Of a stretch of DNA of 64,000 nucleotides, positions 1 through 64,000 are shown one piece after another (positions within the stretch are counted from its first letter, which is position 1; each line of letters begins with the position of its first letter). The stretch spans positions 137,111 to 201,110 of the forward strand of contig JANNVX010000018.1 of assembly GCA_031414595.1 (NCBI GenBank), read 5' to 3'. The stretch comes from Deinococcales bacterium. Lineage in GTDB: Bacteria; Deinococcota; Deinococci; Deinococcales; JAAFIG01. Made by a program: the position numbers and the translations under genes. The notes under the pieces are model-generated. The model ran no database searches and was not told the origin of the DNA. It saw nothing but the letters and a program-made list of their open reading frames with translations.

Positions 1-2846
1 TGGACTTTTTGGATTTGCTGTTCTTGCAAGTAGACTCGAGCCATGCTTGTAATTGTTTCTTCTTTGATTTCATTTAGGGCTAAGTCCATTGCTGTTTGGT
101 ATTGCTTTAAGGCTTTTGGCAATTCTCCAAGCTCAAAATAGACATGCCCAATTCGTAAAATGCAATGAGCAGCCCGTAGGGTATTGCCTGTGTGCTGACA
201 AAGTGCAAGGTTATCCTGTCCTAGTTGTAAGGCTTCTTGGTATTGTCCAAGGGCGCGTAAAGTCTCTAGTTGACCGTTGCCAAGGGCTGTTAGCATTCGC
301 TGGTCGCCCAAGTTACGGACTTCTTTGGTGCTTGTTTTGAGAATAGCCAGCGATTCTTGGTATTTACCTTGGAATTGTAAAGCTGTAGCGAGGTTATTTT
401 GAACCGATTGTAAATTGCGTTGGTCACGAAGTTGAATTAGTAATTCCTCAGCTTCGAGCAATTCTTGTTCGGCGCGTGCGTACTCACCGTTTCGTCCTGC
501 CAGTATTGCCGCATGAATTGGGATTAACGACATGACCCGAATATTAGCGCCGCTTCGAGCCGCTTCTAAGGCGCTTTGGGCTTCTTCAAGTTTCCCAAGG
601 ATAGCAAGCACATCACAAAGTTGTAAGTAACTTATGGATTGTTCAAATTCATCGGCGGTTTTGCTTAATTGCACGGCTTTTTCGGCAAACTCAAGACCTT
701 CTAAGGCTCGAGAAGTACGAGAAAAGAGCATTGCCAATTGACGTAAACGAATCAGGTTTTGTTCATTTGATAATAATTCTGGTTGTGCCAAAGCAAATTC
801 GGATTCGGATTCTTTGAATAGCCCTAGATTGGCTTTGGCATGACCTCGTTGCAAAGCAAATTGTGCAGCTAATTCAGGTGGTAAATCTGAATGAGGGAGT
901 AAAGCCGATAATTCATTAAAACGATTGCACAGTACATGCAGTATTGTTAAGCCTTGAAGGGCAGAACTCAGCCTCTCAAATTGCTGGTTCTCGAGTGTCC
1001 AAGTCCAAGCAGCACGGGCATTGTGGTAAATCAAATCCACATGGCGTTTGGTCTCCAAGTAGGCTTCGAGGTCTTGAGTACGGTAACGTATGGGCAGTGC
1101 TTGTAGCAACTCAAAGTAGTGTGTGGCATGAGCCTGACGGGTTTGCCCTAAGCGCTCAGGATTTTGTGCAGCTTGCTCGAGTACAAATTGCCGCAGTAGC
1201 GGATGTAACTCAAGTCGTGTCTCAGTTAAACGCAATAAAGAGCGGTCTGTCAGAGCAACAATCGCAGCGCGGCTTGCCCCACTGACGGCTCGTGCCGAAG
1301 CCAAAGTAAATTCGCCCACAAAAACCGCCAAGGAAACCAGAGTTTGTTGTTCTGCACCCCCAAGTAAACGCCATGAAGAATCAAAAACCGCTCGAACGCT
1401 ATGATGTCGTGGATTGCGGTCTTTAACGGGTCGCTCGAGAAAATCTAAATCCAATTGAACTTCAGCAGCAATTTCTTCTAAGCTCATGTGCCGAATCCAA
1501 GAAGCTGCTAATTCTATGGCGAGTGGCGAACCTGCTAAGTGTTCGGTCAGAACCCCGATTTGCTGTTCAATTTTGGTATCTGGGTCAAAACTGGCTTTGA
1601 CCCTTATGGCACTTTGAATAAATAAAGTTTTAGCAGCTTCAAAACTCAAACCAGATAACTCGAGAATTTGTTCGCCTTGCAGTTGTAGCACACTGCGCGA
1701 AGTCGCCAGCAGCTTAATTTTTGCGGCGGCGCTCAGCAAACGCTGCACCCAATGTCCAATCTCGGGCAGATGCTCTAAGTTATCAAGTACCAACAAACAA
1801 TGTTTATCGCGTAAATAATCAAATAAAACCGTTTCGGCTTGACTGTTTGGTGGGGTTAAACCCAGTGCCAACAAAACACTTTGGCTTGGGTCGTCGGTGC
1901 TGCTGATGTTTTCAAAAGAAACCCAATACGCACCATCCACAAAATTATTCTGCCAAGTCCAAGCCGCCTCGAGTGCCAAACGGGTTTTGCCATTGCCACC
2001 AATGCCCAGAATCGTCAGTAAACGCCAATCGGTATCTGCAAAAAAATCGTGTAGCACAGTCAGTTCGGCTTCGCGCCCGACCAGTGGCACAGTTGGGGCT
2101 GGCAAGGGTGGGCGAATGGTTTTGACTGGGCTTGGTTTGGCTAAGTTGGCAATGATTTCTTTGGCTTCTGGGCTTGGTTCGGCTGCCAGTTCCTCGGCTA
2201 GAATTTGGCGGTAACGTTCAAACTGCTCTAAAGCCAAATGGTTTGCGCCTTGGGCGGCGTAATAGCCAATCAGACCAAGCTGGGCAATTTCGGAAGTTGG
2301 CTCGAGTTGTAAGTATTTTTTCCAAGCCAGTTCTGCGTGAGTCACATCCAAATTTGCCAGAGTTGCCAGAACTTGGGTTTGTAAACCAAGCAATTCTTGG
2401 CGATACGTCTCTGCCCAGTCCTCGTATAAATCTTCAGACATTGGCTGACCATCTATAAAATTGGCGGCTTCTAGGAGTTTGGCTGCGTCTTTATTGGCAA
2501 TACCTTCTCGAGCCAATGCCATAAAATCGCTCACATCAACACTTAGTCCGCCGATTGGCTCGAGTCGCACCACCCCAGAGACCAGTTTTGGCGCAACCAA
2601 ATCGCCCAAGGCTTTGCGTAAATTATATAGCGCGTTGTACAACTGCGCGGCGGCGGCTGTTGGGTCGAGGTCTGACCAAAGGTGTTCAATTAAGCTATCT
2701 CGGGTTAGTGCATGGCTAGGCTCGAGGGCTAAGAGTTTTAATAAACTACGCACTTTACGGCGAGGCAGGCTTTTGATGGCTTGCGGTTCGCCATGTAAGC
2801 GAATGGCAAACTGACCCATCACAGTAATCGAAAGCGCCTCGCGCAT
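1..2846 (-). CDS. SARP/AfsR-like regulator: winged helix + BTAD, NB-ARC-type ATPase, TPR (3' end outside window)
   Basis: Not in ORF track (runs off edge). Manual translation starts MREALSITVMGQFAIRLHGEP; Walker A region LLTILGIGGNGKTRLALE near 1965-2025; TAGAGT 7 nt before ATG. Confidence 0.85.
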   Translation of the reverse strand, partial: MREALSITVMGQFAIRLHGEPQAIKSLPRRKVRSLLKLLALEPSHALTRDSLIEHLWSDLDPTAAAAQLYNALYNLRKALGDLVAPKLVSGVVRLEPIGGLSVDVSDFMALAREGIANKDAAKLLEAANFIDGQPMSEDLYEDWAETYRQELLGLQTQVLATLANLDVTHAELAWKKYLQLEPTSEIAQLGLIGYYAAQGANHLALEQFERYRQILAEELAAEPSPEAKEIIANLAKPSPVKTIRPPLPAPTVPLVGREAELTVLHDFFADTDWRLLTILGIGGNGKTRLALEAAWTWQNNFVDGAYWVSFENISSTDDPSQSVLLALGLTPPNSQAETVLFDYLRDKHCLLVLDNLEHLPEIGHWVQRLLSAAAKIKLLATSRSVLQLQGEQILELSGLSFEAAKTLFIQSAIRVKASFDPDTKIEQQIGVLTEHLAGSPLAIELAASWIRHMSLEEIAAEVQLDLDFLERPVKDRNPRHHSVRAVFDSSWRLLGGAEQQTLVSLAVFVGEFTLASARAVSGASRAAIVALTDRSLLRLTETRLELHPLLRQFVLEQAAQNPERLGQTRQAHATHYFELLQALPIRYRTQDLEAYLETKRHVDLIYHNARAAWTWTLENQQFERLSSALQGLTILHVLCNRFNELSALLPHSDLPPELAAQFALQRGHAKANLGLFKESESEFALAQPELLSNEQNLIRLRQLAMLFSRTSRALEGLEFAEKAVQLSKTADEFEQSISYLQLCDVLAILGKLEEAQSALEAARSGANIRVMSLIPIHAAILAGRNGEYARAEQELLEAEELLIQLRDQRNLQSVQNNLATALQFQGKYQESLAILKTSTKEVRNLGDQRMLTALGNGQLETLRALGQYQEALQLGQDNLALCQHTGNTLRAAHCILRIGHVYFELGELPKALKQYQTAMDLALNEIKEETITSMARVYLQEQQIQKV

Positions 2847-2881
2847 TGTGTTTACTCTAGCAAATTTTGGTGTGCTGGGTT

Positions 2882-2922
2882 GCAAAAGCCAAACCCACAG
2901 GAAAAATCTTTGTGGGTTTGGC
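2882..2922 (-). terminator. Intrinsic terminator after globin gene
   Basis: GCCAAACCCACA/TGTGGGTTTGGC inverted repeat followed by TTTT on minus strand. Confidence 0.65.
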
Positions 2923-2935
2923 TCGAGCGGTGTGT

Positions 2936-3346
2936 CTAAGCTGGCTTCATGGTTTGCGCCAAAAGCCTATAAGCGGCTATCCATGCCTCACGCAGTTCTG
3001 GGGTGAAATCCTCGCCCATTGTGGCTTCAAGTGTCCAAATCAGGGCTTCGCCAACCGCGTTGTAATCTGTGTTTTTGACTTTGTATTCGGTTTTGTGCTT
3101 TGCCCCAAGTTCTTCTATTCCTTGCACATCTGGGCGCTCGAGATTCTGGACAATTGAACGCAGCATATCCAGTAGTTTCTGGCTTTGCTTGACCATATCG
3201 CCTTGGAACATCTGCTTAAAATGCGGTTGAAGGTCAAACAACCTCTGATAAAAAATCTCACCAAAGAACGTTTCAAAACTGGCTTCGCCGCTTGGGATGA
3301 GTTGGGCAAAACTGTTTTGCACCAATTGGATTTGAGTTGCGTTCAT
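2936..3346 (-). CDS. Single-domain globin (flavohaemoglobin-type globin domain)
   Basis: QIQLVQNSF, FYQRLF, P..KQMF (CD1 Phe), LGAKH (proximal His), Y.AVGEALIWTL, AW..AY; start moved to MNATQ. Confidence 0.9.
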   Translation of the reverse strand: MNATQIQLVQNSFAQLIPSGEASFETFFGEIFYQRLFDLQPHFKQMFQGDMVKQSQKLLDMLRSIVQNLERPDVQGIEELGAKHKTEYKVKNTDYNAVGEALIWTLEATMGEDFTPELREAWIAAYRLLAQTMKPA

Positions 3347-3396
3347 CAGCTTACCTTCTTGCCAACATAATGGTTGCCTACCGACCGAGGTGGAGT

Positions 3397-5391
3397 TCAA
3401 AGGGCGAAATTGGTGTTATCCACCGCCGATGGTGCGGTTGCGCCTGTTGTGGTTGCCCCGTCACCAAGTTGCCCACTGGCATCTGCCCCCCAACAATACG
3501 CCATTCCAGCCGTAGTCACACCGCAGCTATGCAAACTCCCGGCTGTCAGACTCGAGTATGTGTATCCATTCGCCACCGCCGATGGTGCGGTTGCGCCTGT
3601 GGTGGTTGAAGCATCGCCAAGTTGCCCATCGGCATCTGCCCCCCAGCAATAGGCTTGTCCATTGGTGGTCAGAGCGCAGTTGTGGTCAGCGCCAGCCTCA
3701 ATGCTCGAGAATGTAAGCCCACCATCCACCGCCGATGGCGCAACAAAAATTCCAGTCAGCGCACCATTGCCAAGTTGTCCACTGAAATCATTTCCCCAGC
3801 AATACGCCGTTCCAGCCGTGGTCACACCGCAACTATGCGTACCGCCTGCTGAAATACTCGAAAAGCTGTAGCCACCATCCACAGGCGAAGGTGTGGTGCT
3901 GGTAGAACCCGTGGCTGTAAGCGCATTATCGCCAAGTTGCCCAGCATTGTCACGTCCCCAACAATAGGCTTTTCCAACAAAGTTCAGACCGCAAGTATGG
4001 GATAGACCAGCCGAAATACCCGAGAATGTATGTCCGCCAGACACAAGTGAAGGCGTGGTGCTGGTAGAACCCGTGGCTGTGAGTGTATCATCGCCAAGTT
4101 GCCCAAATTCATCAAACCCCCAGCAATACGCCGCTCCAGCCGTGGTCACAGCGCAAGTATGCTCTCTTGCAGCCGAAATACTCGAGAATGTAAGTCCGCC
4201 AGACACAGGCGAAGGTGTGGTGGTGCTGTTGATTGCGCCATTGCCAAGTTGTCCTCTGAAATCATCTCCCCAGCAATACGCCGTTCCAGCCGTGGTCAGA
4301 GCGCAGGTATGGCGTAAACCAGCTGAAATACTCGAGAATGTATGTCCGCCAGACACAGGCGAAGGTGTGGTGGTGCTGATGATTGTGCCATCGCCAAGTT
4401 GCCCAAAAGTACCTTCTCCCCAGCAATACGCCTGTCCAGTGCTACCGATACCACAGCTATGCGAATTTCCAGCGCTGATTCGTCCTATTCCCAAGGCATG
4501 AATACTGGTGTTCAGCGTCGAGGTAAAGACATCATTTACGACATCAGAAGCCAAACTGGTTGTGCCACGATTCAGACCAAACTGCATCAAACGGCTGGCG
4601 CTCACACCTGTGCCACGGGTTTCGGCAGCCGTGATGCTCTCGCTGGGAAAAACACTGCGGGTTACTCGAGACACCGATTCATCAAATACCAAAAAGTTCA
4701 TCACAAAGCCATACGCCGAAGCAGATTTGGGAACACGCATCGCCACTTTTAAGACACCTGCTCCATTCACTGCAATCTGTCTGGAGTTAGCGACACATGC
4801 AGTTGTACAACGGGCATTAAATCCATAATTAAGGAGTGTATCTCCTGCCGTCATCGCACCGGCTGTGGTGGCAGCACTGGTTGCAGCCGCAACCTCGGCA
4901 CTGGTGAAGGCTTGGAAACCACCAAACGTATCTATTGCCAGATTGCTCAAAACAGGTGATACCGGTATGGCTAACTTGGCTTGGCGGGTTTGCTCGGCTT
5001 GATTGCTGATTCCACCCCAATTGGCGATGCTTTTGATAGCGGTGCCGCCCAAATTTCCACTTTTGGCAAGGGCATAAAGGGTGAGGTTTTGAAACACTTG
5101 ACTGCTCGAGGTGTTGGTTATTGCAAAAGAAGCAACCAAATAGGTGTACGCCGAATTGGTGGGCGTAATCACTTGGGTGATACCAGTACCAAGGGTTAAA
5201 TCGGTTTCTCGAAAGGTCACGGCTTGGGTTCTCAGTGGCTGTTCGAGTTTGGCGCTGGCATAACCATCTTGAGAGAAACGTACCTCGAGTACCCCCAAAA
5301 CTTCAGACGCATTGTTTGGGATTGAGGTTTGCTGACAAGCGGCTGCCCCAAGGCATAATGCACTTAGAAATAGAACCTGACGGTAATTCAT
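3397..5391 (-). CDS. RCC1/BLIP-II repeat lipoprotein
   Basis: Lipobox-like LGAAAC; seven ISAG..HxC...G.AYCWG....GQLG repeats in the C-terminal half. Confidence 0.9.
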   Translation of the reverse strand: MNYRQVLFLSALCLGAAACQQTSIPNNASEVLGVLEVRFSQDGYASAKLEQPLRTQAVTFRETDLTLGTGITQVITPTNSAYTYLVASFAITNTSSSQVFQNLTLYALAKSGNLGGTAIKSIANWGGISNQAEQTRQAKLAIPVSPVLSNLAIDTFGGFQAFTSAEVAAATSAATTAGAMTAGDTLLNYGFNARCTTACVANSRQIAVNGAGVLKVAMRVPKSASAYGFVMNFLVFDESVSRVTRSVFPSESITAAETRGTGVSASRLMQFGLNRGTTSLASDVVNDVFTSTLNTSIHALGIGRISAGNSHSCGIGSTGQAYCWGEGTFGQLGDGTIISTTTPSPVSGGHTFSSISAGLRHTCALTTAGTAYCWGDDFRGQLGNGAINSTTTPSPVSGGLTFSSISAAREHTCAVTTAGAAYCWGFDEFGQLGDDTLTATGSTSTTPSLVSGGHTFSGISAGLSHTCGLNFVGKAYCWGRDNAGQLGDNALTATGSTSTTPSPVDGGYSFSSISAGGTHSCGVTTAGTAYCWGNDFSGQLGNGALTGIFVAPSAVDGGLTFSSIEAGADHNCALTTNGQAYCWGADADGQLGDASTTTGATAPSAVANGYTYSSLTAGSLHSCGVTTAGMAYCWGADASGQLGDGATTTGATAPSAVDNTNFAL

Positions 5392-5534
5392 TTGTTGCTA
5401 CCTCCTTGTTCGATGATGGGGTCATCAAACAAACCATTGATTGGAATTGAAAGCCCAGTCAGCAAGGTGTAACTGGCGTGCTGCTCGAGACAAGGGGCTT
5501 GGTAGGGCTTGCGTTTAATATCTATCGGTTTCAT
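5388..5534 (-). CDS. 48-aa peptide with lasso-precursor-like leader motif
   Basis: MKPIDIKRKPYQAPCLEQHASYTLLTGLSIPINGLFDDPIIEQGGSNK; AAGGA RBS; ATGA overlap with the RCC1 gene start. Confidence 0.65.
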   Translation of the reverse strand: MKPIDIKRKPYQAPCLEQHASYTLLTGLSIPINGLFDDPIIEQGGSNK

Positions 5535-5576
5535 CGGTTTTTCCTTTTTATAACTGAATGAGGTCTTCAAGTTTGC

Positions 5577-5963
5577 TTATTCAAACCAATTGGTAACAAT
5601 GAACTGGCTTAAAAGCGGGTTTGCACTCAGCCAAGCCTCCTTGAGTTCTGTCTTAAAATCTTCCCCGAGCGTCATCTCGAGCGTCCAAAGCAGTGCCGAA
5701 GCAACGGCGGTTTTTTTGAGGTCATTCGGCGGGATGTGATGCAGTAAAAACGCGGCGGGTAGCTCGAGATACCCAATGATTAAACGAAGTAAGTTTAGTA
5801 ATTGCTGGGCTTGAAGGCTTATATCTGTACCAACAACTTCGGGTTGAAGATTCCGTAAACGCTGATAAAAAATTTCGCCAAACAGCACCTCGAGTGCTTC
5901 GTCTCCAATTGGCACAAGTTGCACAAAACTTTCTTGAACCAATTGGATTTGAGCCTGTGTCAT
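5577..5963 (-). CDS. Divergent globin paralogue
   Basis: QIQLVQESF, FGEIFYQRL, ALLWTLEMTLGEDF, EAW align with 2936..3346; CD1 and F-helix segments altered. Confidence 0.8.
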   Translation of the reverse strand: MTQAQIQLVQESFVQLVPIGDEALEVLFGEIFYQRLRNLQPEVVGTDISLQAQQLLNLLRLIIGYLELPAAFLLHHIPPNDLKKTAVASALLWTLEMTLGEDFKTELKEAWLSANPLLSQFIVTNWFE

Positions 5964-6013
5964 ACAATCCTTCGATAACCAAGGGGCAGAGAATTCTGCG
6001 CCGCTTAGAATTT

Positions 6014-6667
6014 TTAGTCGGGGATGTTAAACCGTGTCTTGATTTGTTCATAAGGCATGGATTTCCAATCAATTTTTGCCCCTGCTCCTGCCAAAGCCAC
6101 AACCCCAGGAATAATCACATACCGATACTCGAGACCTTGCGGAAAAGTAACCATCAGAGGTTGACCCGGGTAGGCTTCGGCAACACCACTATCAAAGCGG
6201 CAAGTTTTGAAAGTATGTCGAAAAACTTTGAGTTTACCTACTGTGTCAAGGGTGTAATGGATTTGGTTGGTTGCGCCACCTGCATCTGAGATATAAGGTA
6301 AGGCGAATGGTCCAATACCGCCAACTCGGAAATATACGACAATCATGGATTTGTTAATCACATCGGCAGTAAGGTCTGGTCTGGTTATTGATCGTAAACG
6401 TATACAAGTTCCGTCGGAAGTAATATTTGAAGCCGATGCGGTTGGGTCAGAAAACCAAGGGCTGTAACGAACATCACTTGGACCCGCAGGACCTGTTGGA
6501 CCCGTTGGACCTGTTGGACCCGTTGGACCTGTTTCGCCCGTTGGACCTTGTGGACCTGTTACACCAATCGGACCCGTGTCACCTTTTGGACCCGGAGTGC
6601 TATTACAAGAAACCATACCGCCAATTAAACTTGCCGAAATGAGTGCTAACGCAAAGAACTTTTTCAT
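6014..6667 (-). CDS. Collagen-like lipoprotein
   Basis: Signal peptide ending MVSC; Gly-X-Y run (GPT repeats); AAGGAG RBS. Confidence 0.85.
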
Positions 6668-7081
6668 ATTTTACTCCTTGGTGTTGAGCTTTAGGGCATC
6701 AACTGAAAATAGACTTAGACTTCTACCGAAACTGAAATTCCTAACCAGTGGTTATGCACTACATTGGGCGCGGGGCTTTGTTCATAACCACTCCTTAAGT
6801 TCGTTATTGCTGTGTACTCGAGCCTTGGGTCTTGCTTGCTCTTGAGAGACAGTATGCAAAACAACCCCTCTACAAAATCTCTACACGGTTTTTGGGCGTG
6901 TAGAGATTTTTATTGAAAGCTGTTCAGGACGGCGCTAATTGTTGTTACGGCTCGAGACTGATTGAGAAAGCACAAGATTTTTCTTGGTGTTTCGCGGCAG
7001 CTTTAGCTGGGGACTCGATAAATTGCAGTGCATTGGTCAGTGTCTCGAGCCTAAAACTTCTAAACTCTGGTCGTCTGGCAC

Positions 7082-7111
7082 TTGACAGGCTTGGTATACC
7101 ACTGATACTCT
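7082..7111 (+). promoter_or_regulatory. Putative sigma70-type promoter of the ilvB leader
   Basis: TTGACA at 7082-7087 with GATACT/TACTCT -10 candidates. Confidence 0.55.
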
Positions 7112-7120
7112 CTAACCAAG

Positions 7121-7180
7121 ATGCAAAATGCCTTGATTATTGTAGTGGTCGTAGCCCTAACCTCGGGGGTCGCGGCGTAG
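7121..7180 (+). CDS. ilvB leader peptide MQNALIIVVVVALTSGVAA
   Basis: 19 codons rich in Leu/Ile/Val directly before the attenuator hairpin. Confidence 0.85.
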   Translation: MQNALIIVVVVALTSGVAA

Positions 7181-7201
7181 TATCAGTTTGAAGCCAAGCG
7201 A

Positions 7202-7228
7202 CCCCCGCCAAAAGCGGGGGTTTTTTTT
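7202..7228 (+). terminator. ilvBN attenuator terminator
   Basis: CCCCCGC-caaaa-GCGGGGG plus T8; CGGGGGTCGC (7164-7173) can pair with GCGACCCCCG (7198-7207). Confidence 0.85.
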
Positions 7229-7285
7229 CACTCGAGAGAATAGTAAAAGTTAAAAGAAATTTTAAAAGTTCCACAGGAGAAAATC

Positions 7286-8983
7286 ATGACTGGTTCAGAA
7301 GCCCTCTTAAAAACCCTCGAAGCGCACGGTGTGCGGCATATCTTCGGGCATCCCGGCGGGGCAATCATGCCCGTCTACGATGCGCTCTACGACAGCCCAA
7401 TCCAGCATATCTTGGTGCGGCACGAACAAGGCGGAGGTCACGCTGCCGAAGGCTATGCAAGGGCGACAGGTGGACTAGGTGTTTGCATGGCAACTTCTGG
7501 ACCTGGCGCGACCAACCTTGTGACTGCTCTAGCCGACGCAATGCTGGATAGCCTGCCAATTCTAGCGATTACAGGAAATGTTCCAAGCCCACTTCTTGGC
7601 ACAGATGCGTTTCAAGAAGCCGATATTACGGGTATCACCATGCCGATTACCAAACACAATTTCTTGGTTCGTAATGCCGATGATGTCTCGAGAACTGTGG
7701 CAAAAGCCATTGCAATTGCGCTTGAGGGTCGCCCAGGTCCAGTGCTGGTGGATATTCCCAAAGATGTGCAACAAGCCCAAACCAATGCCGAAATTGTCCA
7801 GCCCCACGCCAAACCGCCACGTCTCGAGCCAAACCCAGAAATCATTGCCAAAGCGGTTGCCCTGATTAAAAGTGCCAAGCAACCGCTTTTAATTGTCGGC
7901 GGTGGTTCATGTGATGCCGCCCCGCAAATTCTCGAGTTTGCTAAAAAAACTGGAATGCCCGTGATTACCACTCTGATGGGACTTGGGAATTTTCCAGCCT
8001 CAGACCCACAGTGGCTTGGAATGCCCGGAATGCACGGTAGTGTTGCTAGTAACCGCGCCATTTCGCAGTGCGATGTGCTGATTGGACTTGGAATGCGTTT
8101 TGACGACCGTGTAACTGGTAAAACCAGCCGCTTTGCCAAGAACGCCCAAATTATTCATATAGATATAGATACTGCTGAACACAACAAACTGATTCCAGCC
8201 TTTATCCCGATTCACTCCGACAGTGCTGCCGCGCTCGAAGCCCTGACCCACCAAGTCACGCACCTCGAGACCCCAGAATGGTGGGAAAAACTACGCGACT
8301 GGCAAGCCCGTCAGCCCAAACGTCCAATATGGGGCGCAGCCGAAGCCATAAAAATGATTTCGAGCCAGTTAAACGGTAACGATATTGTGGTTTCAGATGT
8401 CGGGCAACACCAAATGCTGACCGCCCAACTTCATCCCTTCGAGCTTCCCCGCAAATGGAGCAATAGCGGTGGGGCTGGCACAATGGGATTCTGCCTTCCA
8501 GCCGCCATGGGTGCAGCCGTAGCCATTAACGCCCACGATGGTGGAGATGCCAAAGGTGTGCGGGTCATCGGCATTGCTGGCGACGGCTCGAGCCAAATGA
8601 CGATTCAAGAACTGGCAACGCTTCGTAAATACGATATTCCCGTGAAATTCGCCGTGATTAACAACGGTTACTTAGGTATGGTCAGACAATGGCAAGAAAT
8701 GTTCCACAGCAAGCGTTACTCCGAAGTGTATCTCGAGGACAGCAACCCAGATTTTCCGATTTTAGCCAGTGCTTACCGAATTCCCGGATTTGCCGCCGAT
8801 AACGCCGCCGATTTAGAAAAAGCCATTCGTTCATGGCTCGAGGTAGACGGACCCGCCGTTCTGGAGGTGCGAGTCCCACAAGAAGCCAATGTTTTCCCAA
8901 TGGTTCCTGCCGGCAAGGGCTTGGATGAAATGTTAGACGATGACCCGAAATTTAATGAACCCAAGGCACTTGTCCCAGCCTAA
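7286..8983 (+). CDS. ilvB: Acetolactate synthase large subunit
   Basis: FGHPGGA, RHEQGGGH, TSGPGATN, SDVGQHQM, GDG..QM..QEL..NN TPP motif. Confidence 0.97.
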   Translation: MTGSEALLKTLEAHGVRHIFGHPGGAIMPVYDALYDSPIQHILVRHEQGGGHAAEGYARATGGLGVCMATSGPGATNLVTALADAMLDSLPILAITGNVPSPLLGTDAFQEADITGITMPITKHNFLVRNADDVSRTVAKAIAIALEGRPGPVLVDIPKDVQQAQTNAEIVQPHAKPPRLEPNPEIIAKAVALIKSAKQPLLIVGGGSCDAAPQILEFAKKTGMPVITTLMGLGNFPASDPQWLGMPGMHGSVASNRAISQCDVLIGLGMRFDDRVTGKTSRFAKNAQIIHIDIDTAEHNKLIPAFIPIHSDSAAALEALTHQVTHLETPEWWEKLRDWQARQPKRPIWGAAEAIKMISSQLNGNDIVVSDVGQHQMLTAQLHPFELPRKWSNSGGAGTMGFCLPAAMGAAVAINAHDGGDAKGVRVIGIAGDGSSQMTIQELATLRKYDIPVKFAVINNGYLGMVRQWQEMFHSKRYSEVYLEDSNPDFPILASAYRIPGFAADNAADLEKAIRSWLEVDGPAVLEVRVPQEANVFPMVPAGKGLDEMLDDDPKFNEPKALVPA

Positions 8984-9004
8984 AAACCAAAGAACGATGT
9001 GTGG

Positions 9005-9033
9005 CAGGGCGAACACAGAGGTTCGCCCCTACG
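9005..9033. repeat. GTAG-type REP-like palindrome
   Basis: CAGGGCGAACacagagGTTCGCCCCTACG; near-identical copy at 18435. Confidence 0.75.
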
Positions 9034-9061
9034 AAAATTGACAATGTACAGGAGAGACCAA

Positions 9062-9613
9062 ATGAAACATATTTTTAGTGCCTTCCTTAAAGACGAACCC
9101 CGTGTTCTGACTCGAGTCACCAGCTTGTTTGCACGGCGTGGCTACAACATAGATTCACTTTCGGTCGGTGCAACTGAAGAACGCGGTATCTCGAGAATGA
9201 CCTTTATTGCCGAAGCCCCAGAGATTATGGCAGACCAAATTCAACGCCAGTTAGAAAAACTCGAGGATGTGCTTAAAGTCATTAACCACGCCCATGAAAA
9301 ATTTGTTGACCGTGAATTGGTGCTGTTAAAAGTAAAAGTCTTACCAGAAACACGGCTCGAGATTCGGATGATTGCCGAGGACTTCCGTGCGCGAAATGTG
9401 GATGTTGGTTCTAAATCCTATGTTTTTGAAGTGACTGGCGATGAAGGCAAAATCACGGCGTTTATACAGCAAATGCGTCCGTTTGGCATTATCGAAACCA
9501 TGCGAACAGGTCGTGTGGCACTGTCTCGAGGCAGCAATGCCGATATTTCCAGTCAGGTTTACGAAGGCATCAGCAACGCCTTAGAGCATCCACTTCATTC
9601 AGCTAAAGCCTAA
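9062..9613 (+). CDS. ilvN: Acetolactate synthase small subunit
   Basis: VLTRVTSLFARRGYNIDSLSVG, RELVLLKV, RTGRVAL; AGGAG RBS. Confidence 0.96.
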   Translation: MKHIFSAFLKDEPRVLTRVTSLFARRGYNIDSLSVGATEERGISRMTFIAEAPEIMADQIQRQLEKLEDVLKVINHAHEKFVDRELVLLKVKVLPETRLEIRMIAEDFRARNVDVGSKSYVFEVTGDEGKITAFIQQMRPFGIIETMRTGRVALSRGSNADISSQVYEGISNALEHPLHSAKA

Positions 9614-9642
9614 GCCCTCATTCAATTCCCGCAGGAGGTTTT

Positions 9643-9828
9643 ATGAATCAAGAATCGCTTCTCGAGCAAATCCAAGGCAGTGCCAGCAGTCTCCTCGAGA
9701 TAATTGCCGACTTAAAAGCAGGGGAGATGACTGCCCTGCAACGTCTGCAAACCCAAGTGCTGACTTTGAATGCAGAGACGCACCGCTTAGAGGCGGTTTT
9801 TGAAAGCCCGATTTACCTTGGTGGTTAA
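9643..9828 (+). CDS. Hypothetical protein
   Basis: AGGAGG RBS; stop overlaps next start. Confidence 0.55.
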   Translation: MNQESLLEQIQGSASSLLEIIADLKAGEMTALQRLQTQVLTLNAETHRLEAVFESPIYLGG

Positions 9829-10238
9829 TGGATGTTAAACAACGCACATTAAAACTCAACCAACATCAGAGAGCCGAACTTGTCTCGAGATTACTTGAAC
9901 TTGGAACTGTCGAGATGGTAGATGTTCTGCAAGAAGTTTTTGAAACTAGAGTGCCAGACCTTGAATCTCGAACGGAGCAAAAGTTTTGTCTTGGAATTGC
10001 AACTATAAAGCCAAAATTCGCATCACAGCATTTGCAAGATTTGAGGTCAAAAGATGGAGTTTGGCTAAAAGTTGTGCCATACACTGATTGGAAAAATTAC
10101 CAAGCTACTCATGAAGATTTTGTAATTCCTGAAGGTTTTTATGAATCTGGGCGTTGCCCATCTTGTCTCATTGATTTAATTTCGAGCCAAAGACGGGCAA
10201 TTTGTCCAATTTGTGGTCAAAGTATTTGGTTGACTTAA
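9828..10238 (+). CDS. Hypothetical protein with C-terminal zinc ribbon
   Basis: CPSC...CPICG. Confidence 0.65.
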   Translation: MDVKQRTLKLNQHQRAELVSRLLELGTVEMVDVLQEVFETRVPDLESRTEQKFCLGIATIKPKFASQHLQDLRSKDGVWLKVVPYTDWKNYQATHEDFVIPEGFYESGRCPSCLIDLISSQRRAICPICGQSIWLT

Positions 10239-10248
10239 GAAGAGATTT

Positions 10249-11373
10249 TTAAATGGTTGGCGCGACATCTACATCAAATAATTTTCTGTTCCCACTCGAG
10301 AAACTTGCGCCCTTCACCAGTGGCATGACCAATTCTCCAAAGCGGCGGCATTCGTCCACGTGCGGGTAGCCACTGAAAATAAAGTTTTGGATGCCCATGT
10401 CCACATAGCCCTGAATTTTGGCGGCGACTTGTTGAGGACTTCCAACAATTGCTACACCCACACCACTTCGAGCCATGCCCACACCCGCCCAAAGGTTGTC
10501 TTCGATAAAGAAGTCGTTTTTCTCGAGGGCGGCTTGCAGAATTTTAATTTGATTACCTTGCCCAGTGCTGTCAACTTTGGCGTAACTCTTCTCAAAATTA
10601 GCTCGGACTTGCGGGTCTATCTTAGAAATCATGCGTTCGGCTGCTGCAATGGCTTCGCTTTCTGTTTCACGTACCACCACATGGGTTCGTAGCCCGTAAC
10701 TGACTTTGCGCCCATACTCGAGACTCAGTTCGTTCATGCGGTCAATTCGGGTTTGAATCATGGCTTTGGGTTCGCCCCAGAGCAGGTACACATCGGAAAG
10801 TTCGGCAGCGATTCGCATGGCGGCTTCGGATGCCCCACCAAAGTACAACGGGATTCGGTACGGCGGCTTAGGCTCGAGAACACTGCCAGAGTATTTGTAG
10901 TGCGCCCCTTCGTAGTTAATTGCCCCTTCAGAATCCCAGAAAAGCCGTAGTAATTTCATAAATTCATGGGTGCGTTCGTAACGTGTTTCATGTGGGCTGT
11001 AATCGCCATACATCGCATTTTCGGCGAGACTCGAGCCAGTCACAATGTTGATTCGCACCCGATTTGGAAAGAGATTGGCAAGGGTCGCCACCATTTTGGC
11101 GTACATCGCGGGGTCAAACATGCCCGTGCGAACCGCTACCAGCAACCCAGCGTTTCGGCTACGCGCCAAAGCTGCGGTTGCCACGGTGAAATTCTCGTGG
11201 TAGCTGTGGTAATTGGTAGCAGTCAGCAGACTCGAGAAACCCATTTCACCAGCCGTGTCTATCAAGTTCGAGATATGCTCGAGGGTCGGTTGGCGCGGTG
11301 GGAGTTCACGAGTCCCAAGGTACTCACCGTCGTGTTGGAGAACGCAAAACCATAAGAAATCAAGTTCATTCAT
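10249..11373 (-). CDS. LLM-class flavin-dependent oxidoreductase (SsuD-like)
   Basis: AVRTG, RVRINIVTG, PLYFGGAS, YLLWGEP, VGSPQQVA, FIFSGYPH. Confidence 0.9.
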   Translation of the reverse strand: MNELDFLWFCVLQHDGEYLGTRELPPRQPTLEHISNLIDTAGEMGFSSLLTATNYHSYHENFTVATAALARSRNAGLLVAVRTGMFDPAMYAKMVATLANLFPNRVRINIVTGSSLAENAMYGDYSPHETRYERTHEFMKLLRLFWDSEGAINYEGAHYKYSGSVLEPKPPYRIPLYFGGASEAAMRIAAELSDVYLLWGEPKAMIQTRIDRMNELSLEYGRKVSYGLRTHVVVRETESEAIAAAERMISKIDPQVRANFEKSYAKVDSTGQGNQIKILQAALEKNDFFIEDNLWAGVGMARSGVGVAIVGSPQQVAAKIQGYVDMGIQNFIFSGYPHVDECRRFGELVMPLVKGASFSSGNRKLFDVDVAPTI

Positions 11374-12019
11374 AAAAGTCTTTCCTTTCAAAACTCGAGG
11401 CTGAAGTATTCCACTGCGAAGCAGCAGTAAGCCGTGTTTCCTCGAGATACTTTTTCACGATTTCGTAACCAAGAGTATACCCTGTCCATCTCGGAATTCC
11501 ACGTTCTTGAGAACCGAAAAACCAGTCATTGTGTGCATAAGTTTGGCTGTGAAATTCTTCTTGTGCCTGCGAGAGTAATGCTGAAATTTGACTTAACTCG
11601 AGTGCATTGGCATAAATTGAAATTTGTCCCTGACGAAAATCCATTTCAAAAGCACAAGCTAAACCTTCTGTCACTAACGCCTCGAGCAGTGTTTGACCAT
11701 ATCCCACGCTTGTGTACCTAGCGCAATGATGCAATTCGTGGGCAATTGTGGCTGCAAGTTCTGTTTCGATGTTTGAATCAAAATTTGGATTTGATGGGTC
11801 AATATGAATAAAAGCATAGGCTGCATTTGGCGAAAAACCACTAAAACCAATTTCAGGAATTGTCCAAGATGGTTTAACGTGAATAATCACATCGGTTTGT
11901 TTGGTTGGAATCAAGTCGGCTATCTGAGCGCAAGTATGGTCGGAAATAATTTTAATACGCTCAATTTGACTCGAGCTTAACCCTTTTGTATTGGCAAAAA
12001 AAACAGATTCCAAAGTCAT
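11366..12019 (-). CDS. DUF2268-like putative Zn-dependent protease
   Basis: AHELHH, LVTEGLA, PRWTGYTLGY. Confidence 0.85.
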   Translation of the reverse strand: MTLESVFFANTKGLSSSQIERIKIISDHTCAQIADLIPTKQTDVIIHVKPSWTIPEIGFSGFSPNAAYAFIHIDPSNPNFDSNIETELAATIAHELHHCARYTSVGYGQTLLEALVTEGLACAFEMDFRQGQISIYANALELSQISALLSQAQEEFHSQTYAHNDWFFGSQERGIPRWTGYTLGYEIVKKYLEETRLTAASQWNTSASSFERKDFYE

Positions 12020-12045
12020 AATTTATTCTACTTGAAAAGCCAATT

Positions 12046-12498
12046 TTAGCTTTGCGGTACAACTAAACTCGAGAGTGTAACAATTTCGAGGTCAGGATTT
12101 TTTATTCGACTATCATTGGTTAAAAATACTTCACAGCCAGTCTCGAGAGCAGTCGCTAAATGTATAGCATCAGGGGTTTTTAGGTTTGGTTGCAAAGCCC
12201 GAAGTTCGGCAGCCCGAACTAGAATCTGACGTTCTATTGGAACGACAAGCAAACCGCCTGCGCTCTGGATGGCTTCTTCAAAAAGCTCTTGTAAGGCAGT
12301 GTTGTTTTTTCTTATTGGCATAACAAGCGCTTCAGATAGTGCTAATTCGCTGGTAACTGCAAAAATTTCATATTGAGTCGCGGCATTGATAATAGCATCA
12401 GATAGCTCTTGAAAATCTGGATACTGTTCGATGCTGTAAATGAAAATACTGGTGTCTAAGTAAAGCTGTTTTGCTAAAAACTGGTCTATTATTCCCAC
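12046..12498 (-). CDS. PIN-domain (VapC-like) toxin
   Basis: YLDTSIFIY, ELALSEAL, PDAIHLATA, FLTND. Confidence 0.9.
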   Translation of the reverse strand: MGIIDQFLAKQLYLDTSIFIYSIEQYPDFQELSDAIINAATQYEIFAVTSELALSEALVMPIRKNNTALQELFEEAIQSAGGLLVVPIERQILVRAAELRALQPNLKTPDAIHLATALETGCEVFLTNDSRIKNPDLEIVTLSSLVVPQS

Positions 12499-12746
12499 GA
12501 ATCACGTTCTCCTCGTAGGTACGCATCAGCATCGGCTGGCGTTGCTCCGTAAACCCCTTTACCTGCTCCAAGAAGTTCAGAAAGTCTACTTTTAGGGTTT
12601 TTTAAGCGTATTTTCTCGAGTTCCTGCATTTTAAGTAGGAACTGATTACGGCGTTTCAAACGCAGAATCTCGAGGTTCTTCTCGAGCAAAAGCTGTTGCC
12701 AGTCTATTTTTTCTGCTTCTATTGGTTCGGGTCGCTCGGCAATCAT
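12489..12746 (-). CDS. Putative antitoxin of the PIN toxin
   Basis: Small upstream overlapping ORF ending GAGKGVY...DAYLRGERDSWE. Confidence 0.75.
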   Translation of the reverse strand: MIAERPEPIEAEKIDWQQLLLEKNLEILRLKRRNQFLLKMQELEKIRLKNPKSRLSELLGAGKGVYGATPADADAYLRGERDSWE

Positions 12747-12762
12747 GATTCACCTCTAAAAA

Positions 12763-13241
12763 CTATCTTACTCCAAGAATTGGTTGCTGCTCGAGAAACT
12801 TTTTGTTGGCTTGTTCATCCCAAGGGAAACGATGCAGCCTGTCTGGGTAAATCATTTGCAGTACCGTAAAATCATCAGATTCATAAAACCACTGGGCAGC
12901 CCCTAAAAACTCCGAGTAATGGTGTTTTGGAACATCCACAAACATCACTTCATAACCCTCGAGTATGTCTGTTACCACTTGCCCATGCACAAATCTCGAG
13001 CCAGATTTTATTTTGTCACCAACAAATTAATTAAGCTGTGCATCGTCTCGAGCCGCAGTCCAAAAAGAATAATTTCTGGATGCCCTAAAGCTGCCGTAAA
13101 ACCCACCGAGAATGCAAAAGCACTGCCTTCGTCATCCTCGGGAATCATCGTCACTTGCCAGCCGTAATCGCGTACTGTCTCGAGCAATTCGCGCTCAAAG
13201 TCGTCTAGGTCTGGGTTTTGTAGTCGGGTCTCGAGATTCAC
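12763..13241 (-). pseudogene. DUF4262-like protein split by a 1-nt frameshift
   Basis: YGWQVTMI..FAFSVG..GHPEI..FGL half joins GDKIKSGSRF..LQMIYPD..RFPW..QQP half after a frame change near 13020. Confidence 0.75.
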
Positions 13242-13244
13242 AAC

Positions 13245-14075
13245 TTAGCCCTTGACGCTTCCAGCCGTTAAACCAGAAATAATCTTTTGCTGGAAAATCA
13301 AAATAATCGTGATGATGGGGATAATCGCAATGGTAATAGCCGCACTAATAATGCCCCACGGGAAACTAAACTCGCCTTGGTAGAGCGCCACGGCGGGCGG
13401 CACAGTGCGGGTAGCTTGGTTACTGGCAAAGGTCACAGCCAGCAAAAATTCGTTCCAAGAGTTGACAAATGCCAGAATACTGGCAGTAGCAACGCCTGGT
13501 GCTGCCAGTGGCACGATAATTCGCCACAGTGCGCCAAATCTCGAGCAACCATCCACCATTGCAGCATCCTCGAGGTCTTTAGGGATGCCTTGAAAAAATG
13601 CAGTTAAGGTTAAAATGCTGATTGGCAGGCTAAAGGCGGCGTATGGCACGATTAAACTTAAGTACGTGCCTAACCAGCCAAAAGAACGCATCATTTGGTA
13701 AAGCGGCACAATTAAACTGACCACCGGAAAGATACTGGCTGCCACTATCAGGGTTTGAATGATGCCGCGCTGCGGTAAGTTGACTCGAGCTATCGCGTAT
13801 CCAGCCAGCGCCGCGATGGTCACACAAACCAAGGTGCTGATGCTCGAGACAAAAATGGAGTTAAAGAAGTATTTGAGGAACGGCTGTTGTACAAAAACCT
13901 GTTCGTAATTGGTGAATGCCCAGCTTTGCGGTAAATAGGAAATCGGGCTGGTTTGCAGTTCGATGTCATTTTTGAAACTGGTCAGTACCACCCAGACCAT
14001 TGGGTAGACTCCATTGACCACCAGCAGTACCAAGGCAAAAACAACAAAGGCACGGTTGAGAATTAGATTTTTCAT
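13245..14075 (-). CDS. Carbohydrate-family ABC permease
   Basis: IPKDLEDAAMVDG EAA loop; WNEFL. Confidence 0.93.
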   Translation of the reverse strand: MKNLILNRAFVVFALVLLVVNGVYPMVWVVLTSFKNDIELQTSPISYLPQSWAFTNYEQVFVQQPFLKYFFNSIFVSSISTLVCVTIAALAGYAIARVNLPQRGIIQTLIVAASIFPVVSLIVPLYQMMRSFGWLGTYLSLIVPYAAFSLPISILTLTAFFQGIPKDLEDAAMVDGCSRFGALWRIIVPLAAPGVATASILAFVNSWNEFLLAVTFASNQATRTVPPAVALYQGEFSFPWGIISAAITIAIIPIITIILIFQQKIISGLTAGSVKG

Positions 14076-15010
14076 GTCTCTGTCCTGACAAAGCGCACGT
14101 AAATAGCGGTGATTACCAGTGCCAAAACAAAAAGCCCGAGCGAGACTGTTGCGCCGTAGCCAAAATCGGTGAATTCGACCGTGGTTTTTTGAATGTACAT
14201 CCCCAGTGTCTCGAGATTTAACGCCCCAGCTTGCTTAAAAGCGTAAGGAATATCAAAGACTTGCAGTGCCGAAAGGGTACGAAAAATCAGGGCAACAGCA
14301 ATCGCGGGGCGTAGAAGCGGTAAGGTGATGCGCCAAAAAATTTGCCAACTGCTCGCGCCGTCTACTGTGGCGGCTTCCTCGAGTTCTATTGGAATACTTT
14401 GTAAGCCTCCAAGCAGAATCAGTGCTACAAAACTTGAGGTTTTCCAGATGGTCGTGACCACAAAAGCAATCACTTGGGTATCTGGTTGCAGCAACCAACG
14501 AATCGGTTGTTCGATCAGGTTAAAGCGCAGCAAAAGGTCATTAAAAAGCCCAAATTGCGAATTGAACATCCAAGCAAACATTGTGCCAGCAATCACTTGA
14601 GGCATTGCCCACGGGAGAAGTAGCGCAATTCGTACTACCCAGCGCCAACCAGTTTTGACATTAGCAAGCAGCGCCAAAGGTAAACCGACCAGAAACGAAC
14701 CAACCACGGTTAAAATTCCAAACCAAAGGGTGCGCCAGAACGCATCTATAAAGGCTTGGTCTTTAAATAGCCTCGAGTAATTTTCTAAGCTGGTGCTGAC
14801 TTGACTTGGGTCGGCGATTTCTTGCACCCGAAAAGTCAGTAATAATACGTTAATCATCGGGTATAAAAAAATGCCAATCAGCAAAATAAAGGCTGGTGCG
14901 AGCAACATCCAGCCAAATTCTCGTTCGGCTAATTGCCCAGTCATAAAACGTTGCCAAAAACCAGAAAAGCCCCGATTAACTCGGGGCATGAGCGGTGAAG
15001 GTGAAGCCAC
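14072..15010 (-). CDS. Carbohydrate-family ABC permease
   Basis: GLQSIPIELEEAATVDGA; LPWAMP. Confidence 0.93.
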   Translation of the reverse strand: MASPSPLMPRVNRGFSGFWQRFMTGQLAEREFGWMLLAPAFILLIGIFLYPMINVLLLTFRVQEIADPSQVSTSLENYSRLFKDQAFIDAFWRTLWFGILTVVGSFLVGLPLALLANVKTGWRWVVRIALLLPWAMPQVIAGTMFAWMFNSQFGLFNDLLLRFNLIEQPIRWLLQPDTQVIAFVVTTIWKTSSFVALILLGGLQSIPIELEEAATVDGASSWQIFWRITLPLLRPAIAVALIFRTLSALQVFDIPYAFKQAGALNLETLGMYIQKTTVEFTDFGYGATVSLGLFVLALVITAIYVRFVRTET

Positions 15011-15015
15011 AAACC

Positions 15016-16311
15016 CTACTTAATCAATGGCTCGAGGGCGGACTGCATATCGGTCAGTGCTTTATCTACGGTTTTAGAACCAGCCACGACCGCATTGACA
15101 TTGGTGCGGATAATTTCAGAAACCTTCGGATAATTGGCGGTCACGGGGCGTGGACGGGCTTTTAAGATAACAGGGTAGAGGTCATCGTAGTGTGGATTGG
15201 CTCTCAGGACATTGTTGTTGTTGTACAGCGCTTTACGCACCGGTAAGAAACCACCTTTGATGCTGAATTCTTCTTGGGCTTTGGTGTCAGACATATAACG
15301 CAGCAATTCAAAGGCTTTTTGCTTGTTCTTGCTAAAATTCGAGATACCCCATGAAGCCCCACCTTGGCAGGTGCTGCTGCCGACTTTTGAACCCGCAAAG
15401 GCGGGCAAACGAGCCACACCAATGTTGCCTTTGACGGCTGTTGGTCCGGAAGTTGGTCCGCCGTTGCCTTGGAAATGCGCCCAAGCATATGCCCAGTTCA
15501 AACCGAACAAGACATTGCCTTGCTGCATCATGCGACGGCTGTCATCGGTGCGAACTTCTGCCATTAGGGCTGGCGAAATCTTGGTTTTGTTGATTGAATC
15601 TACCCAGAGGTTCAGGGCTTTTTTGCCAAAGTCATTATTGACATTGACCTTACCACCCTGCAAGAAATCGCCGCCAGCTGCCCAGAATGGTTGCAAGAAC
15701 ATACAAACCGCGCCTTCAATCGGTGCGCCTTGGAAATTCAAGCCTTGGAGGTTTGGATTACCTTCGGCTGCCAAAATCTTTTGTGCAGTTGCGGTAACTT
15801 CTTCCCAAGTTTTAGGCACAGCCACTTTGTACTTCTCGAGTAGGTCTTTACGGTAATACAAGAACTGTACATCGGTGGTGGCAGGCAATGCCCAGAGTTC
15901 AGTGCCAATGGTCGTGGCTTTGACCGGACCCGGAACGTAACCGTCAATAAATTCTTGGCGGTCTTTATCGCCACCAAAGTATTTATCGAGTGGCTCGAGC
16001 CAACCTTGGGCTTGGAATTGGGCTGGACGAATCACATCAATCAGCATCACATCCAAACTTGGGTCTTTTGCGCCTAGCACGGTAGATAAATACGCGCCTT
16101 GTAACTCTGAGGTTGCACCACCAAGCTCGAGAACCACTTTAGTACCGGTCTTCTTTTCAAAGCGGTCAAAAATCGGTTGTAGCAAATCTGGACGAAAGGT
16201 TGAACCCGCAAAAACCCGTAAGGTACTACTCTGAGCGCCAACTTGTGAGAGTGCCAATGCACCAACTGCCAAGCCAATACCACCAAACATAACCAATGTT
16301 TTTAACTTCAT
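15016..16311 (-). CDS. ABC substrate-binding protein (family 1)
   Basis: Signal peptide, LYYRKDLL, PKTWEE, NWAYAW, RPVTANY; AGGAG RBS before MKLKT. Confidence 0.92.
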   Translation of the reverse strand: MKLKTLVMFGGIGLAVGALALSQVGAQSSTLRVFAGSTFRPDLLQPIFDRFEKKTGTKVVLELGGATSELQGAYLSTVLGAKDPSLDVMLIDVIRPAQFQAQGWLEPLDKYFGGDKDRQEFIDGYVPGPVKATTIGTELWALPATTDVQFLYYRKDLLEKYKVAVPKTWEEVTATAQKILAAEGNPNLQGLNFQGAPIEGAVCMFLQPFWAAGGDFLQGGKVNVNNDFGKKALNLWVDSINKTKISPALMAEVRTDDSRRMMQQGNVLFGLNWAYAWAHFQGNGGPTSGPTAVKGNIGVARLPAFAGSKVGSSTCQGGASWGISNFSKNKQKAFELLRYMSDTKAQEEFSIKGGFLPVRKALYNNNNVLRANPHYDDLYPVILKARPRPVTANYPKVSEIIRTNVNAVVAGSKTVDKALTDMQSALEPLIK

Positions 16312-16375
16312 GAGACTCCTCCTAAACTTTTTGAACTCAGTCAATATACAGCACCGAACCCAACTTGAGAAGCAC

Positions 16376-16942
16376 CTATCCCAATTCGGATTCTTCAAAA
16401 GGCACATAGTAAGGAAATAAATCCTCGACGGGCATAGACCAATTGGGAACAGCATCACCAGCGTGGGCAAGTTCACCTCGAGTAAAAACTCGCACAGACT
16501 CCCCCACGATATGCAGCCGTACCACCTCCAAAGCAAGTAAATCCACATCCCAAACGGCTAATGTACCAGCCAGAAAGTAATCGTTGATTTTAGCAGCAAT
16601 CTCTCGGTCAGCCGTTTTTCCATAATCATGTTCAGAACGCACTTCTATGGCAAAAGTCGGAGCGCGGTCTAAGAATTTCATACCCGAGTGCGCTCCACGA
16701 ATAAAGGCTGCATCTGGACTAAAGGATTTTCGATTTGGTAAATCTACCAAGAATCCCTTGCCGTCTGCCACGGCATAGCCAAGTTTGGAAGCTCGAGCAA
16801 AAGCCCGTAAACTTGAATAAATCTCATCGGCGGCAAAGCCCGGTAAAAATCCAGTTGGCGACAATGTAATCAACCTCCCATGCGCTAATTCTGCCTTGCC
16901 AGAAGTGGCGTATAAATCTGCGATAGAAGCAGTTGTAACCAT
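16376..16942 (-). CDS. Uma2-family endonuclease-like protein
   Basis: SPDAAF, PTFAIEVRS, KINDYFLAG..VWDVD. Confidence 0.9.
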   Translation of the reverse strand: MVTTASIADLYATSGKAELAHGRLITLSPTGFLPGFAADEIYSSLRAFARASKLGYAVADGKGFLVDLPNRKSFSPDAAFIRGAHSGMKFLDRAPTFAIEVRSEHDYGKTADREIAAKINDYFLAGTLAVWDVDLLALEVVRLHIVGESVRVFTRGELAHAGDAVPNWSMPVEDLFPYYVPFEESELG

Positions 16943-16957
16943 AGCCTCGAGTATAGG

Positions 16958-18394
16958 CTATGGGAGGGTGATACTGATGTATTTCAGTTCAAGAAACGCC
17001 TCGAGACCCCAACGCCCACCTTCGCGTCCGACCCCCGAGTTTTTCATACCACCAAATGGGGCTTGAGGTGCCATCGCACTTGGCACACCATCATTAACGC
17101 CAACAATGCCGTACTCGAGGGCTTCGGCGACACGGTACGCCCTGCCAATGTCTCGAGTCCAAATGTATGCCGCTAAGCCGTACTCGGTGTTGTTTGCCCA
17201 AGCTACTGCATCGGTTTCGCTTGAGAAATTTACAAGCGGAGCAACCGGACCAAAGGTTTCTTCGGTCAGAATCCGCATTGATGGCGTGACACCAGACAAA
17301 ATTGTTGGTTCAAAGAAAAGCCCGCCAGTCGCATGACCACCCGTGACGATTTTAGCGCCTTTCGCTACAGCATCCTGAACGTGTGCCTGTACCTTCTCGA
17401 GTGTCGCCTTATCCACCAGTGGACCAATGGTTGTGTCGGCATCAAGCGGATTACCCAGCTTAAAACTCTTGGCTTGGGCTGCAAAAGCCTCTTCAAAACT
17501 CGAGGAGAGTGTTTCGTGGACATAGACTCGATTGGAGGCTACGCATTGCTGCCCAGCGTTCCTAAACTTAGAATTAGAAACGGTGAGCGCGGCTGCCACG
17601 ACATCGGCATCTTCAAAAACAATAAATGGTGCATGACCGCCCAACTCGAGCGACAAGCGTTTAAGGGTCGGTGCAGCTTGGGCGTAAAGCAACTTGCCGA
17701 CTTCGGTACTACCCGTAAACGTAATCTTGCGAACTCGAGCGTCCGACATAAAAACTCGAGAAACTTCTATCGGGTCTTGGCAGGGCAGTACCTGAAAAGT
17801 ATCTTTTGGCGCACCAGCTTCGAGCCAGAGCTTGGCGAGTAACAAGGCGGTCAGGGGCGATTGTTCGGCGGGTTTTAAGACCACCACACATCCAGCCGCC
17901 AGTGCAGGCGCGACTTTACGGGCAATCATTGCCGCAGGAAAATTCCACGGAGTCACGGCGTACACAACTCCAACAGGTTCGGGTCTCGAGAAGGCGCGTT
18001 TTTGGGCAAAACGACTTGGAATAATTTCCCCAGCGATGCGTTCAGCTTCGGCGGCGTACCACTCGATGGCGGTGGCGCTGTAAATACTCTCGCCCCTCGA
18101 CTCGAGCATTGGCTTACCCATCTCCAAGGTCATGGCAGTGGCAATTTCTTCGGCATTGGCACGAATTAATGCTGCCCATTTTTGCATGATGATACTGCGC
18201 TCGAATCCAGAAGTGTGCTTAAAACTCGAGAAAGCCGTGACTGCTGCCTCGAGTGCTTCTTTGGCTTCGGGGATGCCACAATCGGCAATTTCGGCGACGG
18301 TGCTGCCGTCAAAAGGATTGATGACCGAGAAAGTTTTGTCTAGGGTTTGCCAACCACCAGCGAGAAGGGCTTGACGGGCAACAGTTTGATACAT
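16958..18394 (-). CDS. gabD: NAD(P)-dependent succinate-semialdehyde dehydrogenase
   Basis: TPWNFPAAM, FTGSTEVG, LELGGHAP, KFRNAGQQC, EETFGP. Confidence 0.88.
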   Translation of the reverse strand: MYQTVARQALLAGGWQTLDKTFSVINPFDGSTVAEIADCGIPEAKEALEAAVTAFSSFKHTSGFERSIIMQKWAALIRANAEEIATAMTLEMGKPMLESRGESIYSATAIEWYAAEAERIAGEIIPSRFAQKRAFSRPEPVGVVYAVTPWNFPAAMIARKVAPALAAGCVVVLKPAEQSPLTALLLAKLWLEAGAPKDTFQVLPCQDPIEVSRVFMSDARVRKITFTGSTEVGKLLYAQAAPTLKRLSLELGGHAPFIVFEDADVVAAALTVSNSKFRNAGQQCVASNRVYVHETLSSSFEEAFAAQAKSFKLGNPLDADTTIGPLVDKATLEKVQAHVQDAVAKGAKIVTGGHATGGLFFEPTILSGVTPSMRILTEETFGPVAPLVNFSSETDAVAWANNTEYGLAAYIWTRDIGRAYRVAEALEYGIVGVNDGVPSAMAPQAPFGGMKNSGVGREGGRWGLEAFLELKYISITLP

Positions 18395-18434
18395 AGAAAA
18401 CTCCTTGGAAGAAATTTGGGATTATGTTATCTCA

Positions 18435-18463
18435 CAGGGCGAACACAAGGTTCGCCCCTACGG
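18435..18463. repeat. GTAG-type REP-like palindrome
   Basis: CAGGGCGAACacaagGTTCGCCCCTACGG. Confidence 0.75.
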
Positions 18464-18772
18464 ATTTAGGGGTGGATTTGCGTTTAAGTATTTTGTGATG
18501 ATTGGTTCAGATTCTTTCCAGACAAATTCGAGAGGCTTAAGTGCTTCTTTGAGTGCATGAGCCTGTTGTTGCAAAATCAATTTATCTTGTTCCCAATAAA
18601 TACCCAATTTGACATTGGAAAAATTACGAATTAAATCTGGAAGGTTATGGGCATGGTTGGCAGTCAATTGTGCAACTTTGAGATTGTCGCAGTAACGAAT
18701 AAAAATCGTAGTTGCATACAAGATTTCTAACACTATGTTCTCAATTTCTCGAGGGCAAGTTTTTGTCTGCAT
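18458..18772 (-). CDS. Hypothetical protein
   Basis: 104-aa AT-rich ORF, AGGA RBS, co-oriented with neighbours. Confidence 0.55.
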   Translation of the reverse strand: MQTKTCPREIENIVLEILYATTIFIRYCDNLKVAQLTANHAHNLPDLIRNFSNVKLGIYWEQDKLILQQQAHALKEALKPLEFVWKESEPIITKYLNANPPLNP

Positions 18773-18795
18773 ACCAGTTCCTAAACTTAAACAAA

Positions 18796-18969
18796 TTAGT
18801 TCAGTCCAAAGCGCTCACGCAATTGCTCAAGCGTCAATGTAACACTCAAACCAGCTTTAGATTGAGCGATTGACTGCTCTAAACGCTTTAGATTAGCCTC
18901 GCCAAAGTTACCGACAAAATCATGAGCAGGCTTGATGCTTTTTTTTCGTTTAGGACTTACTTTCGGCAT
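18796..18969 (-). CDS. 57-aa protein resembling a YefM/Phd antitoxin C-terminus
   Basis: Manual translation MPKVSPKRKKSIKPAHDFVGNFGEANLKRLEQSIAQSKAGLSVTLTLEQLRERFGLN; GAGGA RBS. Confidence 0.6.
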   Translation of the reverse strand: MPKVSPKRKKSIKPAHDFVGNFGEANLKRLEQSIAQSKAGLSVTLTLEQLRERFGLN

Positions 18970-18977
18970 TGAATCCT

Positions 18978-19361
18978 CTACTCGTCTCGAGACTTGTCGG
19001 GTAATTTGCCACCAAAAGATATAACCTGCCGAATCTTTCCGAACTTATCAAACTCCACCACATCCATGCCTTCGGATTCCATGCGGTTCTGGTCTTGTAA
19101 CCATAATCCCCAACCGTAACGCACCCAAAGCCCATGTTCGTGTTTTTGAAAACCACTGGTAAACTCGAGGCGGTCAAAAGCCACGCTGCTGTGGACTTTG
19201 GCAATAAATTTGGCAATCACGACTGCGCCACTCATATGGGCAAGTGGGTCAAAGAGTTGTATCCCCGGATGAACGACACTGGCAAGTTTCTCGAGGCGAA
19301 TGCTTGAATCGCGGGCGTTCCAGGCTTCTAAATAGGTTTGTAAACTGGCTTCAAAACTCAT
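18978..19361 (-). CDS. SnoaL/NTF2-like protein
   Basis: YLEAWNARD, FDP, EGMDVV, GKI.QV.SF.G; ATGA overlap with the amidohydrolase stop. Confidence 0.8.
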   Translation of the reverse strand: MSFEASLQTYLEAWNARDSSIRLEKLASVVHPGIQLFDPLAHMSGAVVIAKFIAKVHSSVAFDRLEFTSGFQKHEHGLWVRYGWGLWLQDQNRMESEGMDVVEFDKFGKIRQVISFGGKLPDKSRDE

Positions 19362-20857
19362 AATTGTATCCCTCCAACCCAAGTGCTTTCGAGATTCCAC
19401 TCGAGAACGGGGGTGTTGCTGTTGGCGTAAATGTTAAAATCGGCGTACTGACCAACTTCTAGTGTACCACGATTGTTTTGGTCATTACTCGAAATTGCGC
19501 CATTCAAAGTGAAGGCTTCGATACTTTCTTCAAGTGTGACTTGATTGCCAGTTCTAAAAGGCTCGAGGGTGGCGGCGTGAATGCCCACCAAAGGACTGAC
19601 TTCTTTGACTACAGGCGCATCACTCGAGAAGACCGTGGTTAGTCCAGCCTCCATCATGGCACGAAGGTTATAACAATGCGTTGCAAAGGCTTTTGGTAGG
19701 TATTTGGCAAAGTTTCCAGCCAGTTCATGCAGAAAAATTGGTTGTGGTACAACAATCACATCAAGTGCCTTGGCTCTAGCCAAATGGGTTGGGTTTGCCA
19801 ATCCAAAGTGTTCGATTCTATGTCGAATGCTTGGATGAGGGGATTTTGCCAGTCGTTCGTACACCGTTAAAATCTGGTCAAGCGCAACATCACCAATTGC
19901 GTGCGTGCCAATCCGAAAACCGTTTTGGTGTGCCTCGAGTGCCAGTTGGTACAATTCCTCGGTCTCAAAACGCAGTACCCCATGACTTGGAGTATCGGTG
20001 TTTTGGTAGGGGAGACTGACCGCAGCCGTCGCACCACTTAAGCCACCATCGGCAAAGAATTTAACACTGTCCACCCGCAGGAAACCCGAGACGAATTTCT
20101 CGGGTAGCGGATAGGTCTGGTTTCCGCCATCTGGACGACGAATAAACAGCAGATTGACCCGAATTGGTAGCGCATTTTCTGATTCGAGTTGACGGTATGC
20201 CTCGAGCAGCGTTGGGTCAACCGCAGGGTCGGTGCAACTGGTGATGCCGTGCTGAGCAAGCCAATCTAAACCCGCCAGAATAAATTTTTTGCAATCCTGT
20301 ACGCTAAAAGCGGGCATGGCTTTTAAGACTAAGCCGTGGGCGGTTTCAAAAAGCATTCCATTCTCGAAATGAATTTCACCGCCGTGTGGCACGGGCGTAG
20401 CAGCATCAATCCCTGCCAAATTCATTGCCCTCGAGTTGACGGCGTGAATATGAGCGCAAGTTCGGGTCAGCACTACAGGATTATGCGGCGCAACCGTATC
20501 CAGTACAGTTTTATTGGGGCTACCACTCAGCTTGGCTTCGTTCCAACCACGCCCGAGTAACCACTGCCCAGCCTCAAGGGTACTAACTCGAGAACGCACC
20601 AAGTCGTACACTTCCTCGAGTGTGCTTGCATCACGTAAATCCAGCATTGAGGTGCGAAGATGCCCAACTTTCCAAACGTGGACATGGGCATCGTTCCAAC
20701 CGGGATAGATTGCCAAACCGCCTAAATCTATGGTTTCTCGAGCTTCGAGGTTTGGATTATCCAGCGCCACAATTTTCCCGTCTTGAATGCCTAGGCTGGT
20801 AGCAGTTTGCCCTCGAGTTACCCAAATTTTTGCATTGATGAACATTAAGTCAATCAT
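19358..20857 (-). CDS. Amidohydrolase-3 (YtcJ-like)
   Basis: PGWNDAHVH, KFFADG, HAIGD, RHRIEH, SSDAPV, GQYADF. Confidence 0.92.
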   Translation of the reverse strand: MIDLMFINAKIWVTRGQTATSLGIQDGKIVALDNPNLEARETIDLGGLAIYPGWNDAHVHVWKVGHLRTSMLDLRDASTLEEVYDLVRSRVSTLEAGQWLLGRGWNEAKLSGSPNKTVLDTVAPHNPVVLTRTCAHIHAVNSRAMNLAGIDAATPVPHGGEIHFENGMLFETAHGLVLKAMPAFSVQDCKKFILAGLDWLAQHGITSCTDPAVDPTLLEAYRQLESENALPIRVNLLFIRRPDGGNQTYPLPEKFVSGFLRVDSVKFFADGGLSGATAAVSLPYQNTDTPSHGVLRFETEELYQLALEAHQNGFRIGTHAIGDVALDQILTVYERLAKSPHPSIRHRIEHFGLANPTHLARAKALDVIVVPQPIFLHELAGNFAKYLPKAFATHCYNLRAMMEAGLTTVFSSDAPVVKEVSPLVGIHAATLEPFRTGNQVTLEESIEAFTLNGAISSNDQNNRGTLEVGQYADFNIYANSNTPVLEWNLESTWVGGIQL

Positions 20858-20896
20858 TGACAACCTCCTTAAAAGTGCTATAGTGATTTTTAGAAA

Positions 20897-20956
20897 TGGC
20901 TCGCAGCCTGAAAAGTGACCGGATGGTCGCCTGCCGAAAGGATAGGAACGAGTCGC
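20897..20956 (-). ncRNA. Candidate DUF3800-associated structured RNA
   Basis: Nested CTCG/CGAG and CCT/AGG stems enclosing two hairpins immediately 3' of the DUF3800 gene. Confidence 0.5.
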
Positions 20957-20965
20957 AAAAGAACC

Positions 20966-21580
20966 TCATAATAGGGGTTCTTTTTTTAATTCTTTGAGCG
21001 TAATTTTTGACCGAAGAATTTCTAAGAGTTTTTCAGAATCTTCTCCTCGTTTTTGGCGATGGACAGCACCTGCAATAAAGTCTGCGAGTTGTAGTAATTC
21101 TGTCCTTGTTGAATCTACAAAAGTAAGGTCGGCAATTTCAGCGGCTAGTGTTTGACGAATATAAGACTTAAATAACCTCTTAAATTGACGATTATGCGTT
21201 CCATCTAAGCGAAAACGAGCTTTGGAAAAATCATTCTGAAAAACCAAGAGTGCTTGAGCAATCATCCACTGATAAGCATCAATACCATTTTGAGAGAAAA
21301 AACTTAATTCGAGGCTCGTTTTATCAATAGTGAATACTCGAGCTTCAAAATCAAGTGTTGAAATAAACTGAGCCAGATTCAAACGGCGAGAATTGTTCAT
21401 TTTGCTAAACTTAAATTCATCACGTTGACCTAGAGATTTTTGAAAATCTGCCAGCGCAATTGCGACAGATGTGGCTCGTTCATCATTGGCAAAAATCACC
21501 ATTGCAACGACAAAATACCGACTCGAGTTCTGCTCGAACTTAAAACCCGCATCACCACTTTCGTCTACAAAAACCAGCAT
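20966..21580 (-). CDS. DUF3800 domain protein
   Basis: FVDESGD, EFKF, DS....LQLADFIAG. Confidence 0.9.
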   Translation of the reverse strand: MLVFVDESGDAGFKFEQNSSRYFVVAMVIFANDERATSVAIALADFQKSLGQRDEFKFSKMNNSRRLNLAQFISTLDFEARVFTIDKTSLELSFFSQNGIDAYQWMIAQALLVFQNDFSKARFRLDGTHNRQFKRLFKSYIRQTLAAEIADLTFVDSTRTELLQLADFIAGAVHRQKRGEDSEKLLEILRSKITLKELKKEPLL

Positions 21581-21582
21581 AC

Positions 21583-22248
21583 TTACCACATCACCGCTTT
21601 ATTGCGCCAAACAATCAGAATGCCGTAATTGGCACAACTGGCATCCTCGAGATAGTCTGGAATCACCCCATGAATTCTGTAACCGCGTTTAAGTTGAATA
21701 CTCAGCACAGGGTCAAAGCGCTCACCACGAATGACTTGATGGAGGTATTCCTCTATCGGCATCTCGAGTTTCACCGCGCCGTAACCCTTTGGCATTGCCC
21801 CAGCGTAATGCCCATGCAGTCCAAGCCGTACCACAAGGTCTTGACGGGCTTTATAGAGCAAACTCGAGAGTCCTTGACTGCGATACTCGGGCAGCACCCC
21901 AATGTCTGCCCCGTACAACCAATGGGCGGTGCTGTCATGGGTGGTAAAAAATCCTTCACCCACGGCTGGAAAGAACTTATGCTGATAATGATTAAAGTCC
22001 AACTCGAGCATGATGTCACTCGAGCTTGCCACCACTTTATTGTCGAGCGTGTCCAGCACCACATGCTGCCCATCTGGAAAAATTTTGATGTGCGAAGCAA
22101 AATGATGTGCCGACATGATGTCTGCTTCGGCAAGCTCAGGAAAAGAAACCCGTTGAATGTTCTCGAGGGCGTGGGTCATGTCTATAGTGCTATTGACGAC
22201 GACATAACGCCCGTCAGAACTCGAGACCAGCGCTGGAAGATTGGTCAT
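21583..22248 (-). CDS. GNAT-family N-acetyltransferase
   Basis: LYGADIGVLPEYRSQG, DPVLSIQL, DYLEDASCANYG..IVWRN. Confidence 0.85.
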   Translation of the reverse strand: MTNLPALVSSSDGRYVVVNSTIDMTHALENIQRVSFPELAEADIMSAHHFASHIKIFPDGQHVVLDTLDNKVVASSSDIMLELDFNHYQHKFFPAVGEGFFTTHDSTAHWLYGADIGVLPEYRSQGLSSLLYKARQDLVVRLGLHGHYAGAMPKGYGAVKLEMPIEEYLHQVIRGERFDPVLSIQLKRGYRIHGVIPDYLEDASCANYGILIVWRNKAVMW

Positions 22249-22265
22249 AAATTACCCCAAATTAA

Positions 22266-22332
22266 CCGTAGGGGCAAGGCATGCCTTGCCCTTATTGTGA
22301 TGTGGTGGGTTAGGTAAGCCCAACCCCTACGG
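22266..22332. repeat. Inverted doublet of REP-like palindromes
   Basis: CCGTAGGGGCAAGGCatGCCTTGCCCT ... GGGTTAGGtaagCCCAACCCCTACGG. Confidence 0.7.
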
Positions 22333-22333
22333 T

Positions 22334-23698
22334 TTACGCATTTACAAGTTCTTTGGCTTTATGAACCGCATAAGCCGCACGAATTGCCCCTTGCACCACG
22401 CTTAGGGCTTCGTGCAGCATGGCAGGGTCAATATCAAGTTGAGGCAAGAACCGAATGCAGTTGCTGTACAAACCGGCTCTGAGCAGTATCACACCACCCT
22501 CGAGACAACGCTTGGCAACATCGGGGACAAGTTCGAGCCAAGGTTCTTTACTTACTTGGTCTTTGACAAATTCCACCACCATCATCCCGCCGATACCACG
22601 CACATCGCCAACACAGGGTAACTCGAGCATCATCGGTTCAAACATCTGGCGCACGGTCTTTTCGATATGGGCTGCGCCAGCTTGTAAATCAGAGCTTTGG
22701 AGTAATTCCAGTGCCTCGAGCGCCGCGACACAGGCTAACGGGTTACCGCCGTAAGTGCTGCCGACCCCACCAATATGAGCGCTGTCCATGATTTCGGCTC
22801 GAGCCGTGATTGCACTTAAGGGCAGTCCAGCCGCAAGGCTTTTGGCACTGATAATTATGTCTGGAATGACATTGCTATGTTCAATTGCCCAAAGTTTGCC
22901 AGTCCGCCCAGAACCACTTTGGATTTCATCGGCAATCATGACTGCACCAATGCGGCTACAGACTTCACGAATCTTCTCTAAGAACTCTTTTGGCACTGGA
23001 ATAAATCCACCTTCGCCAACCACAGGTTCAATCACGATACAGGCAACCGCACTTGGGTCAATATGGCTAACCATTGCATCGTCTAAGTTCTTGCAGCACC
23101 ACGCTAAATAATCCTCGCTCGAGATACCTTTTGGGGTGCGGTACAAGTTTGGCAGTGGCAAACGATAAACTTCTGGGGCAAACGGACCAAAACCTTTTTT
23201 GAACAAACCCCATTTGCTGGTCATTGCCATGGTGAGGTTGCTGCGTCCGTGGTATGCCCCCTCAAAGACAATCACGCCGGCTCTGCCCGTGAATTTCCGT
23301 GCCATTTTGACCGCGTTTTCTACGGCTTCTGCGCCACCATTGGAAAGAAGGGTTTTCTTGGGGTAATCGCCAGGTGTTAAACGGTTTAGGACTTCGCAGA
23401 CTTCAACATAGGGTTCGTAATTGGCGACAATACTGCACATATGTAAATACTTATCAACCTGAGCGTGAACTGCATCAGTGACGCTTTTCGGACGATGCCC
23501 AACTGCCAGAACCCCAATTCCACCCGCCAAATCAATAAAGGTATTGCCATCGGCATCTTTGACCAAACTACCTTCGGCACTAACCACCGCAATTCCATTT
23601 GCCATGGCTAAACCGCCACTTACCGCTTTGGCGCGACGTTCATTTAATTCCTTAGACTTTGCACCAGGAACACTTGTGACCAAATCAATAAAACCCAT
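22334..23698 (-). CDS. gabT: 4-aminobutyrate aminotransferase (class III PLP)
   Basis: DLAGGIGV, GAEAVENAVK, EPVVGEGG, ADEIQSG, AKSLAAG, STYGGNP. Confidence 0.85.
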   Translation of the reverse strand: MGFIDLVTSVPGAKSKELNERRAKAVSGGLAMANGIAVVSAEGSLVKDADGNTFIDLAGGIGVLAVGHRPKSVTDAVHAQVDKYLHMCSIVANYEPYVEVCEVLNRLTPGDYPKKTLLSNGGAEAVENAVKMARKFTGRAGVIVFEGAYHGRSNLTMAMTSKWGLFKKGFGPFAPEVYRLPLPNLYRTPKGISSEDYLAWCCKNLDDAMVSHIDPSAVACIVIEPVVGEGGFIPVPKEFLEKIREVCSRIGAVMIADEIQSGSGRTGKLWAIEHSNVIPDIIISAKSLAAGLPLSAITARAEIMDSAHIGGVGSTYGGNPLACVAALEALELLQSSDLQAGAAHIEKTVRQMFEPMMLELPCVGDVRGIGGMMVVEFVKDQVSKEPWLELVPDVAKRCLEGGVILLRAGLYSNCIRFLPQLDIDPAMLHEALSVVQGAIRAAYAVHKAKELVNA

Positions 23699-23744
23699 AA
23701 GACACCTCTTTTACAGTCTCGAGACGAAAAAACGTTATGCCGCT

Positions 23745-23801
23745 TCAGTCAAGAAGGGCTGGCGGCGGAATCGCATCGAGTTGCCACATAGAAAGGGTCA
23801 T
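23745..23801 (-). CDS. Candidate leader peptide MTLSMWQLDAIPPPALLD
   Basis: 18-codon uORF 10 nt after TAGACT, overlapping a GC hairpin, 46 nt before gabT. Confidence 0.5.
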   Translation of the reverse strand: MTLSMWQLDAIPPPALLD

Positions 23802-23848
23802 GGTTGGCTCGAGTCTACAGGTTTTGAGGGCTTAGGGCAACAAAGCAG

Positions 23849-23903
23849 TTATGGGCTTTGAGCTATGGGCTGTGAGAAAAGCTCAAGGCTCAAAGCCCAT
23901 AGC
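23849..23903. repeat. Inverted array of heptamer repeats
   Basis: TATGGGCTTTGAGC...GCTCAAAGCCCATA built from 7-mers. Confidence 0.65.
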
Positions 23904-23911
23904 CAAGTCCT

Positions 23912-25255
23912 CTACAGCATCTCGAGGTATCGCTCTAATTCCCATTCGTGAACTGTAGCGGCATACAATTTCCATTCAGCACGTTTGGCATGTAGAAAAT
24001 GACTGTAAATATGGTCGCCAAGCGCATCGCGGATTACACGGTCAGACTCGAGTTCGTTCAGGGCTTCACGTAGCGTGGTGGGTAGGTTTTTGACTTTATG
24101 TTTGCGTTTGTCACGGACACTCATGTCGTAGATGTTGCGTTGAATCGGTGGTGGCGGCTCGAGTTTGGTTTGAATGCCGTGTAATCCAGCCCCCAAAATG
24201 GCGGCAAAAGCAAGATACGGATTGGCGGCTGGGTCTGGAATGCGAAGCTCAGTGCGTGTGCCTACACCACGCCTTGCAGGTACGCGAATCATGGCGCTGC
24301 GATTACTTGCACTCCATGCGATGGTCGTGGGGGCTTCAAATCCGGGGACTAGGCGTTTATAACTGTTGATGATTGGGTTGGTAATCGCTACCATCCCCGA
24401 GGCATGTTCGAGCAAGCCACCAATAAAAAACTGGGCGGTTTTAGAAAGCTGAAATTGTCCCTTGGGGTCTAGGAAAGTGTTTTGGTCGCCCTTAAATAAA
24501 CTCAAATGTAAGTGCATTCCACTGCCGGGCATGGTAGCGACAGGTTTGGGCATAAAGGTGGCGTGGAGGTTGTGGGCAAGCGCAACCCGCTTAACCACGA
24601 ACTTAAAAGTGGAAATTGCATCGGCAGTCTCGAGTGCATTGGCATACTTAAAGTCTATTTCATGTTGTCCGGGCGCAACTTCGTGGTGTGCTGCTTCGAC
24701 TTCAAAACCAAGCTCGAGTAAATGATTGACCATATCGCGTCTGGCTTCTTCGCCTTTATCGAGTGGTGCAAGGTCAAAGTAACCAGCCGCATCATGGGTG
24801 ATGGTCGTGGCGGTGTCATTAGCACTGCGCTGGAATAAGAAAAACTCGAGTTCAGGTCCAAAATTGGCTTTGTCAAAACCCGCTTTGCTGGTTTTTTCAA
24901 TCATCCGTTTTAAGGCAAATCTCGGGTCGCCTTCAAAGGGTTTGCCGTCGGGTAGGGCAATATCGCAGATGACTCTGGCTACCCGTCCGCGTTTAGCGTC
25001 CGATTCGCTAAAAACAGGATAAACCCTAAAAGTCTCGAGGTCTGGGTGAAGCAGCATGTCTGATTCTTCGACTCTTGTAAAGCCTTCGATACTGCTGCCG
25101 TCAAACATAATCTGCCCATCTAAGGCTTTGGAAAATTGGTTGATTGGCACTTCGACGTTTTTGGCTACGCCAAGAACATCGGTGAATTGAAGTCGCAAAA
25201 AGCGAACCTGTTCTGCTGCTAGGGTTTTAAGAACTTCGGCGGTTGTGGTTGGCAT
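23912..25255 (-). CDS. glnA: Glutamine synthetase type I family protein
   Basis: FDGSSIEGF, HHEVAPGQHEI, TFMPKP, GSGMH, YKRLVPGFEAP, NRSAMIRVP, ELR.PDP.ANPY. Confidence 0.9.
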   Translation of the reverse strand: MPTTTAEVLKTLAAEQVRFLRLQFTDVLGVAKNVEVPINQFSKALDGQIMFDGSSIEGFTRVEESDMLLHPDLETFRVYPVFSESDAKRGRVARVICDIALPDGKPFEGDPRFALKRMIEKTSKAGFDKANFGPELEFFLFQRSANDTATTITHDAAGYFDLAPLDKGEEARRDMVNHLLELGFEVEAAHHEVAPGQHEIDFKYANALETADAISTFKFVVKRVALAHNLHATFMPKPVATMPGSGMHLHLSLFKGDQNTFLDPKGQFQLSKTAQFFIGGLLEHASGMVAITNPIINSYKRLVPGFEAPTTIAWSASNRSAMIRVPARRGVGTRTELRIPDPAANPYLAFAAILGAGLHGIQTKLEPPPPIQRNIYDMSVRDKRKHKVKNLPTTLREALNELESDRVIRDALGDHIYSHFLHAKRAEWKLYAATVHEWELERYLEML

Positions 25256-25357
25256 GATGTCACCTCTAAACGTGCAAGATGATACCTTATTTTTGTGCAA
25301 TGTGCGAAATGTCCTTAAGAATCTGTAAGCTCTAAGGTCAAAATTGTTGTTGTGTCT

Positions 25358-25729
25358 TTAGTTTTGTTGTACAGATTGTTCGGTATTCGAGTTTTTTGTG
25401 GTTTCATCGGCAGCAAAACTTAAGGGTTCTTCGGGCGATAAATCTTTTGGGGTGCTGTCTTGCTCGAGTAACTGTGCCATGACGCTTTCACGGTCTCGCA
25501 TCGTTTGGGTTAAGCGGTCTATCTCGAGTTTTAAGGGTTCTAAACCCGCCAAGTCGGTAGAATTGGCATGGTACGCTCTGCCTAGCCGAGCAAATTGTTG
25601 TTCGCGCTCGCGCTCGAGTCGAATCAGTTCAAGCCGCAGTCGTCCGATACGTGCGCCTAACTCGCCTTTTTCTTTGGCGACATTCCAGCCTTGTTGCAGG
25701 GTGTTTTTGAGGTTCTCGAGTAAGCTCAT
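25358..25729 (-). CDS. Hypothetical coiled-coil protein
   Basis: GGAG RBS before MSLLENLK; helical, charged. Confidence 0.7.
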   Translation of the reverse strand: MSLLENLKNTLQQGWNVAKEKGELGARIGRLRLELIRLEREREQQFARLGRAYHANSTDLAGLEPLKLEIDRLTQTMRDRESVMAQLLEQDSTPKDLSPEEPLSFAADETTKNSNTEQSVQQN

Positions 25730-25857
25730 AGTAGCTCCGTTGGGCGGCTTGGTACTTTCGGTGTGAGATTTCCCACGTTTTGTTATCGTAGCAAGTCCTT
25801 CTTTCAAGAATCTTACAGCACAAATTAAATCCAGCCCACCTCTAATTGGAGGTCTAA

Positions 25858-27126
25858 TTAGCTTAGAAATAGTGCGATTGCCTCGGTGTACAACTTAGCA
25901 CTCAGTACAAGTTGGTCAATCCGAATAAATTCATTGGCTTGATGCGGAATTTCGCGGTCTCCCGGTCCGATGGTGACAATTGGCACACCAGCTTGGTGTA
26001 GAAAAGTTCCATCGGTCGTACCGGGTACACCACCATAACGCGGTTCACGCTTTAAGACGGTGCGGCTGGCTGCTTCAAGAACCGTAACAATTTTGGCTTC
26101 TGGGTCGGTGGCAGTCCAAGGGCGGTCATCAATAATTTCGTACTGGGTCTGGGCATCGGCAATCGAATCAAGAATCTGGCGCAACCGAGTATGGATTTCC
26201 GAGTGGTCAATCCCCGGAACAGTGCGAATATCTAGGGCTAAAAGTGCTTCGCCGGGCATGACATTCAGTTGTGGCAAACTGCCCGCTTGTAGCACTGTTG
26301 GTGTGATGTAAGGCTTACCCAATAAGGGGTGAGCTGGCGTTTTGGCTTGTAATTCTGCCTCGAGTTGCCCAATGCCTAACACAGCTTTAGCCAACCACGG
26401 AATCGGATTGATTCCCGCATATGGCATCGCGCCATGGGCTTGTTTACCGATAAAACGCATGGCGACCCGAATACCGCCGCGCTGAAATAAGCAAAGTTCT
26501 AATTCTTCGGGTTCACAAATGATTGCGCCGTCTGCCACAACTCCATTTTTTTTGTGCCAACTGTGCCGAATCATTTGTTTAATCCCAGACATCATCCCTT
26601 CTTCATCACATGGAATTAAAAGCCGCAACTCGCCGCGTAAATTAAGCACGCCCTCGAGAACAAGGTTTTTAATGGTTTTAGCGGCGACAATGGCAGCCGC
26701 CAAACCACCCTTCATATCGGCACTGCCACGACCCCAAAGGATGCCATCTTCTATCTCGCCAGAAAATGGGTCACGGGTCCAAGCACTGCGTTCGCCTTCG
26801 GTCACGACATCGGTATGACCCTCGAGAATCAGTAAAGAGCCGAGTTTACCAGTATCAAAACTCGCCATTAAATTGAGGCGTTGGGGTGCAACTTCCTCGA
26901 GTTGAATTTCAAAACCAGCTTGCTCGAGGTATTGGGCTAAGTACCGTGCGACTCCAATCTCATGTGGACGATTTGGCGCAGCCACCGAATCCATTCGCAC
27001 CAAATGTTGGGTTAAATCTATAACTTCTTGTTCATTCAGCCCAGATGCAATTGGTTCGTCTAGCCAAGATACAATTGGTTCGTCTAGCCCAGATACAATT
27101 GGTTCGTCCAGCCCAGATGCACTCAC
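25858..27126 (-). CDS. M20 metallopeptidase/deacylase (ArgE/DapE-like)
   Basis: EGHTDVV, GRGSADMKGG, DEE, ICEPE, HQANE. Confidence 0.92.
   Translation of the reverse strand: MSASGLDEPIVSGLDEPIVSWLDEPIASGLNEQEVIDLTQHLVRMDSVAAPNRPHEIGVARYLAQYLEQAGFEIQLEEVAPQRLNLMASFDTGKLGSLLILEGHTDVVTEGERSAWTRDPFSGEIEDGILWGRGSADMKGGLAAAIVAAKTIKNLVLEGVLNLRGELRLLIPCDEEGMMSGIKQMIRHSWHKKNGVVADGAIICEPEELELCLFQRGGIRVAMRFIGKQAHGAMPYAGINPIPWLAKAVLGIGQLEAELQAKTPAHPLLGKPYITPTVLQAGSLPQLNVMPGEALLALDIRTVPGIDHSEIHTRLRQILDSIADAQTQYEIIDDRPWTATDPEAKIVTVLEAASRTVLKREPRYGGVPGTTDGTFLHQAGVPIVTIGPGDREIPHQANEFIRIDQLVLSAKLYTEAIALFLS
27038..27121. repeat. 24-bp tandem repeat (about 3.5 copies) in the M20 gene 5' end
   Basis: Unit CAGATACAATTGGTTCGTCTAGCC encoding SGLDEPIV. 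Confidence 0.85.
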
Positions 27127-28079
27127 TTGACCCCAGTACGACCTAAAAATAGTAATAAAACCCCAAATAAAACCACGTACAACACAATCGCCAATGGCAG
27201 TAACCAGCGCCGTTGTGAAGCCTGAACGGTGTTCCCTTCGTAAATCATGGTACTGGTTGGGTCTACTTGTAAGTCCGGCGAATAGCCTTCATCTTTATGC
27301 AGTTGAGGTAGTGGATAAGGTTTGCTGCGCGGCATTAAACGCTTGACTCTAGCCACCACACAAGTGATGTTGTCGTGACCTCCAGCAGTATTGGCAAGCT
27401 CGACCAATTCGGCAGTTACCGATTCTACAGGGTCGTAAACACGTTCTAAGGCTACCCTTAACATTTGCTGTTCTGTCACCAAATTCGATAAACCATCGGA
27501 GCAAATCAAAATAATGTCGCCCTCGAGCAGATTCATGCCAAATAAATCTAGGCGCAATTGTGGTCTCGAGCCAAGCGCATTGGTAATCACATTGCGCCAT
27601 TTATGGTCTCGGGCTTCTTCTTCGCTGAGTAAACCCTGCCGCACCCGCTCGGCGACCCAAGAATGGTCTCGGGTTAGTTGTTCGATTCGACTACCACGAA
27701 TTAAATACGCCCTCGAGTCGCCAACATGCCCAACGATAGCAGCGTTACCATCCACCACCACGGCGGTCATGGTTGTCCCCATGCCCCGTGATTCGGCGCG
27801 GCGGCTGGCGTGTTGAAAAACCGCTAAGTTACTGCGCTGCATCGCCCTTGGTAAACTCTGGGTTGGTACATCTGCTAATTCACGCATGGCGGCAACCAAA
27901 GATTCAGTTGCCATGTTTGAAGCCACTTCGCCCGTCCGATGCCCACCCATACCATCGGCAACCAAGAAAAGCTCGCCATTAGGCAGCGATTCTTTCGCCC
28001 AAGTGTCCTCGTTAAGCTCCCGAACTTGTCCCGGATGGGTGAATCCAGCCACCTCGAGTGGCACGATACTCTGCGTCAT
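27123..28079 (-). CDS. PP2C/Stp1-family Ser/Thr phosphatase
   Basis: RELNED, VADGMGGH, GMGTT, HVGDSRAY, CSDGL, GGHDNIT; C-terminal TM helix. Confidence 0.95.
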   Translation of the reverse strand: MTQSIVPLEVAGFTHPGQVRELNEDTWAKESLPNGELFLVADGMGGHRTGEVASNMATESLVAAMRELADVPTQSLPRAMQRSNLAVFQHASRRAESRGMGTTMTAVVVDGNAAIVGHVGDSRAYLIRGSRIEQLTRDHSWVAERVRQGLLSEEEARDHKWRNVITNALGSRPQLRLDLFGMNLLEGDIILICSDGLSNLVTEQQMLRVALERVYDPVESVTAELVELANTAGGHDNITCVVARVKRLMPRSKPYPLPQLHKDEGYSPDLQVDPTSTMIYEGNTVQASQRRWLLPLAIVLYVVLFGVLLLFLGRTGVK

Positions 28080-28281
28080 GGTTCTCCCAGTATACGATGA
28101 TTAAGTGGTACTTGTGTTCGGTTCATTCTTTTGTCTTTAGTCGCTACCTCAACCTTGGGCATTGCCCCAAACCAATCTGCAAAAGCCATGTCACCATTGT
28201 GACGTATTGGAACACTGAAAGTCAAAAACCCATGTGCTTTGCGGTACAGCACCTAACCCAGAATTCGGCAATACTATCCAC

Positions 28282-28986
28282 ATGAAAACCGCTCTCATTA
28301 CTGGAGGCAGCAAGGGCATCGGGTACGCCGTAGCTGCTGCTTTAATCGAAAACAATTGGAATACTGTCATCACAGCCCGTAACCAAAGCGAACTCGAGAT
28401 GGCTGCCAATACCCTAAACGCGCTTGGTAAGGGACGCGCCATTGGAATTGTAGCTGATGTCCGCGATTACCCAAGTTTAGAAAAAGCCGTAAACACCGCT
28501 ACCAGCGAATTTGTCAGTCTGGACTGCGTGGTGGCAAATGCTGGCGTGGGCATTTTCAAACCTGTCCAAGATTTAACCTTGGAAGACTGGAACACGGTCA
28601 TAGACACCAACCTTACAGGGGTATTTTACACCATCAAAGCTGCTATTCCTGCCTTAGAAAAAAGTCAAGGCTATATTTTTAACATCTCGAGTCTTGCGGG
28701 TAAAAACGCTTTTGCAGGAGCCGCCGCTTACAACGCCTCAAAATTTGGCTTAAATGGCTTTAGCGAAGCGATTATGCTTGACCTTCGCGCTTTGGGCATC
28801 AAAGTCACGCAAATCATGCCCGGCAGTGTCGCCACTTACTTTAATAACCATACGCCCAACCAAAAAGACGCTTGGAAAATTCAACCAGAAGATATTGCTC
28901 AAATTATCCTAGATTTGCTGGCAATGCCTGCCCGAACCTTACCAAGCCGCGTTGAAGTTCGCCCAAGCCAACCAACTAAAAAATAG
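28282..28986 (+). CDS. SDR-family oxidoreductase
   Basis: TGGSKGIG, NAG, YNASK. Confidence 0.95.
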   Translation: MKTALITGGSKGIGYAVAAALIENNWNTVITARNQSELEMAANTLNALGKGRAIGIVADVRDYPSLEKAVNTATSEFVSLDCVVANAGVGIFKPVQDLTLEDWNTVIDTNLTGVFYTIKAAIPALEKSQGYIFNISSLAGKNAFAGAAAYNASKFGLNGFSEAIMLDLRALGIKVTQIMPGSVATYFNNHTPNQKDAWKIQPEDIAQIILDLLAMPARTLPSRVEVRPSQPTKK

Positions 28987-29028
28987 AGGAAAGGGCAATT
29001 TTTTCTCTTTCTTTTGTTACACTCCCTA

Positions 29029-29751
29029 ATGCCCAAATGGTTACGCAATACTTTGATTGTTCTTGGTGCGGTTCTTGCGGCGCTTGGCGCAGTTGTTTTT
29101 GTCGTCTCGAGACCACTTCCCGCCGAGGCAAAAGCCCTTGCCGCCATGAACTCGAGTGTGACGGTGACAATCAAAAACACCGCTTTGAGCATTTTGTTTA
29201 AGCCAAATAAACCCAGCACAAAAGGTTTTATTTTCTATCCCGGCGCTCGGGTTGCCCCCGAAGCCTATGCTGTGCCACTCCGCGCCATTGCCGAAGCTGG
29301 ATACATTGTGTACATCATGAAAATGCCGCTTAATTTTGCGGTTTTTAACATCAATGCCGCCGATAGCATCATCTCGAGTAACTCCAATATAAAATGGGCA
29401 ATCGGAGGACATTCACTTGGCGGGGCAATGGCTTGCAGCTATGCCAAAAATAAAGGTGGTATCTCGAGATTGATTTTCTGGGCTGCCTACTGCGATAAAA
29501 GTTTTGACTTCTCGAGCAGCCAGATACCCGTCACCTCGATTTACGGTTCTGAGGATGGTCTTGCTACCCCAGAGAAAGTTGCCAATACTAAAGTTTTTGC
29601 GCCACCCAGTACCAAATACATCGAAATTAAGGGCATGAACCACGCCCAGTTTGGTGATTATGGTGAGCAGGGCGGCGATAAAAAAGCCAGTATCAGTGCC
29701 GACCAAGCCAATAAATCTATTATAGAAGCGACCCTTGAGGCGTTGCGCTAA
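29029..29751 (+). CDS. Alpha/beta hydrolase with N-terminal anchor
   Basis: FYPGA, GGHSLGG, GMNHAQFGDYG. Confidence 0.9.
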   Translation: MPKWLRNTLIVLGAVLAALGAVVFVVSRPLPAEAKALAAMNSSVTVTIKNTALSILFKPNKPSTKGFIFYPGARVAPEAYAVPLRAIAEAGYIVYIMKMPLNFAVFNINAADSIISSNSNIKWAIGGHSLGGAMACSYAKNKGGISRLIFWAAYCDKSFDFSSSQIPVTSIYGSEDGLATPEKVANTKVFAPPSTKYIEIKGMNHAQFGDYGEQGGDKKASISADQANKSIIEATLEALR

Positions 29752-29779
29752 ACTCATTCCCAAAGCATAAACTATTGGT

Positions 29780-30376
29780 ATGGCATTTACAGATTTTACT
29801 TTGGAAGTCGTACTTGACAAATTTGAACTCGTACCAGACAGACTTGAGCTATTCTCAGAGCTTTTACCTGTACCACCTTCTGATTGGTTACTCGAGACGC
29901 TAAAACGTTTTGAACCGCTTGCCTTTACTTCAGAAAAATCGCGTTCAGAATTTATCATTGCCCCTATTTTATCCGAAGTTCGAAGTAATGCTAAGAATAT
30001 TTTCACGATTTATTCTGGTCAACGACTAGATGGCGATTCTAGCCTTGGTTTAACTGGTGAATGTGATTTTATTTTTGCTAAAAGTCCAGCCGTTTTTGCC
30101 CTTCGCGCCCCAATAGTTAGTGTGGTTGAAGCTAAGAAACAAGACGTTGAAGTTGGACTTGGGCAGTGTGTTGCCCAACTTTTAGCAGTACGGTATTTCA
30201 ATCAAAAACACGAAACAAACTTCCCAAAACTGTATGGTTGTGTGACCACAGGTGAGGTCTGGCAATTTTTAAGTCTCGAGGGTAATCAATTGATTTTAGA
30301 TGCGAGTCGGTATCAGCTTGATTCTTTACCCGAGATTCTAGCTGTGTTTAAGCGAATTCTCGAGACATATTTATAA
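29780..30376 (+). CDS. Hypothetical protein with restriction-endonuclease-like motifs
   Basis: SEKSRSEFIIAPIL, G.CDF, VEAKK, GQCVAQ, YGCVTTGEVWQF. Confidence 0.8.
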   Translation: MAFTDFTLEVVLDKFELVPDRLELFSELLPVPPSDWLLETLKRFEPLAFTSEKSRSEFIIAPILSEVRSNAKNIFTIYSGQRLDGDSSLGLTGECDFIFAKSPAVFALRAPIVSVVEAKKQDVEVGLGQCVAQLLAVRYFNQKHETNFPKLYGCVTTGEVWQFLSLEGNQLILDASRYQLDSLPEILAVFKRILETYL

Positions 30377-30410
30377 AAAAAACCCCTCGAGAATGTTCTC
30401 GAGGGGTATT
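30375..30410. terminator. Bidirectional terminator between convergent genes
   Basis: ACCCCTCGAGAA-tg-TTCTCGAGGGGT with an A-tract on the left (U-tract for groEL). Confidence 0.85.
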
Positions 30411-30429
30411 GCTGTAAGCGGGGTGATGC

Positions 30430-32109
<1,680 letters not shown>

Positions 32110-32155
32110 TTAGTTTCTAGCCTTTTCGAGCCAGTGACTAGCCGCTAGTAGCTGA

Positions 32156-32446
32156 TTAGATAATAACGGCGAGAATATCGCGTTCAGAAAGAATGGTGAA
32201 AGTTTTGCCGCCGTCAGAAACTTCTGTACCGCCGTATTTGGCAAAGTACACAGTGTTGCCAACTTGAACTTCAACCGCTACTTTTGCGCCACTGTCAAGG
32301 GTCTTGCCAGTGCCGACAGCGATAACTTTACCGCGTTGACTTTTTTCTTTAGCGGTATCTGGAACGATCAAACCACCAGCAGTTTTTTGCTCAGATTCTT
32401 CAATAATTTCGATGACCACGCGATCACCTAACGGTGCTAATGCCAT
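32156..32446 (-). CDS. groES: Co-chaperonin GroES
   Basis: [25 protein letters not shown]. Confidence 0.99.
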
Positions 32447-32479
32447 TTTGTACCTCCGTACAGAATTAAAACAGATTCA

Positions 32480-32506
32480 TTAGCAGTCTCGAGTCTCGAG
32501 TGCTAA
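32480..32506. promoter_or_regulatory. CIRCE (HrcA operator)
   Basis: TTAGCAGTC-N9-GAGTGCTAA, one mismatch to consensus, upstream of groES. Confidence 0.9.
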
Positions 32507-32562
32507 TCTAAAGAAGAGTATATTGCTACGGTCAAGGTTTCGTCAAGTCCTGCAATAAGAAC

Positions 32563-32583
32563 CTTGAGTGTATGAGACTCAGA
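32563..32583. promoter_or_regulatory. HAIR-like (HspR) operator
   Basis: CTTGAGT-N7-ACTCAGA versus consensus CTTGAGT-N7-ACTCAAG. Confidence 0.65.
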
Positions 32584-32617
32584 TTTGTAAACTCGAGAAA
32601 TGACGTAAGCTAAGTCC

Positions 32618-32938
32618 ATGAAAACTTTGGCTGGGACTAAAGAAGAATTTGAGATTGGCACGCAAAAAAGCCTTGAGTTTGGCAACGATTATGTGCTGGT
32701 GTTGCGTTCAATCTCGGGGTTTTGGGCAATCGAAGACCGTTGTTCGCACGACGATAACGAACTGCTGGGCGGCGAAATTACCGAACACGAAGGCGCTGCT
32801 CCAAGTATTAAATGTGTACGGCATGGCGCAAGGTTTAACCTCGAGAATGGCAAAGCGTTATGTTTACCCGCCGTTAAAGCCGTCAAGAGTTACCGTGCTT
32901 GGTGTGAAGAAGATTTGGTCTGGGTTGAAGAAAAATAG
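32618..32938 (+). CDS. Rieske-type ferredoxin
   Basis: CSH...CVRHGARF...G.ALCLPA. Confidence 0.9.
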   Translation: MKTLAGTKEEFEIGTQKSLEFGNDYVLVLRSISGFWAIEDRCSHDDNELLGGEITEHEGAAPSIKCVRHGARFNLENGKALCLPAVKAVKSYRAWCEEDLVWVEEK

Positions 32939-33190
32939 TTTATTTGTCCACTACCCAAATATCCTTGGGTGTGCCGTCCATACCATCACGCTGATTGGGG
33001 TCATTGCCAAAGTACCGACTGAGAATAATCGGTTGTTCTTTTTCATCTTCTGCGTGACTGGCTGAATAATTCCAGATTGTGTTTGGCAATCAAGAACTTG
33101 GGTCATGCTTTTGGTGTATATTACTCTGCGCGATTTTTGTTGAATCGCTTATTTCTTAGATACGTGGTCTCGAGCCACACGGAGGTTGTT

Positions 33191-35047
33191 ATGAAACACG
33201 AATTCCAAACCGAAGTTAGTCAATTGCTGCATTTAATTATTCATTCGCTCTACAGCCATAAAGAAATTTTTTTGCGCGAACTTGTTTCTAACGCCTCAGA
33301 TGCCTTGGATAAATTTAAGTACGCCACCATCACCGATGATCGTTTTAAGGACGCTACATGGTCGCCACGTATAGATATTCGTTTCACCGAAGGCACAAAT
33401 CGGATTCTCGAGATTGAAGACAACGGCATTGGCATGTCTGAAAGCGACTTAATCGAGAACCTAGGCACGATTGCCAAGAGCGGCACAAAGAACTTTATGG
33501 CGCAACTGAGTGGCGATGCCAAAAAAGACTCGAACTTAATTGGGCAGTTTGGGGTTGGGTTTTACAGCGTCTTTATGGTTGCCAGCAGTGTTGAAGTGGT
33601 TTCCAAAAAAGCCGGCGAAGAAAGTGCTTCTAAATGGACTTCTGACGGGCAGGGTGGGTATGAACTCGAGAATGTGCAGAAAGACAGCCAAGGCACGCTC
33701 ATTCGTTTGCACTTAAACGACGAAGGCACAGAGTATGCCAACAGGTGGCAACTCGAGCAGTTGATTAAAAAATACAGCAATCATATTGCTTTCCCGATTT
33801 TCCTGCATTTTGAAAAAACTGAGTATGGACAAGACGGCGCAGAAAACACCGTCTCGCAAGCAGTCGAACAAATCAATTCGGCTAGTGCAATCTGGTCTAG
33901 GGCAAAATCGGACTTAAAGCCAGAAGATTACACCGAGTTCTATAAATCTGTTTCACACGGTATGGACGAGCCACTTTTTTGGTCGCATGTCAAAGCCGAA
34001 GGGACGCTTGAATACACCAGTTTGCTATACATTCCTAAAACCGCACCATTTGATTTGTACCACGCCAATTTTCAAGCTGGCGTAAAACTCTATGTGCGCC
34101 GCGTCTTCATTACCGACGACGACAAAGAACTGCTTCCGACATGGTTGCGCTTTGTGCGTGGGGTGATAGATTCCGAGGACTTGCCGCTCAATGTGTCCAG
34201 AGAAATCCTGCAACAAAATAAAGTCATGAAGAACATCCGCACTGCCACAGTTAAAAAACTGCTGTCCGAATTCTCGAGAATTGAAAAAGAAGAACCTGAG
34301 ACATGGAAGACCTTCATTGCTGCCTTTAACCGACCGCTTAAAGAAGGCTTGTACCAAGATTATGAAAACCGCGATGCACTGGCAGAATTGGTGCGCTATA
34401 ACTCGAGCAAGGAAGCTGGTTTAACGGGTTTTGCGGATTACGTTGCCCGAATGCAGCCAGAGCAAAAAGCCATTTATTACATCACGGGCGGCGCAGAAAG
34501 TGTCCTCCGCAACAGCCCGTTACTCGAGGCGTACAACAAAAAAGGGATTGAAGTTTTAATCGCCTCGGACGAAATAGATGAAATTGTGATTTCGGGCTAC
34601 CCCAAATACAAGGATTTTGACCTCAAAGCCGTCAACCGCTTAGAGACTGGCGACGACCTGAAAACCGAAACCGACGAAGCGGCAGCCAAAGAAGCCGAAC
34701 CGATTATCGAACGGGTCAAAAAAGCCCTTGGTTTAGAAGTCAAAGATGTCAAAGCCTCGAGCCGTTTGCTCGAGAGTCCAGCTTGTGTGGTCACCGACGA
34801 CACCGACCCAACTTTTCAAATGCAAGCTATGATGCGTTCAATGGGACGTGAATCGGATATGCCAGCCGTCAAGCCGATTCTCGAGTTAAACCCCAATCAC
34901 CCTTTGATTACAAACTTAAAAGATGCAACGGATAGTGTGATAGACGATACAGCCCATGTTTTGTTGGCGCAGTCGTTGTTGCTCGAGGGGGCAGAGATTC
35001 CAGACCGTGTGGATTTTGTCAAACGCTTAAACCGTTTATTGGGCTAA
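33191..35047 (+). CDS. htpG: Chaperone HtpG (Hsp90)
   Basis: IFLRELVSNASDA, DNGIGM, IGQFGVGFYS, LPLNVSREILQ; GGAGG RBS. Confidence 0.98.
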   Translation: MKHEFQTEVSQLLHLIIHSLYSHKEIFLRELVSNASDALDKFKYATITDDRFKDATWSPRIDIRFTEGTNRILEIEDNGIGMSESDLIENLGTIAKSGTKNFMAQLSGDAKKDSNLIGQFGVGFYSVFMVASSVEVVSKKAGEESASKWTSDGQGGYELENVQKDSQGTLIRLHLNDEGTEYANRWQLEQLIKKYSNHIAFPIFLHFEKTEYGQDGAENTVSQAVEQINSASAIWSRAKSDLKPEDYTEFYKSVSHGMDEPLFWSHVKAEGTLEYTSLLYIPKTAPFDLYHANFQAGVKLYVRRVFITDDDKELLPTWLRFVRGVIDSEDLPLNVSREILQQNKVMKNIRTATVKKLLSEFSRIEKEEPETWKTFIAAFNRPLKEGLYQDYENRDALAELVRYNSSKEAGLTGFADYVARMQPEQKAIYYITGGAESVLRNSPLLEAYNKKGIEVLIASDEIDEIVISGYPKYKDFDLKAVNRLETGDDLKTETDEAAAKEAEPIIERVKKALGLEVKDVKASSRLLESPACVVTDDTDPTFQMQAMMRSMGRESDMPAVKPILELNPNHPLITNLKDATDSVIDDTAHVLLAQSLLLEGAEIPDRVDFVKRLNRLLG

Positions 35048-35056
35048 AAATTACTG

Positions 35057-35080
35057 GAGGGCGAGGCTTACCTCGCCCTC
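35057..35080. terminator. Hairpin between convergent genes
   Basis: GAGGGCGAGG-ctta-CCTCGCCCTC. Confidence 0.6.
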
Positions 35081-35082
35081 GC

Positions 35083-35433
35083 TTAGAATTTAGGCTGCTC
35101 GAGGGTTTTTACTGCTAAAGTTTCTGGGTCTGAATTGTGCTTATAAGCACTAAACACAGCGCTTAAAGCAGCAAGTAATTCGTCTGGTTCACGCACGGTG
35201 TACAGCCCTGTTTGCCAAACAGCATTATTGGGTTCACAACGCAAAAACTGCCAAATTTGCCCACTCGAGACGATGCCATGCACAGTAATTGGTTTAGGGT
35301 TTTGGCTGACGCAAGCCGTCATGCCAATCAAACACTGGGCAATTCCAAGGTCAAACTTGTCTTTTTTGGCTTCAATGGCACACAGTAAAGGCGTGTCCAA
35401 ATAAGCGCGGCGCGGGGCAATCAGGTAATCCAC
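35083..35433 (-). pseudogene. 5'-truncated homologue of the 29780..30376 family
   Basis: IEAKK, GIAQC, HGIVSSGQIWQF match only the C-terminal half. Confidence 0.55.
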
Positions 35434-35510
35434 ATTCTAAACCACTAGCATGAGTCCCTAACAATTGTTCTTGACGTATAAACAAACTTCAACTTATACT
35501 CCGCCTAGTT

Positions 35511-35549
35511 ATGAAGTGCTTTTTTGATAATTCCTCCGACGATTCTTAG
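35511..35549 (+). CDS. Candidate aspS leader peptide MKCFFDNSSDDS
   Basis: Follows TTGACG-N18-TATACT; 3 Asp + 1 Asn codons; overlaps alternative hairpins. Confidence 0.65.
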   Translation: MKCFFDNSSDDS

Positions 35550-35575
35550 TCGTTGGGGCTTTTGTTTGTTTTCAC

Positions 35576-35605
35576 GCCCCGCTCGAGACTCGAGTGGGGT
35601 TTTTT
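35576..35605 (+). terminator. Attenuator terminator upstream of aspS
   Basis: GCCCCGCTCGA-gac-TCGAGTGGGGT followed by a T-tract. Confidence 0.8.
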
Positions 35606-35618
35606 CTTAAGGGGATGT

Positions 35619-36899
35619 ATGCAGCGTACTTTAACAGTTGACTTAAAAAATAACATTGACACAGAAGTTAAACTCGAGGGGTTTGTGCATTTTCGCCGTG
35701 ACCTTGGTGGGGTGCAGTTTTTGGTGCTGCGTGACCGCACGGGTACAGCCCAGTGTGTACTTGGCAAGGGCATTCATATTCCGCTTCTTGAGTCGAGTGT
35801 TCGGGTTTTTGGCAAGGTCGTAGCAAACCCCAGAGCGCCGCAAGGTTTAGAAGTGCAAGTCAGTCAACTCGAGATGATTAGTGTGGCAGTTGAACCCGCC
35901 CCAGTTGAAGTTTCTAAAGAAGAATGGAAAGCCAACCCAGAAACGCTCTTGGATTACCGCTATGTCAGTTTACGCGGCTTAAAAGAACGGGCGGTGCTTA
36001 AAATCCAAGCAGTGTTAATTCAGGGTTTCCGCGAGGCGCTGATTGCACAGGGGTTTACCGAAATTTTCACACCAAAAATCGTCAGTGCTGGGGCAGAAGG
36101 TGGCAGCAGCCTTTTTGAAGTCCAGTATTTTGAACAAACCGCTTACTTGGCGCAAAGCCCGCAAGTCTATAAACAAATTATGGTTGGGGTCTATGAACGG
36201 GTGTTTGAAACTGCCTGTGTCTACCGTGCCGAAGAACACGCCACCAGTCGGCACTTAAACGAGTACATGAGCTTAGACCTCGAGATGGGCTTTATAGATA
36301 GCGAAGAAGATGTGATGGACATGGAAAATCTGGTCTTGGCGTATATGCTTGAGAAAGTCGCCAAAGAATGCACTACCGAACTCGAGTTATGTGGTGTTCC
36401 AGCCCCGACAGTGCCAGCTAAAATCCCGCGAATTCCACTGTCCGAGGCTCGAGCCTTGTGCATTGAAAAGTACGGCTACACCAATGGCGGTAAAGACCTT
36501 GACCCCGAAGGCGAACGGATTATCTCGAGGCACTTTTTAGAGCATTTTGGGTCTGATTTTGTGTTTGTGACCAAGTACCCACGCAATGCCCGTCCGTTTT
36601 ATGCCTATCCGAATATCGAAGATAACACCACCAAGAGCTTTGATTTATTATTTCGAGGCATTGAAATTACCAGTGGAGGACAGCGGGTTCATGATTACCA
36701 GATACTGCTCGAGAACATGGCGTACCGCAACGTTAGCCCAGAAGGATTTGGGGCGTACTTAGAAGTCTTTAAGCATGGAATGCCGCCACATGGGGGCTTA
36801 GCGATTGGGGCAGAACGCCTAACTGCTAAAATTCTCGAGATTAGCAATGTGCGGTATGCTCGGGCTTTCCCACGGGACAGGAATCGTTTGACACCTTAG
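35619..36899 (+). CDS. aspS: Non-discriminating (archaeal-type) aspartate-tRNA(Asp/Asn) ligase
   Basis: About 426 aa, no GAD insert; AEGGS, YLAQSPQ, YRAE...SRHLNE, SGGQR, PPHGG..IGAER. Confidence 0.93.
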   Translation: MQRTLTVDLKNNIDTEVKLEGFVHFRRDLGGVQFLVLRDRTGTAQCVLGKGIHIPLLESSVRVFGKVVANPRAPQGLEVQVSQLEMISVAVEPAPVEVSKEEWKANPETLLDYRYVSLRGLKERAVLKIQAVLIQGFREALIAQGFTEIFTPKIVSAGAEGGSSLFEVQYFEQTAYLAQSPQVYKQIMVGVYERVFETACVYRAEEHATSRHLNEYMSLDLEMGFIDSEEDVMDMENLVLAYMLEKVAKECTTELELCGVPAPTVPAKIPRIPLSEARALCIEKYGYTNGGKDLDPEGERIISRHFLEHFGSDFVFVTKYPRNARPFYAYPNIEDNTTKSFDLLFRGIEITSGGQRVHDYQILLENMAYRNVSPEGFGAYLEVFKHGMPPHGGLAIGAERLTAKILEISNVRYARAFPRDRNRLTP

Positions 36900-36962
36900 T
36901 CCTCAAAATTGGTTTTATCGAAATATCAAACCAAAGCAAGTATTGTGTAGACTTTATCGGTC

Positions 36963-37565
36963 ATGCACACCCATGAGATCGAGAAGATTAGACGCTTCAT
37001 CCAACGGATTGTCCCCATTCCCAACGACGAGATTGTGGCTTTTTGCGGTCATGCTGTACCCAAGCACTTTTCTAGGCATCAAGAGTTTGTTCGTCAGGGG
37101 GAGGTCTGTGAGCAGCTATTGTTTATCCACCAAGGTCTTTTAAGGTACGCCTTCCTGACCGAAAACGATGAACACACCAAAGACTTTGCGGTGGACACTT
37201 CTAATCCTTTCTGTACAGCCTTTACCAGCCTGATGACCAAGCTGCCTTCACAAATCAGCATTGAGGCACTCGAGGATACTCAGGCTTCGTGCTGGTCAAG
37301 CGATTACTTGCAAGAACTGTGGGATGGTTCGCTGCACTGGCAGACTTGGGCGCGGCGCATGACGCAGGGTATGTACATCCGAAAGGAACAGCGCGAGATT
37401 ACTTTTTTGCGTGACAGTGCGCTTGAGCGGTATCAGCATTTCCTGCGTGAGTTTCCTGAAGTTGTCGAGCGTGTACCTCAACACTATGTCGCCTCATATC
37501 TTGGTATCACCCCTGAAGCCCTCTCGAGACTGAGGCGAAGTCTAATCAACTCCGCATTGATTTAG
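36963..37565 (+). CDS. Crp/Fnr-family regulator
   Basis: cNMP-like domain; ERY..F, VPQHYVASYLGITPEALSRLR. Confidence 0.9.
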   Translation: MHTHEIEKIRRFIQRIVPIPNDEIVAFCGHAVPKHFSRHQEFVRQGEVCEQLLFIHQGLLRYAFLTENDEHTKDFAVDTSNPFCTAFTSLMTKLPSQISIEALEDTQASCWSSDYLQELWDGSLHWQTWARRMTQGMYIRKEQREITFLRDSALERYQHFLREFPEVVERVPQHYVASYLGITPEALSRLRRSLINSALI

Positions 37566-37691
37566 GTCAAGGCGGACGACCTTTGGTTGCAACTAATCTG
37601 CTCTTCAGTGTTCGCCAAGGATAAGAAATGTAACTGCGCTACAAAATTTGCAGACATTACTTAATCCAAAGTGAATCAAAGGAGACTGATA

Positions 37692-38849
37692 ATGACACAA
37701 ACGCAACGACCTATCGCCACAACTTTTGCCGAGTATGCCGCCGCACCGGAAAGCTACCTCAGCATTGAAGGTGTTCCCGCCGAGATTGCCGCCCGTCTGC
37801 CTGGTTTTGCTGATTTTGGCATCAATGGCGACCAACTTGTTCGGGCAGTGCAACAAGCAGGGGGACCAGCCACGCCGGGTTGGGCGAGCAACCTAATGCG
37901 CCATGGTGATGCAGCCATGGTACTTGGCGAAGCGGCTGAAGCTCGAGGGGATGGAGTGGTGGCAGAACGCGAATTCTTGCTCGCCTCGTTCTGGTATTTT
38001 TTTGCCCGATTCCCGCACATCATCAGTTCTGATGGCGCACAGGCATACCATCGTCATACTCAGGCGTACCTTAAAGCCGCTCGACATTTTTCGTCCCCGG
38101 TTGAGGTGCTAAAGATTCCATTCGAGGCTGCAATCGTGACTGCTTATCTGCGTTTGCCATCAGGTCAATCAAAAACAGGCTTTCCAGTCGTTGTTATTTG
38201 GGGTGGTATTGATGTTTGGAAGAGTGACCTCGAGATTCACGCTCAGGGTGAGGCATTGCTCAAAAAAGGTATCGCGGTACTGGCTGTGGATATGCCCGGT
38301 ACTGGCGAGAATCCATTTCCAGTCTCGAGCGATGCGGAACGGGTTCTTTTAGCGGTTTTGGATGCTGTTGCCCAGCACAAGGCTATCGACGGTACGCGAA
38401 TGGGGTGCTACGGTTTGAGTTTCGGCGGTCACTGGGCGCTCAAAATAGCATTGCTTCGACCAGAACTTCTGGGGGTAGTCAACAATGCCGGACCCGTGCA
38501 TCATGCCTTTCAATCAGTGTGGGCGCAGACTTTGCCGATGGGCGCAAGAATCGCACTCTCAAAGGTCATGGGTTTAGAGCCTCGAATTGAGCCACAAGAA
38601 TTCTTGACGCGACTTTCAAAACTCTCCTTGGTGACACAAGGTTTACTGCCAGCAAGGCAACACGCCCCATTGTTAAGCCTCAATGGTGAACTGGATGAAC
38701 TCGTGCCAATCACAGACCTTGAGTTCCTTGGACAAAATGGTGTAAAGCAAGACCGCTTAGTCTTCGCACACGACCGACACGTGGCAAGTCGCAATTGGTC
38801 ATTGCATGAGTCGTTTGTAACAAATTGGCTTGCCCGTCGCTTGCTCTGA
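37692..38849 (+). CDS. FrsA-like alpha/beta hydrolase
   Basis: GGID, DMPGTGE, GLSFGG. Confidence 0.85.
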   Translation: MTQTQRPIATTFAEYAAAPESYLSIEGVPAEIAARLPGFADFGINGDQLVRAVQQAGGPATPGWASNLMRHGDAAMVLGEAAEARGDGVVAEREFLLASFWYFFARFPHIISSDGAQAYHRHTQAYLKAARHFSSPVEVLKIPFEAAIVTAYLRLPSGQSKTGFPVVVIWGGIDVWKSDLEIHAQGEALLKKGIAVLAVDMPGTGENPFPVSSDAERVLLAVLDAVAQHKAIDGTRMGCYGLSFGGHWALKIALLRPELLGVVNNAGPVHHAFQSVWAQTLPMGARIALSKVMGLEPRIEPQEFLTRLSKLSLVTQGLLPARQHAPLLSLNGELDELVPITDLEFLGQNGVKQDRLVFAHDRHVASRNWSLHESFVTNWLARRLL

Positions 38850-39147
38850 AAAATAAGCCTATTCATGGCTCGAGCCAGCAGCTTAAACCGTGTTTGTCTG
38901 GCTTGCTTTCTTTCGCAAAACCAGCGTCAAGTAGACTTGCAAAAACACTCGACCAATACCTGACTTGGAGGCTGCTGAGCTTGTAGTAATCTTAAATCCC
39001 TAATTGACGTTGAACAACTTGGACAACGCTCTGCATATCTTCTGCTGATAAGTACCACAGCATATTTATGTTCGACTGTTGAGCTTAGTATTTGTGATAA
39101 AAACCTGTTGCACACGCAATTCCGCCCAAAGAATTAATCCAATGTAA

Positions 39148-39426
39148 TTAGGCTTGGGTACTTATACTGCCAATTCTCGAGTCAATCCGCTGTTTGCCGA
39201 CCGTTGTGATTTGGTCTGCCATTGCTTTTCTTGGTTCACCATTTAAGGTAATGGCGGTTTCGCTGATATAAATATGCTCGAGTTGGCTGCTGATTGGTAC
39301 AACCTGTACACGGTTTAGAACGGCGTTACTGGCATTGATTGAGATGATAATGGCTGGGCGACGTTTACGAATCTCACCACCAACTGACGGGTCAAAATTG
39401 ACCCACCAAACCTCAGTGCGTTTCAT
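39148..39426 (-). CDS. PemK/MazF toxin, apparently C-terminally truncated
   Basis: WWVNFDPSVGGEIRKRRPA, VVPISS, KAMADQITT; 92 aa. Confidence 0.85.
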   Translation of the reverse strand: MKRTEVWWVNFDPSVGGEIRKRRPAIIISINASNAVLNRVQVVPISSQLEHIYISETAITLNGEPRKAMADQITTVGKQRIDSRIGSISTQA

Positions 39427-39652
39427 CTGCAACATCCAGAACGGTAGCTTCTGCCCACTCAAGAGCATTGGCTTCTCTCTTTTGGTCGGCTGCCATTAGC
39501 GTATAAGCGGCTTCGATTTCGGTTTGCTCAAGCAGTTCTAAGGCACGTTGTACCACGATGGTTTCGCTTTCAAGAGCATGGTTTTCTTTGTACCTCGAGA
39601 TAAACTCAAGATGCTGATTTCCCACTTGAATGTGCAAATTTCCATGTGGCAT
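39413..39652 (-). CDS. Antitoxin partner of PemK/MazF
   Basis: IEAAY..MAAD..RE..ALEWAE; overlaps toxin start. Confidence 0.75.
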   Translation of the reverse strand: MPHGNLHIQVGNQHLEFISRYKENHALESETIVVQRALELLEQTEIEAAYTLMAADQKREANALEWAEATVLDVADETH

Positions 39653-39756
39653 ATTGTGTAGTGTAAACCAAAAGCCAGTGTCTGGCAAATTTGTTTTGCG
39701 TTCTGTTTTGTCTGACTAAAACCGTTTAACGCCTTAACCAAGTATGCTGTTAAGAC

Positions 39757-42700
39757 ATGAGCCTTCCCAATGCAGATTTACAACTTCAGCTTCAAAGACG
39801 CTTGGCAAGTGTGGCGGTGCGCCGTTCGGGATTGGCTTTTTGCTTGTTTGGCGAGGCGGGGATTGGTAAAACCAGTGTTGTTGCCCAACTCCTAAAAGAT
39901 GCGCCTTTTTTGTCTGGCACGACTCGAGCCGTGACTCCTGTGGCTCAGGTCTTAAAGAATTTGCCACGTCCGAAGCGTTTACCTGCTTGGCTCGAGACAA
40001 AGTTAGAGACCGATTCGAGTCTGCAAACCCTGCTTAGCTTGCTCGAGGTCAATGCGCCTTTTGTGCTTCATGTCGAAGATTGGCACGAAGCAACGCCAGT
40101 GGCGCAAGATTTTTGGTTGCGTTTGGCGTTGGCAGCCCAGCCTAAAAAAGGTGTAGCGGTGATTCTGACCAGTCGGGTGGCGGTTGAATCGGGTCTCGAG
40201 TCGTTGCGTTTGCTACCTTTGGATTTGGTGAGTAGCACCGCCCTTTTGGAAGCTGAAGTTGGTGCGGTCTTGCCCCTCGAAGCCAGTGCTTGGATTTTTT
40301 CTAAAGCGGTGGGCAATCCACTGTTTACCATCGAGTTTTTTCGGCATTTGGCAAGGCAAGGTTTACTGTGGAACGACACCAAACGCTGGCATTGGCGTGA
40401 ACCGCCAAGCGATGCGATGCCATTGACCGTCGAAGCATTGATTGAACAATTGCTGTTTGACCCATCGGACTCGCCAGAAAGCCGTTTGGCATTACAAGCC
40501 CGTGCTTTGCTCGAGATTCGCGTACCACAACTGCTGCTGGATTCAGATATTTGGGCGCAAGTGGCGGGCTTAGACTTGCCAGAACTCGAGCTTGCCGAAT
40601 TGTATTTACGGCGGCGTGGGATTCTGAACAGCAATGGTTTTGTGCATCCGCTTTTTCGGGAAGTGACATTTAAGCAGTTGTCTGGAAGTGACAGAGCAGC
40701 ATTGGCAACCCGAGCGGTGCAGGTTTTTCAAGTGGTACAACCAGAATTTGCGGCTGAGTTTCTGACCGAAAGTCAGTTGCCACCTGAAACTGCTTTGAAA
40801 GTTTTACTGTCTTGTGCCAATGCTCTTAAAAATCAACCGACTCGAGCCGCACAACTGAGAGCCAAAGCCGCCCAGTTTCTAAATGGTCAACCCAAAGCCA
40901 AGTTGTTACTCGAGGCATTAGAAGTCTTAACCCACAGCGAACCCAAAGAAGCCTTGGCTTACGCCGAATCCATTCTCGAGATTCCAGATTTAACAGATAG
41001 CACTCGAGTGAACGCGATTTATTATGCGACCAGCGCAATTGTCACCACGACCCGCAATATCGCCGCAGCCGAGACTTCTTTAGCGCGTTTACCTGAACAG
41101 CAGCAAAACGATGCTCGATACATCAGTTCTTTGCTTGGCTATCTGATGATGTGTGGTCAGCCGACTCGAGCGCTCGAGATGTGGCAAAATCGCCCAGAGT
41201 TACATGATGTAGCAGAAACTTCGGTGCTGATTCATGTACTATCGGCATTGATGCTGACAGGGCAAGTGCAACAAGCTGAGAACTTATCGCTCAGTATTTT
41301 GCAGCATCCTAAGCTCTTGCCGCGTGAACGGATGAGTGTCCTTAACATTCGGGCGATTAGTTTAGCCCAAATGGGGCAGCTTGGGTTTGCCAAAGATGTG
41401 GCACTCGAAGCGATTGCTTTAGCCGAAAAACTCGAGCAACACAATGCAGTTGGCGCAATGCTTTTTAATCGGGCATTGACTTTAGAGCGCAGTGGGCAGC
41501 GAGAACTGATGCGCGACCATGCCACCCGAGCATTGCTGGCACTCGAGAAAGCTGGTAATCATGGTTTAGCGGCTCAGGCGCAACTGATGCTGGCTAATCT
41601 TGACTTCGAGGCTGGACAAGATGATCGCGCTGAGGAGCGATTGAACACAGCATATTTGTCGTTAAAACAGGGTGCAGAAACGCCTTTTTTGGTGGCAGTC
41701 GAGTTATTTTTGGTGCGTTTTCATTTGCAACGCCAATTGCAATACAGCCAAACTCTAGCTCTAAAATACGCTCGAGATGCCCTGCGTCATGCCCAAAATC
41801 TAGGGCAGCCAAAACTGATTGCCTCGAGTCAAACGCATTTGAGTTTAGCACTGTTGCAAACCCAAGAAATCCGACAGGCTCGAGAATACTTAGAAGCTGC
41901 TTTGCCTGTGCTTTTAGAAGTTCCAGACAGCAACAGTTTTTATGTGCTGAGCGCCCAAGCCAAACTCCTAGAAGCCGAGCAACAACCAGCCGTTCTGACT
42001 TGGCAAGCCGCGATTGCTCGAGCCGAAGAACTAGGGTTTTTGTTTGATGCTTATTGTTACCGCCTAGAACTGGCACGCTTAGAAAATAATCTGGCGATGG
42101 CTCGAGAAACCATGCTTTGGTTTACGGCACAAGGCTTACTGTATGGGGTTTATTTGGCAGAGCGGTATTTTCTAGAACTCAAAACCACCCAAGTCGTTAA
42201 GGAATCAGATTTACGGCTCGAGGTTCTGGGGACAATGCAAATCTCAAAGGCTGGTTTAGTCAGTGCCGTCAAAGGACAAAAACGCAAGGAATTACTGGCG
42301 GTTTTACTCGAGGCGCGGCTTGTCGGGCGCAGCGAAGTCAAAACTTTGGAGTTAGTAGACGCGCTTTACCCCAATAGCCCAGAAGAAGAAGCACAGGTGT
42401 CTTTGCGCCAAACGGTCTTTAAGGCTCGAGCGGTACATGGCGCAAGTGTTATCAGCACTACGGCTAACGGCTATGCTTTAGGCGGTATCTCGAGTGATGC
42501 CGAGGAATTTCTAAATACCAAGAACACGCAACTCTGGCGTGGAACGTACCTCGATGGGCTTGGGGCATCAGAAGAAATTCGTGAAATGCTCACTTCAGCT
42601 TGCCAAAACCAAGCTCAGAACATCCTCGAGACCAACCCCAAAGAAGTGGCTCGAGTGATGCGAATTTTAGTCGAGACCGACCCTTACGATTTGGTCACGC

Positions 42701-42834
42701 TTAAATTGGCTTGTGCGGCACTGCGTTTAGACAACAATCACCGCACCTTGCAACGGCTGTACGCGGATGCTCGAGCCAAGTTACTTGAGGTTGGCGAAGT
42801 GTTGCCTGAGCGCTGGCAGGAATTTTTGACGTAA
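39757..42834 (+). CDS. AAA ATPase/TPR regulator with C-terminal winged-helix/BTAD-like domain
   Basis: GEAGIGKT, VEDWH, GNPLF, TPR-like helices, LEVLG...ELVDALYP...NGYAL. Confidence 0.85.
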   Translation: MSLPNADLQLQLQRRLASVAVRRSGLAFCLFGEAGIGKTSVVAQLLKDAPFLSGTTRAVTPVAQVLKNLPRPKRLPAWLETKLETDSSLQTLLSLLEVNAPFVLHVEDWHEATPVAQDFWLRLALAAQPKKGVAVILTSRVAVESGLESLRLLPLDLVSSTALLEAEVGAVLPLEASAWIFSKAVGNPLFTIEFFRHLARQGLLWNDTKRWHWREPPSDAMPLTVEALIEQLLFDPSDSPESRLALQARALLEIRVPQLLLDSDIWAQVAGLDLPELELAELYLRRRGILNSNGFVHPLFREVTFKQLSGSDRAALATRAVQVFQVVQPEFAAEFLTESQLPPETALKVLLSCANALKNQPTRAAQLRAKAAQFLNGQPKAKLLLEALEVLTHSEPKEALAYAESILEIPDLTDSTRVNAIYYATSAIVTTTRNIAAAETSLARLPEQQQNDARYISSLLGYLMMCGQPTRALEMWQNRPELHDVAETSVLIHVLSALMLTGQVQQAENLSLSILQHPKLLPRERMSVLNIRAISLAQMGQLGFAKDVALEAIALAEKLEQHNAVGAMLFNRALTLERSGQRELMRDHATRALLALEKAGNHGLAAQAQLMLANLDFEAGQDDRAEERLNTAYLSLKQGAETPFLVAVELFLVRFHLQRQLQYSQTLALKYARDALRHAQNLGQPKLIASSQTHLSLALLQTQEIRQAREYLEAALPVLLEVPDSNSFYVLSAQAKLLEAEQQPAVLTWQAAIARAEELGFLFDAYCYRLELARLENNLAMARETMLWFTAQGLLYGVYLAERYFLELKTTQVVKESDLRLEVLGTMQISKAGLVSAVKGQKRKELLAVLLEARLVGRSEVKTLELVDALYPNSPEEEAQVSLRQTVFKARAVHGASVISTTANGYALGGISSDAEEFLNTKNTQLWRGTYLDGLGASEEIREMLTSACQNQAQNILETNPKEVARVMRILVETDPYDLVTLKLACAALRLDNNHRTLQRLYADARAKLLEVGEVLPERWQEFLT

Positions 42835-42852
42835 GTTGACTAGGAGTAAACG

Positions 42853-43326
42853 ATGAATGGATTTGATATTCACCAAAATACCTTGAGATTAGAGGCTATA
42901 GTTGCATCCGAATTAAGCGTCCTTTTAGAGCAACACTCTGTTGGGTCGGCGTTAAATGTAGAACCATCCGCAGGTCTTTTAGCTTCACTAGAGTTGTATA
43001 TTCCATCATTGCTTTCTCGCTATTATCCAGAATGGAAAAATGAAACTTTAGATGGGTTCTTTTTAGAAACCGCCCAGAGAATTGATTCAATAACTGCCGA
43101 GTTTATTGGGGTATGTATTTTGATGAGTGATCAAACTTTGACACCTATTTTCATAAGTTTGACTCTCAGCACATTACACAATTCAATCGCGTCGTATCGG
43201 GTATTTTTAGGAGAGTTAGGTAGTGGTCACCTTGGAATCTCGAGACCACGAGAAAAAGTGTTAATGACTACAGTCGCACGCCTAAAGAACATCAAATGGT
43301 CATACCGTATTGGAAACGAATTGTAG
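42853..43326 (+). CDS. Hypothetical protein
   Basis: AGGAG RBS; 157 aa. Confidence 0.65.
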   Translation: MNGFDIHQNTLRLEAIVASELSVLLEQHSVGSALNVEPSAGLLASLELYIPSLLSRYYPEWKNETLDGFFLETAQRIDSITAEFIGVCILMSDQTLTPIFISLTLSTLHNSIASYRVFLGELGSGHLGISRPREKVLMTTVARLKNIKWSYRIGNEL

Positions 43327-43427
43327 GGTGGGTTCTGCCTGATATTGTCTCGTATACAACGCAGATAAGCCCTATCAAGCCTCTAGCGCCCGTGAATTTG
43401 TTGGTAGCTCGAGACAACAAAAGCCCA

Positions 43428-43595
43428 TCATCTGTAGTTTCTTTTGACTATCGCTAGGTCTAAAACAGTCGGGATTTTCCGATGTTGTTTTTTGATTTGG
43501 GCTTCGGTTTGTGTTTGAGGGATATTTGAACTTATAAAACCTTGCTCGGGTTGTTGTGCTAACCATGCTCGAGCAGTTTTAGGGTCAATTTTCAT
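43428..43595 (-). CDS. Small hypothetical protein (55 aa)
   Basis: AAGGAG RBS before MKIDPKTARAWL. Confidence 0.5.
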   Translation of the reverse strand: MKIDPKTARAWLAQQPEQGFISSNIPQTQTEAQIKKQHRKIPTVLDLAIVKRNYR

Positions 43596-43772
43596 AATTC
43601 TCCTTATCAAAATAGTACAACATGAAGGGTTGGCAGTTCGATTTTTTGTTTTTGTGGGTCACATAAGTAAAAAACTTCACATCGGCAAAAATGGCTTCTT
43701 AACTAACCCAAAGTAAACCAGCCGTGGCGCAATCTAAGCCCATACTCGAGCCAAGCTCGAGAAGGAGGTTTT

Positions 43773-46742
43773 ATGTTGCTGTTTAGGTTTTTTGGTGTAA
43801 TGTCGTTGCTGCTGCTGTGCTTGGTGGCTTGTCCACAACCGATTCAAAATGTGCCGCAAATTGTTTCTTTTACGGCAACACCAAGCAGTATCAGCGCTGC
43901 TACCAGCGTCAAACTCGAGTGGGTGGTGCAGAATGCCTCGAGCCTGAGCATTAGCCCCAATGTCGGCGTGGTAACTGGCTCGAGTACAACCCTTAATATC
44001 AGTGCCAGCACAACTTTTGAACTAACCGCCCAGAATATCGCGGGAACAAGCAAAAAAACCGTTTTGGTGACACTAAACCAAAATCTCAGTCAATTTTTTA
44101 GCCCCGATAAAGTCTATTCCCAGCCGATTCCTACAGATACCCAACAGCTTTTACCAGAGGAATTTAAGCGTCAAGTCGAGGCGGGCGAACTGCGTTTGGT
44201 GACTGCCCAAAGCCAAGCCAGCGCCGTGCAACAGCAGCAACTCGAGTATCAAACCGACTTTGGTTTCTTGCAAGGTTTAAGTCAGCCGTCAACTGTGGTT
44301 ATGGACTTGTTGGCTCGAGTGACAGCCAGCCCTAAACCAAACGCCGAACCGCTCGAGATGCAAAATAATTCGGTGGTGCAGTTGCTCAGTCTTGCCGAAC
44401 AGGTGCAGCAGCAAGCCCAAGCTGAACGCGATTTGCGCGATGTGGCAAAGCAATTGCTTCGTTACACCGACCTGTACAACTTACTCAGTCCAGACTACCG
44501 TACCGATTTAAGCACCCCCGAAAGTTTGACTGGGCAACCGCTTGAGGTGATTCAAACCGTACTGGCGGCGCTTGAAACACGCCTGACCGAAATTCCTAAT
44601 TTAGATGGCGAGACACGGCTCGAGACAGCAGCAGGGGCAAGGCTAACCCCGCAAGTTGCTCCAATTCCCGGTGGCAACCCATACCCAAATCAGGATGGTT
44701 GGCGTTGCAACCAGAGCCAAACGGGGTTGTACAAGAACTTTTTTTGGTCGCTCAAGAACTTTGTCACCCCAATTCGTGACCAAGGTAGGCGTGGGATGTG
44801 TTGGGCATTTACGGCGGTATCAGCTTTGGAAAGTAAAATTGCAGTACAGACAGGCAATCAAATCAATCTTTCCGAGCAGTTCTTGGTCAATAAAGTCAAA
44901 CACGATTGGGACGAAGAAGATTATCAAGATGGCTACCGCGCCGAAAGTGCTTTACAGGATATGCTCGAGAACAACCAGTCCTTGCCCTTAGAAAATACTT
45001 GGCTTTATAACCTTAGCGATGCTCGAGCCATTTCGGGCGAGGATTCGAGTAGTAAAGCCAGCTACACAGGCAGTTGTGCCGCCTTTACACACCCAAGCAA
45101 CCCAGCCTTGAATGTGCCAGCCTATAATGGTTCTTGCTCCGAGACTGCCCACCAAAGCGCCTTAAAGTGCAGCACCTTTAACGGCACATTTTGTGGTTAT
45201 CAAACCATGACCTTTAGCGGTGTTGGCGGCATCGCCAGCAACCCAACCCGCACGCTTTGGTCTGGCAATGCCAGTAACTTTCCACTGGACGAATTACGCT
45301 TACGTTTAGCGGGTGGTCAAGTGATTATGGCTTCATTTGGGGTACGGGTTGGTTTTCAAGAAGCCCAGAATGGCTTTGTGACCGATTTTAGCGACCAGCA
45401 CCGTTTGGCAGATGGCATCAATCTTGGCTCGGGCAGCAAGGGCGGTCATGCAGTCACGATTATTGGTTTTCTGGATGCTGCCAGCGTCCGAGCGGCAGCG
45501 ACCCCGAACGGCAACAGTTTGCCTGTGGTAATCGTACCGGGTGGCGTGCTGAACAACATTGCGGGGTACTTTGTGGTCAAAAACTCTTGGGGTTGCGTTG
45601 GCGATGGCGGCTATTATTACATCCCAGACACCTATGTCCGTCAGTTTTTTAACCGTTTATCGGTACTCGAGTTTGGCGGACGTGGTGCAGCTTGGAATAA
45701 TCAAAAAAACCCCTTCCTCGAGACCCTCGGCACAAACGCCAACATAGACACCGATTTACGCAGCCCAACAGCTTTGTTTCGGGTCGCAGCCCCCCAAGGG
45801 CAGCCGTTATCAGATTTAACGGTGCAAATCAGTTCAAATAACCCAAGCGATAATTTCTCGAGCAGTGATTTCTTTGGAATTCGCACCTACAGCAGCACTT
45901 TTGGCAGCGCGGGAATTCGAGTCTTGAGTATTACGGTTCGCAATGGCACAGCTAACCAGCAAGTAAGATTTTTGACAGTCAATGTTAAAAATACTGCTCC
46001 AAATGCAATTTTTACCATGCCCAGCCCGATTTATACCTATTCCTCGAGCCTCCCGACCCCAGAATTTAGCCTTGGCATACTCGATAAAAACGAAGCTGAC
46101 CCACAAACCCTCTGCCCAAATGTGCGCTGGGAAGTGGATTTACCAGATTTAATCGAAAGTAACACCATCACCAATACTGTGATTGGCGGTTGTAAACAAA
46201 AAATTCGTTTTGCCAGTGCAGGTTACCGTGAAGTGCGGGTCTCCATCACCGACAGCGATGGTTTAAGCGGCTCGAGTTTTGTCAATGTGCCAGTGCAGAA
46301 CCCACCTGTCAATCCGTACCCAATCATCTCGAGCGGCGGCGTGCAGCGCTGGGATAGGCTGAATGCTTCTGGGCTTTGCATCAGGGATTTTGCCTTACGC
46401 ACGATGCTCGATTTACGCAGCCAGACCCCGAGTACCAATTGCTCGGGACAACCCAACCCAAGTACCTTTTACGCCAGCATTAGTGTGCAGAATCCAGATG
46501 CTGAATTTTTGGTCTACGACTGGAAATTAACGCTTGTGACTCCAACAGGCAATTACTCGAGCGGGGCGTTTATGACCAGCAGCGCCGAAAATTTTGCAAT
46601 TCCTGTTGTCAATTACGGCTCGGGCGGTACGTTTGCTTGCAATGTCCAAATTCGGTTGTTGCCAAACAACAACAGCAGCCGCGAGCGCAGCCAAACGGTT
46701 TGGTCTGGGCAGTGCCAAGTCGCGGCAGTCGTACCACGTTGA
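43773..46742 (+). CDS. C1 (papain-like) cysteine peptidase lipoprotein
   Basis: LVAC lipobox; DQGRRGMCWAF, LSEQ, GGHAV, KNSWG; Ig-like flanks. Confidence 0.9.
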   Translation: MLLFRFFGVMSLLLLCLVACPQPIQNVPQIVSFTATPSSISAATSVKLEWVVQNASSLSISPNVGVVTGSSTTLNISASTTFELTAQNIAGTSKKTVLVTLNQNLSQFFSPDKVYSQPIPTDTQQLLPEEFKRQVEAGELRLVTAQSQASAVQQQQLEYQTDFGFLQGLSQPSTVVMDLLARVTASPKPNAEPLEMQNNSVVQLLSLAEQVQQQAQAERDLRDVAKQLLRYTDLYNLLSPDYRTDLSTPESLTGQPLEVIQTVLAALETRLTEIPNLDGETRLETAAGARLTPQVAPIPGGNPYPNQDGWRCNQSQTGLYKNFFWSLKNFVTPIRDQGRRGMCWAFTAVSALESKIAVQTGNQINLSEQFLVNKVKHDWDEEDYQDGYRAESALQDMLENNQSLPLENTWLYNLSDARAISGEDSSSKASYTGSCAAFTHPSNPALNVPAYNGSCSETAHQSALKCSTFNGTFCGYQTMTFSGVGGIASNPTRTLWSGNASNFPLDELRLRLAGGQVIMASFGVRVGFQEAQNGFVTDFSDQHRLADGINLGSGSKGGHAVTIIGFLDAASVRAAATPNGNSLPVVIVPGGVLNNIAGYFVVKNSWGCVGDGGYYYIPDTYVRQFFNRLSVLEFGGRGAAWNNQKNPFLETLGTNANIDTDLRSPTALFRVAAPQGQPLSDLTVQISSNNPSDNFSSSDFFGIRTYSSTFGSAGIRVLSITVRNGTANQQVRFLTVNVKNTAPNAIFTMPSPIYTYSSSLPTPEFSLGILDKNEADPQTLCPNVRWEVDLPDLIESNTITNTVIGGCKQKIRFASAGYREVRVSITDSDGLSGSSFVNVPVQNPPVNPYPIISSGGVQRWDRLNASGLCIRDFALRTMLDLRSQTPSTNCSGQPNPSTFYASISVQNPDAEFLVYDWKLTLVTPTGNYSSGAFMTSSAENFAIPVVNYGSGGTFACNVQIRLLPNNNSSRERSQTVWSGQCQVAAVVPR

Positions 46743-46839
46743 CCGATGGGCAACTCGTACCGAATTAAACGGCAAAACCCCTGTCTCGAGCAACCAACAA
46801 CTAACAGCTTTTGGCGCATAGTAAGCGCAGGAGGGATTC

Positions 46840-47040
46840 ATGGTCAAAGAACGAATTGCTTACCGAGTTTGCCCAAAGTGTGCCAGAGCCGTGCCTTTGG
46901 GGAGTGGGGAAAAATTTTGCAGCAACGATGGCGAGAAATTGCTCGAGGCTTGCCCAAAGTGTAATGCCCCCATTACCAGCCCATACGCACGATTTTGCTC
47001 GAGTTGTGGTCAAGATTTTTTTACTAAGGAGAAGCCATGA
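46840..47040 (+). CDS. Double zinc-ribbon protein
   Basis: CPKC, CSND, CPKC, CSSC; ATGA overlap with next gene. Confidence 0.85.
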   Translation: MVKERIAYRVCPKCARAVPLGSGEKFCSNDGEKLLEACPKCNAPITSPYARFCSSCGQDFFTKEKP

Positions 47041-50015
47041 AGTATTTATTCCCCATGATTTTGTCGGCTTTATTAGCGTGTAACCCGCCAACGCCGCCTA
47101 TAGAAAATAAAATTCCCGTAGTCGGGTTTACGGCTTTAGCCACTGTCCAAGCGGGTACAGCCCTTGGTTTCTCGAGTACCTCTACTGACCCTGACGGCGA
47201 CGCTTTAACGCTCTCTTGGGATTTTGGTAATGGGGTGCGTGGCGGCGGCGCAAGTATTGCCCATGTCTACCCCAAAGCGGGTTCGTTCACGGTCAAACTT
47301 ACGGCAGCCGATGGCAAAGGCGGAGTCTCGAGTGCGGAGAAAACCGTAACTGTCACAGCCAATAGTATTGTGGCTGGGGCAGCGCTCAGTGTGGTTGGCT
47401 CAATTTTTGATGCTGTTGGCGCACCACTGGCAGGTGTGTCTGTGCAACTAGATGGTGCAACCCTAGGCTCGAGCGATACAAACGGCAAGGTCACTTTGTC
47501 TGTACCGACTGGAATTCCAATCAACTTGGTCTTTGATAAAACTGGGTTTAGCCAAGGGTTTGCCGCCCTCGAGTTCCCGAAAGGTTCTAACGCCAGCAAT
47601 GCCGATTTTACGGCAACGCTGTTGGCTCGAGCCGCTGCCCAACCGATGAACGCCAGTACAGGTGGCGCAATCACTGGCACAGACAATGCCCGTCTCGAGT
47701 TACCCGCCAATGCTTTGGTCAAACCTGATGGTACGCCCGTAACGGGAACGGTCAATGTCAGTTTGTCGCCTGTGGATATTAACGACCCTCTCGAGAAAAG
47801 CGCTTTCCCTGGCAGTTTTGAAGGCGTGCAACCCAACGGCATAAGCACCGGCATTGTTTCCTTAGGTACAACCGAATTTGCCCTCGAGCAGGGTGGGCAG
47901 CGTCTGACCTTAAAAGCAGGGGCGAGTGCCAAAGTGCGCTTGCCGATGTACGCCAACACTAACCTCGATGGCAGCCCGATTAAATTAGGCGATAGCATTC
48001 CACTTTGGAGCTTAAACGAACAAACGGGCGATTGGGTACAAGAAGGCATAGGTGTGGTGGTGGATTCGGGTCCTGGAACAAGGGCGCTCGAGGCAACCGT
48101 GACCCATTTTAGTTGGTGGAATGCGGATATTGGTTTCATCCCAAGTTTTCCAAAACCCAAGTGTATTAACGATGTTCCGGGGCAGTACGACAGTATTTTT
48201 GAACAAGCCACATTCTGTAAATTCTTAGCCGAACTCGATAAACCAATTCCCGCTCTAAACTCGAGTTTACGTCCTCAAGCCGACCCGCCACGCTTACCTG
48301 CTTTTGCTGCCACAACCAATTTGCCAATTGTGGGGGGTTTTGGGTTACCCGTCCCAGCCGACACAAACATTCGCTACACAGGTTGTATTGCCAATAATAC
48401 TTTTTGTGGTTCGGTGGTGAAAAACTTTGTGGCTGGCTCGAGTGAAACTTTTGAAATTCGCCTTAAACGTACTGACACCGAAGATATTGGATTGCCATTT
48501 GATGCAGTCCGCAACATCAATGCGATTAAGCGTTTTACTTTTGACAGCAGCACCAATCCAAATGGGGTCAATATCACCTTAGAGCGCAGTGCAGGCTCGA
48601 GTTTTACTGGAACAGCTTTTTTACTCGACCCACAAGGCAACGAAATCAGTAACAAAGGCATTGGTGGCACAAGTCAAATCCTAGAATCACGATTATTTGC
48701 CAGTGGTAAACACATCCTCGAGATTCGCCCTAGTGCCGGCTCGAGCGGTGGTATTAGAATCCGAGTTGAACGCAAAAATTTTGTCGTCACCAGCAATTGG
48801 ACAACACTGACGCAAAGCGCCATTAGAATTGAGGATAATCCGAATGTGGTACTGAACAATGCTGGGCAGGGTGCAGCATTTTGGATACAAAAAGATGATT
48901 CTATTCAACCAACGCAATACGCATTAAACAGCAGCAGTTTTGATGCGACCAACAACACATGGGATGCTGTTCAACTGCTCGAGACGCAAAGCACTGATTA
49001 CCCAAATGTTGCACTGGGTGTGGCTGGTAACAATGATAAAATCATGATTTGGACGCAGCGTGCCGCTACAAACACAGTGCGTTGGAGTCGCCGTATTGCC
49101 AGCAGTAACGCTTGGAGTGCTGCCACAAACCTTGCGATTGTCAGTGCCAATAAATACGCCACCAATCCACAAATTAAAATGGACTCGAGCGGCAATGCTG
49201 TGGCGCTCTGGCTCGAGTTTGGTGGTGGTAATTTTGGAAATCAAATTCGCTTGGCACGATTCACAGCCACAACTGGAATTTGGGCAGTAGAAACCATAGC
49301 GGCTGGAAATTTTCCAGATACACCTGTATTGGCACTGGACGCAGCAGGAAACGTAGCAGTGCTGTACTTCGATTTTTCTCCAAGTCTTGGCTATTACTTC
49401 AAGCGCAACCTCGCAGGTGTGTGGAGTACCGCCACCAAATTATTCACCCCGAGCGCCGCGCCAAATGGTTTTACTTCGACCAAACTCGAGTTAAGTGCCA
49501 GTGGTAATGGCATGGCAATCTGGGATGACGCTGGAACACTCCGTGCTAGGGCTTATGATTTTGGCACAGACACATGGAAACCCGTCCAGAGTTTTGCTGG
49601 TACAAACGCTAAAATCGGGCTAAACTCGAGCGGAAATGCCAATTTAGCCTACCTCGAGTTTGCCAATCCAGCCGCTCTGTTCGCCCGGACGTACATTGCC
49701 ACAACCGACACATGGAGCGCCAGCCAAACCATTTCTGACTCGAGCAATGGTGGTGTGAACTTTGCTTTGAATAACCTCAACATGGCTTTTAACCCAACAG
49801 GCGATGCGGTCATAACCTTTGTTAAAGGGCAAGAAACCTTACTGTCTTCTCGAGCCTCGAGTGCCAGTGCTTGGACAACCCCAGTACCAGATGGTGCTTT
49901 TGAAACTCGTCGAGTTGCCTTGGACGACACTGGCAGGGCTGTGATTCTGCGAGTTGGATATAACGCCACGCTTTTCAAATACGAAGTTCAAGTTAAACGC
50001 ATCAACATTCGCTAA
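47037..50015 (+). CDS. PKD-domain lipoprotein with beta-propeller-like C-terminus
   Basis: LLAC lipobox; DPDGD.L...WDFG PKD; HFSWWNAD; repeated W-containing blades. Confidence 0.85.
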   Translation: MKYLFPMILSALLACNPPTPPIENKIPVVGFTALATVQAGTALGFSSTSTDPDGDALTLSWDFGNGVRGGGASIAHVYPKAGSFTVKLTAADGKGGVSSAEKTVTVTANSIVAGAALSVVGSIFDAVGAPLAGVSVQLDGATLGSSDTNGKVTLSVPTGIPINLVFDKTGFSQGFAALEFPKGSNASNADFTATLLARAAAQPMNASTGGAITGTDNARLELPANALVKPDGTPVTGTVNVSLSPVDINDPLEKSAFPGSFEGVQPNGISTGIVSLGTTEFALEQGGQRLTLKAGASAKVRLPMYANTNLDGSPIKLGDSIPLWSLNEQTGDWVQEGIGVVVDSGPGTRALEATVTHFSWWNADIGFIPSFPKPKCINDVPGQYDSIFEQATFCKFLAELDKPIPALNSSLRPQADPPRLPAFAATTNLPIVGGFGLPVPADTNIRYTGCIANNTFCGSVVKNFVAGSSETFEIRLKRTDTEDIGLPFDAVRNINAIKRFTFDSSTNPNGVNITLERSAGSSFTGTAFLLDPQGNEISNKGIGGTSQILESRLFASGKHILEIRPSAGSSGGIRIRVERKNFVVTSNWTTLTQSAIRIEDNPNVVLNNAGQGAAFWIQKDDSIQPTQYALNSSSFDATNNTWDAVQLLETQSTDYPNVALGVAGNNDKIMIWTQRAATNTVRWSRRIASSNAWSAATNLAIVSANKYATNPQIKMDSSGNAVALWLEFGGGNFGNQIRLARFTATTGIWAVETIAAGNFPDTPVLALDAAGNVAVLYFDFSPSLGYYFKRNLAGVWSTATKLFTPSAAPNGFTSTKLELSASGNGMAIWDDAGTLRARAYDFGTDTWKPVQSFAGTNAKIGLNSSGNANLAYLEFANPAALFARTYIATTDTWSASQTISDSSNGGVNFALNNLNMAFNPTGDAVITFVKGQETLLSSRASSASAWTTPVPDGAFETRRVALDDTGRAVILRVGYNATLFKYEVQVKRINIR

Positions 50016-50027
50016 AAGGAGTTTTTT

Positions 50028-51245
50028 ATGAAATTACTAGCCCCAATTATTCTGGCTGCCTTGCTGGTGGCTTGCCCCAACCCAAGCCCGACCAACCGCG
50101 CTCCAATCGCTGCTTTTACCATTTCGAGCAACCCTAGTACAGTTGGCACAACCCTCAATTTTAATGCCAGCACCTCGAGCGATCCAGACGGCAATGTTTT
50201 AACGTATGCTTGGAATTTTGGTGATTCCAGCACAGCAATCGGCGTGACAAGCTCGCACGCATTTGCAACCGCAGGTAGTTTCACAGTTATACTAACCGTC
50301 TCGGATGGAAAACTCAGCACACCAATCACCCAAAATCTAACCATTAACCCTGCTCCCTTGAGCTTTGGTAAAATCACCTATACCTATCAAAATAATGTCT
50401 ATCGAGTCAGCGCCCAAGCTGGCGCAACCCCAGAGAATGTCTCGGCGCTGATCACCACTGGCACACGCAAACCAGAGCGCCGCTTAAACATCTCGCCTAA
50501 TGGTACATGGCTGGTTCTCGAGACCCAAAACTTAGATGTCGGATGTGATGGCAATTACTGCCTTGCGGTTGCCCCAAGCGCCAATCCTGCCAGTGCCGCA
50601 GTGGTACGCACCCCAAATTTAGTTCAAGACTCCCAAGGTTTCCCTGCCATCTCCAGCGACGGCAACCTGATTGTTTACACCGCCAGTGGTGGCGCACATA
50701 ACTTTGACCTCTGGGCAATCCGTAAGACTGCTAATACTTGGGCTGCGCCAGTGCAGATTACCCAAACCAGCACCCAAAACTACAACGACCAGCCCGCCAT
50801 CTCGAGCGACGGCAGTAAGGTTTTGTTTGATTGCGGGGTTGTGGCTTTTGGCGAAGGTAACACCAGTATCTGCGAAATCGGCACAAACGGCACAGGTTTC
50901 AGGGTTGTGGTTTCCCCGAGTAACGCCCCCTCGAGTATTGCAAGTAAAGGACCGACCCATCATGCTGATTATTTGTCCGACGGAAGTATTGCCTTTGACA
51001 CAGCTTGGGATGCCGATGCAGTCTGGAAAATTCTTGGCAACACCATCAGCAAAGTCTCGCAGGTCAACAACAACGTCGCTCCATGTGGACTAAGCGGTGG
51101 CAAAGTTGCTTCGCTCTGGCTCGAGCGCAGTGGCAATACCAATGGTTATCACGAACTCATCATGACCGATAACAACGGAGCGAATCTTCAAACCATTGTC
51201 ACGGGAATTGACATCGAAGACATCGGTATTGGCTGTGGAGGGTAA
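50028..51245 (+). CDS. PKD-domain lipoprotein with TolB/PD40-like repeats
   Basis: LVAC lipobox; PKD; PAISSDG repeats. Confidence 0.85.
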   Translation: MKLLAPIILAALLVACPNPSPTNRAPIAAFTISSNPSTVGTTLNFNASTSSDPDGNVLTYAWNFGDSSTAIGVTSSHAFATAGSFTVILTVSDGKLSTPITQNLTINPAPLSFGKITYTYQNNVYRVSAQAGATPENVSALITTGTRKPERRLNISPNGTWLVLETQNLDVGCDGNYCLAVAPSANPASAAVVRTPNLVQDSQGFPAISSDGNLIVYTASGGAHNFDLWAIRKTANTWAAPVQITQTSTQNYNDQPAISSDGSKVLFDCGVVAFGEGNTSICEIGTNGTGFRVVVSPSNAPSSIASKGPTHHADYLSDGSIAFDTAWDADAVWKILGNTISKVSQVNNNVAPCGLSGGKVASLWLERSGNTNGYHELIMTDNNGANLQTIVTGIDIEDIGIGCGG

Positions 51246-51276
51246 AGGTCAAAAAACCGTAGGGGCGGGGCTTGTA

Positions 51277-51564
51277 TCATACACTCCGACTTAATCAAGA
51301 AAAACGTGTGCAACGCGAAAAAATCCTCCCCTGTCGTTAGACAGATGGGAGGTGGCGCGAGTGCAACGAGTGACGGAGGGGTCTGCGGCGCGTAAACGAA
51401 GAGACGCTGTGCAGACCCCTCCGACGCGCTTCGCTTGCCACCATTAGCACGCAGTGCTAATCGTCCTGCTTCGCGGGGAGGACAAAATCCAAGTGCTGAG
51501 TCACGAATTGAAACATAAGATTTACTGGTATAAACAGCAAAAACGATTAAGTCGGAGTCAATGA
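51277..51564. mobile_element. MITE-like element with 20-bp TIRs and a nested palindromic repeat
   Basis: TCATACACTCCGACTTAATC ... GATTAAGTCGGAGTCAATGA (18/20); no transposase ORF; REP halves on both sides. Confidence 0.7.
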
Positions 51565-51625
51565 CTTTGTGTTCGCCCTGTGAGACAACATGATTTGAAT
51601 TCGCCCTGCTCGAGAAAGGAAACCC

Positions 51626-52318
51626 ATGAAAAATAAATCCCTGATAGTTGCTTTTATTCTCGGCTCGAGCTTCATCGCTTGGGCTGCCTCGAGTACGCTT
51701 AAACTCAGCATTAACGGCACAGCGTACAGCCCAGCTGTAATTGTGCAGAACGGCAAAACCTATATCCCGCTCGAGGCGCTACAAAAAGCTGGGGTCAAAG
51801 CCATTGTTTCTAAAACCGAGGTCAAGCTCGAGTTGCCGGGCTTTGTCGGTGGCGCAAACCAACGGGCATCACTCGAGGGCTGCCTTGGTGAAACGCTTTT
51901 TAATGGGGTCTGGCGCATTAAAACCACCAAGCTCGAGGTGCTTAAAACCGATAAACTCGGCTGGGGCTTAACGCTCGAGGTCAAAAATGGAAGTCCAGCC
52001 ACAATCACGCCAGTGGATGCTGGTTTTGATGGGACTGGACAAGGTATTCAATTGGCTTTTGCCGATGCCAGCACGCTTAACGTCGATGCTATGGATGTCC
52101 AGAGAGTCACTTTTGCCAGTTTGCCGCCGGGTGGTGCAGTAACGCATCAGCTTAAATTCTTTTATCCGTTTGGGACAGCCGATAGTGCTATAAAAACCCC
52201 GACGAAGTTCCTGCTTGAGCTTAATCCAAAATCTATTGGCGACAGTACCAAAGCCAAAGGGGTGGCGTTTAGCGTACCTAATCCAAGTTTGCGGGTGCGC
52301 TTGGATTGTCAAAAGTAA
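51626..52318 (+). CDS. Secreted hypothetical protein
   Basis: Signal peptide ending AWA; V.QNGKTYIPL motif; AAGGA RBS. Confidence 0.8.
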   Translation: MKNKSLIVAFILGSSFIAWAASSTLKLSINGTAYSPAVIVQNGKTYIPLEALQKAGVKAIVSKTEVKLELPGFVGGANQRASLEGCLGETLFNGVWRIKTTKLEVLKTDKLGWGLTLEVKNGSPATITPVDAGFDGTGQGIQLAFADASTLNVDAMDVQRVTFASLPPGGAVTHQLKFFYPFGTADSAIKTPTKFLLELNPKSIGDSTKAKGVAFSVPNPSLRVRLDCQK

Positions 52319-52584
52319 AATTGCTTGTATTCAACTGGAGACTTGGGCTTAGGTTTTGATTATTGTGGGATAAAAGAACCCTTAACCGCCCCTTTTGGAA
52401 AACTACTTCTGCTTTGGTTGAGGGCAAAATTATTGTTGCTTCCTGATTGAAATTGCAAGAGCGTAGGCAAGTTTTAGCGCAGAAATTTCACAAGAACTAT
52501 TGACTATTTTTATCACGACACGATTTGACGCACTAGCCAACGAAACTCACCTTCGAGCGGTTTTAAGCCCTCGAGAGGAGTTTT

Positions 52585-52719
52585 ATGTTCAAGCGTGTTG
52601 TACAAATTTTACTCGCCGTCGTCCTTTTAGCCGTGGTTGCTGCACCTAATGCCAGTGTCACAACCCCAACCCCAGTTTTAATTGCTGGTGACGACCCCGG
52701 TGGTGGAACAGGCGGTTAA
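52585..52719 (+). CDS. 44-aa secreted peptide, candidate signalling pro-peptide
   Basis: GAGGAG RBS; MFKRVVQILLAVVLLAVVAAPNASVTTPTPVLIAGDDPGGGTGG; below ORF-track cutoff. Confidence 0.8.
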   Translation: MFKRVVQILLAVVLLAVVAAPNASVTTPTPVLIAGDDPGGGTGG

Positions 52720-52728
52720 TTTTAGGCG

Positions 52729-52760
52729 GTAGCGCCAAGAGCATCAGCTTTTGGCGCTAC
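52729..52760 (+). terminator. Hairpin between peptide and TPR gene
   Basis: GTAGCGCCAAGAGC-atca-GCTTTTGGCGCTAC; no U-tract; overlaps TACAAT 7 nt before the next ATG. Confidence 0.6.
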
Positions 52761-52770
52761 AATACTGACC

Positions 52771-54423
52771 ATGCGAATCAGTCCGACCAATCAATGGAAT
52801 GAATACTACATGCAATACAAAAAACTGGTTCGTCAACAACATTGGTTTGCTTTGCAGCAATCCTTTCCAGTCGTCTTGCGCTTGGCGCGTAATGTTAAAC
52901 AGCATCAGGATTTCTTAAAAATGATTGAACCACTGCAAAGCATCATCTTAAATCCGTCGAATCATCTGATTTATGCTGAACTACTACTTCGCGCTCGAGC
53001 TTTTACCAAAGCCCTACATTTTCTCGAGACCCTGATGCCAAACCCAAATGCCTTATCTTTATATGCTCTTGCCTTACTGCGAAACCAGCAACCGATAGAA
53101 GCCCTGAAACAAGCCCAAATTGCCTTACCCACAGGTATCCGTTTAGACCTTGCCTACCGAGTGATTGCCGAAGCCAGTTTTGAGATGCGTTTACCAAATT
53201 GGCAAAAAGCATTTGGCAAAGCAGTTGACCACACCAAAGGTCGTCAGTGCGGCTATGTCTGGATAGAATGGGGACGAGCTTTAGAACTTGAACTTCAAGG
53301 GGCTGCCGCTCGAGAATGCTGGGCAACAGCCCAAGATTTTTTTGAGCAAGATGCCTATTACCAAGCCCAAATCATGGCGAATATGGGTTTATCCTGTGTT
53401 AAAGAATTAAAACTCGAGGAAGCAGAAGGTCATTACGCCCAACTCTTGAAACGCGCTTCACACCCAGAAGCCAAGAGTTTTCAGTCTCAAGCCTGGCGCG
53501 GTTTTGGTTTATCTTGGCGAGCCGCAGGAGAATATCAACGTGCGCTATTTGCTTATGAAAAAGCCTTAAAACTCTCCAAAGAACCCTTTGATAAAATCCA
53601 AGCCCAACGTGGCATCGGTCATACCCTGCGCTTACAAGGTTATCCAAGCCAAGCTCTAACGCACCTACAAAAAGCCTTGGCAATCCAAAAGAAAAATAAT
53701 CTTCCCCTGACCATTTACCCAGACTTAGCGGCAGCACGGCTTAGCAACGGCAACATCGAAGCTGCCTTAAACGACCTCGAGCAATGGCAAGGCAGGGGCG
53801 AAGACGAGGAACGCCGTCAGATTGTCTTTGCCGAAATCGCACGGCAACACCAAAATCCTAACCTTGCGCTCGAGTATGCCCAAAAAGTACGTTGGTACAG
53901 CCTTTGGGGACGTGAAGAACTCAAATGTTTTGCAAAACTTCAAGCCTTATTGATGAGCATGAACCTGACCTTACCTGAATCACCACCAAGCAATGCAGAA
54001 TTTCAGATTGTGGTCAGAGCCAGAGGGACATTGCAAATCAGTATTAACCAACGCCGCCTGAGCATTAACCCTACCAGTCGGGCGGCACAACTCTTGGTTT
54101 TACTGCTCGAGCATCATCAGTCTCGCAGCGCCCGTGATTTACTCCTCGATTTTTATCCAAACACCACCAAGGTTGAAGCTCGAGCCAAACAAAAACTAAT
54201 TTCAAAAGCTGTGGCTGCTTTACGTGAAATGCTTGGTTGGAATGAAAGTGTGATGCAAAAAGGTGGGGTTTATAGCCTCGACCCGAACAGCATTTGGCAT
54301 TACGATGTACAAGAAGCACGGGGAAAAGGCGAAGCGGTTGCGGTGTTTATGACGGGTGTAAGTGAAGATTGGGTACTCGAGCGAATACGATCTTTTGATC
54401 ATCAACCACGCGATTTGAACTGA
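52771..54423 (+). CDS. TPR protein with C-terminal SARP/OmpR-type winged helix
   Basis: TPR motifs (AWRGFG..W...GEY..AL.AYEKAL; RGIGH.L...G....AL..LQKAL); C-terminus similar in pattern to that of 39757..42834. Confidence 0.85.
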   Translation: MRISPTNQWNEYYMQYKKLVRQQHWFALQQSFPVVLRLARNVKQHQDFLKMIEPLQSIILNPSNHLIYAELLLRARAFTKALHFLETLMPNPNALSLYALALLRNQQPIEALKQAQIALPTGIRLDLAYRVIAEASFEMRLPNWQKAFGKAVDHTKGRQCGYVWIEWGRALELELQGAAARECWATAQDFFEQDAYYQAQIMANMGLSCVKELKLEEAEGHYAQLLKRASHPEAKSFQSQAWRGFGLSWRAAGEYQRALFAYEKALKLSKEPFDKIQAQRGIGHTLRLQGYPSQALTHLQKALAIQKKNNLPLTIYPDLAAARLSNGNIEAALNDLEQWQGRGEDEERRQIVFAEIARQHQNPNLALEYAQKVRWYSLWGREELKCFAKLQALLMSMNLTLPESPPSNAEFQIVVRARGTLQISINQRRLSINPTSRAAQLLVLLLEHHQSRSARDLLLDFYPNTTKVEARAKQKLISKAVAALREMLGWNESVMQKGGVYSLDPNSIWHYDVQEARGKGEAVAVFMTGVSEDWVLERIRSFDHQPRDLN

Positions 54424-54484
54424 GTTAGATGCACTCAGGTTATCAGAGTACAGATACAAATTGTAAATAAAAGCGACCATCAGG

Positions 54485-54506
54485 CGACAGGGGTGGAGTA
54501 TTGTCG
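54485..54506. promoter_or_regulatory. Candidate WYL-regulator operator
   Basis: CGACA-N12-TGTCG upstream of the WYL gene RBS. Confidence 0.4.
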
Positions 54507-54532
54507 TGTTAATTCGCTATTAGGAGTAACCC

Positions 54533-55519
54533 ATGAAAGCTACTCAGAAAAAAACCATTCGTTTACAACAAGTACAAAAACTGCTCGAGGCTGCACCACG
54601 CACTTACCAAGACCTTTGTAATCGGCTCGAGATAGACCACTCACCAGCCAGTATACGGGCTTTACAACGTGATTTAACCGATCTTACCAACCAAGGTTTT
54701 GAGATTACCTCTCAAGCAACACGCCCTGAGAAGTTCAAAATTACCAAAAGTCCACCGCCACGCATGAAACCCGACGAAGCCCTTGCTGCCCATATCGCTT
54801 TGCGTCTGCTGTACCACCACTCGAGCAACCCACCAAAAAGTTATCAGAACGCCCTCGAGAAGATTTTACTGACCATGCCACCGCAAATGCAGCAAATCGC
54901 CAAGCAGTCCATGCCCAACAACCAAGGTACAGAAGAAAAATTCTTTGAATTTGAAAAAATTGCAAATTGTTGGACAAAACGCCAAACTATCCACTTTGAT
55001 TATCTGGCATTAAGTACCAGCAGTCAAAAACCCCATAAGACCGAACTCGAGATTTATTTTGTAGAAATTTCCAGAAGCAACTTTGAAATATATGTGATTG
55101 GACGCAGAATTAACCACCCACCTTATGAAGTCAGAACATTTATGCTCAGCCTGATGAAAGGCATTACGCCACTCGGTCAGCACTACGAAATACCACTGGA
55201 TTTTGACCCACAAGTCTTTTTATCCGATGCTTGGGGGGTGATTGGCAACCGTGAGTCTATGTTAGTGCGGCTAAAATTTGACGCTAGTGTACGGCGCTGG
55301 CTCGAGAACAGACGCTTTCCGGGGGTCAAGCACCGTCAAACCGATGAAGAGGGTAATTATATTCTGACGATTGAAATTGGGGTCAACAGTAAAGGCGAAC
55401 CGCAAGAACTGATGCCGTTTATTCGGGGCTGGGGTGCAAAAGTTGAGGTTCTCGAGCCGCAGGGGTTACGGCAACGGTGGCTCGAGGATGCGCGGGAAAT
55501 TTTACGGAGGTACGAATGA
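54533..55519 (+). CDS. HTH-WYL-WCX transcriptional regulator
   Basis: R.LQRDL HTH; IYVIG..VRTF; F.P..FL..AWG; WGAKVEVLEP. Confidence 0.9.
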   Translation: MKATQKKTIRLQQVQKLLEAAPRTYQDLCNRLEIDHSPASIRALQRDLTDLTNQGFEITSQATRPEKFKITKSPPPRMKPDEALAAHIALRLLYHHSSNPPKSYQNALEKILLTMPPQMQQIAKQSMPNNQGTEEKFFEFEKIANCWTKRQTIHFDYLALSTSSQKPHKTELEIYFVEISRSNFEIYVIGRRINHPPYEVRTFMLSLMKGITPLGQHYEIPLDFDPQVFLSDAWGVIGNRESMLVRLKFDASVRRWLENRRFPGVKHRQTDEEGNYILTIEIGVNSKGEPQELMPFIRGWGAKVEVLEPQGLRQRWLEDAREILRRYE

Positions 55520-57705
55520 AACCAGAGTATGCGGCACACACGCCACGCGACGCAAAAGACCCTAATTCACCTTGGCACGAATTGCTTGAACATTTGGAAA
55601 CGGTGGCAAAAGATGCGGCTGTGTTCGCCAGTAAATTCGGTGCAGCCGAAATTGCACACTGGGCTGGAATGCTTCATGATACAGGGAAATTTAGCAGTGC
55701 TTTTCAAGCTTATTTATGGGAAGCTCATATTGCAAAACGCGATGACAAATCACAACCAGAGAAAGGCAAAGCACCTCACGCAATGACAGGTGCTGTCATC
55801 ACAAGACTTTTTGCCTTAAATGATGAATTGGCAACAGGCTTAGAGTTGCCTTGGGTTATTGCAGCACATCATGCAGGGCTAAAGTCTAAAACTGATTTAC
55901 TCGATAGTATCAAAGAAAAAAGCGAAACTGCTTTAGTACAAGACGGTGTGCAAAAAGCCTTTAGCTGGAAAAAATTAGCATTACTAACACAAGAAAATTT
56001 TGAATTTCCACAAACTCACTTCAAAACAAAACTTGAGCGCGAATTTTTTGTCCGAATGTTGCTCAGTTGCTTGGTGGATGCAGACCATTTAGATACTGAA
56101 GCCTTTGGTAGCCCACACAAAAGTAAAATTCGAGGGGAAGATAAAATTCCTTTAGAAACCTTACTTGACAAGTTAAAATCGGCACAGCTTGAGAAAATAG
56201 CTCAGGCAGAACAAAATGAAGTTAATATAATTCGTGCCGAAGTTTACTACCGAGCTTTAGAACGCGCTTCTGAATCGAAAGGTTTTTTTAGACTCAGCGT
56301 TCCTACAGGTGGTGGAAAAACCAGAAGTTCGCTTGCATTTGCGCTACAACACGCCATTTTGCATAACCTTGAACGAGTCATTTATGTTGTGCCGTATTTA
56401 ACAATTACACGCCAAATCGCACAAGATTTTAGCGAAGTTCTTGGTGCAGAAAATATTCTTGAGAGTCATAGCGGCGTTCAACATGACCCAAATGAAGGCG
56501 AAACTTGGACTAAATTAGCGGCAGAGAACTGGGATGGAAAGATTATTGTCACAACAGGCGTACAATTCTTAGAGGCTTTATTTGCTCGGAAACCGTCTAA
56601 GTTACGAAAACTACATCGAATCAGCCGAAGCGTAATTATTTTCGATGAAGCACAAACCCTTCCTGCGCCGTTATTAACACCAATTATGGATGTTTTGCAT
56701 CAAGTAGTAGATACTTACCACTCGAGTATCGTATTTTGCACAGCAACACAACCAGCCCTAGATTCGGGAAGCGGATTTCCAGATTTACAGAGCCGAGAAA
56801 TTGCACCAGACCCGAACCGTCTTTTTCGGAATCTTGAGAGGGTAAAGTATCAATTTTCGTGGGAGGCGTGGGATTGGCAACGAATTGCAAAAGAATTGGT
56901 TCAACATCAGCAAGTGCTTTGTGTGGTCAATACCAGAGCGCACGCTCGAGCTATTTTTTCGGCGCTGAATGACCCTGAAGCAATTCATTTAAGTACCCAT
57001 TTATGCGGCGCTCATCGTCAAAGACAAATCGCAAAAATTCAAACAAGACTCGAGCAAAAACAACCATGCCGCGTAATTTCCACCCAATTGATTGAAGCAG
57101 GAATAGACCTTGATTTCCCAGTTGTGTACCGAGCTTTTGCACCGTTAGATAGCATCGTACAAGCTGCTGGTCGCTGTAACCGTAACATGAAATTGTACCC
57201 AGAAAAAGGTTTAGTGGTGGTTTTTCAGCCAGAACAACTAGGTTTACCTAAAGGCGTTTATGAAGCTGCGACCCATAAAACCCAAAGCTGGTTACGCAAA
57301 GGAATTGACTTAAATGCTGCCGATACATTTCATAAATACTTTACTGAATTGCATAACGCCACGGATACGGATGCCCGTAAAATTCAGAGTCTACGCCAAG
57401 ATTTTGATTACCCGAATGTTAGTCAAGAATTTCGTGTAATTGAGGATGATACTGAAGCTGTTTTGGTAAGACAATACGCTCCTGAAATTGTCGCAGCTAT
57501 TCTTAGCCAACCATTTAACCGTCAAACAATGCGAAAATTACAACCTTACCTTGTGAATGTCTTCAAAAAACAACTCGAAAAACTAGACCGCGCTACCCTG
57601 ATTCGACCTTGTGCTGAACACCCCGATTTGCTTGAGTGGGTTGGTAAATACGATGACAACTTGGGAATTCTCGAGGAGGTGAACGTGGAAATGACCGTGA
57701 TGTAA
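55516..57705 (+). CDS. cas3: CRISPR helicase/nuclease Cas3
   Basis: L.EHL, LHDTGK, HH, LVDAD, PTGGGKT, DEAQ, TAT, QAAGRCNR. Confidence 0.97.
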   Translation: MKPEYAAHTPRDAKDPNSPWHELLEHLETVAKDAAVFASKFGAAEIAHWAGMLHDTGKFSSAFQAYLWEAHIAKRDDKSQPEKGKAPHAMTGAVITRLFALNDELATGLELPWVIAAHHAGLKSKTDLLDSIKEKSETALVQDGVQKAFSWKKLALLTQENFEFPQTHFKTKLEREFFVRMLLSCLVDADHLDTEAFGSPHKSKIRGEDKIPLETLLDKLKSAQLEKIAQAEQNEVNIIRAEVYYRALERASESKGFFRLSVPTGGGKTRSSLAFALQHAILHNLERVIYVVPYLTITRQIAQDFSEVLGAENILESHSGVQHDPNEGETWTKLAAENWDGKIIVTTGVQFLEALFARKPSKLRKLHRISRSVIIFDEAQTLPAPLLTPIMDVLHQVVDTYHSSIVFCTATQPALDSGSGFPDLQSREIAPDPNRLFRNLERVKYQFSWEAWDWQRIAKELVQHQQVLCVVNTRAHARAIFSALNDPEAIHLSTHLCGAHRQRQIAKIQTRLEQKQPCRVISTQLIEAGIDLDFPVVYRAFAPLDSIVQAAGRCNRNMKLYPEKGLVVVFQPEQLGLPKGVYEAATHKTQSWLRKGIDLNAADTFHKYFTELHNATDTDARKIQSLRQDFDYPNVSQEFRVIEDDTEAVLVRQYAPEIVAAILSQPFNRQTMRKLQPYLVNVFKKQLEKLDRATLIRPCAEHPDLLEWVGKYDDNLGILEEVNVEMTVM

Positions 57706-57709
57706 GACG

Positions 57710-57793
57710 GGCGCATCAGAGGGTGTACCATGATGCGCCACATGAGAAACAACAGGTCTTTCACTATTTCAATCCTCGCTTAATAGCGAATAC
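57710..57793 (-). ncRNA. Solitary crRNA-like regulatory RNA (CreR/CreA-like)
   Basis: Pseudo-repeat ending CGAGGATTGAAAT, guide AGTGAAAGACCTGTTGT matching 57820-57836, 3' GC hairpin. Confidence 0.8.
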
Positions 57794-57806
57794 AAGTTTA
57801 CACTGA

Positions 57807-57858
57807 AGTATAACAAAGTACAACAGGTCTTTCACTAAGAATTAAACTATGCTATGTT
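57807..57858. promoter_or_regulatory. Overlapping divergent promoters containing the guide target
   Basis: Minus: GTGAAA-N17-TATACT with TG extension; plus: TTCACT-N16-TATGTT with TG extension. Confidence 0.6.
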
Positions 57859-57865
57859 GACTGGC

Positions 57866-58054
57866 ATGACCTACTCCACATCACCCCAAATCTTAGTTGA
57901 TACCGCTCATGACTGCTTTTCAAAAGCAATAGATGCTTCTGTCTGTCATGATTGTCCGCATTCTACAGCCCTCAAGGAGCAGTGGCGATTGGAGATTTTG
58001 GAGGAAATACATTTTAGAAATATGGATAGTGGCGAATTCAGTGAAGTTGATTGA
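57866..58054 (+). CDS. Small leaderless ORF (62 aa), function unknown
   Basis: ATG 7 nt after TATGTT; contains CHDC; ends 29 nt before cas5. Confidence 0.45.
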   Translation: MTYSTSPQILVDTAHDCFSKAIDASVCHDCPHSTALKEQWRLEILEEIHFRNMDSGEFSEVD

Positions 58055-58083
58055 CCGAAAACTCAAGAAAGGAGTGTGAAACC

Positions 58084-58788
58084 TTGCCAACCAATAATGC
58101 TATTCGTCTAAAAATCTCGAGTGACTTTGCTTGCTTTACTCGCCCTGAGAACAAAGTAGAGCGTGTTTCTTATGATGTCATCACACCAAGCGCGGCTCGA
58201 GGTGTGTTAGAAGGTATTCTCTGGAAACCCGAAATGCGTTACCGAATTACCGAGATTTGGGTTTTGAAACCAATTAAGCGATTTTCTATTGTCCGTAACG
58301 AAATTCAAAACCTTATCGTACCCAAAACAGCCAAAGGTTGGGCGCAGAACGGAGCAGGAGGATATGCGGCTGACGACAACCGTACACAACGCCACTCGCT
58401 TATTTTACGTGATGTAGAGTACATTATTCATGCCGAAATAGACTTGATGCCTCGAGCCAGTGACCCATTGCCTAAGTATCTGGAAATGTTCTCACGCCGA
58501 GTCGAAAAAGGGCAGGCGCACCGAATGCCATATTTAGGCAACCGAGAATTCACAGCCAGTTTTGAACCTGTGAACGGTTCGGAAAAAGCAATACCAGAAG
58601 ACAACGAATTAGGCAGAATGCTGTTTGATCTTGAATTTGCGACCCAGAAAAAAGGTGGCATCAGTTTTAAGCAACACACTCCAAACGGTAGCACATGGGT
58701 GGATGGCGTGGCTAAACCTAAATTTTTTCGAGCCAAACTCGAGCAGGGCATTTTGCGTGTGCCACAAGAATTATATGGGGGTATCTGA
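58084..58788 (+). CDS. cas5: Type I-C Cas5 (Cas5d)
   Basis: FACFTRPE.KVERVSYDVITPSAARG, LRDVEY, YLG.REF; AAGGAG RBS before TTG. Confidence 0.97.
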   Translation: MPTNNAIRLKISSDFACFTRPENKVERVSYDVITPSAARGVLEGILWKPEMRYRITEIWVLKPIKRFSIVRNEIQNLIVPKTAKGWAQNGAGGYAADDNRTQRHSLILRDVEYIIHAEIDLMPRASDPLPKYLEMFSRRVEKGQAHRMPYLGNREFTASFEPVNGSEKAIPEDNELGRMLFDLEFATQKKGGISFKQHTPNGSTWVDGVAKPKFFRAKLEQGILRVPQELYGGI

Positions 58789-60587
58789 TGCTGCTTGAGC
58801 AATTGGTGGCATATGCCGAACGCCTTGAACGAGATGGGAAATCCCTACCTTTTATGTACCAAGAAACAAACGTACCTTGGGTGGTTAAGCTCGATTCAAC
58901 AGGTCATTTTCTTGACCTTGAAAGAACCTCCGATGGGCTTGGTAAAAAAGCAGACCGAGGTAAACCATTACCTGTTCCTAAAATTAAGCGCACAGGCGCA
59001 AAAGCCGCCTTGCTTGCGGATGACCTTGAATATGTTTTTGACCTTGCTATGCCAGAAGATACGCCTGAGATTCGGAGTAAAGCCCTTGAAAAGCGACAAT
59101 TATTTCTCGAAGAAACTCGAGCTTGTTTGGCTGCCACAAAAGACCTAAATGTTCAAGCAGTTCTGACCTACTTAGAGCAATTACCCGAAAACACGCCAAT
59201 TTTTCCTGAAGGAACAACCCCAAAAGACAAAGTAACCTTTGAAATAGAGGGGCGCAAAGTAACAGCCTTAGAGCTAGTACAAGCATTTTGGGCAAGCAAA
59301 TACTCGAGTGAAGATGACCACGAAACACCAAGCACCAAAGATGCTGCCTTGATTACCGAATGTCTGATTACAGGAAAAATTGGTGCGGTAATGCGTCGTG
59401 AACCAATGCCGATTAAAGGTGGTTTAATCCCCGATGGGCATACCGCCGGTATGGGTTTTATCAGTGCCGATAAACCAGCTTTTGAATCATATGCCCTTCG
59501 TAACTCCGAAATCGCACCTGTTCGTACAGAGGTCGCCGTAAAATATGCAACCGCACTGAATACTTTACTCTCAGATGCTAAAACACATTTACGGGTTTCC
59601 CCTGTGGTTTTTGCATTTTGGACTCGAGCAGTAGAAACCCCAGATGTTGTTGGGTTTCTCAAAAAACCAAATGGTCATGAGCTTTTGACCAAATACCTGA
59701 GTGGGCAAAGTGTTAAGAGTGAAATCAAAAGCTCCCGTACAAGCCAGCACGTTAAAAAACATATTTCCAGTGCTTTTACGGGAAATATATTTGATGACCT
59801 TGAGCCAGACGAATTTTATTGTGTTTGCCTATCAGCTTATACAAGTCGTGTGGTTGTTAGAAATCATATTACCAGTACCTTGCGAGAAGTTGGCGAGAAT
59901 TTAGCAGTTTATATAGCCACACAAAACTTAATTGATACTGAGCCAATGGGTGTATTTGAACTTGCTGCCAGCTTGTATCGAGATGCCAATAAAGAACAAA
60001 CAGCGCAAACCGTTAATGTCTTGCTTGGGTTTGCACTTGAACGTACACCGTTGCCACAACATTACCTAAATAGCCTTTCCAAACGCAATCGAGCCGAACA
60101 ACGAATCACCAAGCCTCGTGCTGTACTCACCCGCATGACTTTAATATCACTGGAGGAAATAGAAATGGATGAACTTATTGCTTTACAACCCGACCATCAA
60201 AGCCCCGGATACCAACTTGGGCGCTTAATGTCTGCCTTGGAAAATCTGCAATGGATGGCACTGGTCAAATATGGCAGCAGCAGCAAAATCAATACCACTG
60301 TCACCGACAGATTTTACGGCTCAATCTCGAGTACGCCTGTTTTGGTCTTTGCGAATGTCATGGCAGGCGCACAAGACCACCTCTCGAGAATCCGCAAATC
60401 TGACCCTGCGGCTCATTACGGAGAGGATACGCGGTTACAACAAATTCTAGGGCAACTTAAAACCATCCCAGAAGTGCTTGAACCTACAGACCAAGCCTTT
60501 TTTAGTCTTGGCTACTACCACGAAAAAGCAGATCGTTTTGCCCGAATTCAAGATGCAAAAGAAGCAAAAAAGGAGAACCAATCATGA
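58788..60587 (+). CDS. cas8c: Type I-C Cas8c/Csd1
   Basis: LL.D..EY, CLITG, AFESY, GYQLGRL, F.LGYYHE. Confidence 0.95.
   Translation: MLLEQLVAYAERLERDGKSLPFMYQETNVPWVVKLDSTGHFLDLERTSDGLGKKADRGKPLPVPKIKRTGAKAALLADDLEYVFDLAMPEDTPEIRSKALEKRQLFLEETRACLAATKDLNVQAVLTYLEQLPENTPIFPEGTTPKDKVTFEIEGRKVTALELVQAFWASKYSSEDDHETPSTKDAALITECLITGKIGAVMRREPMPIKGGLIPDGHTAGMGFISADKPAFESYALRNSEIAPVRTEVAVKYATALNTLLSDAKTHLRVSPVVFAFWTRAVETPDVVGFLKKPNGHELLTKYLSGQSVKSEIKSSRTSQHVKKHISSAFTGNIFDDLEPDEFYCVCLSAYTSRVVVRNHITSTLREVGENLAVYIATQNLIDTEPMGVFELAASLYRDANKEQTAQTVNVLLGFALERTPLPQHYLNSLSKRNRAEQRITKPRAVLTRMTLISLEEIEMDELIALQPDHQSPGYQLGRLMSALENLQWMALVKYGSSSKINTTVTDRFYGSISSTPVLVFANVMAGAQDHLSRIRKSDPAAHYGEDTRLQQILGQLKTIPEVLEPTDQAFFSLGYYHEKADRFARIQDAKEAKKENQS
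60165..60587 (+). CDS. cas11: Internally initiated Cas11 small subunit (in frame with cas8c)
   Basis: GGAGG 8 nt before an in-frame ATG (MDELIAL...GYQLGRL). Confidence 0.75.
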   Translation: MDELIALQPDHQSPGYQLGRLMSALENLQWMALVKYGSSSKINTTVTDRFYGSISSTPVLVFANVMAGAQDHLSRIRKSDPAAHYGEDTRLQQILGQLKTIPEVLEPTDQAFFSLGYYHEKADRFARIQDAKEAKKENQS

Positions 60588-61471
60588 TTCATTTAGATGC
60601 CAGCAAACGCCACGATTTTGTACTTTTCTTTGATGTCTTAGATGGCAACCCAAACGGCGACCCAGACGCAGGAAATTTGCCACGAACTGACCCGCAAACA
60701 GGTCAAGGACTGGTAACTGATGTTGCCATAAAGCGCAAAATTCGCAATTATGTAGACGAATTACACGGAGTAGAAGAACGCTTCAAGATTTATGTGCAAC
60801 AAGGTGCAATTTTGAACAATCAAAACACTCGAGCTTACACTGCCCTTAATATCAAATCCAAATCCAAAGAAGAAAGTCCAGGGGTACGTCGTTGGATGTG
60901 CGAAAACTTTTTTGATGTTCGGGCATTTGGGGCAGTCATGAGTACAGAAGTCAACTGTGGACAGGTGCGAGGACCCGTACAACTGACATTCTCGAGAAGT
61001 GTAGACAGAATTCTGCCATTGGATGCGGCGATTACTCGAGTTGCTTTAACCAAAGCCGACGAAAAAAACACAGTTAAAGGTGACGATGGAGAAGATACTG
61101 CCCGAAGTGGAACAATTGGACGAAAAGCCTTTATCCCATATGGTTTGTATGTGATGCACGGCTATTATGTCCCAAGTTATGCCAAGGACACGGGTTTTGA
61201 TAACACAGACCTCGAATTACTTTGGAAAGCCCTGATGAATATGTGGGATTTAGACCGAAGTGCCAGCCGAGGGCAAACTGCTTGCCAAGGTTTATATGTC
61301 TTTAGTCATGACAGCGCTTTGGGGAATTATCCAAGTCAGCAGCTTTTCAAACGAATACAACTTGAGAAAGTTGGTGTGGCTCGAGAATTTGCTGCCTATA
61401 AAAATGGGTTGGTTATCAATGATACTGAACTACCAAACGGCGTGACTCTGACGCGCTTACTCGAGGGGTAA
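60584..61471 (+). CDS. cas7: Type I-C Cas7/Csd2
   Basis: GNPNGDPDAGNLPR, TDVAIKRKIRN, FFDVRAFGAV, GQVRGPVQ. Confidence 0.98.
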   Translation: MIHLDASKRHDFVLFFDVLDGNPNGDPDAGNLPRTDPQTGQGLVTDVAIKRKIRNYVDELHGVEERFKIYVQQGAILNNQNTRAYTALNIKSKSKEESPGVRRWMCENFFDVRAFGAVMSTEVNCGQVRGPVQLTFSRSVDRILPLDAAITRVALTKADEKNTVKGDDGEDTARSGTIGRKAFIPYGLYVMHGYYVPSYAKDTGFDNTDLELLWKALMNMWDLDRSASRGQTACQGLYVFSHDSALGNYPSQQLFKRIQLEKVGVAREFAAYKNGLVINDTELPNGVTLTRLLEG

Positions 61472-61475
61472 AACC

Positions 61476-62114
61476 ATGAACGAACCCTCCCAAATTCCCC
61501 TTTCGAGCCTGATGCACTACGCCTACTGCCCACGCCGTTGCGCCCTGATTCACCTCGAGAACATCTGGGAGGACAACGAATACACCGCCAAAGGCACACG
61601 CAGCCATACTCGAGCCGATGAACCGACCATCGAATTACTCGAGGGAATCCGAATCGAACGCGCCTTACCGCTTTTTAATGATGCCCTCGAGTTAAGTGGT
61701 CGTGCCGATGTGGTCGAGTTTATGCCTGACGAAACACCATTTCCTGTTGAGTACAAAAGCGGTAAACGCAAAAAAAGCCCAGACCCCGAAACCGCTAATC
61801 TCGAGAAACTCTGCGATGATATTCAGCTTTGCGCCCAAGCCCTGTGCCTCGAAGAAATGCTCGAGATTCGTGTCCCAAAAGGCGCGATTTACCATATTGC
61901 CAGCAAACGCCGCCGCGACATTGAATTTAGCCCAGCCTTACGAACCCGAACCTTGGAAGTGATCGAGGCAGTGCGAAGCCAATTGCAAAGCGGTATCACT
62001 CCCGAACCTGTCAATGACCAACGTTGTACCCATTGCAGCCTACAAAGTGCTTGTATGCCCAGTGTGCGAAATCTCGAGACTTCTGACCCATTCTTGCCCG
62101 AGGAGATGTCATGA
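61476..62114 (+). CDS. cas4: Cas4
   Basis: YCPR, G.ADVVE, PVEYK, QLCAQ, C..CSL...C. Confidence 0.97.
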   Translation: MNEPSQIPLSSLMHYAYCPRRCALIHLENIWEDNEYTAKGTRSHTRADEPTIELLEGIRIERALPLFNDALELSGRADVVEFMPDETPFPVEYKSGKRKKSPDPETANLEKLCDDIQLCAQALCLEEMLEIRVPKGAIYHIASKRRRDIEFSPALRTRTLEVIEAVRSQLQSGITPEPVNDQRCTHCSLQSACMPSVRNLETSDPFLPEEMS

Positions 62115-63145
62115 ACCAAGCCCTAAACACGCTTTATATTCAAACCCAAGGGACGTATCTGCACTTGGAGCATGACGCGATAAAAATCGAAGTAGACCGA
62201 GAAGTCAAAGCCCGCGTGCCGCTTCATCATTTAAGCAGCATTGCCGTGTTTGGCAATGTTCTGATAAGCCCGTACTTAATGGCGCGATGTGCCGATGAAG
62301 GACGCGATATTTCTATTCTGACCGAATGGGGGCGTTTCAAAGCTCGGATTCATGGTAGCACCACCGGTAATGTGCTTTTACGCCGCGCTCAACACTTAGC
62401 GCTTGATAATCCAGAACGTTGCTTGGCAATAGCCAAAAGATTTATTGCAGGAAAAGTCCAGAATACTCGAGGCACGTTAATGCGAGCCGCCCGCGAAAGC
62501 AATGACCCAAGCGACTGGACAACGCTTCGTAATGCCAGCACAGACTTAGAACAGAGTTTGCGCCACACCAAAAATGCCCTCAACCTCGAGGAGTTACGCG
62601 GGATAGAAGGCAACGCTGCTCGAGTCTACTTTGGGGCATTTAGCAGTTTAATCCGCACCAACCGACTGGACTTTGAATTTCTCGAGCGCAGTAAACGCCC
62701 ACCTCGAGACCCGATTAACGCCTTACTATCGTTTATTTACGCCCTTTTAACCGCCGATTGTGTAGCTGCGCTCGAGGGCGTGGGACTCGACCCACAGATG
62801 GGATTTTTACACGTTTTACGTTCTGGACGACCTGCGCTGGCACTGGATTTAATCGAAGAGTTTCGCAGTTACATCGCTGATAGGTTGGCATTAACCTTGA
62901 TTAACCGCTCGCAAATCACAATCAAAGACTTTGATGAACGTACTGGCGGCGCATGGGGATTAAATGAAAGCGGGCGCAAAACTGTGTTAATCGAGTACCA
63001 GACGCGCAAAAAACAAGAAATCACCCATCCGATTACCCAAAGTATCATTCCGATTGGACTTATCCCTCATATCCAAGCTCGGTTACTAGCTCGGCACTTA
63101 CGCGGCGACTTACTCGAGTACCCGCCATTTATCCCCAAGGTTTAA
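62111..63145 (+). CDS. cas1: Type I-C Cas1
   Basis: LNTLYI, GNVLLRRAQ, RGIEG, RPPRDPINALLSF, GFLH, DLIEEFR. Confidence 0.98.
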   Translation: MNQALNTLYIQTQGTYLHLEHDAIKIEVDREVKARVPLHHLSSIAVFGNVLISPYLMARCADEGRDISILTEWGRFKARIHGSTTGNVLLRRAQHLALDNPERCLAIAKRFIAGKVQNTRGTLMRAARESNDPSDWTTLRNASTDLEQSLRHTKNALNLEELRGIEGNAARVYFGAFSSLIRTNRLDFEFLERSKRPPRDPINALLSFIYALLTADCVAALEGVGLDPQMGFLHVLRSGRPALALDLIEEFRSYIADRLALTLINRSQITIKDFDERTGGAWGLNESGRKTVLIEYQTRKKQEITHPITQSIIPIGLIPHIQARLLARHLRGDLLEYPPFIPKV

Positions 63146-63146
63146 G

Positions 63147-63437
63147 ATGGACATACTGGTTTGTTACGATGTCAACACCGAAGAACGCGAAGGCAGGCGG
63201 CGCTTACGTCAGGTTGCCAACGCCTGTAAGAGCCTTGGGCAGCGCGTCCAGAAAAGTATTTTTGAATGCCGTATTAACGACATGCAGTACCAAGCCTTTT
63301 TGGTCAAGCTCGAGAAAATCATTGACCCAAAGACCGATTCGCTACGCCTCTACCGATTACGCGCTCCTCGAGAAGACAATTTAGATGTCCTTGGAATAGA
63401 CTCATATGTAGACTTCGACGACCCCCTGATTATTTAG
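63147..63437 (+). CDS. cas2: Cas2
   Basis: LVCYDV, GQRVQKSIFEC, DSLRLY. Confidence 0.98.
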   Translation: MDILVCYDVNTEEREGRRRLRQVANACKSLGQRVQKSIFECRINDMQYQAFLVKLEKIIDPKTDSLRLYRLRAPREDNLDVLGIDSYVDFDDPLII

Positions 63438-63624
63438 CGCCTGTGTGCGCGAACCCCCAGTGCTAACGGAAACCCCGTCAGGTTCGCGGCAATCAAAAAC
63501 CTCATTCAGCACGAGAACCTTGACAGTCGAATAAAAAAAGAGGAAAATAAAACGGTAATAAACGGCAAGGTTCGCGGGAAACCGCAAGAAAACAGCGTGA
63601 ACAACGAGTTCCGCGAAACCTACT
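63438..63624 (+). promoter_or_regulatory. CRISPR leader
   Basis: GCGAACC...GGTTCGC inverted motif, further GTTCGCG/GTTCCGCG copies, TTGACA and an A-rich tract. Confidence 0.75.
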
Positions 63625-63733
63625 GTCGGGCGCGGTTTCGATTGCGCTCGAGGATTGAAACATGTTATTTTTGAGTTTACCGACATCAAAACCAGCGTTG
63701 GGTACGGGTTCACTCGTACTCGAGGATTGAAAC
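63625..63733 (+). CRISPR. Two 37-nt repeats flanking one 35-nt spacer
   Basis: GTCGGGCGCGGTTTCGATTGCGCTCGAGGATTGAAAC (63625-63661) and GTTGGGTACGGGTTCACTCGTACTCGAGGATTGAAAC (63697-63733). Confidence 0.9.
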
Positions 63734-63899
63734 GGAGTTAGGAGATCGAATAGTGGTTCGCCGAAAAAATGGCGTATTTGACGACCTCGAGCGTGAATTA
63801 GGTACACTTTCGTGAATATGATTTCGGTTTCAAAATGAAATCGGAGACTATCTTGTCAAAACTAATAGACGTTATCGGAAATTAGGATAAACTATTCGA

Positions 63900-64000
63900 G
63901 TGCTGCATTACGACAAACTCGTCAAGAATAAAACTCGCTTCTTAGCCCTGACTGGACTAACCAAAAAAGAATTCCAAGCCTTACTTCCATACTTTCAAGA
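63900..64000 (+). mobile_element. 5' end of an IS5/ISL2-like transposase (partial)
   Basis: MLHYDKLVKNKTRFLALTGLTKKEFQALLPYFQ fits the F..LTGL...EF..LL N-terminal HTH pattern; TAAACT 6 nt before GTG. Confidence 0.7.

What the first reader, a model, noticed from the sequence alone, without database searches (positions are those of the whole stretch)
52585..54423. Unannotated secreted peptide plus TPR/winged-helix protein: candidate peptide-signalling system in Deinococcota
Seen: a 44-aa ORF with strong RBS, basic N-terminus, hydrophobic core, linker and tail GDDPGGGTGG, then a 14-bp hairpin, then a 550-aa TPR protein with no signal peptide and a C-terminal DNA-binding-like domain. Known: Firmicute RRNPP systems (Rap-Phr, PlcR-PapR, NprR-NprX, AimR-AimP) pair a TPR receptor with an adjacent small secreted pro-peptide whose short, often C-terminal fragment is re-imported. 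Inference: an analogous pair outside Firmicutes with the DNA-binding domain at the opposite end, so possibly a distinct receptor family.
Basis: partly seen in the sequence, partly recalled or inferred. Interest (0 to 1): 0.87.

Follow-up and report, generated by a model that had tools for sequence, protein, structure and literature searches.

The report
CRISPR-linked secreted peptide and receptor pair
A tiny secreted peptide gene and a cytoplasmic repeat protein that can bind DNA travel together across the Deinococcus-Thermus group, usually at the head of CRISPR immune gene clusters, and look like a peptide-signalling switch for bacterial immunity.

Summary
The 44-aa ORF and the 550-aa TPR protein form a conserved cassette across Deinococcales.

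- **Distribution:** the receptor profile matches 123 of 364 genomes of the phylum. By my reading of the ORF lists, 90 of 99 receptor genes with readable upstream DNA carry a short same-strand ORF just upstream. That ORF has a basic and hydrophobic signal-like N-terminus and a conserved C-terminal tail.
- **Tail types:** the tail is either [AG]-[DE]-[DE]-x-K-x-G-x-G-G or a Cys-containing variant.
- **Selection:** the peptide ORF is under purifying selection.
- **Receptor:** it is a TPR superhelix followed by a C-terminal SARP/OmpR-type winged helix (AfsR Z 12.5).

The gene after the receptor is an HTH-WYL-WCX regulator in 53 of 59 fetched loci. In 43 of those 59, CRISPR-Cas operons follow: I-C in the window, I-E elsewhere. 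Two paralogues in this genome head III-B loci.

Shared CGACA half-sites form an inverted repeat upstream of the peptide gene and an 11-bp-period direct repeat upstream of the WYL gene.

Best reading: an RRNPP-like but non-homologous peptide and receptor switch wired to CRISPR-Cas. Peptide binding, re-import and regulation are inferred, not shown.

The parts
52507..52584 (+). Conserved non-coding block upstream of the peptide gene (promoter and operator region)
   Evidence: It is nearly invariant among 4 orthologous loci, while the DNA further upstream cannot be aligned and the coding DNA differs at many synonymous sites.
52516..52530 (+). Inverted-repeat operator candidate CGACA-N5-TGACG (family consensus CGCGACA-N5-TGTCGCG)
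   Evidence: The pattern CGACA-N5-TG[TA]CG lies upstream of the peptide ORF in 17 of 75 loci. It is in 0 of 75 receptor-to-WYL spacers and 0 of 225 coding control segments.
52576..52580 (+). Ribosome-binding site AGGAG, 4 nt before the ATG
   Evidence: Read directly from the sequence; conserved in the orthologues.
52585..52719 (+). Pre-pro-peptide gene, 44 aa: basic n-region MFKR, hydrophobic core, linker, tail AGDDPGGGTGG
   Evidence: ORF. It has no Pfam or NCBIfam family. Against its orthologues it shows 18 synonymous and 10-12 non-synonymous codon differences; in the tail, 4-5 synonymous and 0-1 non-synonymous. Family members lie next to 90 of 99 receptors.
52729..52760 (+). Stem-loop between the peptide and receptor genes (likely RNA attenuator or stabiliser)
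   Evidence: The stem is conserved in the orthologues while the loop varies. A perfect stem of 9 or more is present in 25 of 72 family spacers, with different sequences, against a mean of 0.6 in shuffles. No T-run follows it, and the terminator scan lists no site here.
52771..54423 (+). Receptor gene, 550 aa: TPR superhelix (residues 1-396) plus C-terminal SARP/OmpR-type winged helix (residues 405-541)
   Evidence: Pfam TPR hits; models; VIA-align. Full-length match to PADLOC PDLC01171 (E 6.8e-107) and PDLC01092 C3a198 (E 4.2e-68).
53983..54420 (+). DNA-binding domain of the receptor (winged helix plus a short BTAD-like helical stub)
   Evidence: AfsR Z 12.5, EmbR Z 12.0, OmpR-family Z about 8. 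Profile against PDB sequences: EmbR E 0.045, AfsR E 0.25. Trans_reg_C matches 5 of 20 members weakly.
54474..54489 (+). Direct repeat CGACC-N6-CGACA (11-bp period), a SARP-box-like site upstream of the WYL gene
   Evidence: The pattern [CT]GAC[AC]-N6-CGACA is in the receptor-to-WYL spacer of 14 of 75 loci, always on the gene strand. It is in 0 of 75 regions upstream of peptides and 0 of 225 coding controls. An 11-bp spacing of direct repeats is the SARP target signature (PMC10936776, passages).
54499..54504 (+). Candidate -10 element TATTGT inside a conserved block GTATTGTCGTG, 9 bp after the second repeat
   Evidence: The block is invariant in 4 loci down to 41% receptor identity. Assigning it as a -10 element is inference.
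54533..55519 (+). HTH-WYL-WCX regulator gene, the third conserved gene of the module
   Evidence: Pfam WCX, WYL and HTH_11. PADLOC WYL 'CAS associated_signaling'. A homologue lies directly after the receptor in 53 of 59 fetched 8-kb loci.
55477..63145 (+). Type I-C cas operon: cas3, cas5, cas8c/csd1, cas7, cas4, cas1 (the presumed regulated target)
   Evidence: Pfam.

Best explanation
This is a CRISPR-associated peptide and receptor regulatory module.

1. The small gene encodes a Sec-type pre-pro-peptide. After export and trimming, its conserved C-terminal roughly 10-mer is the signal. In the window that is xAGDDPGGGTGG; the family consensus is [AG]-[DE]-[DE]-x-K-x-G-x-G-G, with Cys variants.
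2. The neighbouring 550-aa protein is its cytoplasmic receptor. A TPR superhelix would bind the re-imported peptide and so control a C-terminal SARP/OmpR-type winged helix.
3. That winged helix recognises CGACA half-sites at two promoters. One site is an inverted repeat in front of the peptide gene (autoregulation). The other is an 11-bp-period direct repeat in front of the WYL regulator and cas operon, where the receptor would act as a SARP-like activator.
4. The output is population-level, or lysis-released 'alarm', control of the adjacent CRISPR-Cas system. Each cassette uses its own peptide tail.

Shown here: the conserved gene pair, purifying selection on the peptide, signal-peptide-like features, the receptor folds, linkage to WYL and cas genes, and position-specific repeats. 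Inferred: export, processing, re-import, peptide binding to TPR, which protein binds which site, and the sign of regulation.
For: **Conserved pairing**
- The receptor profile matches 123 of 364 Deinococcota genomes at E <= 1e-15: f1 17 of 18, f2 66 of 125, f4 37 of 68.
- The strict criterion gives 75 of 99 receptors against 10 of 265 controls. The tail HMM gives 79 of 99 against 9 of 265, and the 9 control hits are the same peptides.
- My reading: 90 of 99 intact, 4 degenerate or atypical, 5 none.
- The pair is also kept in the clade that lacks WYL, so peptide plus receptor is the minimal unit.

**The peptide is translated and looks exported**
- Pairwise codon differences are 18 synonymous against 10-12 non-synonymous. 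In the tail they are 4-5 synonymous against 0-1 non-synonymous.
- 86 of 88 unique peptides have K or R within 8 aa before an uncharged stretch of median 17.5 aa. The 10-68 aa after it vary in sequence and end in the conserved tail.

**The receptor**
- It has no signal sequence. Its TPR model has RapI (Z 18.4), phi105 Rap with peptide (17.9), NprR-NprX (17.5) and AimR (15.6) among the top structural neighbours, tied with generic TPRs.
- The C-terminal domain matches AfsR at Z 12.5.

**Operators**
- The inverted repeat is upstream of peptides in 17 of 75 loci. The direct repeat is upstream of WYL in 14 of 75. Neither is found at the other position or in 225 coding controls.

**CRISPR linkage**
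- WYL is adjacent in 53 of 59 loci. cas genes are adjacent in 43 of 59.
- In this genome 3 of 6 cassettes head the I-C, III-B and III-B loci.

**Tails, import and precedent**
- Co-resident cassettes carry different tails, and tail classes follow the receptor tree: CC 3 changes, CxxC 2 changes, 0 of 500 shuffles as low.
- The genome holds 15 SBP_bac_5 matches, of which 13 span most of the profile; these are possible peptide importers.
- AHL quorum sensing is known to control CRISPR-Cas in Serratia (PMC5179492, listing and abstract).
Against: - There is no direct evidence of secretion, cleavage, import or binding.
- SignalP was not available. The window peptide has no clean A-x-A cleavage site by eye.
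- The tail is unusually conserved across genera for a pheromone, and it is Gly-rich and acidic, unlike known RRNPP peptides.
- These bacteria have an outer membrane that the peptide would have to cross twice.
- The strict IR and DR patterns are found in only 17 and 14 of 75 loci.
- Both sites share one half-site, so the WYL protein rather than the receptor could bind one or both.
- 16 of 59 cassettes have no cas genes within the DNA examined, and 3 of 6 in this genome have none within 7 kb.
- RRNPP receptors tie with generic TPR proteins in the fold search, so that similarity does not discriminate.
- The tree-label clustering may only reflect co-inheritance of neighbouring genes.
Confidence: 0.5

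Rival explanations
1. The peptide is a secreted or envelope product in its own right, for example a small bacteriocin-like, metal-binding or disulfide peptide, or a RiPP precursor. The TPR and winged-helix protein only regulates it and the neighbouring genes. The peptide is not the receptor's ligand.
For: - Tails are Gly-rich and acidic or carry CC or CxxC motifs.
- A stem-loop directly after a short structural gene is common for abundantly expressed peptide precursors; here it is enriched, 25 of 72 against 0.6 in shuffles.
- The tail is strongly conserved across genera.
Against: - No modification, immunity or export genes are conserved next to the pair. The conserved neighbours are the receptor, WYL and cas genes.
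- This reading does not explain why the pair heads CRISPR-Cas loci of three subtypes.
- It does not explain why co-resident cassettes keep distinct tails.
Confidence: 0.17
2. The module is an export or infection sensor that needs no re-import. Normally the peptide is exported and lost. When Sec export or the envelope is disturbed, for example by phage infection, the unexported pre-peptide accumulates in the cytoplasm. Its C-terminal tail then binds the TPR receptor, which switches on WYL and cas genes.
For: - The facts are the same as for the main reading: signal-like N-terminus, cytoplasmic TPR receptor, cas linkage.
- It removes the need to cross the outer membrane and be re-imported.
- It fits the high conservation of the tail.
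- The peptides are so short (10-25 aa after the hydrophobic core in many) that export must follow release from the ribosome, so a cytoplasmic pool exists.
Against: - I know of no precedent for this mechanism, and none was found in my searches.
- Distinct tails in co-resident cassettes are harder to explain if all of them report the same export stress.
Confidence: 0.13
3. The short ORF is a regulatory leader (uORF). Translation of its conserved C-terminal codons just before the stop, together with the following hairpin, attenuates or couples expression of the receptor gene, as arrest or leader peptides do. The peptide has no function after release.
For: - The conserved motif sits at the extreme C-terminus directly before the stop codon.
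- A hairpin starts about 10-25 nt after the stop in many loci.
- The receptor start codon in the window has no obvious Shine-Dalgarno sequence.
Against: - The signal-like N-terminus (86 of 88) would have no role.
- The hydrophobic core is too close to the C-terminus (10-25 aa in many) to have left the ribosome tunnel at termination. A SecM-, VemP- or MifM-type pulling mechanism therefore cannot work; this rests on established knowledge of tunnel length.
- Tails differ between paralogues (Gly class, CC class, CxxC class), which is unexpected for one ribosome-arrest motif.
Confidence: 0.1

Closest known systems
RRNPP/RRNPPA peptide quorum-sensing systems of Firmicutes and their phages (Rap-Phr, NprR-NprX, PlcR-PapR, PrgX, Rgg, AimR-AimP)
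   Same: - A small Sec-type propeptide gene lies directly next to a cytoplasmic TPR receptor.
- The conserved part of the propeptide is its last roughly 10 residues.
- Several cassettes with different peptides occur per genome.
- Rap, NprR and AimR are among the top structural neighbours of the TPR part (Z 15.6-18.4).
- The signature criteria are from PMC10075063 (passages).
   Different: - No sequence homology to RRNPP was detected; only generic TPR Pfam hits appear.
- The DNA-binding domain is C-terminal and of the SARP/OmpR winged-helix type, not an N-terminal XRE-type HTH or 3-helix bundle.
- The receptor is 520-600 aa, above the 250-500 aa criterion.
- The peptide gene comes first.
- The host phylum is Deinococcota, which has an outer membrane.
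- The module is wired to CRISPR-Cas loci.
SARP regulators (AfsR, EmbR, small SARPs of actinomycetes)
   Same: - The C-terminal domain superposes on the AfsR and EmbR winged helix plus the first BTAD helices (Z 12.5 and 12.0).
- The candidate target site is a pair of direct repeats with an 11-bp period close to a -10-like element, as described for SARPs (PMC10936776, passages).
- AfsR also combines a SARP domain with a TPR sensor.
   Different: - The domain order is reversed: TPR first, winged helix last.
- There is no NB-ARC/NOD ATPase, and the BTAD is reduced to a stub.
- Sequence similarity is marginal (EmbR E 0.045).
- The family is paired with a secreted peptide and sits next to cas genes rather than antibiotic clusters.
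C3a198 'TPR protein' (cluster 198 of Shah et al. 2019, PMC6546367) and PADLOC PDLC01171 'TPR repeats containing protein'
   Same: It is the same protein family. Matches are full-length: E 4.2e-68 and 6.8e-107 for the window protein, and all 6 paralogues match. The family was already listed as a candidate accessory gene of type III-B CRISPR-Cas.
   Different: The paper lists it only in a table: 3 members, example Mrub_1490, 'TPR protein'. It is not discussed in the main text I searched. I did not see the supplements. No peptide partner, DNA-binding domain, WYL partner, link to I-C or I-E, or operator sites is mentioned there.
WYL-domain regulators of defence systems (CRISPR-associated WYL proteins; the BrxR/CapW type is recalled from memory)
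   Same: The third gene has the HTH-WYL-WCX architecture. It matches PADLOC 'WYL, CAS associated_signaling' and sits directly before cas genes.
   Different: Here the WYL gene is preceded by a dedicated peptide and TPR-winged-helix pair. It also matches the N-terminal third of a 'Cas3c' profile, and in L092 the longest ORF spans both WCX and Cas3 domains. It may therefore work with Cas3 rather than, or as well as, acting as a transcription factor.
Quorum-sensing control of CRISPR-Cas by AHL signals in Serratia (PMC5179492); Pseudomonas is recalled from memory
   Same: The proposed logic is the same: a cell-density signal raises CRISPR-Cas expression.
   Different: Those are global LuxI/LuxR-type circuits encoded elsewhere in the genome. 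Here the signal would be a peptide, and the sensor is encoded in the cas locus itself, one cassette per locus.

Membership tests
RRNPP-type quorum sensing (signature of PMC10075063) | Small propeptide, 10-100 aa | tested here: met
   44 aa in the window; family members are about 35-65 aa from plausible start codons.
RRNPP-type quorum sensing (signature of PMC10075063) | Propeptide secreted through Sec (SignalP-positive) | tested here: inconclusive
   SignalP was not available. By heuristic, 86 of 88 unique peptides have K or R before an uncharged stretch of median 17.5 aa. Many paralogues have A-x-A-like sites by eye; the window peptide does not clearly have one.
RRNPP-type quorum sensing (signature of PMC10075063) | Receptor of about 250-500 aa | tested here: not met
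   550 aa; the family ranges over 520-600 aa.
RRNPP-type quorum sensing (signature of PMC10075063) | Receptor carries TPRs | tested here: met
   Pfam TPR_2, TPR_12 and TPR_1 above their cut-offs; all-helical superhelix model.
RRNPP-type quorum sensing (signature of PMC10075063) | Propeptide and receptor genes are direct neighbours | tested here: met
   A 51-nt gap in the window; 90 of 99 family loci.
RRNPP protein superfamily (homology) | Sequence or specific structural homology to Rap, NprR, PlcR, PrgX, Rgg or AimR, with an N-terminal HTH or 3-helix bundle | tested here: not met
   Only generic TPR Pfam hits were found. The DNA-binding domain is a C-terminal SARP-type winged helix. RRNPP chains tie with APC, LGN and MalT in VIA-align, so fold similarity is not specific.
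RRNPP-type quorum sensing | The mature peptide is re-imported and binds the TPR groove | not testable with these tools
   This needs biochemistry. Possible importers exist: 15 SBP_bac_5 matches in the genome.
SARP family | OmpR-type winged helix followed by a BTAD | tested here: met
   AfsR Z 12.5 (136 of 146 residues aligned) and EmbR Z 12.0. The BTAD part is only a short stub.
SARP family | N-terminal position of the SARP domain; Pfam Trans_reg_C plus BTAD above threshold | tested here: not met
   The domain is C-terminal. The window protein has no Trans_reg_C or BTAD hit. Trans_reg_C matches 5 of 20 members, best E 0.0021.
SARP family | Targets are direct repeats 11 or 22 bp apart near the -10 element | tested here: inconclusive
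   A direct repeat with an 11-bp period lies upstream of the WYL gene in 14 of 75 loci and in 0 of 300 control regions. Binding was not tested.
C3a198 / PADLOC 'TPR' CRISPR accessory family | Full-length profile match | tested here: met
   PDLC01171 E 6.8e-107 (profile positions 9-499 of 504); PDLC01092 E 4.2e-68 (positions 34-517 of 523).
C3a198 / PADLOC 'TPR' CRISPR accessory family | Genomic linkage to cas genes | tested here: met
   The window cassette heads an I-C operon. 43 of 59 fetched loci are cas-linked. L003 and L004 head III-B operons.

The most novel reading that the evidence does not exclude
Deinococcota encode dedicated peptide communication (or alarm) circuits hard-wired to individual CRISPR-Cas loci. 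Each cas operon (I-C, I-E, III-B) carries its own secreted pro-peptide 'code' and its own cognate cytoplasmic TPR and SARP-winged-helix receptor. CRISPR immunity would then be switched on collectively by a locus-specific peptide. This would be an independently evolved, non-Firmicute analogue of RRNPP signalling and the first cas-encoded quorum or alarm sensor.
Probability: 0.4. Interest if true: 0.93.

Novelty: new variant of a known kind. Interest (0 to 1): 0.86.

Why it matters
**Peptide signalling beyond Firmicutes.** Cytoplasmic-receptor peptide signalling of the RRNPP type is treated as a Firmicute and phage trait. The large surveys I read scanned Firmicutes and viruses only (PMC10075063), and their 250-500 aa receptor cut-off would miss this family. 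A conserved, phylum-wide peptide and receptor pair in Deinococcota, built on a different DNA-binding domain, would show that this signalling logic evolved more than once.

**Control of CRISPR-Cas.** How CRISPR-Cas expression is controlled is an open question in most bacteria. The known density control uses global AHL circuits. Here the candidate sensor is encoded inside the cas locus, moves with three CRISPR subtypes, and comes with predicted operators and a defined roughly 10-residue ligand. The question can therefore be tested directly in cultured Deinococcus or Meiothermus with synthetic peptides.

**An existing catalogue entry.** The finding also gives a concrete function to the entry 'C3a198, TPR protein', and gives the CRISPR-linked WYL regulators an upstream partner.

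Tried and rejected
- **Complex prediction** of the receptor with the peptide (residues 15-44): 'no answer', score 0.03 against a mark of 0.32. Controls were not run. This is no evidence either way.
- **RNA evidence**: no RNA holder was listed for window 52400-55600. None was listed, which does not mean none exists.
- **The listing of cluster members** for 10 peptides could not be made because the database was switched off. Accession-level annotation of the peptides in cultured genomes is therefore unknown.
- **The search for related loci** with alignments A1 and A2 failed for lack of a conserved 7-10 column stretch. Viral contigs were therefore never scanned, and whether phages carry the cassette is open.
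- **The single genome-contig scan** returned only 4 near-identical MAG loci.
- **Foldseek against the PDB** with the whole model gave only generic TPR proteins in the rows shown. RRNPP chains appeared only with VIA-align and were tied with generic TPRs.
- **A shared 7-mer ACACGAC** was a misreading on my part and is not enriched: 6 found against 5.8 expected. The real shared half-site is CGACA.
- **The hairpin as a common DNA operator** was rejected. Its sequence differs between lineages while the structure is kept.
- **The hairpin as a canonical intrinsic terminator** is not supported in the window. No T-run follows it and the scan lists no terminator there.
- **A SecM-type arrest peptide** was rejected on geometry (see the rival explanations).
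- **Chance or gene-calling artefact** was rejected by the controls and by the codon pattern.
- **The IQ-TREE run of treekit** timed out. The tree used is FastTree only.
- **Literature searches.** 'RRNPP' with 'Deinococcus' gave 1 unrelated paper. 'CRISPR', 'WYL', 'tetratricopeptide' and 'Deinococcus' listed nothing describing this module. 'CRISPR-Cas', 'quorum sensing', 'peptide pheromone' and 'cas operon' listed only AHL or global regulators. 'CRISPRicity' and 'TPR' found a different STAND-TPR family.
Full report
**1. The observation**

- AGGAG lies at 52576..52580, 4 nt before an ATG.
- A 44-aa ORF at 52585..52719 encodes MFKRVVQILLAVVLLAVVAAPNASVTTPTPVLIAGDDPGGGTGG.
- A stem-loop at 52729..52760 has a perfect 10-bp stem, about 13-14 bp with further A-U and G-U pairs.
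- Ten bases later a 550-aa ORF runs from 52771 to 54423.

Pfam finds TPR_2, TPR_12 and TPR_1 above their cut-offs in the large protein. It finds nothing in its last roughly 150 residues, and the peptide has no Pfam or NCBIfam family.

**2. The receptor**

An AlphaFold2 model built on 26 family sequences is confident (pLDDT 92.4, pTM 0.89). Residues 1-396 are an all-helical repeat superhelix. Residues 412-541 form a strand and helix domain.

- *C-terminal domain.* Folded alone (pLDDT 91.8), it aligns best to AfsR (8hvr_J, Z 12.5, rmsd 3.1, 136 residues) and EmbR (2fez_A, Z 12.0). OmpR/PhoB-family DNA-binding domains follow at Z about 8.
- *Sequence agreement.* A sequence profile of this domain agrees weakly: EmbR E 0.045 and AfsR E 0.25. 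Trans_reg_C matches 5 of 20 members, best E 0.0021. The C-terminal domain is therefore a SARP-type winged helix with a short BTAD-like stub.
- *TPR part.* Foldseek against the PDB gave only generic TPR proteins. VIA-align against 48,161 chains gave a tied top group:

| Chain | Z |
|---|---|
| APC Cut9 | 19.6 |
| LGN | 19.0 |
| MalT domain III | 18.8 |
| RapI | 18.4 |
| phi105 Rap with peptide | 17.9 |
| NprR-NprX | 17.5 |
| RapH | 17.0 |
| AimR | 15.6 |
| PlcR | 13.3 |

RRNPP receptors are thus among the nearest folds, but no nearer than other TPR superhelices.

- *Family size.* The family is small and uniform. The C-terminal-domain profile finds 175 representatives at E <= 1e-10 among 1.84 billion, and 84 at E <= 1e-30. 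The full-length ones are 500-600 aa with the domain at the C-terminal end.

**3. The pair is conserved**

The window lies in a Deinococcales MAG (record titles of near-identical contigs).

*Distribution.*
- The own genome has six paralogues at 26-31% identity.
- 18 of 19 genomes of the family have the protein, mostly in several copies.
- A profile search of 364 genomes of the phylum finds it in 123:

| GTDB family | Genomes with a match |
|---|---|
| f1 | 17 of 18 |
| f2 | 66 of 125 |
| f4 | 37 of 68 |
| f3 | 0 of 23 |
| f5 | 2 of 128, weak |

*Loci examined.* I examined the 30 loci returned by each of the two searches. I also fetched 60 further loci, taken from the best-scoring places. They were chosen by score and are not a random sample.

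*Tally of upstream peptides.*
- 99 receptor ORFs had at least 300 nt of upstream DNA.
- A strict criterion asked for a same-strand ORF of 28-160 aa ending within 600 nt upstream, a hydrophobic window, and an acidic-then-Gly-rich or two-Cys tail. It was met by 75 of 99 receptors, against 10 of 265 other long ORFs in the same loci.
- A tail HMM at 8 bits or more found 79 of 99 against 9 of 265. All 9 control hits are the same receptor-adjacent peptides, reached through spurious ORFs overlapping the receptor gene.
- Reading the remaining loci by eye gives 90 of 99 with an intact peptide ORF.
- Four are degenerate or atypical: L020, L028, L051 and L109.
- Five have none: L063, L072 and L085 of one genus, plus L065 and L114.
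- Four further receptor ORFs were cut off by contig ends and are not counted.

**4. The peptide**

*Purifying selection.* Among three orthologues whose receptors are 73-75% identical, the peptide ORFs differ at 18 synonymous and 10-12 non-synonymous codons. In the tail (codons 34-44) the differences are 4-5 synonymous and 0-1 non-synonymous. The tail is therefore kept at the protein level.

*Signal-like N-terminus.* Of 88 unique peptides, 86 have K or R within 8 residues before an uncharged stretch of median 17.5 residues. After it come 10-68 residues (median 23) of variable sequence, ending in the conserved tail.

*Tail classes.* Tails fall into three classes:
- a Gly class, for example AGDDPKIGTGG; the window has AGDDPGGGTGG;
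- a CC class, for example AGDGPKCCTGG;
- a CxxC class, for example LVDDPKPCASC.

*Public annotation.* 42 family peptides are present as predicted proteins. They are named 'hypothetical protein' or left unnamed, except one labelled 'cytochrome c biogenesis factor', and none has a Pfam family.

*Limits.* SignalP could not be run. By eye, many paralogues have A-x-A sites (for example ...SIAHA|EDGGKVNTGG), but the window peptide has no clean one.

**5. The stem-loop**

In the orthologues the stem is invariant and the loop varies.

| Perfect stem | Family spacers | Shuffles, mean | Shuffles, maximum |
|---|---|---|---|
| 7 or more | 38 of 72 | 7.75 | 19 |
| 9 or more | 25 of 72 | 0.6 | 2 |

The hairpin sequences are unrelated between lineages. 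This points to an RNA structure, such as an attenuator or stabiliser setting the ratio of peptide to receptor, and not to a shared DNA site. In the window no T-run follows, and the terminator scan lists no site there.

**6. Context: a third gene and CRISPR-Cas**

*The window.* The receptor is followed by an HTH-WYL-WCX gene at 54533..55519. A complete type I-C operon comes next: cas3, cas5, cas8c, cas7, cas4 and cas1.

*Other loci.*
- A homologue of the WYL gene lies directly after the receptor in 53 of the 59 fetched 8-kb loci that contain a complete receptor ORF (tblastn; Pfam).
- cas genes lie within the locus or a 12-kb extension in 43 of those 59.
- They are I-C in 17 loci.
- They are I-E in about 25 loci. 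In several of these the module sits between cas3 and cse1.
- One locus has cas6, cas3, cas1 and cas4.
- Sixteen have none in the DNA examined, and two or three of those are limited by contig ends.

*This genome.*
- Two further paralogues, L003 on C82 and L004 on C69, each lie directly upstream of cas10 of a type III-B cmr operon.
- In both the order is small CARF protein, peptide, receptor, cas10.
- Three paralogues have no cas genes within 7 kb.
- So three of the six cassettes head three different CRISPR-Cas loci, with the tails AGDDPGGGTGG (I-C) and AEDGGKVNTGG (both III-B).

*Prior knowledge.*
- PADLOC profiles PDLC01171 'TPR repeats containing protein' and PDLC01092 'C3a198' match the receptor over its full length (E 6.8e-107 and 4.2e-68).
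- C3a198 is cluster 198 of Shah et al. 2019 (PMC6546367). It is listed in a table only: 3 members, example Mrub_1490, type III-B, 'TPR protein'. I did not see the supplements.
- The peptide, the winged helix, the WYL partner and the I-C and I-E links are not mentioned there.
- A related preprint (10.1101/270033, passages) describes a different TPR-STAND family.

**7. Candidate operators**

The roughly 78 nt before the peptide ATG are nearly invariant among orthologues. Across lineages, two arrangements of one half-site appear, each at its own position.

| Pattern | Upstream of peptide ORF | Receptor-to-WYL spacer | Coding controls |
|---|---|---|---|
| Inverted repeat CGACA-N5-TG[TA]CG (best copies CGCGACA-N5-TGTCGCG) | 17 of 75 | 0 of 75 | 0 of 225 |
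| Direct repeat [CT]GAC[AC]-N6-CGACA (11-bp period, always on the gene strand) | 0 of 75 | 14 of 75 | 0 of 225 |

In the window these sites are at 52516..52530 and 54474..54489. The direct repeat is followed 9 bp later by TATTGT, inside a block that is invariant down to 41% receptor identity.

Direct repeats 11 or 22 bp apart, with the 3' repeat 8 bp from the -10 element, are the described SARP target architecture (PMC10936776, passages). It is inference that the receptor binds these sites and activates the WYL and cas promoter. The WYL protein is the alternative binder.

**8. Tree**

A FastTree of 102 receptors (the IQ-TREE run did not finish) splits into two clades.
- One has 16 rows. All are from family f1, none has a WYL gene, and it includes the CxxC class and the III-B-linked AEDGG cassettes.
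- The other has 86 rows. It is WYL-linked and includes the window.

Tail classes cluster on the tree: CC needs 3 changes and CxxC needs 2, and 0 of 500 shuffles were as low. Because neighbouring genes are inherited together, this shows co-inheritance. It is compatible with co-diversification but does not prove it. Co-resident cassettes carry different tails in every multi-copy genome I looked at except the two III-B cassettes of this genome.

**9. Mechanism and rivals**

*Best reading (0.5).* A secreted pro-peptide yields a C-terminal roughly 10-mer that is re-imported. The genome has 15 SBP_bac_5 matches as possible importers. The peptide binds the TPR receptor, which then controls its own operon and the WYL and cas promoter through its SARP-type winged helix.

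*Rivals.*
- The peptide is an extracellular product in its own right (0.17).
- The module senses export failure, with the unexported pre-peptide binding the receptor in the cytoplasm (0.13).
- The short ORF is a leader-peptide attenuator (0.1).

The attenuator rival leaves the universal signal-like N-terminus unexplained. It also cannot work by translocon pulling, because the hydrophobic core is only 10-25 residues from the stop in many members.

Complex prediction gave no verdict, and no RNA run was listed. Neither counts as evidence.

**10. Comparison and novelty**

The pair meets four of the five RRNPP signature criteria of PMC10075063: a small propeptide, signal-like features (by heuristic only), TPRs and adjacency. 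It fails the receptor-length criterion. It is not a homologue by any test I could run, and its DNA-binding domain is of another type and sits at the other end. It works like an RRNPP system but is not a member.

The receptor family was already catalogued as a CRISPR accessory gene. My searches found nothing in print on:
- the peptide partner;
- the DNA-binding domain;
- the three-gene module;
- its spread across I-C, I-E and III-B loci;
- the operator candidates.

I rate this a new variant of a known kind, of high interest. It would make locus-encoded peptide control of CRISPR-Cas directly testable.

Noticed in passing
whole window (e.g. 52554..52559, 52571..52576, 53016..53021): The palindrome CTCGAG occurs 337 times in 64 kb, against 8.45 expected from dinucleotide shuffles. 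This is a roughly 40-fold over-represented, highly iterated palindrome found in coding and non-coding DNA. It recalls HIP1 of cyanobacteria (recalled from memory).
   Followed up: partly
window 54533..55519 and 55477..57705; locus L092:170-3403(-): The WYL-WCX gene overlaps the cas3 start by 43 nt in the window. In L092 the longest ORF (1077 aa) has Pfam WCX and Cas3 helicase domains in one frame. The window WYL protein matches positions 3-316 of the 1009-position PADLOC 'Cas3c' profile (E 1.3e-42). WYL-Cas3 fusions therefore seem to exist, and the WYL protein may act on or with Cas3.
   Followed up: partly
L157:3789-4187(+) and L158:9083-9496(-) (G000 contigs C82 and C69): Stand-alone CARF proteins of 133-138 aa (PADLOC CARF/Csx1 N-terminal domain, E down to 1e-16) lie just upstream of the peptide and receptor pairs that head the two type III-B loci. 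Each is preceded by a 146-151-aa ORF (for L157 a weak HTH-like hit, E about 1e-4; the L158 one was scanned only at E <= 1e-8 and gave no hit). In these loci a CARF protein stands where the WYL protein stands in the type I loci.
   Followed up: partly
window 54412..54443; also L157:6285-6320 and L158 (receptor stop region): In family f1 the receptor ends in ...LN-stop, within a conserved DNA element TTGAAY-TGAGT-N7/8-ACTCA-GATAAT-like. This looks like a sigma-70-type -35/-10 pair with a palindromic spacer overlapping the stop codon. 20 of 103 receptors end in LN, and the strict palindrome is present at 7 of 103. It may be a second, repressible promoter for the downstream WYL or cas10 operon.
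   Followed up: partly
L157:15381-17240(+) (G000 C82): The type III-B locus headed by the L003 cassette carries a reverse-transcriptase gene (PADLOC RT, E 2.9e-72, and N-terminal part of Cas1_IIIb, E 1.7e-53) followed by a separate cas1. It also carries Csx1 (CARF-HEPN) and a CARF protein with two transmembrane helices.
   Followed up: no
window 47037..52318: Upstream of the cassette lie three secreted or lipoprotein-like genes. One is a 992-aa protein. One is a 405-aa protein with PKD and PD40 domains. One is a 230-aa protein with a signal-like N-terminus and no Pfam family. They are not conserved next to the module elsewhere.
   Followed up: no
L159:4746-6416(-) (G000 C72) and L095:5797-7137(-): In L095 a Pfam Peptidase_S8 subtilase gene lies just upstream of the peptide gene. 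In L159 the upstream ORF looked subtilisin-like to me by eye only and was not scanned against Pfam. A possible processing protease, but seen in at most 2 of the roughly 100 loci.
   Followed up: no
L063, L072, L085 (genomes G137-G139, one genus): Three receptors of one genus lack the upstream peptide; a thioredoxin gene is there in L063 and L072 (Pfam), and L085 has another upstream ORF. They also lack cas genes in the 12 kb examined for two of the three. The signal gene and the CRISPR link may have been lost together.
   Followed up: partly

Follow-up and report, generated by a model that had tools for sequence, protein, structure and literature searches.

A candidate crRNA-like regulatory cassette between cas3 and cas5c in a type I-C CRISPR-Cas locus of a Deinococcales bacterium

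Autorepression by CreR RNAs from degenerated mini-CRISPRs has been validated for types I-B, I-E and V-A and predicted for type I-C, the I-C cases of that preprint being predictions only (its Figure S7); in Haloarcula, two promoters flank a single CreA target (10.1101/2023.03.10.532045). In type I-C, solitary repeat units (SRUs) located in the cas3-cas5c interval are reported to give crlRNAs of 48-50 nt with an 11-nt handle, whose mature 3' end lies in a hairpin loop. These crlRNAs repress the promoters of cargo ('CRISIS') genes via pairing of ~16 bp (10.1101/2024.12.27.630466). Regulatory mini-arrays adjoining cas3 are described as widespread by Shmakov et al. (10.1101/2023.03.03.530964 = PMC10120712).

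The element analysed here sits inside a type I-C cas locus, within the cas3-cas5c interval. The initial annotation had presented it as a hidden crRNA-like unit; its kind had already been published (10.1101/2023.03.10.532045, 10.1101/2024.12.27.630466). The cassette consists of a pseudo-repeat, a short guide and a hairpin on the minus strand, followed, in the direction of cas5c, by a partial copy of the guide, predicted promoters and a small conserved ORF.

Locus and anatomy of the cassette

The window, meaning the whole 64,000-nt stretch of DNA under analysis, forms the end of contig C18 in a 4.49-Mb assembly of 120 contigs. A complete type I-C CRISPR-Cas locus occupies 54533-63733, with cas3, cas5c, cas8c, cas7, cas4, cas1, cas2 and repeats (Table 1), and a gene for a WCX-domain regulator lies directly upstream of cas3. 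The genes cas5c, cas8c and cas7 (58084..61471) are presumed to be the Cascade genes, co-transcribed with the small ORF that precedes them. Downstream of cas2, the two array repeats (63625-63661 and 63697-63733) both end with CGAGGATTGAAAC; they are diverged, and an IS-like reading frame follows at the contig end. DNA of the window is present in freshwater-sediment metagenome runs, the 10 listed runs being typed as DNA or of unknown kind.

Table 1. Positions of the cassette elements and cas genes in the window.
Feature	Position	Strand	Details
cas3 (HD nuclease + helicase)	55477..57705	+	ORF list; Pfam Cas3_HD, DEAD, Cas3-like_C_2
GC-rich hairpin, 9 bp	57710..57739	-	12-nt loop; inverted repeat, 100% complementary; no U-tract
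Pseudo-spacer (guide), 26 nt	57740..57765	-	positions 1-17 (57765->57749) identical to target
Pseudo-repeat	57766..57793	-	57793->57766 reads GTATTCGCTATTAAGCGAGGATTGAAAT; with stem-loop 57790->57775
Predicted 5' handle, 11 nt	57776->57766	-	AGGATTGAAAT
crlRNA promoter, candidate -10 boxes	57795..57812	-	TAAACT 57800->57795; TG-extended TATACT 57812->57807
Target	57820..57839	-	17-nt protospacer 57836->57820; PAM-position CTT 57839->57837
Small-ORF/cas5 operon promoter, predicted	57830..57858	+	-35 TTCACT or TTTCAC; -10 TATGTT; consensus reading
Conserved small ORF	57866..58054	+	62 aa, pI 4.6; first gene downstream of target
cas5c	58084..58788	+	TTG start behind AGGAG; Pfam Cas_Cas5d
cas8c	58788..60587	+	Pfam Cas_Csd1
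cas7	60584..61471	+	Pfam Cas_Cas7
CRISPR mini-array, repeat reference	63625..63733	+	two 37-nt repeats + one 35-nt spacer, after leader

The gap between cas3 and cas5 measures 378 nt. On its minus strand, the hairpin pseudo-repeat and its likeness to the 3' end of the array repeats, both proposed in the initial annotation, are confirmed: the last 13 nt match both array repeats at 12 of 13 positions. The repeat end GAGGATTGAAAY has exactly three perfect sites in the 64-kb window, namely the pseudo-repeat and the two array repeats. When up to one mismatch is allowed, the 12-nt repeat end occurs at four sites in the window against an expectation of 0.66, a count that none of 100 shuffles reaches; the whole 4.49-Mb assembly contains four perfect sites, the fourth inside a coding frame on contig C13. 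The pseudo-repeat folds into a 6-bp stem, the end of which is in register with the 11-bp stems of the true repeats.

The guide that follows is 26 nt long (57765->57740), or 24 nt if its final GT is counted with the hairpin, so that the earlier estimate of roughly 24 nt depends on where these two bases are assigned. The 9-bp hairpin, proposed at the same time, begins 26 nt after the handle with its arms at 57710-57718 and 57731-57739. The cas3 stop lies 4 nt from this hairpin, and cas3 is convergent with the predicted crlRNA gene. The hairpin is predicted to be the 3' hairpin or end of the crlRNA and is also a probable stop for cas3 transcription; a terminator scan of 57400-58300 returned no terminator-like site, at the hairpin or elsewhere in that interval. 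The segment comprising handle, guide and hairpin has a fold z-score of -3.4. An Rfam search of 57600-63900 with E values up to 1 matched no family. The hairpin was also considered as a degenerate second repeat, and its alignment to the canonical repeats was unconvincing.

Target and predicted promoters

The first 17 guide bases recur at 57820-57836 with CTT on the 5' side, as first noted, and together with the last base of the repeat they form an 18-nt exact direct repeat (57749-57766 = 57820-57837). The chance expectation for such a repeat within 801 nt is ~5e-6. The first 11 guide bases, the 11-mer seed, occur in the assembly only in the guide and in the target. In every cassette copy the complementarity ends at 17-18 nt, half of a 35-nt spacer. 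The array spacer was considered as a regulator and set aside, its partial matches elsewhere being mid-spacer and not at the seed.

On the plus strand, the promoter of the small ORF and cas5 operon is a consensus reading with two alternative -35 hexamers, TTCACT (57831-57836, 16-nt spacer) and TTTCAC (57830-57835, 17-nt spacer), which are both weak and both fall inside the target. The -10 box TATGTT (57853-57858) ends 7 nt before the ATG at 57866, a leaderless geometry that fits the order, because 60% of mRNAs are reported to be leaderless in Deinococcus deserti (PMC4007540). An automatic promoter scan called no plus-strand promoter at 57830..57858. In the related loci L005 and L032, introduced below, the target abuts a good predicted promoter, TTGACT-17 nt-TAGATT or TACTCT, and 6 nt separate its -10 box from the position where the ORF starts.

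The minus strand has a conserved TAnAnT box immediately upstream of the pseudo-repeat hairpin; it reads TAAACT in the window, TAGACT in L005 and, in both L032 and L033, TATAAT. The candidate -35 boxes, TTGTAC (57823->57818) or GTGAAA (57835->57830), are located within the target or overlap it, and the scan calls GTGAAA-17 nt-TATACT on this strand. Since the minus-strand -35 box overlaps the target in either version, one Cascade footprint would cover both predicted promoters. The claim that the target lies over the -35 boxes of two divergent promoters holds as a pair of consensus predictions.

The PAM position reads CTT in the window and GTC in L005, L032 and L033, and the canonical TTC is present at no locus. 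In L005 and L032, GTC is the complement of the GAC within the -35 hexamer TTGACT, which on the other strand gives GTC and then a guide starting with AA. In a screen of the Legionella pneumophila I-C system, CTT is interference-proficient and belongs to the six PAMs with 95-99.5% protection, and the seven best PAMs of that screen do not include GTC (PMC5602111). The I-C crlRNA targets validated in the SRU preprint have TTC or TTA as PAM (10.1101/2024.12.27.630466). According to structural work, the I-C Cascade uses only two residues to read the PAM, and one of these is poorly conserved (10.1101/2022.06.15.496202).

Relatives and guide-target co-variation

Cas5c was searched for in 61 genomes (G000 plus 60 relatives), of which 23 contained matches; 16 loci reached at least 45% identity. 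The gap between cas3 and cas5, with L011 and L015 left out, spans 11-38 nt in 11 of the 16 loci and 39 nt in L002; it measures 383 nt in L005 and, in the window, 378 nt. The cassette recurs at the same place in G009 (L005/L031), a member of another genus with a Cas5 that is 70% identical. From cas3 onward, the order in L005 is hairpin, guide, pseudo-repeat, target, promoter and small ORF; downstream of its cas2 lies a normal array with at least eight identical 37-nt repeats that end in the same 15 nt. The eight spacers of the G009 array gave no blastn match to phage genomes. The whole cassette is also found on two metagenome contigs, L032 and L033, near-identical to each other. These were recovered with five small-ORF proteins from a metagenome collection in which 2 of 572 pattern matches were confirmed; the same five proteins led to 1 confirmed match of 280 in a genome collection, the G009 locus only.

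The four copies share one plan. The handle and repeat end GAGGATTGAAAT, the 11-nt handle included, are invariant in all four, and the pseudo-repeat stem is kept in all four, in L032 by means of a G-U pair. In three of the four (window, L005 and L032), a 3' hairpin begins 26-27 nt after the handle, its sequence unrelated from copy to copy; L033 is without a 3' hairpin and has a fold z-score of +0.2.

Over positions 1-18, guide and cognate target are identical at 17 positions in the window, 15 in G009, 18 in L032 and 17 in L033, and the ten non-cognate pairings between different lineages reach 8-13 of 18. L032 and L033 have identical targets and guides with a single difference, and they cross-match at 17-18 positions; for this reason they are counted as one lineage, and the comparison comprises three independent lineages only. 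The guide of the window is colinear with that of L032; six of their first 17 positions differ, and the targets mirror every one of these differences. Between G009 and L032, three differences are mirrored in this way. Cognate pairs are mismatched only at position 6 in L033 and at 12 and 14 in G009; positions 6 and 12 are reported to be unpaired in Cascade (10.1101/2024.12.27.630466). Covariation of guide and target in related cas3-cas5 gaps, which the initial annotation had named as a check, is thus present, with cognate values of 15-18 and non-cognate values of 8-13 out of 18. Selection for a Cascade that binds its target without cutting would predict such a pattern; neither drift nor a protein operator would give it. 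Three lineages with the same architecture and different guide-target pairs constitute a natural co-variation series, which lends the mechanism independent, non-experimental support.

The same comparison bears on two other explanations. The cassette could be a fossil with no function, in which a decayed and inverted mini-array with a self-derived spacer has persisted by drift and the duplication is a recent accident. The run-down look of the locus, with two diverged repeats only and the IS-like reading frame at the contig end, and the non-canonical PAM position would suit such an origin. It is nevertheless very improbable, because the handle stays invariant while guide and target change together in three lineages with diverged flanking non-coding DNA, the distance from handle to hairpin is constant at 26-27 nt, and no mismatch falls outside positions 6, 12 and 14; drift would not hold the cognate pairs at 15-18 of 18 while non-cognate identity drops to 8-13. 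Alternatively, the two 17-18-nt copies could be twin operators bound by a protein regulator, for instance a WYL/WCX-domain protein, with the likeness to a repeat being incidental. Direct-repeat operators are known in bacteria, and the regulator gene upstream of cas3 encodes a protein of this class, but one copy always begins exactly at the end of the handle, and the copies are not palindromic. Their sequence is also unconserved between loci (8-13 of 18), although a conserved regulator would need conserved operators, and the handle and the hairpins are left unexplained. Of the explanations weighed here, twin operators come closest to being dismissed outright.

The distribution of the cassette points to its loss in several places. 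In the sister species G007, with a Cas5 that is 96% identical, it is deleted (L002): the left hairpin arm is kept and is followed by 8 unrelated bases. An X6 metagenome contig has the same deletion junction, with 57720 joined to 58068. A second I-C locus in G007 (L030) retains the C-terminal half of the small ORF only and has no pseudo-repeat. A variant cassette in X5 is represented by a 230-nt contig with 20 substitutions and one deletion. Eleven other Deinococcales I-C loci do not have the cassette. In a Cas5 tree, the loci with the cassette (window, G009 and L033) group with the scarred locus and two loci that lack the cassette in a single clade supported at 100/99. On the simplest history, the cassette was gained once and then lost repeatedly, and it is dispensable, given its deletion in L002 and on the X6 contig and its absence from the 11 loci.

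Small acidic ORF, proposed regulation and comparison with described systems

Downstream of the target come the small ORF, cas5, cas8c and cas7, and no terminator is predicted in between (57400-58300 scanned). The 62-aa product of the small ORF in the window and the 70-aa product in G009 are 36% identical over 47 residues. A profile search of 1.84 billion representative proteins returned six relatives with E values from 2.5e-21 to 3.3e-9. All eight proteins are 60-90 aa long, with a pI of 4.1-4.7 and an acidic tail, and have in common the motif LD.AQ.CFENA.D..GCR.CP....LEQQ.HLE.LE. Against 363 genomes of the order, the profile matches G000, G009 and the G007 relic only. The operon under the target's predicted control would therefore begin with a member of an undescribed family of tiny acidic proteins that is seen only with the cassette. 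The AlphaFold model has a mean pLDDT of 58 and two helices.

Searches with the small ORF gave no match in Pfam, NCBIfam and PADLOC, none under E 0.07 in PHROGs and none under E 0.49 among PDB sequences. The ESM Atlas gave no usable match, a word-index protein search no candidate, and a tblastn search of phages with the G009 homologue P0002 no match.

The cassette is likely to be a CreR-like or type I-C crlRNA regulator of Cascade that represses its own gene together with small ORF-cas5-cas8c-cas7, judging from its anatomy and co-variation. We infer the following course. A short minus-strand RNA would begin at or just upstream of the pseudo-repeat hairpin, and Cas5c would cleave it 3' of this hairpin, leaving the 11-nt handle AGGAUUGAAAU. 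The handle, the 26-nt guide and the 3' hairpin would then be loaded into Cascade (Cas5c-Cas8c-Cas7), and the first 17 guide bases would pair with 57820-57836, on the predicted -35 boxes of the two divergent promoters. Cascade on the target would exclude RNA polymerase from both promoters, so that the crlRNA gene and the operon, in which the small ORF and cas5 would be co-transcribed, are repressed. Since so short a match cannot support a full R-loop, Cas3 would not be expected to cut. Such a negative feedback loop would keep the level of Cascade steady, and expression would be released when crRNAs titrate Cascade or anti-CRISPRs block it.

The comparative evidence supports the initial suggestion of a crRNA-like unit that would guide Cascade to a partial match at neighbouring promoters. 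The further suggestion, that Cascade represses the cas5-8c-7 transcript and this RNA, fits the comparison in substance and requires one change: the predicted transcript starts with the small ORF at 57866-58054, which the initial annotation had overlooked.

The small ORF gives rise to a different assignment of roles, in which the cassette is a safeguard like CreTA or CrePA. The crlRNA would silence a toxic or abortive-infection protein encoded by the small ORF; upon the loss of Cascade, or in the presence of an anti-CRISPR, the protein would be made and the cell stopped, and the autoregulation of cas5-8-7 would be a side effect. The first gene past the target is indeed a conserved non-Cas ORF, crlRNA-controlled cargo between cas3 and cas5c is the pattern published for type I-C (10.1101/2024.12.27.630466), and a protein toxin under CreA control is reported for type I-F (10.1101/2024.01.05.574328). 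The gain and loss of the cassette as a unit, with the deletion scar in L002 and the relic in L030, is also compatible with a safeguard. The searches of Pfam, NCBIfam, PADLOC, PHROGs (E<0.07), PDB (E<0.49) and, by tblastn, phages nevertheless yield no link to toxicity, and the protein is acidic and hydrophilic and has no membrane segment. The ORF abuts or overlaps the cas5 start, in L032 with its stop codon, and for this reason looks as if it belonged to the cas operon; ACG stands at the ancestral ORF start position in L032 and L033. Finally, the cassette has been lost in lineages with intact cas genes, so any addiction would be weak. A safeguard of this type is accordingly judged unlikely, though less so than the fossil or the twin operators.

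A more speculative proposal makes the small protein the purpose of the cassette. It could be a new minimal 'CRISPR-supervised' effector that is freed upon inhibition of Cascade, as a toxin or sentinel like CreP, or a host-encoded, Cascade-binding brake. Added to this is the idea that the guide of the relatives is hard-wired to the -35 hexamer, so that a non-TTC PAM would be accepted for binding-only regulation. The proposal as a whole is doubtful, if slightly less so than the safeguard. Acidic anti-CRISPRs that block the PAM site of the I-C Cascade are comparable to the small protein in charge and size.

As a probable regulator of Cascade, the cassette most closely resembles the I-C SRUs of the preprint cited above. 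It shares with them the subtype, the cas3-cas5c interval, a palindromic pseudo-repeat stem, a conserved repeat 3' end, an 11-nt 5' handle (predicted here), a 3' hairpin and a target beside a -35 box. PAM-proximal complementarity of ~16-18 bp, mismatches at positions 6 and 12, and a non-Cas gene under the predicted promoter of the target are further points in common. It differs from them in that the unit is antisense to the cas genes, upstream of the cargo and convergent with cas3, whereas the SRU of the preprint comes after the cargo genes and directly before cas5c (10.1101/2024.12.27.630466). The target here also overlaps the predicted promoter of the unit itself, one acidic ORF of 62 aa stands as cargo instead of a defence system, and the PAM position reads CTT or GTC in place of TTC or TTA. 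The SRU hosts are Neisseria and its like, the present host a Deinococcales MAG.

With CreR, as far as its published description goes, the cassette shares a degenerate repeat and short guide in a cas intergenic region and a partial match beside the effector promoter (predicted here); unlike CreR, it has a small conserved ORF separating promoter and cas5, and it lacks a canonical PAM. The likeness to CreTA and CrePA, as they are presented in 10.1101/2024.01.05.574328 and 10.1101/2023.03.03.530964, consists of a crRNA-like RNA gene beside a small non-Cas gene with a targeted promoter, inside a cas operon. In contrast to these, the small ORF has no toxin-like feature, is unrelated to known families and is apparently co-transcribed with cas5. 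Like the mini-arrays of the Shmakov survey, the unit is repeat-like, stands beside cas3, is oppositely transcribed (predicted here) and has its seed adjoining the better-conserved repeat; its spacer is shorter than in normal crRNAs and its target lies beside the promoter of the effector operon. That survey reports enrichment for I-E, I-F1, I-D and I-B, and I-C is not named in its main text (10.1101/2023.03.03.530964).

In conclusion, crRNA-like autoregulation of type I-C would be extended to an uncultured Deinococcales lineage, in which one target appears to serve two divergent promoters, that of the guide itself included (both predicted). The known picture is unchanged by this locus, which adds one more example and one candidate cargo gene. 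The element departs from the published kind in how it is oriented, in probably repressing itself, in its PAM position, and in the lineage of its host and the type of its cargo.

The cassette in metagenome copies and in a sister species

In L032 and L033, two near-identical metagenome contigs that carry the cassette, the codon aligned with the start codon of the small-ORF family is ACG and the frame remains open; the first usable start of the small ORF would then be a TTG or ATG 10 codons downstream. The L033 guide differs from its target by a single mismatch, at position 6. Beyond this guide (L033 1-110), the DNA is unrelated to cas3 and the 3' hairpin is absent.

The sister species also has a second type I-C locus, L030, and the cas3-cas5 gap of this locus includes a hairpin that resembles a terminator; of the small ORF it retains just the C-terminal half. 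Neither a start codon for the small ORF nor a pseudo-repeat is present in this gap, which is therefore a decaying relic of the cassette.

Coordinates of features in the cassette copies and relic and of the elements around the type I-C locus and elsewhere in the assembly (G000)
Feature	Location	Remark
Small-ORF start region	L032 535-567; L033 ~236-268	
cas3-cas5 gap of second type I-C locus, sister species	L030 (G007:C154) 1456-1623	168 nt
WCX-domain protein (WYL-regulator type)	window 54533-55519	328 aa; directly upstream of cas3
CRISPR array	window 63625-63733	two repeats only
Single array spacer	window 63662-63696	
Spacer-core matches	G000 C67 ~6680; C69 ~6771; C18 ~16450	
Open frame	window 63895-64000 (contig end)	reads ...HYDKLVKNKTRFLALTGLTKKEFQALLPYFQ, runs off contig end
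Second, distant Cas5 homologue	G000 C14:54804-55400	36% identity

The CRISPR array and the probable regulator gene of the locus

The two repeats of the array differ from each other at 10 of 37 positions, with an 11-bp stem retained in both through compensatory changes. The second repeat is followed by 36 nt and then by just a faint third repeat. The frame at the contig end, which we take to resemble the start of an IS transposase, may have caused the truncation of the array or the break in the assembly. A 15-17-nt core of the single spacer (positions about 8-29) recurs at three other places in the genome, more than chance predicts for one spacer. Because these matches fall outside the seed, they are likely to represent a conserved gene motif.

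Elsewhere in the assembly, further arrays with different repeats lie on contigs C11, C82, C99 and C101; on C11 a single 11-mer recurs as many as about 28 times, and the other three carry repeats that contain GTCTCGAGAC. The ORF of the WCX-domain protein overlaps that of cas3, and this protein is likely a protein regulator of the type I-C locus. In G009, a genome of another genus with the same cassette, a 364-aa ORF occupies the equivalent position.

Palindrome usage in the assembly

Four palindromes are nearly absent from the assembly, against roughly 800-970 expected copies of each: GGGCCC (0 copies), TGCGCA (2), GACGTC (3) and CGATCG (3). CTCGAG is present in 23,235 copies in 4.49 Mb, as against 972 expected from base composition, an approximately 24-fold excess and a density of about 1 per 193 bp. 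Its abundance is also visible throughout positions 57300-58400 of the window, in the loci L002-L005 and in L032, and CTCGAG behaves like a highly iterated palindrome.
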